Part shown: one piece after another, positions 1-64,000 of the stretch
How positions within the stretch are numbered: position 1 is the first letter of the stretch
How the letters are laid out: each line of letters starts with the position of its first letter
NCBI RefSeq assembly: GCF_032444005.1
Contig: NC_091288.1
Location: 215,574,001 to 215,638,000, forward strand
Origin: Ranitomeya imitator
Lineage: Eukaryota
Direction: 5' to 3'
DNA: 64,000 nucleotides
Notes under the pieces: model-generated
The model's input: the letters and a program-made list of their open reading frames with translations, nothing else
What the model was told of the DNA's origin: nothing
Database searches by the model: none
Program-made: the position numbers and the translations under genes

Positions 1-270
1 GGAGACCGGAAGGAAGGGGGGGGGGGGAGAGTCGGGAGCGGAGACCGGAAGGAGGGGGGGGGGGAGTCGGGAGCGGACACCGGAAGGAGGGGGGTAGTCG
101 AGAGCGGAAACCGGAAGGAGGGGGGTAGTCGAGAGCGGAAACCGGAAGGAGGGGGGTAGTCGAGAGCGGAAACCGGAAGGAGGGGGGTAGTCGAGAGCGG
201 AAACCGGAAGGAGGGGGGTAGTCGAGAGCGGAAACCGGAAGGAGGGGGATAGTCGGGAGCGGAGACCAGA
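1..270. repeat. ~30 bp G-rich tandem repeat (GTAGTCGAGAGCGGAAACCGGAAGGAGGGG) in an SH2B1 intron
   Basis: About 8 direct units visible; the array is cut by the window edge. Confidence 0.9.
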
Positions 271-289
271 AAAGTGGGGCGTTGATTGT

Positions 290-703
290 CAGGAGGGAGT
301 GGAGGCCGGAGTTTGGGGTTGTCGGGAGGGAGTGGAGGCCGGAGTTTGGGGTTGTCGGGAGGGAGTGGAGGCCGGAGTTTGGGGTTGTCGGGAGGGACGG
401 AGGCCGGAGTTTGGGGTTGTCGGGAGGGAGCGGAGGCCGGAGTTTGGGGTTGTCGGGAGGGAGCGGAGGCCGGAGTTTGGGGTTGTCGGGAGGGAGCGGA
501 GGCCGGAGTTTGGGATTGTCGGGAGGGAGCGGAGGCCGGAGTTTGGGGTTGTCGGGAGGGGGCGGAGGCCGGAGTTTGGGGTTGTCGGGAGGGAGCGGAG
601 GCAGGAGTTTGGGGTTGTCGGGAGGGAGCGGAGGCCGGAGTTTGGGGTTGTCGGGGGTGAGTGGAGGCCGGAGTTTGGGGTTGTCGGGAGGGAGCGGAGG
701 CCG
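290..703. repeat. 33 bp minisatellite (GGAGCGGAGGCCGGAGTTTGGGGTTGTCGGGAG), ~12 copies
   Basis: Direct tandem units; they explain the repetitive ORFs at 282-941. Confidence 0.95.
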
Positions 704-824
704 GCGGGGATGGTTGGAGGCCTCTTCTCGCATGATTTTGCCTTTTCTTCTCTCCCCTCACCTCCATTGCTCCCTCATCCGTCACCTCATCATCTTCTTA
801 CTGGGCCCCGTCTGTTCTTTGCAG

Positions 825-924
825 GCCGAGACAGGGCCGACAGTAGAACGACCGTGTGTGAGGTTCCCCACCGCATCCCAGACTCGCCATCAAACCCCAT
901 CTCCATTGGAGCGAATGACTGTAT
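825..924 (+). CDS. SH2B1: SH2B adaptor protein 1, 100-nt alternatively spliced (beta-type) exon
   Basis: Acceptor tctgttctttgcAG (823-824) and donor GTAAGT (925). Translation GRDRADSRTTVCEVPHRIPDSPSNPISIGANDC resembles the mammalian SH2B1-beta tail GREQAGSHAGVCEG...PFGASDC, and the exon is exactly 100 nt. Confidence 0.8.
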
Positions 925-1342
925 GTAAGTGCTGGTCCTGACCATTCATGCCCCTCTGTGTCCCCCACCACCATCATCCCCCCGGCTGGGAAGGTGACAC
1001 ATTGCACACGCACAATCCGGGGGCCCCAACACCCCACTAGTGACAGCCACATATGTCCTCGCCTCTCGTTAAAGTGGTTGAATTACATCACGTGATCACC
1101 ACCCCTTTAAGAAGCTACACATAAAGAATCAATACTCGTGACAGCTGATGGTTTGTTACAGTTGTAACCAGTCAGAAAAGTGTCACCCTGATACATTATA
1201 ACATAGGTGGCCCCTTTAAGCCTAATGTGAAGCCATTATCCCCCCACCCCTTATTCTGTGGTGCCGCCATCTTGTAGGCGGAGTCTGTGCGTTATTAATT
1301 CAGGGCTACCTCCCTGATTGGTCGTTTTTTTTTCCCTTGCAG

Positions 1343-1662
1343 AGGCGGCCAGCAGCCGTAACCCTCCCCCGCTGCCTCCGCATCCATTATCCCGTCACCA
1401 CAGCGCGGAGGGGACGCTGCAGCCCCCTTGGCCTCCGCTCAGCACCTCTCCCCCGGAGGAACCATCGGCCAGCAGTAGCAGACCCCCTCCAGAGCCCCCC
1501 GTCGCTCAACACGAGGAGGGTCCGTCGCCTGCTGAAGATCAGGAAGAAGCCGCCGTCCGCCTGCAGCAGCTCCAGCCAGGTAGCGCCACCTTGGAGGACC
1601 CCAGTGATCCCAACGCGGCCTCCAGGGCTCGGGCCGTAAACAACCAGTATTCCTTTGTATGA
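1343..1662 (+). CDS. SH2B1: SH2B adaptor protein 1, terminal coding exon (alpha frame)
   Basis: Polypyrimidine acceptor ttttttcccttgcAG (1341-1342). The frame ends RARAVNNQYSFV*, matching the SH2B1-alpha C-terminus RAINNQYSFV (SH2B2 ends ENQYSFY, SH2B3 DNQYTPL). Upstream exons lie outside the window; 3' UTR-like sequence runs to about 3470. Confidence 0.88.
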
Positions 1663-3589
1663 GCGGAGGTCGGGGGTCACACATCCGCGATGCTGGGGGG
1701 GCGGACGTGGGGGCTCCTGACCGGTGAGGCCGGTGGGTTTGTGACGCACGGATGTGTAACTCTTCCTTCTTTTTTGTATCTTTTCTTGATGGTTCCTGCC
1801 CCGACACACTAAAACGGAAGCCCAGCACTGGCCCCTGGGTGATCCTGGCAGCAAACACTACACGTAACGGTCACACTACAGGAGAGGGACGACGCTTTCC
1901 TTTAGGTTTGGCCCTCATCACCGGTACTTGGTTCTGCTCGGACCCCCAATAATCCTCGATGTCGCCCCTCTGTGTAGACGTTGGGGGGGATTGCGCTCTG
2001 ATTCCTCCATAAAGGAGGTCACTGACCACAATAGGAAATGTGGGATTGTCTCTTGGCCGCCTCATGGTACGGAGCAGAGGCGACATGGGGCACGTCCGGG
2101 CAGAGCCCCCCACCACACGGGTGCGCTATATACAGGGGACTGATTACTGTGCGCCCACCCATTAACCCCCGCGTTGCTGAGAAGCGAGGTACGGCCCGGG
2201 GATGCCCAAAAGGTACTGGGACGGGACCAGCTATAAGGACATTTCCACGTCACTTCATGCTGAGATTCATTGATTTATACTGACCTGTGTTTCTCATCCT
2301 CTAGTCACAGCTAGAGCTGCATTCATAATTCTGCCTTCCCGTCTGATCTTGGGGGGTGGGGTTAATATCTCATCACCGGAGGTGAGCGCTCCGCCGTGAC
2401 AGGGTGACGGATGCCGCTGCAAAGCGTCCATTAAAAGTTTTCTTTTTTTTAACCAGCAAATATGAGAATTTGGCAGTGGAATTGCGACCGCAGCTTTGGA
2501 TGTTACCAGAGTACTTTGGTACAAGAGAAAACGAATCGTCTTACCCTGTACGAGATCCTCGGGGGCGGAGTCTGCGGTTTCCACCAATGACTGCGACAGA
2601 AATGTAATCTTTTCAATTGTTAACGAAACGGTACGCGAGATAATAACGGGACGGCGGGGGGGTCCGCGGACCCCTCACTATAGGACGCTGCGACCTGAGA
2701 CTTCACACCCTAAAGGGCCACATCCATTTTTTATTTTTTTATTTTCAGGCCAGTGTTAAAGGGGAAGTATCTCTTTTTATAAACTATAACCTACCATCCC
2801 CCCTCCGATTCTGGAGTATATACTTTCTATTTTTATTTTTTTAATACTTGCCCCTAATTCTTAGACAATGCCAACTCGCTATGTGATGAGCTGCAGCACA
2901 GGGCCCATACCAGTCACTGCCACTAGAGGGGGCACTATTCCAGGAGCAGAGATCAGGGAGGCACCAGGTTTCGGACGTCACCTGTGGCCCCTGGACCCTT
3001 TGATTTAGGATCTGATGGTCGCCGTGATGGGTAATCAATGACCCGATCCGTCTGCCCTTTCAGTGGGATGTGGAGTCTCCATTTTTTGACAAGGTGCGCA
3101 TATACACCCCCCTCCTGGCCCCTGACACTACAGATATATACATATATCCCTCCCCCCCCCCCACTTTTTATTAATCCTTTTTTTTTTATTATTTATTTTT
3201 CTACTGTGTATTAGAATAGGATTTTTTTTTTTTTCTCAGAGGTTTTTCTGTTTGTTCATTTGGCATTTGTAAAGCGTATTTACCTTTTAAGATCTAAAAT
3301 ATATCTTTAAATTATTTATTATACCAAGAAAAAAAAAACAAAACGTTGTTGAATCAGTTTTAGATACAAAAACTAAAGAAAAAAAAAAAAAAGGAGAAAA
3401 AAAAAAAAGACATTTATTTCTCCAAAAATATAAAAAATTGTATTGTTTAACAAGATTAAAAACACTTAACTAAAAAGGGGTCGGCGTCCTGTGGTTACTT
3501 CACCGGTGGGGGGAAAGGTGGGGTTTAAAGGGGAAGAACGCACCTTGGGGGCGGAGACCCCGTAACGTTACGGAGCGGGGTGCCAAGGA

Positions 3590-3752
3590 GCCGAGGGCAG
3601 AAAAGTCGCCACCGCTCTGCTGACGCCAGACCTCCGGTATCAGCACAAACCCTGCGCCCCCCGCCAGGAGCTTCATGGCCGAGCAGCTGCCGTACATCAC
3701 CAAGCACAAGGCCGAGCGTCGGATGGAGCGGTGTAAAGCCGCCATGTGATTA
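3590..3752 (+). mobile_element. Degenerate Tc1/mariner transposase remnant
   Basis: Encodes ..ELHGRAAA..YITKHKAERRMERCKA, a Tc1 helix-turn-helix/linker segment; same family as 29094-29381. Confidence 0.7.
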
Positions 3753-3959
3753 AACACCCCACAGACAGGTAAGTTTGGGCCCAAGTCCCTGCCGACCCCT
3801 GTACTGCTCAGGAGGGAGCCCACACAGCAACGCTGCTTGTCCACCCTTCCTGGGGGCATCTCAGCTGAGCTATGACCACATTAACCCCCGGAGGTTTTTT
3901 TTTTATTTATTTTTTTTTCGTTTTTCTCTCCCCTCCTTCCCAGAGCAATTTCTTTTTTT

Positions 3960-4330
3960 TTTTTTTTTCCCGTCAATATGGCCATGTGAGGGCTTAATTT
4001 TTGCGGGACGGGTTGTACTTATTGGTTTTTAACATATTGTGTACTGGGGAAAAAAAATCCAAGTGCGGTGAATTTGCAAAAAATAAAATAAAAGGGGCAA
4101 TCCCATACTTGTTTTTTGTTTGGCTTTTTTTTACTAGGTTCATTACATGCTAACACTGACCGGCCATTGTGATTCTCCAGGTCATTACGAGTTCATAGAC
4201 ACCAAACATGTCTGGGTTATGTTTTATGTAAGTGGTGAAAAAAAATTCCAAACTTTATGAAAAAAAAAACAATTGCGCCATTTTCCGCTACCCGCAGCGT
4301 CTCCATTTTTCATGATCTGGGGTCGGGTTA
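3960..4330. repeat. Probable interspersed non-autonomous repeat fragment
   Basis: AT-rich segment recalled as resembling a common frog interspersed element; no termini or TSD identified. Confidence 0.3.
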
Positions 4331-4444
4331 AGCCGTAATCATCAACATTAACAGAAATAAACACGTGGAGTAGATCACTCTGTAATGACTATAGAATATA
4401 GGAGAAGAACTGAGATAAATTCACTTCAATTTAGTGCGAAGCCC

Positions 4445-4446
<2 letters not shown>

Positions 4447-4481
<35 letters not shown>

Positions 4482-4525
4482 CAGTGTGTGTGTATACAGT
4501 GTGTGTATATATATATATATATATA
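4447..4525. repeat. (TG)n/(TA)n compound microsatellite
   Basis: Seen directly. Confidence 0.95.
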
Positions 4526-4902
4526 ATTATATAATGTGCACAGGCTCCTACCATTAGTGACGGTCCCGCTCCCGGCATACTGACCCCACCGCCCCGGTCA
4601 CTACTGATCCTGGACACAAAGTGCCGCAGATTCATCTCTACAACCTGAGATCAGGAACAGATCAGACATTTCTAGGACATTTCAGAACTTTCCTCATTTC
4701 CCGCACGTCCGGCGTTGTACTACTGCACCCACTGTGTGATACGATGGGAGTCGGAGTCGCTCCATTTTATACCGGACTCCACAGCTCTGGTTAAAAATAA
4801 CAACAAAAAAAATCTCTATAAATCATAGAAGGGAACAGTCAGTGATGAAGAATAATCACAAAGAACAACAGCGAGGCGGAGACCGGGGACGTGAGAGAGG
4901 AA

Positions 4903-7068
4903 CAGTGAGGACTCTCATCATCCACAGTGTAAGAGAGGACTCTCATCATCCACAGTATAGGAGAGGACTCTCATCATCCACAGTATAAGAGAGGACTCTC
5001 ATCATCCACAGTGTAAGAGAGGACTCTCATCATCCACAGTGTAAGAGAGGACTCTCATCATCCACAGTATAGGAGAGGACTCTCATCATCCACAGTATAG
5101 GAGAGGACTCTCATCATCCACAGTGTAAGAGAGGACTTTCATCATCCACAGTGTAAGAGAGGACTCTCATCATCCACAGTGTAAGAGGACTCTCATCATC
5201 CACAGTGTAAGAGAGGACTCATCATCCACAGTATAAGAGAGGACTCTCATCATCCACTGTATAAGAGAGGACTCTCATCATCCACTGTATAAGAGAGGAC
5301 TCTCATCATCCACAGTATAAGAGAGGACTCTCATCATCCACAGTATAGTAGAGGACTCTCATCATCCACAGTATAAGAGAGGACTCTCATCATCCACAGT
5401 ATAGGAGAGGACTCTCATCATCCACAGTATAAGAGAGGACTCTCATCATCCACAGTGTAAGAGAGGACTCTCATCATCCACAGTGTAAGAGAGGACTCTC
5501 ATCATCCACAGTATAAGAGAGGACTCTCATCATCCACAGTATAAGAGAGGACTCTCATCATCCACAGTGTAAGAGAGGACTCTCATCATCCACAGTGTAA
5601 GAGGACTCTCATCATCCACAGTGTAAGAGAGGACTCATCATCCACAGTATAAGAGAGGACTCTCATCATCCACAGTATAGGAGAGGACTCTCATCATCCA
5701 CAGTGTAAGAGAGGACTCTCATCATCCACAGTGTAAGAGAGGACTCTCATCATCCACAGTGTAAGAGGACTCTCATCATCCACAGTGTAAGAGAGGACTC
5801 ATCATCCACAGTATAAGAGAGGACTCTCATCATCCACTGTATAAGAGAGGACTCTCATCATCCACTGTATAAGAGAGGACTCTCATCATCCACAGTATAA
5901 GAGAGGACTCTCATCATCCACAGTATAGTAGAGGACTCTCATCATCCACAGTATAAGAGAGGACTCTCATCATCCACAGTATAGGAGAGGACTCTCATCA
6001 TCCACAGTATAAGAGAGGACTCTCATCATCCACAGTGTAAGAGAGGACTCTCATCATCCACAGTGTAAGAGAGGACTCTCATCATCCACAGTATAAGAGA
6101 GGACTCTCATCATCCACAGTATAAGAGAGGACTCTCATCATCCACAGTATAAGAGAGGACTCTCATCATCCACAGTATAGGAGAGGACTCTCATCATCCA
6201 CAGTATAAGAGAGGACTCTCATCATCCACAGTGTAAGAGAGGACTCTCATCATCCACAGTGTAAGAGAGGACTCTCATCATCCACAGTATAAGAGAGGAC
6301 TCTCATCATCCACAGTATAGGAGAGGACTCTCATCATCCACAGTGTAAGAGAGGACTCTCATCATCCACAGTGTAAGAGAGGACTCTCATCATCCACAGT
6401 GTAAGAGAGGACTCTCATCATCCACAGTATAGGAGAGGACTCTAATCATCCAGAGTGTAAGAGAGGACTCTCATCATCCACAGTGTAAGAGAGGACTCTC
6501 ATCATCCACAGTGTAAGAGAGGACTCTCATCATCCACAGTATAAGAGAGGACTCTCATCATCCACAGTATAGGAGAGGACTCTCATCATCCACAGTATAG
6601 TAGAGGACTCTCATCATCCACAGTATAAGAGAGGACTCTCATCATCCACAGTATAGGAGAGGACTCTCATCATCCACAGTATAGGAGAGGACTCTCATCA
6701 TCCACAGTATAAGAGAGGACTCTCATCATCCACAGTGTAAGAGAGGACTCTCATCATCCACAGTGTAAGAGAGGACTCTCATCATCCACAGTATAGGAGA
6801 GGACTCTCATCATCCACAGTGTAAGAGAGGACTCTCATCATCCACAGTGTAAGAGGACTCTCATCATCCACAGTGTAAGAGAGGACTCATCATCCACAGT
6901 ATAAGAGAGGACTCTCATCATCCACTGTATAAGAGAGGACTCTCATCATCCACTGTATAAGAGAGGACTCTCATCATCCACAGTATAAGAGAGGACTCTC
7001 ATCATCCACAGTATAGTAGAGGACTCTCATCATCCACAGTATAAGAGAGGACTCTCATCATCCACAGT
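4903..7068. repeat. 28 bp minisatellite (CAGTATAAGAGAGGACTCTCATCATCCA), ~77 copies
   Basis: Period 28 measured from unit starts at 4981 and 5009. Confidence 0.97.
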
Positions 7069-7178
7069 CATCCCCTCTATATACTGAGCACAACCGCCAT
7101 AGAGAAGAGCAGCTTTATTCCTCCACAGCAAGAGCGTCTCCCGTCTCTATGGTAGGTGGGAGGAAGGAGGCCATCAAC

Positions 7179-10100
7179 ATGGCGGCGTGCAGAGCAGAGC
7201 AGGGGGGAAAGGTGAGAAAGGAACGAAGCGTCAGCGGTGTATGGAGGGAGGTAATATGTCCTATGTATACATACTTCTGAGGAAGGTATCACACAGGATA
7301 GGATTAGATACACGGCTCAGCAGTCAGTATCACACAGGAGAGGATTAGATACACAGCTCAGCAGACAGTATCACACAGGATGGGATTAGATACACAGCTC
7401 AGCAGTCAGTATCACACAGGATAGGATTAGATACACAGCTCAGCAGTCAGTATCACACAGGATAGGATTAGATACACGGCTCAGCAGTCAGTATCACACA
7501 GGATAGGATTAGATACACAGCTCAGCAGTCAGTATCACACAGGATAGGATTAGATACACAGCTCAGCAGTCAGTATCACACAGGATAGGATTAGATACAC
7601 AGCTCAGCAGTCAGTATCACACAGGATAGGATTAGATACACAGCTCAGCAGTCAGTATCACACAGGATAGGATTAGACACACGGCTCAGCAGTCAGTATC
7701 ACACAGGAGAGGATTAGATACACGGCTCAGCAGACAGTATCACACAGGATAGGATTAGATACACGGCTCAGCAGTCAGTATCACACAGGATGGGATTAGA
7801 TACACGGCTCAGCAGTCAGTATCACACAGGAGAGGATTAGATACACGGCTCAGCAGTCAGTATCACACAGGAGAGGATTAGATACACGGCTCAGCAGACA
7901 GTATCACACAGGATGGGATTAGATACACGGCTCAGCAGACAGTATCACACAGGATAGGATTAGATACACGGCTCAGCAGTCAGTATCACACAGGATAGGA
8001 TTAGATACACAGCTCAGCAGTCAGTATCACACAGGATAGGATTAGATACACAGCTCAGCAGTCAGTATCACACAGGATAGGATTAGATACACAGCTCAGC
8101 AGTCAGTATCACACAGGATAGGATTAGATACACAGCTCAGCAGTCAGTATCACACAGGATAGGATTAGACACACGGCTCAGCAGTCAGTATCACACAGGA
8201 GAGGATTAGATACACGGCTCAGCAGACAGTATCACACAGGATAGGATTAGATACACGGCTCAGCAGTCAGTATCACACAGGATGGGATTAGATACACGGC
8301 TCAGCAGTCAGTATCACACAGGAGAGGATTAGATACACGGCTCAGCAGTCAGTATCACACAGGAGAGGATTAGATACACGGCTCAGCAGACAGTATCACA
8401 CAGGATGGGATTAGATACACGGCTCAGCAGACAGTATCACACAGGATAGGATTAGATACACGGCTCAGCAGTCAGTATCACACAGGAGAGGATTAGATAC
8501 ACGGCTCAGCAGTCAGTATCACACAGGAGAGGATTAGATACACGGCTCAGCAGACAGTATCACACAGGAGAGGATTAGATACACGGCTCAGCAGACAGTA
8601 TCACACAGGATATGATTAGATACACGGCTCAGCAGTCAGTATCACACAGGATAGGATTAGACACACGGCTCAGCAGACAGTATCACACAGGATAGGATTA
8701 GACACACGGCTCAGCAGACAGTATCACACAGGATAGGATTAGATACACGGCTCAGCAGACAGTATCACACAGGATAGGATTAGATACACGGCTCAGCAGT
8801 CAGTATCACACAGGAGAGGATTAGATACACGGCTCAGCAGTCAGTATCACACAGGATAGGATTAGACACACGGCTCAGCAGTCAGTATCACACAGGAAAG
8901 GATTAGATACACGGCTCAGCAGTCAGTATCACACAGGATAGGATTAGATACACGGCTCAGCAGACAGTATCACACAGGAGAGGATTAGATACACGGCTCA
9001 GCAGTCAGTATCACACAGGATAGGATTAGACACACGGCTCAGCAGACAGTATCACACAGGATAGGATTAGATACACGGCTCAGCAGACAGTATCACACAG
9101 GATAGGATTAGATACACGGCTCAGCAGACAGTATCACACAGGATAGGATTAGATACATGGCTCAGCAGACAGTATCACACAGGAGAGGATTAGATACACG
9201 GCTCAGCAGACAGTATCACACAGGAGAGGATTAGATACACGGCTCAGCAGTCAGTATCACACAGGAGAGGATTAGATACACGGCTCAGCAGTCAGTATCA
9301 CACAGGAGAGGATTAGATACACGGCTCAGCAGACAGTATCACACAGGAGAGGATTAGATACACGGCTCAGCAGACAGTATCACACAGGATGGGATTAGAT
9401 ACACGGCTCAGCAGTCAGTATCACACAGGAGAGGATTAGATACACGGCTCAGCAGTCAGTATCACACAGGAGAGGATTAGATACACGGCTCAGCAGACAG
9501 TATCACACAGGAGAGGATTAGATACACGGCTCAGCAGACAGTATCACACAGGATGGGATTAGATACACGGCTCAGCAGTCAGTATCACACAGGAGAGGAT
9601 TAGATACACGGCTCAGCAGTCAGTATCACACAGAAGAGGATGTGGTGGATTTGTACTGTCAGGGTCTCAGTTACCCCGGGGGCAGTGTCAGGAGCTCGGT
9701 TACCCCGAGGACAGTGTCAGAGGCTCGGGGGGCAGTGTCAGGAGGTCAGGGGGCAGTGTCAGGAGCTCGGTTACCCTGGGGGGCAGTGTCAGGGGCTCGG
9801 GGGGCAGTGTCAGGAGCTCGGTTAGTCTGGGGCAAAGTGTCAGGAGCTCGGTTACCCCGGGGGCAGTGTCGGAAGCTCGGTTACTCCAGGGGGCAGTGTC
9901 AGGGGCTCGGGGGGGCAGTGTCAGGAGGTCAGGGGGCAGTGTCAGGAGCTCGGTTACCCTGGGGGGGCAGTGTCAGGGGCTCGGGGGGCAGTGTCAGGGG
10001 CTCGGGGGGCAGTGTCAGGGGCTCGGGGGCAGTGTCAGGAGCTCGGGGGGCCGTGTCAGGGGCTCAGGGGGCAGTGTCAGGAGCTCGGTTAGTCTGGGGG

Positions 10101-13100
10101 GCAGTGTCAGAAGCTTGTTACCCCGAGGACCGTGTCAGGGGCTCAGGGGGCAGTGTCAGGGGCTCGGGGGCAGTGTCAGAAGCTCGGTTACTCCAGGGGG
10201 CAGTGTCAGGGGCTCAGTTACCCCGGGGGCAGTGTCAGGGGCTCGGGGGCAGTGTCAGGGGCTCGGGGGCAGTGTCAGGGGCTCGGGGGCAGTGTCAGGG
10301 GCTCGGGGGGCAGTGTCAGGGGCTCGGGGGGCAGTGTCAGGGGCTCGGGGGGCAGTGTCAGGGGCTCGGGGGCAGTGTCAGGAGCTCGGTTACCCTGGGA
10401 GGCAGTGTCAGGAGCTTGTTACCCCGGGGGCAGTGTCTGTGGCTCGGGGGGCAGTGTCTGTGGCTCGGGGGGCAGTGTCAGGGGCTCGGGGGGGCAGTGT
10501 CAGGGGCTCGGGGGGGGCAGTGTCAGGGGCTCGGGGGGCAGTGTCAGGGGGGCAGTGTCAGGGGCTCGGGGGCAGTGTCAAGAGCTCGGTTACCGTGGGG
10601 GGCAGTGTCAGGAGCTTGTTACCCCGGGGGCAGTGTCAGGGGCTCGGGGGGCAGTGTCAGGGGCTCGGGGGGCAGTGTCATGGGCTCGGGGGCAGTGTCA
10701 GGGGCTCGGGGGGCAGTGTCAGGGGCTCGGGGGGCAGTGTCAGGGGCTCGGGGGGCAGTGTCAGGGGCTCGGGGGCAGTGTCAGGGGCTCGGGGGGCAGT
10801 GTCAGGTGCTCGGGGGGGCAGTGTCAGGGGCTCGGGGGCAGTGTCAGGAGCTCGGTTACCCTGGGGGGCAGTGTCAGGAGCTTGTTACCCCGGGGGCAGT
10901 GTCAGGGGCTCGGGGGGCAGTGTCATGGGCTCGGGGGCAGTGTCAGGGGCTCGGGGGACAGTGTCAGGGGCTCGGGGGGCAGTGTCAGGGGCTCGGGGGC
11001 AGTGTCAGGGGCTCGGGGGGCAGTGTCAGGTGCTCGGGGGGGCAGTGTCAGGGGCTCGAGGGGTAGTGTTAGGGGCTCGGGGGGCAGTGTCAGGGGCTCG
11101 GGGGGCAGTGTCAGAAGGTCGGGGGGCAGTGTCAGGGGCTCGGGGGGGCAGTGTCAGAAGGTCGGGGGGCAGTGTCAGGGGCTCGGGGGGCAGTGTCAGG
11201 GGCTCGGGGGCAGTGTCAGGGGCTCGGGGGGCAGTGTCAGGGGCTCGGGGGGGCAGTGTCAGGGGCTCGGGGGGCAGTGTCAGGGGCTCGGGGGGCAGTG
11301 TCAGGGGCTCGGGGGCAGTGTCAGGGGCTCGGGGGGGCAGTGTCAGGTGCTCGGGGGGGCAGTGTCAGGGGCTCGGGGGGTAGTGTTAGGGGCTCGGCGG
11401 GCAGTGTCAGGGGCTCGGGGGGCAGTGTCAGAAGGTCGGGGGGCAGTAGCGCTGGTTCTGGCTGTTCTCTTTTCTCACTGTCTCTTTTTCTTGTAGTGGA
11501 TTTTCCACCATGGCGTTCGCTCCTCATTTTTCTGGATTTCTCGCCGCGCCCTCAGCTCTTCCCCGTGTGATGAAGAGACAGCGCACTACAATGTGGTGGT
11601 GGTGGGAGGAGGACACGCGGGCACTGAAGCTGCTGCAGCCGCGGCGCGGGCCGGAGCCAGGACCCTGCTGCTCACACACAAGGTGGAGACAATAGGTAAC
11701 GGCTCCCGTCGCCCTCGCAGTCTGGCGTCACCGGCCATCGCAGCACCCTGATCGGGGTGCTCTGTACGCTCCATGTGTAAGCCTCATGTCTGTGCGCCCT
11801 GCAGGTCAGATGTCCTGTAACCCGTCCTTTGGGGGCATCGGCAAGGGTCACCTGATGAGAGAAGTGGACGCCCTGGACGGAGTTTGCGGGAGGATTTGTG
11901 ATCTCTCTGGGATCCACTACAAGGTCTTAAACCGACGCAAGGGTCCAGCGGTTTGGGGGCTGCGAGCACAGATAGACAGGAAGTTATACAAGCAGAACCT
12001 GCAGGTGTGCGCTGCTCCCCAGGAGATGGCAGTATATATATATATATATATATACCCTGTGTACATGACTATCCGTATCCTCTGCAGAAAGAGATCTTGG
12101 ACACGCCGGGCCTCACTGTGGCAGAAGGATCTGTAGAGGACCTAATCCTGGACCCCCCAGACTCCATGCACCCTGGGAAATGTCAAGTCAGCGGCGTCAT
12201 TCTGGGTATGTATTGTCCACGTCTTCACACTGCTGCACAGCGTGGCGGGAGCAGGGGTAGCCTACTGCAGAAGCGTCCAGCAGCACAGTGTGTTTCCGCA
12301 CAATATCCTCCATTATTTCTTTCTCCAGCGGACGGCAGTAAGATATCTGCCAGCAGTGTGGTGCTGACTAACGGTACGTTTCTGCGTGGAATGGTGCGGG
12401 TCGGTACGGAGCATATACCCGCTGGCCGCTGGGGTGAAAACCCGTCCGTGGGTCTGGCACAAACGCTGGAACGCCTGGGATTCGCCGTTGGGAGGTTGAA
12501 GACCGGGACCCCTCCTCGTATCGCCAAGGACTCTGTGGACTTCAGTGCTGTGACGAGACACGAGGCTGATGACCCCCCTATTCCCTTCAGCTTCATGAAC
12601 GACCGGGTCTGGATCAGGGTACGGTATAAACAGTGCATCGCCCACAGCGCAGTACAGGCTCCGAACTAGCAGGGGGTGATGAGAACTCGCCATGTGTTTT
12701 TAGCCTGAAGACCAACTTCCCTGTCACTTGACGTACACGACCGCTGCCGTGGAACGGATCATTCAGGAGAATCTACACCTGAGCAGTCACGTGAAGGAGA
12801 CCAGCGCCGGCCCCAGGTGAGGCCGGACAGACTCGAACACCGCCTGATCCATTACTGACACCTGTCGTGATCGCCCGACCTTCTCCTTCAGGTACTGCCC
12901 CTCCATTGAGTCGAAAGTCTTGCGTTTTCCCGGGCGTAGACACCAGGTCTGGCTGGAACCCGAGGGCCTGGACTCCGATGTCATCTACCCCCAGGGTCTG
13001 TCGGTGACACTTCCGGCCGAGGCTCAGGAGAGGCTTCTGCGGGAGATCCCTGGACTGGAGAAGGCTCGTATGCTGATGCCCGGTGGGTGCTTGTACCGAG

Positions 13101-16100
13101 CTGCAGAATATGGCGGTGCTCTATGGAGCTGCCCATCATTCTGATTCTGCTCTCCACCTTCTCAGGGTATGGGGTGCAATACGACTTTCTGGACCCTCGG
13201 CAGCTTCGCTCCTCTCTGGAGACGTTTCTGGTCCAGAGACTCTTTTTGGCCGGGCAAATCAATGGCACCACTGGGTACGAGGAGGCGGCTGCTCAGGTAT
13301 GTAACGGATGTCCGCTCAGGTACAGTGGCATGTGAAAGTTTGGGCACCCCTGGTCAAAATTACTCTTATTGTGAACATGTAAGCAAGTTGAAGATGAAAT
13401 CATCTCTAAAAGGCCTAAAGTTACAGATGACACATTTACTTTGTATTTTTGACTAATAAAAATTGTCATTTTTTTACATTTTAAAATTACAAAAGGAAAA
13501 ATGGGCCGATGCAAAAGTTTGTGCACCCTTGGAGATTTATGTGCACAGATAACTTTGACCAAGGTTTCAGGCCTTAATTAGCCTGTTAGGGTAATGGCTT
13601 GTTCACTATCATCGTTAGGAAAGGCAGGGTGATGCAAATTTCCGGCTATAAAAACCCAGCCTCCTCTAACCTTGTGCCAAAACCAGCAGCCATGGGTTCT
13701 TCCTCGCAGCTGCCGAGCGCTCTGAATATCAAAAAGGTGGAGGCTCGCAAAGCAGGAGGAGGCTATAAGAAGATAGCAAAGCGTTTTCAAGTTGCCCTTT
13801 CCTCAGTTTGAAATGTAATTAAGAAATGGCTGTTACCAGGAACAGTGGAGGTCAAGATAAGGTCTGGAAGAACAAACAAAATTTCAGTGAGCTGTTCATA
13901 GGATTGTTAGAGAGGCAAATCAGAACCCCAGCTTGACTGCAAAAGACCTTCAGAAAGATTTAGCAGACTATGGCGTTGTGGTACATTGGTCTATTATTCA
14001 GAGACACCAGCACAAACAAGAGCTTCATGTGAGAATCATCAGAAGAAAACCTCTCCTGCTTCGTCACCATAAAATTCAGCATCAGAAGTATGCAAAAGAA
14101 CATCTAAACAAGCCTGATGCATTTTGGAAACAAGTCCTGTGGACCGATGAGATCTCTGGCCACAATGATCAAAGGTGGAGAAAAAAGGGCACAGAATTTC
14201 AGGAACAGAACATCTTGCCAACCGTTAAGCATGGGGGGGTCAATCATGCTTTGTGGAGGTTCTGCAGCCAATGGCACAGGGAACATTTCACGGGTAGAGG
14301 GAAGAATGGATTCAATTAAATTTCAGCAGATTCTTGATGCAAACATAACACCATCTGTAAGAAAGAGGAAGGTGAAGAGGATCGTCACAATCCACAATAG
14401 ATGACCTCAAAAGGTGCAAGATGAAAGTTTTACAATGGCCCTCACAGTCCCCTGATCTGAACATCATTGATAATCTGGCTAGACCTCAAAATAGCAGATG
14501 AAGCAAAACGGCCCAGGAATCTCACAGAACTGAAGGAATTCTCCAAGGAAGAATGGAGGAAAATCCCTCGAACAAGAATTGAAAGACTGGCTGACTACAA
14601 AAAATATATTTTACAGTTTAGAAATTACAAAAAGGAAAATGGGTTGATGCAAGTTTGTGCACCTTGCATGGTTAGTACTCAGTATCTCCCACTTTTGAAA
14701 GTATCACAGCTTGTAAATGCTTTTTTTTTGCCTAAACTACAAAAGAAATGTGTCATCTGTAACTTTAGGCCTTTTAGAGATCATTTCGTCTTCAACTTGC
14801 TTAACTGTTCACAATAACAGTCATTTTGACGAGGGGTGCCCAAACTTGCCACTGTACGCAGCGGGTGACTCCTCAGGTACGCAGCGGGTGACTCCTCAGG
14901 TACACAGCGGGTGACTCTTAAGGTACGCAGCGGGTGACCCATCGGGTACGCAGCGGGTGACTCCTCAGGTACGCAGCGGGTGACTCCTCAGGTATGCAGC
15001 GGGTGACTCCTCAGGTACGCAGCGGGTGACTCAGGTACGCAGCGGGTGACTCCTCAGGTACGCAGCGGGTGACCCATCGGGTACGCAGAGGCTGACTCCT
15101 CAGGTATGCAGCGGGTGACTCCTCAGGTTCGCAGCGGGTGACTCCTCAGGTTCGCAGCGGGTGACTCCTCAGGTATGCAGCGGGTGACCACCTCAGGTAC
15201 TTAGCGGGTATCCCCTCAGGTGCGCAGCAGCGGGTGACCCCTCAGGTATGCAGCGGGTGACCCCTCAGGTAAGCAGCGGGTGACCCCTCAGGTACGCAGC
15301 GGGTGACCCCTCAGGTACGCAGCGGGTGACCCCTCAGGTACGCAGCGGGTGACCCCTCAGGTACGCAGCGGGTAACCCCTCAGGTGCGCAGCAGGTGACC
15401 CCTCAGGTATGCAGTGGGTGACCCCTCAGATGCGCAGTGGGTGACCCCTCAGGTACACAGCAGATGACTCCTTAGGTACGCAGCAGGTGTCCCCTTTGGT
15501 ACGCAGCGGATGTCCCCTTAGGTACGCAGGGGGTGACCACCTCAGTTACGCAGCGGGTGACTCCTCAGGTACGCAGCGGGTGACTCCTCAGGTACGCAGT
15601 GGGTGACTCCTCAGGTATGCAGCGGGTGACCTCTTAGGTGCGCAGCGTGTGACCTCATGTGTGCAGCGGGTGACCTCTCATGTGCGCAGCGGGTGACCCC
15701 ACCTGCCCTCTGTGACTTCTTTACCTCCCATTTCTTCATTGTGTTTAACTCTTACCTGTCCTTTCAGGGGATCATTGCAGGAATAAATGCCGCCCTCAGG
15801 GCTGCAGGTCGTCCTGCCTTCACCGTGAGCCGCACGGAGGGATACATCGGGGTCCTTATTGATGACCTGACGACGCAGGGTACGCGGGAGCCGTACCGCA
15901 TGTTCACCAGCCGCGCAGAGTACCGCATGACGCTGAGACCGGACAATGCGGATACACGACTCTCGCTGAAGGGTGAGCAGGAGGAGGTGGCGGGCGATGG
16001 AGAAGGGGTCTCATGATTAACCCCTCCTATAAGGGAGGGTCATGTGCAAAATTGAAAATTCTGCGTCTTTCTAATATATGCCGTTTACTTGCCGTTTCTT

Positions 16101-18732
16101 CTTGCTGTCAGTGACTAGAACCATCATCGCTTGATACTAGTCACAGCTGAGGGTTTGCTGCAGTTGTGACCAGTGTAGATCAGGGTTGGCTGATCTTCAT
16201 GGTTGTCACGTTCTTGTATTTTCTCAGGGTATGAAGTAGCGGGCTGTGTCTCTCGGGAGAGGTATGACCGCGCTCGGACCACCAGGGAAGCTTTGGATGA
16301 CGGGCTGGCTGCTCTCCGCTCCCTCCAGTTTTCATCTGTCAAGTGGCAGAAGTTGGTTCCGGAGGCGGCCATCAGCAGTACCCGGGCCAGCGCTCTCAGG
16401 TACATGACCTACAGGGGTCCTGGCCGATGTATAGACTGAGCAGTGAGCCGGACCCCTCCAGACACGGCGCTCACATGGTGGTCTCCTCCTCTAGTGGCGT
16501 GGAACTGCTGCGATACTACGGGGTGGAGGTCCGGACCCTCGCCGCGCTGTTTCCTGACCTTCTGCGCAGGTTTAGTGAAAAGCAGGATGTGGCGCAGCGT
16601 TTACGGATAGAAGGTAAATCCAGGGGTGGTTATGGGGGGCTGCTGGGGGCCACGCTGCCGAAATCTGCATAGAGTCCTGCCCTTTCTTACCTCTCACTTC
16701 TTTATAGATTTTTATTTCCTTGTTAAAGATCTTTGCTCTCAGTCAATGAATATTGTTGTCATGGCTAAAATACGGCCTCAACTCGGGACACTCCGAGATC
16801 TGATTCCTCCGCGCCGCTAGATGATACGGGTTCTGTATTGCAGCTTTGTATGAGCTATACGTCACCTACCAACACAAAGAGATCGCGGAGGTCCAGAGGG
16901 ACGAGTCATTAGTATTACCCGAAAACCTGGACTACATGAGCCTCGATGTCGCCCTATCTAATGAAGTCCGGGAGAAACTATCAGTGAGTCGCCCTGAGAC
17001 GGTAAGAATTATACATGAGGAAATGTAATACTGCCCCTGTGTACAAGGATATAACTACTATAATACTGCTCCTATGTACAAGAATATAACTACTATAATA
17101 CTGCTCCTATATACAAGAATATAACTACTATAATACTGCTCCTATGTACAAGAATATAACTACTATAATACTGCTCCTATATACAAGAATATAACTACTA
17201 TAATACTGCCCCTATGTACAAGAATATAACTACTATAATACTGCCCCTGTGTACAAGGATATAACTACTATAATACTGCCCATATGTACAAGAATGTAAC
17301 TACCATAATACTGCCCCTATGTACAAGAATATAACTACTATAATACTGCCCCTATGTACAAGAATATAACTACTATAATACTGCCCCCTATGTACAAGAA
17401 TATAACTACTATAATACTGCTCTTATGTACAAGAATATAACTACTATAATACTGCCGCTATGTACAAGAATATAACTACTATAATACTGCTCCCTATGTA
17501 CAAGAATATAACTACTATAATACTGCTCCCTATGTACAAGAATATAACTACTATAATACTGTCCCTATATACAAGAATATAACTACTATAATACTGCTCT
17601 TATGTACAAGAATATAACTACTATAATACTGCTCTTATGTACAAGAATATAACTACTATAATACTGCTCCTATGTACAAGAATATAACTACTATAATACT
17701 GCTCCTATGTACAAGAATATAACTACTATAATACTGCTCCTTTGTACAAGAATATAACTACTATAATACTGCTCCTATGTACAAGAATATAACTACTATA
17801 ATACTGCTCCTATGTACAAGAATATAACTACTATAATACTGCCCCCTATGTACAAGAATATAACTACTATAATACTGCTCCTATGTACATGAATATAACT
17901 ACTATAATACTGCCCCTATGTACAAGAATATAACTACTATAATACTGCTCCTATGTACAAGAATATAACTACTATAATACTGCCTCCTATGTACAAGAAT
18001 ATAACTACTATAATACTGCTCCTATGTACATGAATATAACTACTATAATACTGCTCCTATGTACAAGAATATAACTACTATAATACTGCCCCTATGTACA
18101 TGAATATAACTACTATAATACTGCCCCTATGTACAAGAATATAACTACTATAATACTGCTCCTATGTACAAGAATATAACTACTATAATACTGCTCCTAT
18201 GTACATGAATATAACTACTATAATACTGCTCCTATGTACAGGAATATAACTACTATAATACTGCTCCTATGTACATGAATATAACTACTATAATACTGCT
18301 CCTATGTACAGGAATATAACTACTATAATACTGCTCCTATGTACATGAATATAACTACTATAATACTGCTCCTATGTACAAGAATATAACTACTATAATA
18401 CTGCCCCTATGTACAAGAATATAACTACTATAATACTGCTCCTATGTACAAGAATATAACTACTATAATACTGCCCCCTATGTACATGAATATAACTACT
18501 ATAATAGCACCTGATGCTGTGACTGGTGATTTTCTGGTGCTTCTTTCTCCCACAGATCGGCGCTGCCTTCCGTGTTCCTGGAGTGACTCCTGCCGCCATT
18601 CTGAATTTATTGCGCTATGTCAGATCCGGCATCCGCTCCTCTGAGGCCAGTAAATGGCGCGGTGTTCGCTCTGAGGATGAGCGGCGGTCGCTTCCCGAGG
18701 GCCGGACGTGGCAGCAGCAGCGCACGCTGTAG
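7179..18732 (+). CDS. MTO1: Mitochondrial tRNA translation optimization 1 (GidA/MnmG family), 13 coding exons, ~701 aa
   Basis: Exons: 7179-7211 (putative first, [11 protein letters not shown]), 11497-11695, 11805-12004, 12088-12205, 12329-12618, 12704-12816, 12892-13082, 13166-13296, 15768-15972, 16228-16399, 16495-16613, 16844-17001, 18556-18732. All junctions are GT-AG and phase-consistent (2106 nt). Motifs: [11 protein letters not shown]-binding site, [61 protein letters not shown]. The first exon is less certain (~0.6). Confidence 0.95.
7280..9640. repeat. 41 bp minisatellite (GATAGGATTAGATACACGGCTCAGCAGTCAGTATCACACAG), ~57 copies, MTO1 intron 1
   Basis: Period 41 measured at 7501 and 7542. 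Confidence 0.97.
9660..11448. repeat. 21-23 bp G-rich minisatellite (GGGGGCAGTGTCAGGGGCTCG), MTO1 intron 1
   Basis: Direct tandem units with variable G-runs. Confidence 0.95.
13323..14854 (+). mobile_element. Tc1/mariner DNA transposon (1.53 kb, inactive) in MTO1 intron 8
   Basis: TA duplications at 13321-22 and 14855-56. TIRs >110 bp start CAGTGGC..AAGTTTGGGCACCCC at both ends. Frameshifted transposase fragments include [32 protein letters not shown]. Confidence 0.95.
14856..15705. repeat. 23 bp minisatellite (CTCAGGTACGCAGCGGGTGACTC), ~37 copies, MTO1 intron 8
   Basis: Direct tandem units immediately after the Tc1 right end. Confidence 0.95.
17025..18505. repeat. 35 bp AT-rich minisatellite (ACTATAATACTGCTCCTATGTACAAGAATATAACT), ~42 copies, MTO1 last intron
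   Basis: Direct tandem units filling almost the whole intron. Confidence 0.97.
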
Positions 18733-19519
18733 GACCCGGCTCCGGGCTGTGACACGTTGCGGCTTCTTTCCTCTCGGTTTATAAATAACTGAGGCAGATT
18801 TGTGATTTATTTATTTTTTACTATTTTTAGTTTTACATTTTTTTTGTTATTTTTACCCTTTACCAGAAAGTGGTGACCGGGGGAATTCTCCAGTTTATTC
18901 CCCTCCGTGCTGTTCTTTCTTTGGGCGTCAGACCCCGCAGTGAATAACTTGTTACCATCTTGTTCTCGCTTGTTTTCATTATATGCAACTTTACAAATTA
19001 TTTTATATTTTCTTCTCCACTCACATCCAAATCTGCTGTCAAATTTTTGCCAGTTGCCTAGGAAACGGTCAGCTTCCTGCCTGTCACCTGCTGTCAGTCA
19101 TGTGACTTGGCCTCTGCCTCCTCGCCCCTGCCCGCACAGCTCCCTGTACATCTGTCTGGACGTCCACTCTTCGACCCGAGCCCCCTGGTCTGGACTTGAC
19201 ACCTTTCTCTCTACCAATCACAGTGCGAGCAGTTTGTGATGTCACACACCAGAACCAATCAACTGCTGACTTGTGGCGTCGGTGTGTGAAACGTCCTGGC
19301 AGGTCACTAGTGAAGCTTCTACAGACTTTTTGTACAAATAAACCCAGTGTGATGATTATATTTTCTGCGTCTTATTGTTCTTCACCAGCGCTGATCCCTC
19401 TGTGTTGTCATAAGGGGCAAAGCAGAACTTCTCATTTCAGATCCAGGTTTATGTTTTACTAGCTGAAGAGCCCGGCGTAACTAACTGTGGTTAGTTATAC
19501 CAAATTATAATGATTATCC

Positions 19520-22500
19520 TCCATCCCATAGTCCTGTGCCCATACACCCATCACACATATCCTCCATCCCATAGTCCCGTGCCCATATATCCATCATACA
19601 CATCATCCATCCCATAGTCCCGTTCCCATATACCCATCATACACATCATCCATCCCATATTCCCGTTCCCATATACCCATTATACATAACCTCCATCCAA
19701 TAGTCCCGTGCCCATATATCCATCATACATATCCTCCATCCCATAGTCCCATTCCCATATACCCATCACACATATCCTCCATCCCATAGTCCCGTGCCCA
19801 TATATCCATCATACATATCCTCCATCCCATAGTCCCGTGCCCATACACCCATCACACATATCCTCCATCCCATAGTCCCGTGCCCATATACCCATTATAC
19901 ACATCATCCATCCCATAGTCCCGTTCCCATATACCAATCATACATATCCTCTATCCCATAGTCCTGTGCCCATTTACCCATCATACATAACCTCCATCCC
20001 ATAGTCCCGTGCCCATACACCCATCACACATATCCTCCATCCCATAGTCCCGTGCCCATATACCATATGTGGGAATAAAAGGACTAGAAATAGGAAAAAC
20101 CCAATGTGGCTAAACAAAGAAGTAAGACAGGCAATTAACAGTAAAAAGAAAGCATTTGCACTACTAAAGCAGGATGGCACCATTGAAGCTCTAAAAAACT
20201 ATAGGGAGAAAAATACTTTATCTAAAAAACTAATTAAAGCTGCCAAAAAGGAAACAGAGAAGCACATTGCTAAGGAGAGTAAAACTAATCCCAAACTGTT
20301 CTTCAACTATATCAATAGTAAAAGAATAAAAACTGAAAATGTAGGCCCCTTAAAAAATAGTGAGGAAAGAATGGTTGTAGATGACGAGGAAAAAGCTAAC
20401 ATATTAAACACCTTCTTCTCCACGGTATTCACGGTGGAAAATGAAATGCTAGGTGAAATCCCAAGAAACAATGAAAACCCTATATTAAGGGTCACCAATC
20501 TAACCCAAGAAGAGGTGCGAAACCGGCTAAATAAGATTAAAATAGATAAATCTCCGGGTCCGGATGGCATACACCCACGAGTACTAAGAGAACTAAGTAA
20601 TGTAATAGATAAACCATTATTTCTTATTTTTAGTGACTCTATAGCGACAGGGTCTGTTCCGCAGGATTGGCGCATAGCAAATGTGGTGCCAATATTCAAA
20701 AAGGGCTCTAAAAGTGAACCTGGAAATTATAGGCCAGTAAGTCTAACCTCTATTGTTGGTAAAATATTTGAAGGGTTTCTGAGGGATGTTATTCTGGATT
20801 ATCTCAATGAGAATAACTGTTTAACTCCATATCAGCATGGGTTTATGAGAAATCGCTCCTGTCAAACCAATCTAATCAGTTTTTATGAAGAGGTAAGCTA
20901 TAGGCTGGACCACGGTGAGTCATTGGACGTGGTATATCTCGATTTTTCCAAAGCGTTTGATACCGTGCCGCACAAGAGGTTGGTACACAAAATGAGAATG
21001 CTTGGTCTGGGGGAAAATGTGTGTAAATGGGTTAGTAACTGGCTTAGTGATAGAAAGCAGAGGGTGGTTATAAATGGTATAGTCTCTAACTGGGTCGCTG
21101 TGACCAGTGGGGTACCGCAGGGGTCAGTATTGGGACCTGTTCTCTTCAACATATTCATTAATGATCTGGTAGAAGGTTTACACAGTAAAATATCGATATT
21201 TGCAGATGATACAAAACTATGTAAAGCAGTTAATACAAGAGAAGATAGTATTCTGCTACAGATGGATCTGGATAAGTTGGAAACTTGGGCTGAAAGGTGG
21301 CAGATGAGGTTTAACAATGATAAATGTAAGGTTATACACATGGGAAGAAGGAATCAATATCACCATTACACACTGAACGGGAAACCACTGGGTAAATCTG
21401 ACAGGGAGAAGGACTTGGGGATCCTAGTTAATGATAAACTTACCTGGAGCAGCCAGTGCCAGGCAGCAGCTGCCAAGGCAAACAGGATCATGGGGTGCAT
21501 TAAAAGAGGTCTGGATACACATGATGAGAGCATTATACTGCCTCTGTACAAATCCCTAGTTAGACCGCACATGGAGTACTGTGTCCAGTTTTGGGCACCG
21601 GTGCTCAGGAAGGATATAATGGAACTAGAGAGAGTACAAAGGAGGGCAACAAAATTAATAAAGGGGATGGGAGAACTACAATACCCAGATAGATTAGCGA
21701 AATTAGGATTATTTAGTCTAGAAAAAAGACGACTGAGGGGCGATCTAATAACCATGTATAAGTATATAAGGGGACAATACAAATATCTCGCTGAGGATCT
21801 GTTTATACCAAGGAAGGTGACGGGCACAAGGGGGCATTCTTTGCGTCTGGAGGAGAGAAGGTTTTTCCACCAACATAGAAGAGGATTCTTTACTGTTAGG
21901 GCAGTGAGAATCTGGAATTGCTTGCCTGAGGAGGTGGTGATGGCGAACTCAGTCGAGGGGTTCAAGAGAGGCCTGGATGTCTTCCTGGAGCAGAACAATA
22001 TTGCATCATACAATTATTAGGTTCTGTAGAAGGACGTAGATCTGGGGATTTATTATGATGGAATATAGGCTGAACTGGATGGACAAATGTCTTTTTTCGG
22101 CCTTACTAACTATGTTACTATGTTACTATGTTACCCATCATACACATCATCCATCCCATAGTCCCGTTCCCATATACCAATCATACATATTCTCTATCCC
22201 ATAGTCCTGTGCCCATTTACCCATCATACATATCCTCCATCCCATAGTCACGTGCCCATATACCCATCATACACATCCTCCATCCCATAGTCTCGTGCCC
22301 ATATACCCATCACACATATCCTCCATCCCATAGTCCCGTGCCCATATACCCATCATACATATCCTCCATCCCATAGTCTCGTGCCCATATACCCATCACA
22401 CATATCCTCTATCCCATAGTCCTGTGCCCATTTACCCATCATACATAACCTCCATCCAATAGTCCCATGCCCATATACCCATCATACACATCCTCCATCC

Positions 22501-25500
22501 CATAGTCCCGTGCCCATACACCCATCACACATATCCTCCATCCCATAGTCCCGTGCCCATATACCCATCATACATATCCTCCATCCCATAGTCTCGTGCC
22601 CATATACCCATCACACATATCCTCCATCCCATAGTCCTGTGCCCATATACCCATCATACATATCCTCCATCCCATAGTCTCGTGCCCATATACCCATCAC
22701 ACATATCCTCCATCCCATAGTCCCGTTCCCATATACCAATCATACATATCCTCTATCCCATAGTCCTGTGCCCATTTACCCATCATACATAACCTCCATC
22801 CAATAGTCCCATGCCCATATACCCATCATGCACATCATCCATCCCATAGTCCCATTCCCATATACCAATCATACATATCCTCCATCCCAGTCACGTGCCC
22901 ATATACCCATCATACACATCCTCCATCCCATAGTCTCGTGCCCATATACCCATCACACATATCCTCCATCCCATAGTCCTGTGCCCATATACCCATCATA
23001 CATATCCTCCATCCCATAGTCTCGTGCCCATATACCCATCACACATATCCTCCATCCCATAGTCCCGTTCCCATATACCAATCATACATATCCTCTATCC
23101 CATAGTCCTGTGCCCATTTACCCATCATACATAACCTCCATCCAATAGTCCCATGCCCATATACCCATCATACACATCCTCCATCCCATAGTCCCGTGCC
23201 CATACACCCATCACACATATCCTCCATCCCATAGTCCCGTGCCCATATACCCATCATGCACATCATCCATCCCATAGTCCCGTTCCCATATACCAATCAT
23301 ACATATCCTCTATCCCATAGTCACGTGCCCATATACCCATCATACACATCCTCCATCCCATAGTCTCGTGCCCATATACCCATCACACATATCCTCCATC
23401 CCATAGTCCCGTGCCCATATACCCATCATACATATCCTCCATCCCATAGTCTCGTGCCCATATACCCATCACACATATCCTCCATCCCATAGTCCTGTGC
23501 CCATATACCCATCATAGACATCCTCCATCCAATAGTCCTGTGCCCATATACTCATCATACATATCCTCCATCCCATAGTCTCGTGCCCATATACCCATCA
23601 CACATATCCTCCATCCCATAGTGCCGTGCTCATATACCCATCATACACATCCTCCATCCCATAGTCTCGTGCCCATATACCCATCATACATATCCTCCAT
23701 CCCATAGTCCCGTGCCCATATACCCATCATACACATCCTCCATCCCATAGTCCCGTGCCCATCATACACATCCTCCATCCAATAGTCCCGTGCCCATATA
23801 TATACCCATCATACACATCCTCCATCCCATAGTCCCGTGCCCGTATATATACCCATCACACATCCTCCATCCCATAGTCCCGTGCCCCTATACCCATCAT
23901 ACACATCCTCCATCCCATAGTCCCGTGCCCCTATACCCATCATACATATCCTCCATCCCATAGTCCCGTGCCCATATACCCATCATACACATCCAATAGT
24001 CCCGTGCCCATATATATACCCATCATACACATCCTCCATCCTATAGTTCTGTGCCCCTATACCCATCATACATATCCTCCATCCCATAGTCCCATGCCCA
24101 TATACCCATCATACACATTCTCCATCCCATAGTCCCGTGCCCATATACCCATCATACATAACCTCCATCCCATAGTTCCGTGCCCATATACCCATCATAC
24201 ACATCCTCCATCCAATAGTTCCGTGCCCATATACCCATCATACACATCCTCCATCCCATAGTCATGTTCCCATATACCCATCATACACATCCTCCATCCC
24301 ATAGTCCAGTGCCCATATACCAATCATACACATCCTCCATCCCATAGTCCCGTGCCCATATACCCATCATACACATCCTCCATCCCATAGTCTCGTGCCC
24401 ATATACCCATCATACACATTCTCCATCCAATAGTTCCGTGCCCATATACCCATCATACATATCCTCCATCCCATAGTCCAGTGCCCATATACCCATCATA
24501 CATATCCTCCATCCCATAGTCCCGTGCCCATATACCCATCATACACATCCAATAGTCCCGTGCCCATATATATACCCATCATACACATCCTCCATCCTAT
24601 AGTTCCGTGCCCCTATACCCATCATACATATCCTCCATCCCATAGTCCCATGCCCATATACCCATCATACACATCATCCATCCCATAGTCCTGTGCCCAT
24701 ATACCCATCATACACATCCTCCATCCCATAGTCCAGTGCCCATATACCAATCATACACATCCTCCATCCCATAGTCCCGTGCCCATATACCCATCATACA
24801 TAACCTCCATCCCATAGTTCCGTGCCCCTATACCCATCATACATATCCTCCATCCCATAGTCCCATGCCCATATACCCATCATACACATCATCCATCCCA
24901 TAGTCCTGTGCCCATATACCCATCATACACATCCTCCATCCCATAGTCCAGTGCCCATATACCCATCATACACATTCTCCATCCCATAGTCCCGTGCCCA
25001 TATACCCATCATACATAACCTCCATCCTATAGTTCCGTGCCCCTATACCATCATACATATCCTCCATCCCATAGTCCCATGCCCATATACCCATCATACA
25101 CATCATCCATCCCATAGTCCTGTGCCCATATACCCATCATACACATCCTCCATCCCATAGTCCAGTGCCCATATACCAATCATACACATCCTCCATCCCA
25201 TAGTCCCGTGCCCATATACCCATCATACACATCCTCCATCCCATAGTCTCGTGCCCATATACCCATCATACACATTCTCCATCCAATAGTTCCGTGCCCA
25301 TATACCCATCATACATATCCTCCATCCCATAGTCCAGTGCCCATATACCCATCATACACATCCTCCATCCCATAGTTCCGTGCCCATATACCCATCATAC
25401 ACATCCTCCATCCCATAGTCCCGTGCCCATATACCCATCATACACATCCTCCATCCCATAGTCCCGTGCCCATATACCCATCATACATAACCTCCATCCC

Positions 25501-25915
25501 ATAGTTCCGTGCCCATATACCCATCATACACATCCTCCATCCAATAGTTCCGTGCCCATATAGCCATCATACACATCCTCCATCCCATAGTCCCGTGCCC
25601 ATATACCCATCATACACATCCTCCATCCCATAGTCCCGTGCCCATATACCCATCATACATAACCTCCATCCCATAGTTCCGTGCCCATATACCCATCATA
25701 CACATCCTCAATCCAATAGTTCCGTGCCCATATACCCATCATACACATCCTCCATCCAATAGTTCCGTGCCCATATACCCATCATACACATCCTCCATCC
25801 CATAGTCTCATGCCCATATACCCATCATACACATCCTCCATCCAATAGTTCCGTGCCCATATACCCATCATACACATCCTCCATCCCATAGTCCCGTGCC
25901 CATATACCCATCATG
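19520..25915. repeat. ~43 bp minisatellite (CCCATAGTCCCGTGCCCATATACCCATCATACACATCCTCCAT), ~100 copies, split by a CR1
   Basis: The same unit lies on both sides of the CR1 (19520-20066 and 22134-25915). Confidence 0.95.
20067..22134 (+). mobile_element. CR1 LINE, 5'-truncated, with uninterrupted reverse transcriptase ORF (20104-22020, 638 aa)
   Basis: RT motifs PGNYRPVSLTS, YLDFSKAFDTVPH, GVPQGSVLGP, FADDTK; the 3' UTR ends in an (ACTATGTT)n octamer tail; no endonuclease domain is present. Confidence 0.97.
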
Positions 25916-26182
25916 ACATCTTCGTCACCATGGCAACCATTATGACAACCATCACCATTGCAACCTATTATGACATCTTTGCCATGGCAACCTTTATGAC
26001 ATCATTGCCGCCATGGCAACCATTATGACATCATCATTGATACACATCCGTTTTTATATATATAGATTTTTTATTTTTATTTTAGATTTTTAAACAGTTT
26101 TTCATGTTTTTTTTGCGATGGAGGTTCGGACGATGTTTTGGATGATACAAGATGGAGCTTTCTGACATTAAAGCTGTTATCT

Positions 26183-26440
26183 ATAGCAACCAATCACAAT
26201 GCTGTTGAAAAATAAAACCCGTACTGTAATTGGTTGCCATGGACTGACTTTTAGACTGTTGAGTCAATGGCAACCAATCACTGCACAGCTTTCATTTCTT
26301 GTAGTGCCCTTGAAAACTGAAAGCTTCACTGTGATTGGTTGCCACCGACAACTTTTTAGACTTAGTCCACAACAACCAATCACTGCACAGCTTTCATTTT
26401 CTGGCGTGCCCTTGAAAGCTGCACTGTGATTGGTTACCAC
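26183..26440. repeat. Three tandem short inverted-repeat (MITE-like) units, CAACCAATCAC...GTRATTGGTTRC
   Basis: Hairpin units at about 26183-26240, 26267-26344 and 26372-26439. Confidence 0.65.
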
Positions 26441-26559
26441 TGGCGCCCTGGTTTGTGGCTATTATTACTTTGAGTCCCCAGGAATCAGTCACGGATTACA
26501 CAGGGTTTCGTTGTGGCCCATTCATCACCACAGGATACGACTGCTCTCCGCCATTACCC

Positions 26560-26948
26560 ACCCTTCCCTGTTCTGACGTCACTAACAGTCACCGCCTACT
26601 TTACCGCCGTGACATTCCACCAATCAACAACGACTTCACCATTACCCAATCAGAGCGCAGATGGTGGGCGTGTCTTTATCCCACGCACACGCAACGGAAA
26701 GAGGCGTGGTCCGGATGTAAAGAAAAAAAAAAGTTCGAATTCCTCCGTCATCCTCAGCCAATCGGATCGGTCGCTTCTGGCTGACGCATGCGCGCTGCGT
26801 GCTCCGCCTCCATTCACAGAAGTATCGCCGCCGTCTCCGGGGAGAGGCCTTGTCGTGCGTACGGTGACGTCATTAGCCGGCGGAGCTCGGGACCGGCTGC
26901 ACACGTGATCGCCTCCTACTCGGGACTGTTGCGGCTTTCACTGAGACC
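26560..26948 (+). promoter_or_regulatory. PPP1CA: CpG-rich promoter/5' UTR of PPP1CA
   Basis: Full CRE palindromes TGACGTCA at 26574-26581 and 26865-26872, three CCAAT boxes, an NRF1-like GCATGCGC, and CpG enrichment directly upstream of the ATG. Confidence 0.7.
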
Positions 26949-35425
<8,477 letters not shown>

Positions 35426-36489
35426 TGACCCCCTTCCTCTCCCTCCTTCCCCTACGTAGCCCCTTCCCCTTTATTTTCCCCCCTGACACACTGACATTGG
35501 CCTCTATTCCTCCTCGGAGGAGGACTCTGATGGGCTGGGAGACTTCGTGTTACCTTGCACTGACCCCCAGGGGCTCCAGGTGCATGGATGAAGACCACCT
35601 GCCGCAGGAGCCGTCTCTGCCTTAACCCCATGGACGCGGCGGGCAGGAAGCTGCCGGATGAGAGGTGCAGAGTCCATGCCTCCTCTTGGTGCCTTACTGC
35701 AGTGTGGTGACTTACGGCAGACGCAATCTCAGGGCTTTTCTTGCACCCAGACGCCATCGCGTTCCTCAGCCTTGTGTCAGCATTCATTTTACGTTGCCTT
35801 TTCTCTTTATTTTAATGTCTTGGAAACTGTGCCCGTCGTGGAGAGCGGCGGCTGAGGTCGGCACCCTGCGGCATTGCCAGTTTTAACCATTTAATGGCCC
35901 GGCTTGGAGCCACCGGGTGCCCACCTCTTTAGATCAGGTCTTTGTTCCTGGTGGTAAGGATTGCTCAGAGCAGCCCTGTCTGCCTCCGGCCCGGCCCGCT
36001 GTTCTACGTCTTGACCTCACTTGTTCTCCAGGAGTAAAAGTAAAACCACTTTGCTGGATTCATGTTTCCCCTCCGGTGACCCCACATGTGAGGCGTTTAA
36101 TGTCTGCTACACGTGCGGGACCACCAGTGGGCCGGGTGGGGGGCTCGGAGAAGGTGGCATTGTACCCAGCTGTATGGGGACGGGGGTGAATCTTACTGCT
36201 GACATATCTTGCACTTGCGTCTGATTGTACGGATCCTATGTTTGGTGTCAGTCGCGAACCTGTAGGCCGGGTGATGCCCGCGGGGGGCCGGGGGTCCGTG
36301 ACTGCACCAGTGAATGCTGGAGATACACAATCTGTCTACCTGAACCGCTGCTGGGAACGTTTTTTTTTTATTATTATTTTGGGGACCAGCTGTGCCCTCG
36401 GATCATGGCCTATAGTGAGGAAGGGGGAACTGTCCGAGTGCTGAAGTCGTGGCTACGGCAGGGACCAGCTGCGAGACTGGATTGTAGCA

Positions 36490-36820
36490 AGTAGGGGTGT
36501 CATGGGATTGTGGGGGGCTCGCTGCGTGCTTGGATTGGGTCAGGGGGAGTGCTGCATGCACAGATCATAGTAGACGGGGGGGCGTCTGTGCGCTTGGATC
36601 GTGGTATACGGGGGTCCTGGCAGCTCGCATGGATCGTGGCATGCTCGGATCCTGGCAGATGGGGACCAGCTGCTCGCTCGGTTCGCAGGATACGGGGGTC
36701 CCGACTGCTTGCTTGGATCGTGGAATGGGGGGGCTGGCTGCTCGCTTGGATCGCAGCATGCGGGGGTCCGGCTGCTTGCTTGGATCGCGGGGGTACGGCT
36801 GCTCGCTCCTATGGGTGTCA
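36490..36820. repeat. Degenerate ~35 bp repeat (GCTGCTYGCTTGGATCG..GGGGG) downstream of the PPP1CA stop
   Basis: The GCTTGGATCG core recurs about 8 times. Confidence 0.55.
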
Positions 36821-37699
36821 CTTTTGCAAAGCTGAAATATTTGCTGGGAGTTCTGTTACTCGATCTGTAGACAATGTCGGCCATCCTCACTGCTCCTGCC
36901 GAGATTGATTTCCATGCATTCTGCTCCAGTCGCAACCAGAGCTGCACTCACAGTCCGACCTCCCATAGTGCACAACGGTTGAGACTTGCCCCTCGCCGAG
37001 ATCCCATGATACTTTGCGCTTCATACTACTAGGCGGTCTGTAAACACTAAACGGCGGGGTGCAGTGCAGGACGGGCGCCCTTAGCATTCTGATTGCAGCT
37101 CTGGCTGTGAGCGGAGCATAAGCCGGGATGCAGCTCAGGATCTGTACATACGAATGATAACGATGTGAACCTACCGCTCAGGGACCAATAGATGCAATGT
37201 AGGGATCAGCGGGGGCCGGTGACAGTAGATGATGGGGGGTGTAGTCCTCGGTCTGTGGAGCCGCCCCAGAGTTTACATAGCGGTTCCTGTTAGGGCCCCG
37301 CAGGCAGCGGACAGGTGGGGGTGGGGCAGGATCGCCGTGTGTCTCTTCCCTATTGAAAAGCTGAATTTTGGCTTTTTAATGAGAACTTTTTATCTTGTCT
37401 GAAATGAAATGAATGTAGAAATAATGGCGGCTCCTGTCTTTCTTTGGATCGGGGGAGGGGAAGATGGCACCCTAAAGAGAAAAATACACTGTTAATGAAC
37501 ACCGCCCAAAGTACTGGTGGTGGAGGGATACAGGGCCTTGCAATAGTCTTCATACCCTGTGCACATTTCCACGTTATATCCACAACCTTAAATGTATTAT
37601 TGTGATTTTCTGTGATACCGACTCGCGTATTTGTGACGTGAGGAGGAAATGATACTGTGGGTTTTCTAATTAATTTAGAAATATAAATCTTGAGAATTG

Positions 37700-38220
37700 G
37701 GCTGTGTATCTAACAGGTTTTCCTCCAGGATGGCCCTGTATTTAGCTCCATCCATCTTCCCATTACCTTTGACCAGCTTCCCTGCCCCTGCTGAAGAAAA
37801 GCCTCCCCACAGCAGGATGCTGCCTCCACTATGTGTGACGGTGTGGATGGTGTTTTCAGGGTGATGTGCAGTGTTAGTTTTCTGCCAACCATAGCCTTTT
37901 GTATTTAGCTGGAAAAGTTCTCCTTTGATCTTATCAGACCACAGCTCCTTTCTCCACATTGTACGGCTTTCAAAAGCGTCTTCTTGTCTCTTCCTTAAAG
38001 GCCAGATTTGTGGACTATACGACTAATCGTTGTCCTGTGGATCTCTGCAGGTCCTCCACAGTGACCATGGGCCTCTCGGTTCCTTCTCTAGTGCTCTCCT
38101 AGCTTTAGATGTCAGGTTAGGTGGACGGCCATGTCGTGGTAAGTCTGCAGTTCAGCCATACTCCTTCTGTTTTTGGCTGATGGATTGACCAGTGCTCGGT
38201 GAGATCTTTAAGAGCTTGGG
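37700..38220 (-). mobile_element. Tc1/mariner transposase fragment
   Basis: WRKELWSD..TAHHPENTIHTVTHSGGSILLWGGFSSAGAGKLV..MDGAKYRAILEENLL, a decayed DDE-domain segment. Confidence 0.85.
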
Positions 38221-38947
38221 ATATTTTTTTTTATACAAAGAAAGTCCACCTCACCGTAGAAGACAACCCGTGGTGGTCGGAGCACAAAAACCGCGTCCGA
38301 GCGTAGGGCAGTTGAATAAACTGGAAAAGATCCAGCTCCACGGAATTGTGAACAAACTTTTTTGAGCGAGACAAGTTCCATGAGATGCGACATCGACGCG
38401 TTTTAGGTGACTGCGCCCCCTGAATCCTGATGTCAGACATTTTGGTGAGTAAAGGTTCCAGTGCGAACGCCGGTCTGCCTCCCCAGGACTCCGTCTCCCC
38501 CCGAATTTTCCGATTACGTCTCACATTTATCCATCGAATTGGCAAAATCTGAAAGGATTTTATAAGTTTGGCGCGACATTATGTAAAACTTGCAAATATT
38601 CTCACAAATGTCAACTTTTTACAGATTCCAACCACACAAACAGTTTTCCAATAAAAACGTTCCTCAACTGAAACCCAATAATGTAATTTACACGACATAG
38701 AGAATATCCAACTCCAAGAAGAGAGCGCCGCCTAGTGGGGGCTGCAGGGAGCACTTTACAGGTTGCAGCACGTGGTGCCTGGGATTGCGGAGGATTCTGC
38801 AGATAAAACCTCTTCATGGTGTAAAACTGACAACATTTATATAGAAAAATACTTTATTATGACGATTGCCATCACTTCTATACAAGCAGCGTCACCACTC
38901 CAGCCCCCTCCGGAGCCACTGATGAAGGTTCCCTGTGACCTCAGTGC

Positions 38948-41900
38948 TCAGCTGGTGGCCCTGGAGCGAGGGTTCGGGCCGCGTCTCGTCAGGTCAGTGA
39001 AGGTGACCCACGTCTGGAGAGCGGAGGTGTCGTTACACTGTAGAAGGGAAATGGTTGTCAGTACATAGCTCCACCCTGCGGGGTCACACCGGCTGCAGAC
39101 ATTCACGGCTCCACCCTGCGGGGTCACACTGGCTGCAGACACAGGGCCACCCTGCAGGATCACCCCAGCTACAGACACAGCTCCACCCTCCAGGGGTCAC
39201 CCCAGCTACAGACACAGCTCCACCCTGCGGGGTCACACCAGCTGCAGACACGGCTCCACCCTGCGGGGTCACACCAGCTACAGACACAGCTCCACCCTCC
39301 AGGGGTCACACTGGCTGCAGACACAGGGCCACCCTGCAGGATCACCCCAGCTACAGACACAGCTCCACCCTGCGGGGTCACACCGGCTGCAGACACAGCT
39401 CCACCCTGCGGGGTCACACCAGCTGCAGACACGGCTCCACCCTGCGGGGTCACACCAGCTACAGACACAGCTCCACCCTCCAGGGGTCACACCGGCTGCA
39501 GACACAGCTCCACCCTGCGGGGTCACACCAGCTGCAGACACGGCTCCACCCTGCGGGGTCACACCAGCTACAGACACAGCTCCACCCTCCAGGGGTCACA
39601 CCAGCTGCAGACACGGCTCCACCCTGCGGGGTCACTCCAGCTGCAGACACGGCTCCACCCTCCTGGGGTCACACTGGCTGCAGACACAGGGCCACCCTGC
39701 AGGATCACCCCAGGTACAGACACAGGGCCACCCTGCGGGGGTCACACCGGCTGCAGACAAGGCTCCACCCTCCGGGGATCACACCAGCTGCAGACACGGC
39801 TCCACCCTGCGGGGTCACACTGGCTGCAGACACGGCTCCACCCTGCAGGGTCACCCCGGCTACAGACAGCTCCACCCTGCGGGGTCACACCGGCTGCAGG
39901 CACGGCTCCACCCTGCGGGGTCACACCGGCTACAGACACGGCTCCACCCTGCGGGGTCACACCGGCTACAGACACGGCTCCACCCTGCGGGGTCACACCA
40001 GCTGCAGACAGGGCTCCACCCTCCAGGGGTCACACCGGCTGCAGACACGGCTCCACCCTCCAGGGGTCACACCGGCTGCAGACACGGCTCCACCCTCCAG
40101 GGGTCACACCGGCTGCAGGCACAGCTCCACCCTGCAAGGTCACACTGGCTGCAGACACAGCTCCACCCTGCGGGGTCACACCAGCTACAGACACAGCTCC
40201 ACCCTGCGGGGTCACACCGGCTGCAGACACGGCTCCACCCTGCGGGGTCACACCGGCTGCAGACACGGCTCCACCCTGCGGGGTCACACCGGCTGCAGAC
40301 ACGGCTCCACCCTGTGGGATCACCCCAGCTACAGACACAGCTCCACCCTCCGGGGGTCACACCGGCTGCAGACAGGGCTCCACCCTCCAGGGGTCACCCC
40401 AGCTACAGACACAGCTCCACCCTGCGGGGTCACACCGGCTGCAGACACAGCTCCACCCTGCGGGGTCACCCCAGCTACAGACACAGCTCCACCCTGCGGG
40501 GTCACACTGGCTGCAGACACAGCTCCACCCTGCGGGGTCACACCGGCTGCAGACACAGCTCCACCCTGCGGGGGTCACACCAGCTGCAGACACGGCTCCA
40601 CCCTCCGGGGGTCACACCGGCTGCAGACACGGCTCCACCCTGCGGGGTCACACTGGCTGCAGACACAGCTCCACCCTGCAGGATCACCCCAGCTACAGAC
40701 ACAGCTCCACCCTCCGGGGGTCACACCGGCTGCAGACAGGGCTCCACCCTCCAGGGGTCACACCGGCTGCAGACACAGCTCCACCCTGCGGGGTCACACC
40801 GGCTGCAGACACAGCTCCACCCTGCGGGGTCACACCGGCTACAGACACAGCTCCACCCTGCGGGGTCACACCGGCTGCAGACAGGGCTCCACCCTCCAGG
40901 GGTCACACCGGCTGCAGACATTCACGGCTCCACCCTGTGGGATCACCCCAGCTGCAGACACGGCTCCACCCTGTGGGATCACACCAGCTGCAGACACGGC
41001 TCCACCCTGTGGGATCACACCGGCTGCAGACACGGCTCCACCCTGCAAGGTCACACTGGCTGCAGACACAGGGCCACCCTGCAGGATCATCCCAGCTACA
41101 GACACGGCTCCACCCTGCGGGGTCACACCAGCTGCAGACACGGCTCCACCCTGCGGGGTCACACCGGCTGCAGACACGGCTCCACCCTGCAAGGTCACAC
41201 TGGCTGCAGACACAGGGCCACCCTGCAGGATCATCCCAGCTACAGACACGGCTCCACCCTGCGGGGTCACACCAGCTGCAGACACGGCTCCACCCTGCGG
41301 GGTCACACCGGCTGCAGACACGGCTCCACCCTCCAGGGGTCACACTGGCTACAGACACAGCTCCACCCTGCGGGATCACAGCGGCTGCAGACAAGGCTCC
41401 ACCCTGCGGGGTCACACCGGCTGCAGACAGTCACGGCTCCACCCTGCGGGATCACAGCGGCTGCAGACACGGCTCCACCCTGCGGGGTCACACCGGCTGC
41501 AGACATTCACAGCTCCACCCTGCGGGATCACACCGGCTGCAGACATTCACGGCTCCACCCTGCGGGGTCACACCGGCTGCAGGCACAGCTCCACCCTGCG
41601 GGGTCACACCAGCTGCAGACACTCACAGCTCCACCCTGCGGGGTCACACCGGCTGCAGACATTCACGGCTCCACCCTGCGGGATCACACCAGCTGCAGAC
41701 AAGGCTCCACCCTGCGGGGTCACACCGGCTGCAGACATTCACAGCTCCACCCTGCGGGGTCACACCGGCTGCAGACATTCACAGCTCCACCCTGCGGGGT
41801 CACAGCGGCTGCAGACACGGCTCCACCCTGCGGGGTCACACCGGCTGCAGACACGGCTCCACCCTGCGGGGTCACACCGGCTGCAGGCACAGCTCCACCC

Positions 41901-44900
41901 TGCGGGGTCACACCAGCTGCAGACACTCACAGCTCCACCCTGCGGGGTCACACCGGCTGCAGACATTCACGGCTCCACCCTGCGGGATCACACCAGCTGC
42001 AGACAAGGCTCCACCCTGCGGGGTCACACCGGCTGCAGGCACAGCTCCACCCTGCGGGGTCACACCGGCTGCAGACATTCACAGCTCCACCCTGCGGGGT
42101 CACACCGGCTGCAGACATTCACAGCTCCACCCTGCGGGGTCACACCGGCTGCAGACATTCACAGCTCCACCCTGCGGGGTCACACCGGCTGCAGACACTC
42201 ACCTGGACAAGCTGACACCTGAAGACAAACCGAGCCCCGACAACCTGGGACTGAGGATTGGACTGGAGGCCGACCCTCGCCCACAGGATCTGCATATGCA
42301 GGGAGGTGGGGATGAGACAGGCGGAGGCGCAGTCACCCTGAGGACAGAGGAGCGGCATCAGGATCATACACTACTCCAGTCACAGCCAGAGCTGCAATGA
42401 CTGACATCACAGAGGTGCACTGTGGGAGATGCAGCATATTGCCATTGATGATGCCTGTTCTGGCACCACAAGTCTCGGCACACCCTGCCTGAATGCTGGC
42501 ACTTGTGGTTAGCAGCAGCTATGTATGAGGGGTCACCTGGAGGCTGCAGTTCTGGTAGATGATGGTCGTCCGGTCCCCATCCTGTCCTGCGGTGACGTTC
42601 CCGAGCATGGCCAGGCTCCCCGGCGCTTGTCCCCCGAGCAGCAGCTGGTAGGCCCGGGCATGGAGGTCGTCGCAGGTCTCCGCATCTCTCCCGCTGTGGA
42701 GTGACACTGGTTACTACTTCATTACACATCGGGTAAGACCATGAAGGATGGAGCACTCACCGCATCACACAGCCGCTCAGAGCGTTCACCCCAAACTGCA
42801 CGTCGCTGCGGCTGCAAGAGTCGCCCACCACAGACCGCAACATGGAGAGCTGCGGGAGTCAGGAGCAATAACGCCATGAGTACAGCGGGGGGCGCTGAAG
42901 AGCGGGGATGGGGCAGTGCCACATTGGGCAGGACTTGGGTACAAACATGGCACTGGGGTAATGAAGGATACGTGGCCGATATCACTCAGCACTGGGCGTC
43001 CAACCAGATATCCCGGGTTCCCGCTCCTCGACTGGGCAGGACCCTGCGACGCGGAAGCTGCCGGCTGTGGAAGAGAGAGAGACGTCACGGCGCACAGCAG
43101 AAGAGCAGCAAAGTGTCCAATACGGCCGTGATCTCCAACCTAAGGAACAACTACAAGTACCAGCATGACGGAGTGAACGGCTCTGTGTACGGCAAGCAGG
43201 ACGCACCTTGTACACCACAGAGAAGGACTGGCGGAGGAGGGCGCTCCCCGCGGATACATTGCTGAGGGTGAAGGATACGCTCACGTCCGTGATGCCCTGC
43301 GTGCCATTGTATAGCACCGTGTAGATCACCTGGCACAGAAATAGAGAAGGTCAGGACCCTCGGGGGCCACATAGCTGTGGACAGGTCAGGCTGACCATCG
43401 GCCTATAGTGGTGCAATCACCTGGGTAACCACGTTATCACAGACGTCTCCTCGCAGGACGGGGGTCTCAGTCACGTCACTGGTGATGGGGACCTGAGGAC
43501 AGAGCACAGAGCGGTGAGGAGGGTCTCAGGAGAACGACCCCCATCCTCCCAGCAGACCCTTCTCTGACCCTTATGGCCCCCTGATCAGTCGCATCCGCTG
43601 GGACCCTCAGTACAGCCGTGTCCTGGTGATAAAATGACGGCGACAAGGAGAGGTCGGTCTCACAGGCGGCGGCCACACTGCCGAGCGCACGGACACAGGA
43701 CGTCACGTCATTCTGCAGGAACTCTGGGAAATAAACACATAATTATACAAGGACAGGATACAAATCGAGTCTGACAGGAGCAGCAGCTGCAGGGAAAACA
43801 TGGAGGTAGATCCTCTCTGCAGCTGCACCGATCACTGCAGTGTGAGTGCGCTGTAATCACTGCTCTGCGCGCACTGCGGAGCAGGCGGTCAATCGATGTG
43901 CCGGGGAGTGATCACTGGAGGCAGCGGCTGCTGGGAGAATTCACCTTCATTTTCTTCCTGCAGCTGCTGCTCCGATAAATCAGCCGGACAGGATCTCACC
44001 GCTATCTATATCTACAGGTAATCTGGAGGTGACGGGTCCCTATAATTCGCGTGTCGTCCCTACCAGTCATATGAGGGTAGTCTCAGGTTGGGGGGATCAC
44101 ACGGAGGGGCCGTCTGTCCGGGACACGTCATCACTGGTGGTGACTGGCCCAGCGCTGCCCCTTACTGGCCACAAACTAGTAGCTTCCTGTCACTTATTAG
44201 CCACTTACTTGCCGGGTTGCCATCTGCACACAGACCCTGATTCCCCAGAGCCGCCGGCTGCCTCAATGCTCCCAACACCCCGGACGTGGAGACGGTGAGA
44301 ACGGGATCACCGGCCTAAGAGGAGAATATAGGAAATGAGAGCGCGCTCGCACCCCGAGATGAGGGCGCCCGGACTGCGGAGGCTCCAGACTCACCCGATA
44401 GAAGGCGGAGAACACAGAGGTGGTGGCCGAGGCCGGAAAGAAGGACGCCCCTCTGAACGGGCCACTGACGGCGGCGAAGTTCTCTGCATCCACCCTCCGA
44501 GGGGCCACAAAGTAATTCACCGAGGCTGAAATCAGAGAGAACGTCACAGCGGGCGGCTGATACCGGGGGCAGGAACCAGCGGGCGGCTGATACCGGGGGC
44601 AGGAACCAGCGGGCGGCTGATACCGGGAGATATCGGAGGGTGGGAACCAGCGGGCGGGAGCACCGGAGGGCTGGAACCAGCGGATGGCAAATACTGAAGG
44701 GCAGGAACCAGCGGGCGGCAAATACCGGAGAGCAGGAACTAGCGGGCGGCGGACACCGGAGGGCAGGAACCAATGGGCGGGAGATATCGGAGGCAGGAAC
44801 CAGCGGGTGGCGGATACCGGGAGACACCGGAGGGCAGGAACCAGCGGGCGGCGGATACCGGGAGATACGGGAGGGCAGGAACCAGCGGGCGGCTGATACC

Positions 44901-46767
44901 GGAGGGTGGGAAACAGCGGGCGCCGGACCGGGAGATACTGAGGGCAGGAACCAGCGGGCGGCGGATATCGGGGGCAGGAACCAGCGGGCGGCGGACACCG
45001 GAGGGCAGGAACCAATGGGCGGGAGATATCGGAGGCAGGAACCAGCGGGTGGCGGATACCGGGAGACACCGGAGGGCAGGAACCAGCGGGCGGCGGATAC
45101 CGGGAGATACGGGAGGGCAGGAACCAGCGGGCGGCGGATACCGGGAGATACGGGAGGGCAGGAACCAGCGGGCGGCTGATACCGGAGGGTAGGAAACAGC
45201 GGGCGCCGGACCGGGAGATACTGAGGGCAGGAACCAGCGGGCGGCGGATACCGGAGGAATGAACCAGCGGGCGGCGGATACCGGGGGCAGGAACCAGCTG
45301 GCGGCAGATACCGGAGGGCGGGAACCAGCGGGAGGCGGATACCGATGGCAGGAACCAGCGGGAGGCGGATACCGAGGGCAGGAATCAGCGGGAGGCAGAT
45401 ACCGGAGGGCGGGAAAGAGCGGGCGGCGGATACCGGAGGACGGGAACCAGCGGGAGGCGGATACCGAGGGCAGGAATCAGCGGGAGGCAGATACCGGAGG
45501 GCGGGAAACAGCGGGAGGCGGATACCGAGGGCAGGAATCAGCGGGAGGCGGATACCGGAGGGCGGGAAACAGCGGCGCTGGATCGGGAGATACTGGGGGC
45601 AGGAACCAGCGGCGCCGGACTGAGAGATAGCGGGGCAGGAACCAGCGGGCGGCTGATACCGGAGGCAGAACCAGCGGGCAGCTGATACCAGAGGGCGGGA
45701 ATCAGCGGGCAGCGGATACCGGAGACAGGAACCAGCGGGCGGCTGATACCGGGAAATACCGGAGGGCGGGAACCAGCGGGCGGCTTATACTGGGGGCAGG
45801 AACCAGCGGGAGGCGGATACCGGAATGCGGGAACCAGCGGGCGGCTGATACTGGGGGCAGGAACCAGCGGGAGGCGGATACTGGAATGCGGGAACCAGCG
45901 GGCGCCGGACCGGGTCCTTACCATCAGCCGAGGAGACGCAGAACAGCTGTGCGGGGGCCGCGCCCAGGAGGGCGGAGGGGTACGGGGTGTTATTTCGAAA
46001 GATCAGCCAGTTATAGAGACACGTCCAGCGCTCCGCCCTGCGGGAAATCACAGGTGACAGTGAGGACATCTACTGCTCTCTGGTATCAGCCAGGTGAAGT
46101 GATGAGGCTGACACTAGGCACAATGAATCTACTGCTTTGGTAGATTTGGGGCCGGGGCCTGTAATAAGTATCCAGGGGTCTCCTTACTTGGTGCTCCCGG
46201 GTAAACAGAAGGAGAAGACGTTTGTGGGGTCCCCGGACGCGCAGTCGGGGTCACAGCAGCAGTTAATGTCACAGCTCCCAGGCGACAGGTCACACGTGCA
46301 GATCGTCACACCTGACAGAACAGAAGAAACTTGCATTTACTTGGTATCTGCCACATCCCTTTAAGATGTGATGTCATGCACTTACCCTTTAAGAGATTGT
46401 CTTTTGTCTAGACTTTTGCTTAAAGATATGAAGTCAGACGGCTACTGCTTTCTCTTAAAGGGATAACATAAATCTTATATCTCCTCTTAAAGGGGGTGAG
46501 GTTATGAAGACACTATCCCTATAAGGGTGACGAACTCTACACACTATCCCTTTAACTTCAGGCATGGCGTCACGTAGACGCTTTCTCACTGACTGGACAC
46601 GAGGTGACATCACTCTTCCCTTAAACGTGACGTCACGCAGACACGCCTCCTTTGCAGGTGACGTCACTTTCTCCCCTGTCCCGCCTCTTACCGGTTGCTG
46701 CTCCCGTGCAGCAATGTGCGGCCATGAGAAGCAACAGAGCGCCCGGCGCTACCATCTCCGGAGCCAT
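38948..46767 (-). CDS. TCTN3: Tectonic family member 3 (ciliary transition zone), 13 exons, ~488 aa
   Basis: Exons (high-low): 46767-46692 (signal peptide [23 protein letters not shown]), 46311-46188 ([20 protein letters not shown]), 46037-45922, 44525-44395, 44314-44209, 43723-43569, 43492-43421, 43329-43207, 43064-42972 ([12 protein letters not shown]), 42849-42761 ([11 protein letters not shown]), 42693-42537, 42337-42203, 39037-38948. All are GT-AG and phase-consistent (1467 nt). AATAAA at 38858-38853. [16 protein letters not shown] and [13 protein letters not shown] favour TCTN3 over TCTN1/2. Confidence 0.9.
39066..42200. repeat. 36 bp minisatellite (CTCCACCCTGCGGGGTCACACCGGCTGCAGACACGG), ~85 copies, TCTN3 last intron
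   Basis: Period 36 measured at 40201 and 40237; 40 bp variants carry an extra TTCA/CTCA. Confidence 0.96.
44547..45905. repeat. ~30 bp CpG-rich minisatellite (GCGGGCGGCTGATACCGGGGGCAGGAACCA), TCTN3 intron 3
   Basis: Degenerate tandem units with an internal ~240 bp block duplication (about 44745 and 44987). Confidence 0.9.
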
Positions 46768-46769
46768 TA

Positions 46770-46890
46770 CTAGGCCAAAGCGTCCGGTTACCACAGAAAC
46801 CGCCTAACATGACGTCACTCATGAGCGCCGGAAGTCTCTTCCCCAGGAACTTCCGCTGTCCGCCCTGTGCATGCCGGGAAATGTAGTTCT
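46770..46890 (-). promoter_or_regulatory. TCTN3: TCTN3 promoter
   Basis: X-box-like GTTACCACAGAAAC (46787-46800), CRE TGACGTCA (46810-17), ETS CCGGAAGT (46828-35), and a ZNF143-type GGGAAATGTAGT (46876-87). Confidence 0.7.
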
Positions 46891-47718
46891 AGCACTGGTG
46901 AATGTGTACTCACCAGGGGGAGTCACAAGTGGGATATAACAGTGTAATAATCATATTCTCCTCACCAGTCACCTCCTAGAGCGCAGAGCTGACAGGAATC
47001 CTCAGCAATGTCGGATTTATTTTTCCCAATATCCGGCAGTGTTTACAGGAGGAATGTACACAATGCACAGCGCCCTCTCGTGTCTGTTCTCGGTACTGCA
47101 GCTCCACACTATTCTAGGTATCATTTTCATTTGGGTATGATGGATGAAAACTTTTTAAATCATTTTCTTTTTCACATTTTTTATTGAATTTTTATTCCTT
47201 TTTGCTTTATAAAACATTGTCAGTATCGAAGCTTCCTACCAAGATGTAAAAGTAATGAGCAGAATTATGAGGCAGGTGCCGTGGTCTCAGCCTAAATCAA
47301 AGCTGATCACATCGGGCTCTTTACAGCAGTCGTAAATCAAGACTCTGCTCGTTTACCAATTATCTTTGTTGCCATCTAGTGGTCAATTTGAAAACTGCAA
47401 GTTTTTTTTTTTTTAGGATTAAATTGTGATAACATAATGACTGTATTTGTGAGCTGTGATGGCGTCTCCTCTCTCTGACGCCGGGGCCTCGTCCTCATCC
47501 CTGACCGTCCAGTGCACGAGCTGCTGGAGTTACTGGATGTCAGTTTCAGGGCAGTAAAGTCGCCGTCTGCAGCCCGGGGACGTCCGTGGTCGATATCGCC
47601 GTCCTGCTCCATGGACGCAGCTCTGTGCAGACTGTCGTACTTGTGTATTCAGGTCCCGTCCTGCCCCCCATAGTCCGCACTGATGGCGCCCGTGCTGCCG
47701 CGGGGTCTCGTCTGCTCC

Positions 47719-50700
47719 TCACAGTCTGTGGGTTTCATAGGAAATGTAGAAGTCTCCATCTTGCAAAAGAGAAAAAAAAGTGAGAAAAAGCAGGAAAAAG
47801 TGTTAGGCCGGGGTCACACTAGTCTGTAATACGGACATGCGGGAAAAAATCTCACCATATGGATGAGAAAAAAACGCATCCTGGCATCGCACACGGATGA
47901 GGTACGGATTACAATGACAGCAGAAAGTGGGACTATATACAATGCCCATATAATACCGCCATACCGCGCCCAATTACTAGCACCAGTGCACAAAAGAATC
48001 TATATACAATGACCTAATAAAACCGCCATATGCTAATACCATAAAGTACACAATAGTATCAATATACAATTACCATGTTAGGCTACGTTCATATTTGCGT
48101 TGTTGGGCGCAGCGTCGTCGACGCATACCGATGCATGCGTCATGCGCCCCTATCTTTAACATGGGGGGCGCAAGGACATGCGCCGGTATGCGTTGTATTG
48201 CGTTTTACGACGCATGCGTCATATTGACGCACAGACAGGGCGCAGAGGACGCTACTGCGTTTTCCCTGCGCCGAAATTCCTGCTCTGTACGATCTTATGA
48301 CAACGCATGCGTGGCAAAACGCTGCGTTGTGTACATGCGTTGTTGGTTGCTGCGCCCAACAATGCAAATGTGAACGTTACCTAATACCACCAAGTAATAG
48401 CACCATAGCAGCACAGTTATTTGAGCAGTGTATGGCGGTATTATTTGGCTAGCAGCACAGTCATTAGAGCAGTGTATAGTGGTATTATTTGCGTACTAGC
48501 ACAATCGTTAGAGCAGTGTATGGCTGTATTATTTGGGTAGTAGCACAGTCGTTAGAGCAGTGTATGGCGGTATTATTTGGGTGGTAGCAGTCGTTAGAGC
48601 AGTGTATGGCGGTATTATTTGGGTAGTAGCACAGTCGTTAGAGCAGTGCATGGCGGTATTATTTGGGATGTAGCACAGTTGTTAGTGCAGTGTATGGCGG
48701 TATTATTTGGGTAGTAGCACAGTTGTTAGTGCAGTGTATGGCGGTATTATTTGGGTAGTAGCACAGTCGTTAGAGCAGTGTATGGCGGAATTATTTGGGT
48801 AGTAACAGAGTCGTTAGAGCAGTGTATGGTGGTATTATTTGGGTAGTAGCAGTTATTTGAGCAGTGTATGGGGGTAATAATTTGGGTAGTAGGACAGTTA
48901 TTTGTGCAGTGTATAGTGGTATTATTTGAGTAGTAGCAGTTGATAAGGCAGTGCATAGTGGTATTATTTGGGTAGTAGCACAGTCGTTAAAGCAGTGTAT
49001 GGCGGTATTATTTGGGTAGTAGCACAGTTCTTAGAGCAGTGTATGGAGGTATTATTTGGGTAGTAGTACATTTGTCAGACCAGTGTATGGCGGTATTATT
49101 TGGGTAGTAGCACAGTTGTTAGAGCAGTATATGGCAGTATTATTTGGGTAGTAGCACAGTTGTTAGAGCAGTGTATGGCGGTATTATTTGGGTAGTAGCA
49201 CAGTTGTTAGAGCAGTATATGGCGGTATTATTTGGGTAGTAGCACAGTTGTTAGAGCAGTGTATGGCGGTATTATTTGGGTAGTAGCACAGTTGTTAGAG
49301 CAGTATATGGCAGTATTATTTGGGTAGTAGCACAGTTGTTAGAGCAGTGTATGGCGGTATTATTTGGGTAGTAGCACAGTTGTTAGAGCAGTATATGGCG
49401 GTATTATTTGGGTAGTAGCACAGTTGTTAGAGCAGTGTATGGCGGTATTATTTGGGTAGTAGCACAGTTGTTAGAGCAGTATATGGCAGTATTATTTGAG
49501 TAGTAGCACAGTTGTTAGAGCAGTGTATGGCGGTATTATTTGGCTAGCAGCACAGTCATTAGAGCAGTGTATAGTGGTATTATTTGCGTACTAGCACAAT
49601 CGTTAGAGCAGTGTATGGCTGTATTATTTGGGTAGTAGCACAGTCGTTAGAGCAGTGTATGGCGGTATTATTTGGGTGGTAGCAGTCGTTAGAGCAGTGT
49701 ATGGCGGTATTATTTGGGTAGTAGCACAGTCGTTAGAGCAGTGCATGGCGGTATTATTTGGGATGTAGCACAGTTGTTAGTGCAGTGTATGGCGGTATTA
49801 TTTGGGTAGTAGCACAGTTGTTAGTGCAGTGTATGGCGGTATTATTTGGGTAGTAGCACAGTCGTTAGAGCAGTGTATGGCGGAATTATTTGGGTAGTAA
49901 CAGAGTCGTTAGAGCAGTGTATGGTGGTATTATTTGGGTAGTAGCAGTTATTTGAGCAGTGTATAGTGGTATTTGGTATTAGTAGCACAGTTGTTGGAGC
50001 AGTGTATGGGGGTAATAATTTGGGTAGTAGGACAGTTATTTGTGCAGTGTATAGTGGTATTATTTGAGTAGTAGCAGTTGATAAGGCAGTGCATAGTGGT
50101 ATTATTTGGGTAGTAGCACAGTCGTTAAAGCAGTGTATGGCGGTATTATTTGGGTAGTAGCACAGTTCTTAGAGCAGTGTATGGAGGTATTATTTGGGTA
50201 GTAGTACATTTGTCAGACCAGTGTATGGCGGTATTATTTGGGTAGTAGCACAGTTGTTAGAGCAGTATATGGCAGTATTATTTGGGTAGTAGCACAGTTG
50301 TTAGAGCAGTGTATGGCGGTATTATTTGGGTAGTAGCACAGTTGTTAGAGCAGTATATGGCGGTATTATTTGGGTAGTAGCACAGTTGTTAGAGCAGTGT
50401 ATGGCGGTATTATTTGGGTAGTAGCACAGTTGTTAGAGCAGTATATGGCGGTATTATTTGGGTAGTAGCACAGTTGTTAGAGCAGTGTATGGCGTATTTG
50501 GGTAGAAGCACAGTTGTTAGAGCAGTGTATGGCGGTATTATTTAGGTGGTACATGGTGTGATTTCTTATCCCACATACCTTGTTCCTGTAGCTCCATGGA
50601 CACTTTCTGTGGCTGATGGGTAGTGGAGTCCGCCAGATTTGCCGTCCTTCCCTCATTCTGGTCCTCAGAGAATTTGTGTGGGGGGCGAACACAGTCTGGT

Positions 50701-53700
50701 TGGGAGTACAGAGGAGTCTCCATGTTTTCATAGGAATCTGCATCTGCTATTAAGAGTGGACATAGCTGGAGTAGCGGTGATACATCTGGTATGGGGCGGT
50801 AATATTTATTACGTGGGCGGCTGCTCTGATTGGTGGATGTGATCACACTCATCACATGATCTCTTCTCCGACCTTTGGTCACAGAGTCTCCCCGGCTTTA
50901 CAGTATCACACAGCCCCGCCCCTGCTGTCTCCTCCCCTTTTCTTCCTGACTCCGCCCATCGGCGGTTACCACAGAGCAGTGCATTGTGGGAGCTGGTCTG
51001 TAATACCACATGTCTGACAGCAGGTGTCGCTACACTGGGGCGATGGCTTCTCACCTTCGTCTCGTGTCGCCCCCTCGTCTGCAGGACCCTCGGCCTTCGC
51101 CCGGACACAGATGGATCCTTTCATGTCTTCATACGACTGGGACCCTGAGACACGAGAAGAACATGGATGAAGTGGCCCCATTCTTATATCACAGCATCTC
51201 CCACCCAAGCCCATGTCCTGCTGGTTCCTGGGCCGCACCCTCAGAGCCATCTTTAATTTCTTCATTGGTGTTCTCATAGCAGTCGCCATCTAGAAAACAG
51301 AAGAGGAGGCGTCAGCCATGTTACCTGCACCCGGGACAGAGCACGGACTTCACCCCCCGTCCCACCGTCACTTATAACAGTTTAATATAAACTTATACAT
51401 TCACATTTGCTTTACTTTTTTTTATATTTTAGTTTTTTATGTAAATATTGTATTACCCTAAACCTGACACTAGTACTATCCTTAGTCAGCCCTAATCCTT
51501 GTCCTAGCCCTAACCAAAATCCTAATCCTAGCTTAAATCCTACAGTTATCCCTAGTCCTAGCCTTCATCAGAGGCCTAGCTCGTGGACTAATACTAACCC
51601 TAGTCTTAATCCTAACCCTACTACTAACTCTGTAGTCAGAACCCTAGCTCCAGTCCTAATTCTAATCCTAATCAGAACCCTAACCCCAGTCGTAATTCTA
51701 GTCCTATCCCTAACCAAAGTCCTAATCCCAAATCTAGTCCTAACTTTAACCCTAGTCCTTGTAATCGTAGTCCTTACTCTATCCCTAGACTTAATCCTAA
51801 CTCTACTACTAACACCGTAGTCAGAACCCTAACTCCAGTCCAAATTCTAATCCTAATGCTAACTCTAATCACCCTAATCCCAGTCCTAATCATAGCCCTG
51901 TCCTAATCCTAAATCTAGTCCTAACTTTAAACCCTAGTCCTAATTTTAACCCTGGTCCTTACTCTAACCCTAGTCTTAATCCTAACCCTGGTACATAAAC
52001 TGTAGTCATAACCATAACCTTAGTCCCAACTCTAACCCTAACTCTAATTCTAACCCTACTCCTAAATCTAACACTAATCCTAGCCCTAAATCTAACCCTA
52101 ATCAGAACCCTAACCCCAGTCCTAATTCTAGTCCTAGCCCTAACCAAAGACCTAATCATAAATCAAGTCCTACTTTTAACCCTAGTCCACATAATCCTGA
52201 CTGTGTGGCGTCAGCTGATCCCTAATCGCCGTGGCATGCGCTTAGGGATCAGCTGACGCCGCACAGTCTGAAGAAGGCGGAGGGAGATGAGTGACAGGCG
52301 AAGATATGCACAGCGCATGGCCATGAATCCCAGCCCCGCAGTGTGAATAAATCAGAAGACAGGGTCGTCCATCTGGCTAATCGTTACTCGGACGCGTCCG
52401 CTCTTCGCCAGTCATTACACTGGCTGCCCATTCATTACAGGATACAATTCAAAGTACTTGTTCTCACCCACAAAGCTCTCCACAGTGCGGCCCCCCTTAC
52501 ATCTCCTCCCTCATTTCTGTCTATCGGACTAACCGACCGCTGCGCTCTGCAAATGACTTTCGACTAACCTCTGCAGTAATCCATACCTCCCACTCCCGAC
52601 TCCAAGACTTCTCCCGTGCTGCGCCAATCCTCTGGAATGCTCTACCCCAAGATATTAGGACCATCCACAATTTGCATAGTTTTAGGCGCTCGCTCAAAAC
52701 ACATTTGTTCAGAGCGGCCTACCACGTTCCCTAATCAAAGTCATTTTATGTTTGTGTGTGTGTGTAGCCCATTCACTATCTCCATCTATCCCCCACCCCC
52801 TGAAGATGGTCGGACCCTCATTGTAAATACATCATTGTAAATACACACCTGTACTTTGTATCTCCCCCACCTCATTGTAGATTGTAAGCTCTCACGAGCA
52901 GGGGCGGCTTATTGTGCTTTATTATTGTATTGTTAACGTTGTTACTTATGACTTTTGTGTTCGAAACTGTTAAACTGTAAAGCGCTGCGGAATATGTCGG
53001 CGCTATATAAATAAAGATTATTATTATTATTATTATTAATGGTGTTGCAGCCTCTATGTCCTTTCAGTAAAGGTGAAGTGTATATAGTGACAGACATGTG
53101 ACACTTAGATCGCACACAGGTGGACGTTTTGTCACTACGCATGGGACTTATGAAGAGAATTGCTTCATCCCAACAGGAGTGAATACATATGCAAATGCCA
53201 ATTTTTAGTTATTTCATCCCATAAATTTAATTTATGCCGGTATTTTTTTCTAATTTCACCAACTTCGACTACTTAGTGCTGATGCATCGCACACAAATCA
53301 GGTTACAAAAATATTTACACACAGGTTGTTATATAACAAAATAGCTAAAAAAAACCCAAGGGGTGTGAATACTTTTGCAAGCCATTGTACTTCTAACACT
53401 AACTGTCAGTAATATAACCCCTGTCCTAATCCTAGTACTAGCCCTAGTCCTAACTCCACTCAAACCCTACCCCAATCTTAATAATAGTCAAAAGTCCTAA
53501 TCCTAAATATAGTCCTAACTTTAACCCTAGTCCTAACACTAGCCCTGAATAAGTCTAGTCCTAAATCTAACTCTAGTCTTAATCCCAACCCTACGTCTAA
53601 CACTAACTATGGTCAGAACCCTAACCACAGTCCTAGCGCTAAACCTAGTCCTAACCCTAATCAGAGCCCTATCCCCAGTCCTAACTCTAGGACTATAACA

Positions 53701-56700
53701 TGCAGATTATTATATACGTAGGGATTTTGTATTGTCTTCTTTACAGCTCACCCATTAGGTCACTGTCTATTCTCTCACAAAATTACAAGTGAGCGTTGAG
53801 GCGGGGAGCTGCGAAAAAGCACGGTGCAGCTTCTGTCATCTCAGTTGCTGCCTACGCAGAGCGCAGGAGTCAAGATGAGTTTGTAATTGGTTGCTGAGCT
53901 CTGCATAGCAAATCTCACGTAATTATACCGAGTGTTACCTATGCAGTCCTCATGGTCGTCCCGATCCTTGGTGGGGTCCTCATAGCAGCCGCTTGCTGGT
54001 GAGAGAGGGTATTACACGTGTATTTGTGAGGGGGCAAAAATTATGAAGGAAGAGCGGAGGAAGGAGCAAAAATCATAAGTAAACCGTTCTCACCGACGGA
54101 CGCCTGATCCCCTCCTTCAGCCATCGGCTCCAAATAGGAATCACCGCCTGGAAATGACATCATAAAGCAATTAAAGGGGAAGTCCGGGGATCGGAACGCG
54201 TCAGGGAGTTGTGCTGCCGAGAATATAGCTCACAGAGGAATTTTTCTCAGTCACTGACAACAAGCAGAGGTCTTGAAAATAGTTTGGAATTAAAATGGAG
54301 TTGGAAAGTTGCAGAACCTTTGCAGCGCTCACGTCCCTTTAATGCGGCTGGTTGTTATAATGGTTATAATGGTTTCTAACTGAACTCTGGAGACGATCAG
54401 AGAAATGTTTTTGAGGCAAAGAAATTGGGGAAGCGTGACACAAAAACAAGAGCAGAAAAGAGAAAAAAAAAAGTCGTTTCCTCTTCTGTTCTGACTGTTC
54501 GGGGAGGATGGCGCTCAAATAACTTCACTGATGAAATTACTGATACTGGGGGGGGGGAGACAGAGAAATGGAGGACGGGGGGGGGGTCCAAGGTCTCATA
54601 AGTGACTCTAGACATGGAGACAACCGAGTCGGTGGATCCCGTGGAACAGAAATGGAGACTGAGAGGAGCACGACAAAACTGAGGCATGTGCTTCACTGTC
54701 ATGGAGGGGCACAAAGAAGCCCCTCAGCCTACCCTTCAGGAACATGGCAGCAGACCCTTCTTCCCACCTGGACCTCTGCCGTTTGTCCACCATTCACCGG
54801 TCATTCCGCACTCGGCTCCACTAGAGATCCCCTTATCGCTAACCCCCTTAGAACCAGACGACGGGGAGCAACTTGAGAATGAGGCCTGTAAACATTAACT
54901 GCCCTGGACCCCCCGGGACATTACCATTACCAGATAACTGCCCCGGACCCCCCGGGACATTACCATTACCAGATAACTGCCCCGGACCCCCCGGGACATT
55001 ACCATTACCAGATAACTGCCCTGGACCCCCCAGGGACATTACCATTACCAGATAACTGCCCCGGACCCCCCGGGACATTACCATTACCAGATAACGGCCC
55101 TGGACCCCCCGGGACATTACCATTACCAGATAACTGCCCTGAACCCCCCAGGACATTACCATTACCAGATAACTGCCCCGGACCCCCCGGGACATTACCA
55201 TTACCAGATAACTGCCCTGGACCCCCCGGGACATTACCATTACCAGATAACGGCCCTGGACCCCCCGGGACATTACCATTACCAGATAACTGCCCTGGAC
55301 CCCCCGGGACATTACCATTACCAGATAACTGCCCTGGACCCCCTGGGACATTACCATTACCAGATAACTGCCCTGGACCCCCCGGGACATTACCATTACC
55401 AGATAACTGCCCTGGACCTCTAGAGCTTTCCTGAGTTACTATTTAGGCATTATATGGCGGTGTTATTGTGATCCTGATTTAGTTCTTTTTTAGGGGACTT
55501 GATGGCATTATTACTTGGGCACCATGTGGAGGTATGTGGTGTGGGCACTATTAAGACATTAATATCTGTGTTAAAGGTATGCATCTAATTCACATTATAC
55601 ATACTGGTATGATTAAATGACCCAATAATGAGGAGCCCCATGTTAATACTCCCAGAATGACATTTTCTATTTAACCGCCATCTGGCTGCCGTCTGTTATC
55701 TGTGATTTCCATTTATCTAACATAATCTGCTCAATTTAACATGAAGCTGAGAATGTATAAAAGGCCTGAAGAACCAATCAGGAGGAGAACAGAGGTGAGG
55801 CCTGAAGAATCAGACAGGAGGAGACCAGAGGTGACGCCTGAAGAACTAATCAGGAGGAGAACAGAGGTGAGGCCTGAAGAAGCGGTCAGGAGGAGACCAG
55901 AGGCGAGCCCTGAAGAACCAGACAGGAGGAGACCAATGATGAGGCCTGAAGAACCAGACAGAAGGAGACCAGAGGTGAGGCCTGAAGAACTGGACAGGAG
56001 GAGACCAATGATGAGGCCTGAAGAACCAGAGGGGGAGACCAGTGATGAGCCCTGAAGAACCAGATAGGAGGAGACCAGTGGTGAGGACTGAAGAAACGGA
56101 CAGGAGGAGACCAGAGGTGAGACTTGATTAATCGGACAGGAGGAGAACAGAGGTGAGGCCTGAAGAAGCGGACAGGAGGAGCCCAGAGGCAAGGCCTGAA
56201 GAACCGGACAGGTGGAGAACAGATGTGAGGTCTGAAGAACTGAACAGGAGGAAACCAGAAGTGAGGCCTGAAGAACCGGACAGAAGGAGACCAGATGTGA
56301 GGTCTGAAGAATTTACAGGAGAGACAAGAGGTGAGGCCTGAAGAACTGGACAGGAGGAGGTCAGAGATGAGGCCTGAAGAACCAGACAGGAGGAGACCAG
56401 ATGTGAGGTCTGAAGAATTTACAGGAGGAGACAGGAGGTGAGGCCTGAAAAACTGGACAGGAGGAGCCCAGAGGCAAGGCCTGAAGAACCGGACAGGTGG
56501 AGACCAGATGTGAGGTCTGAAGAACTGAACAGGAGGAGCCCAGATGTGAGGTCTGAAGAATTTACAGGAGGAGGCAAGAGGTGAGGCCTGAAGAACTGGA
56601 CAGGAGGAGACCAGATGTGAGGTCTGAAGAATTTACAGGAGGAGGCAAGAGGTGAGGCCTGAAGAACTGGACAGGAGGAGACCAGATGTGAGGTCTGAAG

Positions 56701-59700
56701 AATTTACAGGAGGAGACCAGATGTGAGGTCTGAAGAACTGAACAGGAGGAGCCCAGATGTGAAGTCTGAAGAATTTACAGGAGGAGGCAAGAGGTGAGGC
56801 CTGAAGAACTGAACAGGAGGAGACCAGATGTGAGGTCTGAAGAATTTACAGGAGGAGGTCAGAGGTGAGGCCTGAAAAACTGGACAGGAGGAGGTCAGAG
56901 GTGAGGCCTGAAGAAGTCACCGGCGCTCTGTAAATCTCCCAGTAACACATCGCCTGCTGCTCAGGCGTTCGAGCGCTACCCAGGATCCCGGACATGTAAT
57001 GAGACCGCGCTGCACTCACCCAGAGACAGGAAGGAGCTCTTGTCTGAGTAACAATCATTACCAACAACTTTCGATGGAGACACGTTCTGGTAGGTGAAGT
57101 CCTGATCCTTGTGGGCGACGTCTGATCGGTGGTGGCACAAAGAATAAAAAGATGATGGTAATTATTAGTATTGTTGGTGTCATCATCATAGACACGAAGA
57201 AAAAGAGGATGTGAACTAAAAAGTGGGAAATTACAAAAAAAGAAAAATAGGAAGAAAGGAAAAAAGGAGAAAACGAAGACAGGAAATAAAAAAAGGAAAA
57301 TACAAAGAGATAAAGAAGGCAGGAAATAAAAAAAGGAGAACGCAAAGAAGGAAAAACACGAGAAAAACAAGATGAGAAAAAAAAGTAAAATGCAAAGAAA
57401 AGAAGAAAGAAAATGTAAAAAAAAAGGAATGTGAAATATGTAGACGGAAAAAAGGGAGAAGAGAACGAGGAGGGATTGATTGGGAGCAGTCGTGGGGTCT
57501 CCCAGCACGTGGCGGTACCTGTCTGGGGGCTGATGGAGTCTGCGTAGAGGTTCCTGGCGGCTGAGCTCATCTTGAAGAAACTGATGAGGAGAGAAAATTA
57601 CTTTGTGGGTGATAGATAAACCCGCTGACATCACAGAGAGAGGACGTGTCCCAGAGATGGCGCCGTACAAGGGGCACAATCCGGTGCCCCCTCCCCTGTG
57701 TCCGGAGCACCTCACGTGGTCGTCCTGCCCCCACACAGTAAGAGAAGCTCAATATTTCTATTACAGGGGAGAGGAAATAAAGGGAGATCCGGAGATGGCG
57801 GATGCAGCGGCACCACTGATAGCTGCAGGATCTCGTACGTGGCAGCGGCACCGCTGATAGCTGCAGGGTCTCGTACATGGCAGCGGCACCGCTGATAGCT
57901 GCAGGGTCTCGTACGTGGCAGCGGCACCGCTGATAGCTGCAGGGTCTCATACGTGGCAGCGGCACCGCTGATAGCTGCAGGGTCTCGTACGTGGCAGCGG
58001 CACCACTGATAGCTGCAGGATCTCGTACGTGGCAGCGGCGCCGCTGATAGCTGCAGGGTCTCATACGTGGCAGCGGCACCGCTGATAGCTGCAGGGTCTC
58101 GTACATGGCAGCGGCACTGCTGATAGCTGCAGGGTCTCGTACGTGGCAGCGGCACCGCTGATAGCTGCAGGGTCTCGTACGTGGCAGCGGCACCGCTGAT
58201 AGCTGCAGGGTCTCATACGTGGCAGCGGCACCGCTGATAGCTGCAGGGTCTCGTACGTGGCAGCGGCACCGCTGATAGCTGCAGGGTCTCGTACGTGGCA
58301 GCAGCACCGCTGATAGCTGCAGGGTCTCGTACGTGGCAGCGGCACCGCTGATAGCTGCATGGTCTTGTACGTGGCAGCGGCACCACTGATAGCTGCAGGG
58401 TCTCGTACGTGGCAGCGGCACCGCTGATAGCTGCATGGTCTCGTACGTGGCAGCGGCGCCGCTGATAGCTGCAGGGTCTTGTACGTGGCAGCGGCACTCA
58501 CCTGTTCTTGGCGCGTCTCCTCGCTCTCCTTCCTGTAATAAGACATGGAGTATAATGGTCACTCGCATTTCCTTGGATTGTTAGCGGTAAATCTGACTCT
58601 GTGAATCGCCACCATTACTGCGCCACTAAGCACCATATTCGGCAGCCATATTGGTTGTCACAAAAGCAATTCACTCATATTTCTGAATAGTATCTCTTAG
58701 GCGATGTTCACACTGAGATTTTTTTTTAGTAATTTTGTTTTAAGTCAGATTGTCGCCCAAAAAAACACTTGGAAAACTCTCATTCATTTCTTTGGGAAAT
58801 CCTCTTTTCTGGTCAGATGAGGAGGTTTTAAGGTTTTTTTTTTTACCTGAAGAGATGTGGAAAAAAACAAAACAGATGTTAAAAAAAATGGTCTGGGAAG
58901 TGGAATCTGATGGAATCCACTCCATACTGGGCACTATCCAATCAGAAGGCTGCAAAAAAAAAAAAAACGAAAACAAAAATTTTCCAGAAATGAAAAAAAT
59001 TGCTTCAAAAATTCCTTAAAAAAGAGCGCGTAAAAGACTCGTCATTTCAAAACGCCTCAAAAAACCTCCGTGTGAACACGGCCTTAGAATACGCTACAGC
59101 AGTGATCACATTCATCTGACACAGACTTGTTACAGGAAAACGCTCCGATACACTGCAACGAACCCCACACTTTTGCAAGCAAGAGATGATGGAGATTGAT
59201 TTTGAGGCCCGTGAGCGCGGACATTGTGTCCGTTCACTGACAACAAGCAGAGATTTTGAAACTGGAAGCACAAAGCCTCCAAGAAAGTGACGTGTGGGAG
59301 TTTTCTGCTGCGGGGTCATGATAACATATCGATTCCCGGGTACGGTGACACGCACTGTGTCTTATGCTTACGAAGCCGCCCGCGAGCAGCAGGCCGAGCA
59401 GCGCAGAGGACGATGCCACCGCCATGACGATCCAGTATCGCTCCTTCAGGAACAGCTGCCATCCTGCCAGGAGGAAACAAGACAAGTCAGCGAGCTGCGG
59501 GGTCTCCACCGTCGTATCCCATATGTGTGGTTTATGGGAATCACCACATCAGGACTCCATCATGGCGCCCTGGTCGGCCCCCACGGCCATCCCTGAACCA
59601 CACGGCAGCCCGTCCGTCCAGTTATCTCACCTGTCGCGTTGCCGTGCGGAGGCGACCATCGACATGTCGCGTTTAACATCTTTGTCATATTGCTACCCCC

Positions 59701-59888
59701 AGAATCCTCGTCAATGATGGAGGTGATGATGAACGATGGCCCCTTCCTCATCACCTTGACGCTCAGCTGAGGCCCCGCTCTTTGCACCATGGCAATCACC
59801 TCGTCACCTCTGGACCATTGCACCCTGGTCCAGGTCCTCGGGGCGCGGCAGGCGATCCGCTGCTCCTCCACATCATCCAGCTCACTAT
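47719..59888 (-). CDS. CD19: B-lymphocyte antigen CD19 orthologue (Ig-like exon, TM exon, tyrosine-motif cytoplasmic tail)
   Basis: Exons (high-low): 59888-59631 (Ig-like, C..W), 59463-59356 (TM YWIVMAVASSSALLGLLLAGGFV), 58532-58502 (RRARRRAKN), 57580-57519 (FFKM..LYADS), 57121-57020 (YQNV), 54147-54094 (YLEP), 51289-51239 (YENT), 51144-51055 (GSQSYEDMKG), 50743-50579 (DADSYENM), 47759-47719. Splice phases are consistent. GSQSYEDM and DADSYENM match human CD19 (GSQSYEDMRG, DADSYENMD). AATAAA signals at about 47180-47196. Confidence 0.85.
48081..48381. mobile_element. PIF/Harbinger-type MITE (~300 bp) in the last CD19 intron
   Basis: Imperfect TIR GGCTACGTTCAYATTTGCRTTGTTGGGCGCAGC, flanked by TTA and TAA. 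Confidence 0.75.
48410..50545. repeat. 44 bp minisatellite (AGCACAGTTGTTAGAGCAGTGTATGGCGGTATTATTTGGGTAGT), ~48 copies
   Basis: Direct tandem units in the last CD19 intron. Confidence 0.96.
52345..53037 (+). mobile_element. L2-type LINE 3' end
   Basis: RYSDASALRQSLHWLPIHYRIQFK..., frameshifted into ...SRAAPILWNALP..SFRRSLKTHLF; ends AATAAAG(ATT)n. Confidence 0.85.
53040..53389 (+). mobile_element. Tc1-like right-end fragment
   Basis: Ends GGGGTGTGAATACTTTTGCAAGCCATTG-TA, with an inner repeat GTGAATACATATGCAA, typical of Tc1 IR/DR ends. Confidence 0.6.
54885..55420. repeat. 39 bp minisatellite (CCCCGGGACATTACCATTACCAGATAACTGCCCTGGACC), ~14 copies
   Basis: Period 39 measured at 55201 and 55240. 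Confidence 0.95.
55760..56915. repeat. ~36 bp purine-rich minisatellite (GAGGTGAGGCCTGAAGAACCAGACAGGAGGAGACCA)
   Basis: Degenerate tandem units within a CD19 intron. Confidence 0.9.
57800..58497. repeat. 38 bp minisatellite (GTACGTGGCAGCGGCACCGCTGATAGCTGCAGGGTCTC), ~18 copies
   Basis: Period 38 measured at 57901 and 57939; each unit has an internal inverted repeat (CAGCGG/CCGCTG). Confidence 0.95.
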
Positions 59889-60184
59889 CTGTGGGGAAGA
59901 AAGAGGAGCTGTGGGGCGGAGAAAGTGCCGGGGCCAGGAATACGGGACAACAGCGATGGAAGCGACGACAGCACCAAAGAGGCCGTCATCACCGGGCAAC
60001 AGGGCGAAAGGCCCCACATGTTATGGACCATAGCCCCCCAACAGGCTCACTCTTACTGCCCCAAACAACTTTATTAATCATCATAAGAACAACAAGAATC
60101 TCCACCATCATCAAATAAATCTAATGAAAAGCTCCACACACTGTGGGACCACCGCACACAGAGATATCGGCAGGAGCATCCCAC

Positions 60185-60269
60185 CCACAGTGACACTCCC
60201 CCGACAGGCGGTGTCAGGGGCAAGAAGGACCAGGCCGAACAGTACAACACCCGATCATTTTGTTGTCAT
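60185..60269 (-). other. CD19: Putative CD19 leader (signal peptide) exon, frame-disrupted as assembled
   Basis: Reads MTTK*SGVVLFGLVLLAPDTACRGSVTV and ends at a phase-1 GT donor compatible with the Ig exon; in-frame TGA at 60257-60255. Confidence 0.5.
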
Positions 60270-60365
60270 GGAGGATTAGCCCCTGTCAGGGGATAGAGGA
60301 AAATGGAGGGGACAGAGGAGTCTGGAGGAGGACAGAGGAGGACAGATGAGTGTGGAGGAGGAAGA

Positions 60366-63300
60366 CAGAGGAGTCTGGAGGAGGAAGACAGGAGTCTGGA
60401 GGAGGAAGACAGGAGTCTGGAGGAGGAAGACAGGAGTCTGGAGGAGGAAGACAGGAGTCTGGAGGAGGAAGACAGGAGTCTGGAGGAGGAAGACAGGAGT
60501 CTGGAGGAGGAAGACAGGAGTCTGGAGGAGGAAGACAGGAGTCTGGAGGAGGAAGACAGGAGTCTGGAGGAGGAAGACAGGAGTCTGGAGGAGGAAGACA
60601 GGAGTCTGGAGGAGGAAGACAGGAGTCTGGAGGAGGAAGACAGGAGTCTGGAGGAGGAAGACAGGAGTCTGGAGGAGGAAGACAGGAGTCTGGAGGAGGA
60701 AGACAGGAGTCTGGAGGAGGAAGACAGGAGTCTGGAGGAGGAAGACAGGAGTCTGGAGGAGGAAGACAGGAGTCTGGAGGAGGAAGACAGGAGTCTGGAG
60801 GAGGAAGACAGGAGTCTGGAGGAGGAAGACAGGAGTCTGGAGGAGGAAGACAGGAGTCTGGAGGAGGAAGACAGGAGTCTGGAGGAGGAAGACAGGAGTC
60901 TGGAGGAGGAAGACAGGAGTCTGGAGGAGGAAGACAGGAGTCTGGAGGAGGAAGACAGGAGTCTGGAGGAGGAAGACAGGAGTCTGGAGGAGGAAGACAG
61001 GAGTCTGGAGGAGGAAGACAGGAGTCTGGAGGAGGAAGACAGGAGTCTGGAGGAGGAAGACAGGAGTCTGGAGGAGGAAGACAGGAGTCTGGAGGAGGAA
61101 GACAGGAGTCTGGAGGAGGAAGACAGGAGTCTGGAGGAGGAAGACAGGAGTCTGGAGGAGGAAGACAGGAGTCTGGAGGAGGAAGACAGGAGTCTGGAGG
61201 AGGAAGACAGGAGTCTGGAGGAGGAAGACAGGAGTCTGGAGGAGGAAGACAGGAGTCTGGAGGAGGAAGACAGGAGTCTGGAGGAGGAAGACAGGAGTCT
61301 GGAGGAGGAAGACAGGAGTCTGGAGGAGGAAGACAGGAGTCTGGAGGAGGAAGACAGGAGTCTGGAGGAGGAAGACAGGAGTCTGGAGGAGGAAGACAGG
61401 AGTCTGGAGGAGGAAGACAGGAGTCTGGAGGAGGAAGACAGGAGTCTGGAGGAGGAAGACAGGAGTCTGGAGGAGGAAGACAGGAGTCTGGAGGAGGAAG
61501 ACAGGAGTCTGGAGGAGGAAGACAGGAGTCTGGAGGAGGAAGACAGGAGTCTGGAGGAGGAAGACAGGAGTCTGGAGGAGGAAGACAGGAGTCTGGAGGA
61601 GGAAGACAGGAGTCTGGAGGAGGAAGACAGGAGTCTGGAGGAGGAAGACAGGAGTCTGGAGGAGGAAGACAGGAGTCTGGAGGAGGAAGACAGGAGTCTG
61701 GAGGAGGAAGACAGGAGTCTGGAGGAGGAAGACAGGAGTCTGGAGGAGGAAGACAGGAGTCTGGAGGAGGAAGACAGGAGTCTGGAGGAGGAAGACAGGA
61801 GTCTGGAGGAGGAAGACAGGAGTCTGGAGGAGGAAGACAGGAGTCTGGAGGAGGAAGACAGGAGTCTGGAGGAGGAAGACAGGAGTCTGGAGGAGGAAGA
61901 CAGGAGTCTGGAGGAGGAAGACAGGAGTCTGGAGGAGGAAGACAGGAGTCTGGAGGAGGAAGACAGGAGTCTGGAGGAGGAAGACAGGAGTCTGGAGGAG
62001 GAAGACAGGAGTCTGGAGGAGGAAGACAGGAGTCTGGAGGAGGAAGACAGGAGTCTGGAGGAGGAAGACAGGAGTCTGGAGGAGGAAGACAGGAGTCTGG
62101 AGGAGGAAGACAGGAGTCTGGAGGAGGAAGACAGGAGTCTGGAGGAGGAAGACAGGAGTCTGGAGGAGGAAGACAGGAGTCTGGAGGAGGAAGACAGGAG
62201 TCTGGAGGAGGAAGACAGGAGTCTGGAGGAGGAAGACAGGAGTCTGGAGGAGGAAGACAGGAGTCTGGAGGAGGAAGACAGGAGTCTGGAGGAGGAAGAC
62301 AGGAGTCTGGAGGAGGAAGACAGGAGTCTGGAGGAGGAAGACAGGAGTCTGGAGGAGGAAGACAGGAGTCTGGAGGAGGAAGACAGGAGTCTGGAGGAGG
62401 AAGACAGGAGTCTGGAGGAGGAAGACAGGAGTCTGGAGGAGGAAGACAGGAGTCTGGAGGAGGAAGACAGGAGTCTGGAGGAGGAAGACAGGAGTCTGGA
62501 GGAGGAAGACAGGAGTCTGGAGGAGGAAGACAGGAGTCTGGAGGAGGAAGACAGGAGTCTGGAGGAGGAAGACAGGAGTCTGGAGGAGGAAGACAGGAGT
62601 CTGGAGGAGGAAGACAGGAGTCTGGAGGAGGAAGACAGGAGTCTGGAGGAGGAAGACAGGAGTCTGGAGGAGGAAGACAGGAGTCTGGAGGAGGAAGACA
62701 GGAGTCTGGAGGAGGAAGACAGGAGTCTGGAGGAGGAAGACAGGAGTCTGGAGGAGGAAGACAGGAGTCTGGAGGAGGAAGACAGGAGTCTGGAGGAGGA
62801 AGACAGGAGTCTGGAGGAGGAAGACAGGAGTCTGGAGGAGGAAGACAGGAGTCTGGAGGAGGAAGACAGGAGTCTGGAGGAGGAAGACAGGAGTCTGGAG
62901 GAGGAAGACAGGAGTCTGGAGGAGGAAGACAGGAGTCTGGAGGAGGAAGACAGGAGTCTGGAGGAGGAAGACAGGAGTCTGGAGGAGGAAGACAGGAGTC
63001 TGGAGGAGGAAGACAGGAGTCTGGAGGAGGAAGACAGGAGTCTGGAGGAGGAAGACAGGAGTCTGGAGGAGGAAGACAGGAGTCTGGAGGAGGAAGACAG
63101 GAGTCTGGAGGAGGAAGACAGGAGTCTGGAGGAGGAAGACAGGAGTCTGGAGGAGGAAGACAGGAGTCTGGAGGAGGAAGACAGGAGTCTGGAGGAGGAA
63201 GACAGGAGTCTGGAGGAGGAAGACAGGAGTCTGGAGGAGGAAGACAGGAGTCTGGAGGAGGAAGACAGGAGTCTGGAGGAGGAAGACAGGAGTCTGGAGG

Positions 63301-64000
63301 AGGAAGACAGGAGTCTGGAGGAGGAAGACAGGAGTCTGGAGGAGGAAGACAGGAGTCTGGAGGAGGAAGACAGGAGTCTGGAGGAGGAAGACAGGAGTCT
63401 GGAGGAGGAAGACAGGAGTCTGGAGGAGGAAGACAGGAGTCTGGAGGAGGAAGACAGGAGTCTGGAGGAGGAAGACAGGAGTCTGGAGGAGGAAGACAGG
63501 AGTCTGGAGGAGGAAGACAGGAGTCTGGAGGAGGAAGACAGGAGTCTGGAGGAGGAAGACAGGAGTCTGGAGGAGGAAGACAGGAGTCTGGAGGAGGAAG
63601 ACAGGAGTCTGGAGGAGGAAGACAGGAGTCTGGAGGAGGAAGACAGGAGTCTGGAGGAGGAAGACAGGAGTCTGGAGGAGGAAGACAGGAGTCTGGAGGA
63701 GGAAGACAGGAGTCTGGAGGAGGAAGACAGGAGTCTGGAGGAGGAAGACAGGAGTCTGGAGGAGGAAGACAGGAGTCTGGAGGAAGACAGGAGTCTGGAG
63801 GAAGACAGGAGTCTGGAGGAAGACAGGAGTCTGGAGGAAGACAGGAGTCTGGAGGAAGACAGGAGTCTGGAGGAAGACAGGAGTCTGGAGGAAGACAGGA
63901 GTCTGGAGGAAGACAGGAGTCTGGAGGAAGACAGGAGTCTGGAGGAAGACAGGAGTCTGGAGGAAGACAGGAGTCTGGAGGAAGACAGGAGTCTGGAGGA
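60366..64000. repeat. Near-perfect 21 bp satellite (GGAGTCTGGAGGAGGAAGACA, ~160 copies) switching to an 18 bp unit at about 63772
   Basis: Period 21 measured at 60432 and 60453; no variant unit seen over about 3.4 kb; continues off the window edge. Confidence 0.97.

Follow-up and report, generated by a model that had tools for sequence, protein, structure and literature searches.

What gene lies on the minus strand at 47719-59888 of the 64,000-nucleotide stretch of Ranitomeya imitator DNA analyzed here (the window), and is it already known? A sequence-only reading had taken it for a frog orthologue of CD19 and had suggested that it may be unannotated or mis-modelled. We assign this region, with high confidence, to the 3' four-fifths of R. 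imitator cd19, which encodes the Ig-like lobe next to the membrane, the membrane-spanning segment, and the full cytoplasmic tail.

Annotation and exon structure

The joined window translation (338 residues) is, in a residue-by-residue comparison, identical to residues 106-443 of RefSeq XP_069590940.1, titled "B-lymphocyte antigen CD19 isoform X2 [Ranitomeya imitator]". This agreement is far beyond chance. RefSeq holds three isoforms of R. imitator CD19 (XP_069590938.1, XP_069590940.1, and XP_069590941.1), and the sole differences in X1 and X3 are one alternative acceptor and one alternative donor, both of which are seen in the window DNA; splice variants aside, the window translation is 100% identical to X3. 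Protein CAJ0934183.1, from a second assembly, differs at 12 positions, and a second R. imitator record bears only the title 'unnamed protein product'. Thus, the suspicion of a missing or faulty annotation did not hold. R. imitator cd19 is already known under its correct name, and the reading was sound but no discovery because RefSeq already lists the gene as CD19.

On the minus strand we find 11 exons, all with a canonical AG acceptor and GT donor, in a single open frame that closes at a TGA (47721-47719), the start coordinate that the sequence-only reading had given. They consist of one Ig-like exon, one transmembrane exon, one basic stop-transfer micro-exon, and eight tail exons, as follows (nearest to the 5' end of the gene first, with the evidence in brackets):

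59631..59888, minus strand: exon of the membrane-proximal Ig-like lobe, 258 nt, phase 1-1, residues ~106-191 (splice sites, frame, RefSeq X2 match)
59356..59463, minus strand: exon of the W..FL..RYW motif and transmembrane helix, 108 nt, phase 1-1, with a weaker GTGCGT donor (frame, RefSeq match)
58502..58532, minus strand: basic stop-transfer micro-exon (RRARRRAKN), 31 nt, phase 1-2 (splice sites, frame, RefSeq match)
57519..57580, minus strand: tail exon with FFK and LYAD, 62 nt, phase 2-1 (splice sites, frame, RefSeq match)
57020..57121, minus strand: tail exon with YQNV and CYSD, 102 nt, phase 1-1 (splice sites, frame, RefSeq match)
54094..54147, minus strand: tail exon with SYLEP, 54 nt, phase 1-1 (lower end from RNA joint 53995/54094, acceptor 54147 from sequence and RefSeq)
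53939..53995, minus strand: tail exon with CYEDP, 57 nt, phase 1-1 (both ends from RNA joints; RefSeq match)
51239..51289, minus strand: tail exon with CYENT, 51 nt, phase 1-1 (RNA joints 51289/53939 and 51143/51238, the latter 'cut +1'; RefSeq match)
51055..51144, minus strand: tail exon with GSQSYEDM, the first YxxM site, 90 nt, phase 1-1 (RNA joints, alignment)
50579..50743, minus strand: tail exon with DADSYENM, the second YxxM site, 165 nt, phase 1-1 (RNA joint 50743/51055, loose end at 50579)
47719..47759, minus strand: start of the last exon, with the C-terminal DGDFYISYETHRL, the TGA, and the 3' UTR below it (RNA contig end; frame)

The sequence-only reading had placed the Ig-like exon, transmembrane helix, basic stop-transfer, and LYAD, YQNV, YLEP, YENT, YEDM, and YENM motifs correctly on this strand. 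Its exon model was essentially right, but the count is 11 rather than ten because it had not listed the YEDP exon at 53939-53995. Nine of the 11 exons begin in phase 1. Of the 10 internal exons, seven have symmetric phase 1, and the 31-nt exon (1-2) is complemented by the 62-nt exon (2-1). A strong GTAAGC donor after the transmembrane helix was considered and rejected: it breaks the frame, and RefSeq uses the weaker GTGCGT, 13 nt further on. The alternative sites lie in the tail. In the main isoform the YQNV exon extends to 57020, while a donor at 57062 yields isoform X3, which is 14 residues shorter, and a NAGNAG acceptor at 50746 adds one Ala to give isoform X1.

The predicted junctions appear in RNA. 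Contigs from four RNA-labelled runs (label 'RNA?') give five of the 10 junctions exactly: four as joints (50743/51055, 51143/51238, 51289/53939, and 53995/54094), all bounded by CT..AC, or GT..AG when read along the minus strand, and the fifth as a contig whose loose end at 50579 runs exactly into 47759-47730. Spliced contigs are present in several such runs from three studies; the runs carry no tissue or cell-type label. For the five 5' junctions, the support is the exact identity of the joined translation to the RefSeq protein. We additionally observed that some RNA contigs read through the SYLEP exon acceptor (54147) unspliced. One contig has a loose end of 22 nt at 54227 with no match anywhere in the window, which was taken as an assembly chimera or unplaced variant.

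With a span of 20.8 kb in the public assembly, the gene extends ~4.5 kb past the window at its 5' end. Out there, past a 21-bp satellite, are the exons for residues 1-105 (the signal peptide and first Ig-like lobe). The sequence-only reading had treated the single Ig-like exon as the whole ectodomain; the exon itself stands, but the rest of the ectodomain lies outside the window. The satellites, for which no strand is assigned, are:

60335..64000: 21-bp satellite, 176 copies, 99% alike, in the intron between the Ig exon and the upstream out-of-window exons
57804-58497: 38-bp intronic satellite, beginning a few bases past the donor of the 31-nt micro-exon
55762-56915: 36-bp intronic satellite
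54896-55418: 39-bp intronic satellite
48406..50551: 44-bp satellite, taking up most of the last intron

Introns filled by five satellites, together with the unspliced read-through at the YLEP acceptor, might suggest a decaying or unexpressed copy whose exon-like remnants are scattered among repeats. We regard this as highly improbable: all 11 exons keep an intact frame, spliced contigs come from several RNA-labelled runs in three studies, and the tail motifs are conserved in more than 20 species. It is just as improbable that the gene is real and the public model wrong. A gene model can easily miss exons as short as 31-62 nt or a donor as weak as GTGCGT, and a second R. imitator record is only an 'unnamed protein product', but our independent reconstruction from sequence and RNA joints equals isoform X2 residue for residue, and the differences in X1 and X3 are accounted for by alternative sites present in the DNA. 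We conclude that this is an intact gene, that it is transcribed and its transcripts spliced, and that it encodes exactly the CD19 protein given in RefSeq.

Relationship to mammalian CD19

The protein has a type I membrane layout in its exon translations (Ig-like ectodomain, one transmembrane helix, basic stop-transfer), followed by a long acidic cytoplasmic tail with many tyrosines, the last two sites being the YxxM motifs YEDM and then YENM. Human CD19 (UniProt P15391; PDB 7jic, 7urv) shares this type I layout. Its Ig-like ectodomain has two lobes, as that of the frog protein may, and both proteins have a motif rich in tryptophan just before the transmembrane helix, a basic stop-transfer, and a long acidic tail from many small exons in which the tyrosine run ends YEDM then YENM. 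The two also differ. R. imitator CD19 is shorter (444 residues versus 556 in human), is only ~17% identical to the human protein in the Foldseek alignment, lacks the middle non-Ig segment of human CD19, carries YLEP where human has YEEP, and ends in a C-terminus unlike the human one (FYISYE..L, conserved in anurans). The frog gene is also larger, at ~21 kb with satellite-filled introns compared with 7.4 kb in human.

Searches with structure models and profiles point to the same family. With the full-length model, Foldseek against 550,129 reviewed (Swiss-Prot) proteins returned human, mouse, and marmoset CD19 as its top three matches (E ~1e-6), a result to which the transmembrane helix and tail probably contribute most. 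The frog-only profile A2 found human CD19 (7jic_A) as its best match in the PDB (E 3.1e-6), with a narrow lead over DSCAM (8.5e-6); this match covers the F strand, the transmembrane helix, and then the basic stretch, in the region of exon 59356..59463. Caecilian CD19 also matched 7jic_A best in the PDB (E 5.3e-7, runner-up 3e-3).

Large-database searches with the full Anomaloglossus protein, an amphibian profile, and the tail of the window protein returned amphibians only and no amniote CD19; the tail search, which covered 5.8 billion sequences, found no amniote protein.

The ectodomain is harder to place. In the AF2 model, residues 24-181 are beta-rich and a helix occupies 200-237; the ectodomain model has a pTM of 0.76. 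A VIA wide search with this model gave human CD19 chains 7urv_C and 7jic_A as the only PDB representatives at Z>=5, at a Z of 5.5 that is below the tool's safe level (8), with alignment lengths of 120-121 residues versus ~75 for ordinary Ig domains. Foldseek against the PDB gave no CD19 and no significant match with either the full or the ectodomain model, Foldseek with the ectodomain alone found nothing, and a second look by VIA at Foldseek's list yielded generic Ig C-domains only (Z ~4). With the single frog protein, a Pfam search returned no family and a PDB sequence search no match at E up to 10, which bears out the earlier claim of a fast-diverging ectodomain. The Ig-like exon (59631..59888) lacks the usual YxC and is 64% identical to Anomaloglossus CD19 (phmmer).

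Gene order was the other argument put forward, in the form of synteny with SH2B1. That claim was not supported within the window, where a search of all six frames for SH2-domain motifs came back empty; what holds instead, in two other frogs, is a RABEP2-like neighbour. In Spea bombifrons and Xenopus laevis, a gene with PF09311 Rab5-bind (RABEP2-like) lies upstream of CD19, head-to-head, and the human order is RABEP2, CD19 (PMC11354020). The upstream neighbour in Ranitomeya, outside the window, has a 693-aa product with no Pfam match on record. The neighbours of cd19 here are a gene of the tectonic family, one for a PP1 catalytic subunit, and MTO1. The order CD19-tectonic-PP1 is common to Ranitomeya and Spea, and these 3' neighbours (tectonic, PP1) are unlike those at human 16p11.2.

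Could amphibian "CD19" instead be a different Ig-superfamily receptor or adaptor with YxxM and acidic tyrosine motifs, misnamed throughout the class by automatic annotation? NCBI names are assigned automatically, the frog protein has no direct significant sequence match to any amniote protein, and the ectodomain fold match is weak. We nevertheless consider this very unlikely, because four independent lines lead to CD19 and to no other family. The top three reviewed proteins by fold model are all CD19. Human CD19 is the best PDB sequence match for both the frog-only profile and caecilian CD19, and it gives the best whole-ectodomain fold matches. Two frogs have a RABEP2-like gene beside CD19. 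The motif order also agrees with that of human CD19: a basic stretch, FFK, Y.NV, acidic Y-E-x-P/T repeats, SQSYEDM, and DADSYENM. The identification as the frog CD19 orthologue is supported, and the link to mammalian CD19 is remote but consistent.

Constraint and proposed function of the tail

NCBI applies the CD19 name in more than 20 anuran species, including Xenopus tropicalis, and in two caecilians, and the named matches in our amphibian searches are all CD19 or 'uncharacterized', with no other family. X. tropicalis CD19 (XP_002941751.3) and caecilian CD19 share the same tail motifs and are alignable throughout, at 37% and 28% identity to the window protein. Both carry an extra middle Ig domain, recognised by Pfam, that Ranitomeya and the other aligned anurans lack. 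A five-residue deletion in the Ranitomeya ectodomain may have removed the usual F-strand cysteines.

The tail encoded in the window carries LYAD, YQNV, YLEP, YEDP, YENT, YEDM, and YENM, with 11 tyrosines, including Y350 (YEDM) and Y381 (YENM), as against nine in the human tail, of which Y391, Y482, and Y513 are key (PMC3520838). The YEDM and YENM sites are invariant in 19 of 19 aligned amphibian sequences, and GSQSYEDM.G and D.DSYENM are invariant throughout frogs and caecilians in the amphibian alignment. The tail is the constrained part, while the ectodomain has drifted almost beyond recognition.

By analogy with mammalian CD19, the frog protein would serve at the B-cell surface as the membrane-bound signalling subunit of a co-receptor, and Src-family kinases would phosphorylate its tail tyrosines upon antigen-receptor engagement. 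Motif conservation predicts that PI3K would then dock, through its p85 subunit, on the two invariant YxxM sites, and Vav on YLEP, the counterpart of human YEEP; together these would lower the activation threshold, as in mammals. An association of frog CD19 with CD81 and CD21 we infer only from motif conservation.

More tentatively, and with the odds somewhat against it, anuran CD19 may be a stripped-down co-receptor, with a two-lobed ectodomain of ~180 residues that sequence models do not recognise, a near-fixed tyrosine tail, and, in Ranitomeya, F-strand cysteines that have been lost. If so, the ancestral, constrained job of CD19 would be PI3K recruitment and not ectodomain-mediated partner binding.

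We found no dedicated paper on amphibian CD19, and a cross-species single-cell study wrote of CD19 that it 'began to emerge in mouse' (PMC10770119). The practical value of the locus is as a reminder that amphibians have expressed CD19; therefore, cd19 could serve as a frog B-cell marker once cell specificity is checked, and its proposed use as a candidate pan-B-cell marker is a reasonable idea. With a near-fixed tail beside a fast-drifting ectodomain, the gene also illustrates neatly which part of this co-receptor selection acts on.

Exon structure and annotation of cd19

A six-frame scan located LYAD, YQNV, YLEP, YENT, YEDM, and YENM, all of the motifs named in the sequence-only reading, each in a short open stretch of the minus strand, together with an additional motif, YEDP, on the same strand. 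Reading of the DNA around these motifs gave 11 exons with canonical AG acceptors and GT donors.

Exons of cd19 in the window
59888-59631, minus strand: Ig-like lobe, 258 nt
59463-59356, minus strand: Trp-rich membrane-proximal motif and transmembrane helix, 108 nt
58532-58502, minus strand: basic stop-transfer, 31 nt
57580-57519, minus strand: FFK, LYAD, 62 nt
57121-57020, minus strand: YQNV, CYSD, 102 nt
54147-54094, minus strand: YLEP, 54 nt
53995-53939, minus strand: YEDP, 57 nt
51289-51239, minus strand: YENT, 51 nt
51144-51055, minus strand: YEDM, 90 nt
50743-50579, minus strand: YENM, 165 nt
47759-47719, minus strand: C-terminus and TGA, 41 nt

When joined, the 11 exons encode 338 residues in a single open frame that stops at 47719, the start coordinate of the sequence-only reading, which had correctly proposed an exon chain in one frame but counted ten exons, leaving the YEDP exon (53995-53939) unlisted. 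Seven of the 10 internal exons are phase-1 symmetric, and the 31-nt and 62-nt exons make a 1-2/2-1 pair. The introns are taken up by five tandem satellites. A 38-bp satellite at 57804-58497 (18 copies, 94% alike) starts a few bases beyond the splice donor of the stop-transfer micro-exon (58502-58532, 31 nt), which is in use despite this neighbor. In assembly GCA_032444005.1 the gene covers 20.8 kb, which places its 5′ end ∼4.5 kb outside the window, beyond a 21-bp satellite; residues 1-105 (signal peptide and first Ig-like lobe) are encoded there.

Among 1.84 billion representatives, phmmer with the Ig exon found a 452-residue protein (64% identity) that NCBI names B-lymphocyte antigen CD19 of Anomaloglossus baeobatrachus. 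Used as a query, it returned 22 proteins, the named ones all amphibian and labeled CD19 or "uncharacterized." R. imitator RefSeq CD19 has three isoform records (XP_069590938.1, XP_069590940.1, and XP_069590941.1). The window translation equals residues 106-443 of isoform X2 (XP_069590940.1) without a mismatch, and isoform X3 is 100% identical to it save two splice differences. Isoform X3 has an alternative donor at 57062 and isoform X1 a NAGNAG acceptor at 50746. Thus, the window derives from R. imitator and the gene is already correctly annotated, and the suggestion that it might be unannotated or mis-modeled does not hold, while the identification as CD19 was right and agrees with the RefSeq name. 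The gene is known under that name in R. imitator and more than 20 other amphibians. Of the clear orthologues, Bufo gargarizans P0023 and Mixophyes fleayi P0005, P0012, and P0013 (our protein handles) are only "uncharacterized protein" at NCBI; a second R. imitator record is an "unnamed protein product," with the UniProt name "Ig-like domain-containing protein."

Transcription and splicing

About half of the words sampled from one stretch, itself roughly half exonic, were present in RNA-labeled sequencing runs. Contigs of three of the four RNA-labeled runs compared carried four joints (50743|51055, 51143|51238, 51289|53939, and 53995|54094), every one of them GT..AG when read on the minus strand, and a loose contig end at 50579 ran on exactly into 47759-47730. 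In run X6, one contig of 1305 nt had 735 nt upstream of the YEDM piece, compared to 724 nt for the summed upstream window exons; these lengths fit a full spliced mRNA, by arithmetic rather than direct observation. For the Ig-plus-transmembrane stretch, 0.23 to 0.42 of words were present in runs from the same studies.

In three RNA-labeled runs, contigs extended unspliced past the YLEP acceptor and into intron sequence upstream of it (54148-54260 and beyond), one of them (799 nt) extending past the upper end of the stretch compared; a fourth stopped at 54227 with 22 nt matching nothing in the window. This read-through probably reflects pre-mRNA or a retained intron, although it may also mark an alternative start. 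Separately, summed RNA-run contig depth was very high (hundreds to 13,000) at 52360-53000, in the intron that separates the YENT exon from the YEDP exon, most likely reflecting a dispersed repeat that does not belong to cd19 and has transcribed copies elsewhere.

Relationship to mammalian CD19

Since the CD19 name is assigned automatically, we put orthology with mammalian CD19 to the test. The frog protein alone gave no Pfam family and no PDB match at E up to 10, and a search of a 5.8-billion-sequence collection with its tail found no amniote protein and reached caecilians only at E 2-3. A frog-only profile covering the last Ig lobe together with the transmembrane helix and the juxtamembrane region had as its best PDB match human CD19 (7jic_A, E 3.1e-6), narrowly ahead of generic Ig matches; the aligned segment starts in the F strand, crosses the Trp motif and the transmembrane helix, and ends in the basic stretch. 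Caecilian CD19 matched 7jic_A at 5.3e-7 (second-best 3e-3). Across 19 aligned amphibian sequences, GSQSYEDM.G and D.DSYENM are invariant, as are the FFK, Y.N, and SY..P sites. The human gene has 15 exons, and its tail nine tyrosines, of which Y391, Y482, and Y513 are key (PMC3520838).

The full protein was modeled with AlphaFold, giving pLDDT ∼70-93 for the ectodomain and helix and a disordered tail; Foldseek with this model against 550,129 reviewed proteins ranked human, mouse, and marmoset CD19 as the top three (E ∼1e-6). The ectodomain modeled alone (pTM 0.76) gave no Foldseek match. In a search independent of Foldseek, this model reached Z of at least 5 only for human CD19 chains 7urv_C and 7jic_A (Z 5.5, a modest score), which align over ∼120 residues across both lobes, compared to ∼75 for ordinary Ig domains. 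The evidence from profiles, models, and the alignment is indirect and consistent with amphibian "CD19" being CD19.

The sequence-only reading had also invoked synteny with SH2B1, but no SH2B1-like sequence was found within the window, where the downstream neighbors are as follows.

Genes downstream of cd19
38948-46767, minus strand (same as cd19): tectonic-family gene, PF07773 in the public gene list
33905-35400, plus strand: PP1 catalytic subunit (Metallophos)
11497-16669, plus strand: MTO1 (GIDA)

TCTN1 and PPP1CC presumably lie together on human 12q24. In Spea bombifrons, CD19, tectonic, and PP1 have identical order and orientation, with a Rab5-bind gene head-to-head upstream of CD19; in Xenopus laevis, the corresponding position is occupied by a gene for a Rab5-bind product of 590 residues. 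The human order is ATP2A1, RABEP2, CD19, NFATC2IP (PMC11354020), so orthology is supported on the 5′ side by these other frogs. The RABEP2-side synteny is not visible inside the window, and SH2B1 is not involved here. The window also holds a long open reverse-transcriptase frame (RVT_1, 671 aa; 20005-22017, plus strand), an inverted partial copy of it, and Tc1-type transposase remains, one within MTO1; the copy and remains are at 31155-31880 (minus), 13891-14316 (plus), and 37678-38022 (minus).

Ectodomain variation and predicted signaling

In Dendrobates, Phyllobates, and Anomaloglossus, two F-strand cysteines sit in a five-residue segment (∼168-172, window 59690-59710) that CD19 of the two Ranitomeya species lacks, leaving their membrane-proximal lobe without the canonical F-strand cysteine. 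A downstream N-x-T-C is kept in each of the 10 neobatrachian sequences from Ranitomeya to Bufo, and also in Mixophyes, Pseudophryne, and Lithobates. Xenopus tropicalis and two caecilians (P0032, P0033, and P0034) have an extra middle Ig domain (alignment columns 197-290), whereas the other 16 anuran sequences aligned, including Ascaphus, Bombina, and Discoglossus, do not. Either the domain was lost repeatedly, or its exon was overlooked in many of the gene models.

The cd19 gene is intact and spliced, and it encodes a conserved type I membrane protein whose acidic, tyrosine-rich tail is disordered. By analogy with mammalian CD19, antigen-receptor engagement would lead to phosphorylation of this tail, whereupon pYEDM and pYENM would dock PI3K p85 and the YLEP site would dock Vav.
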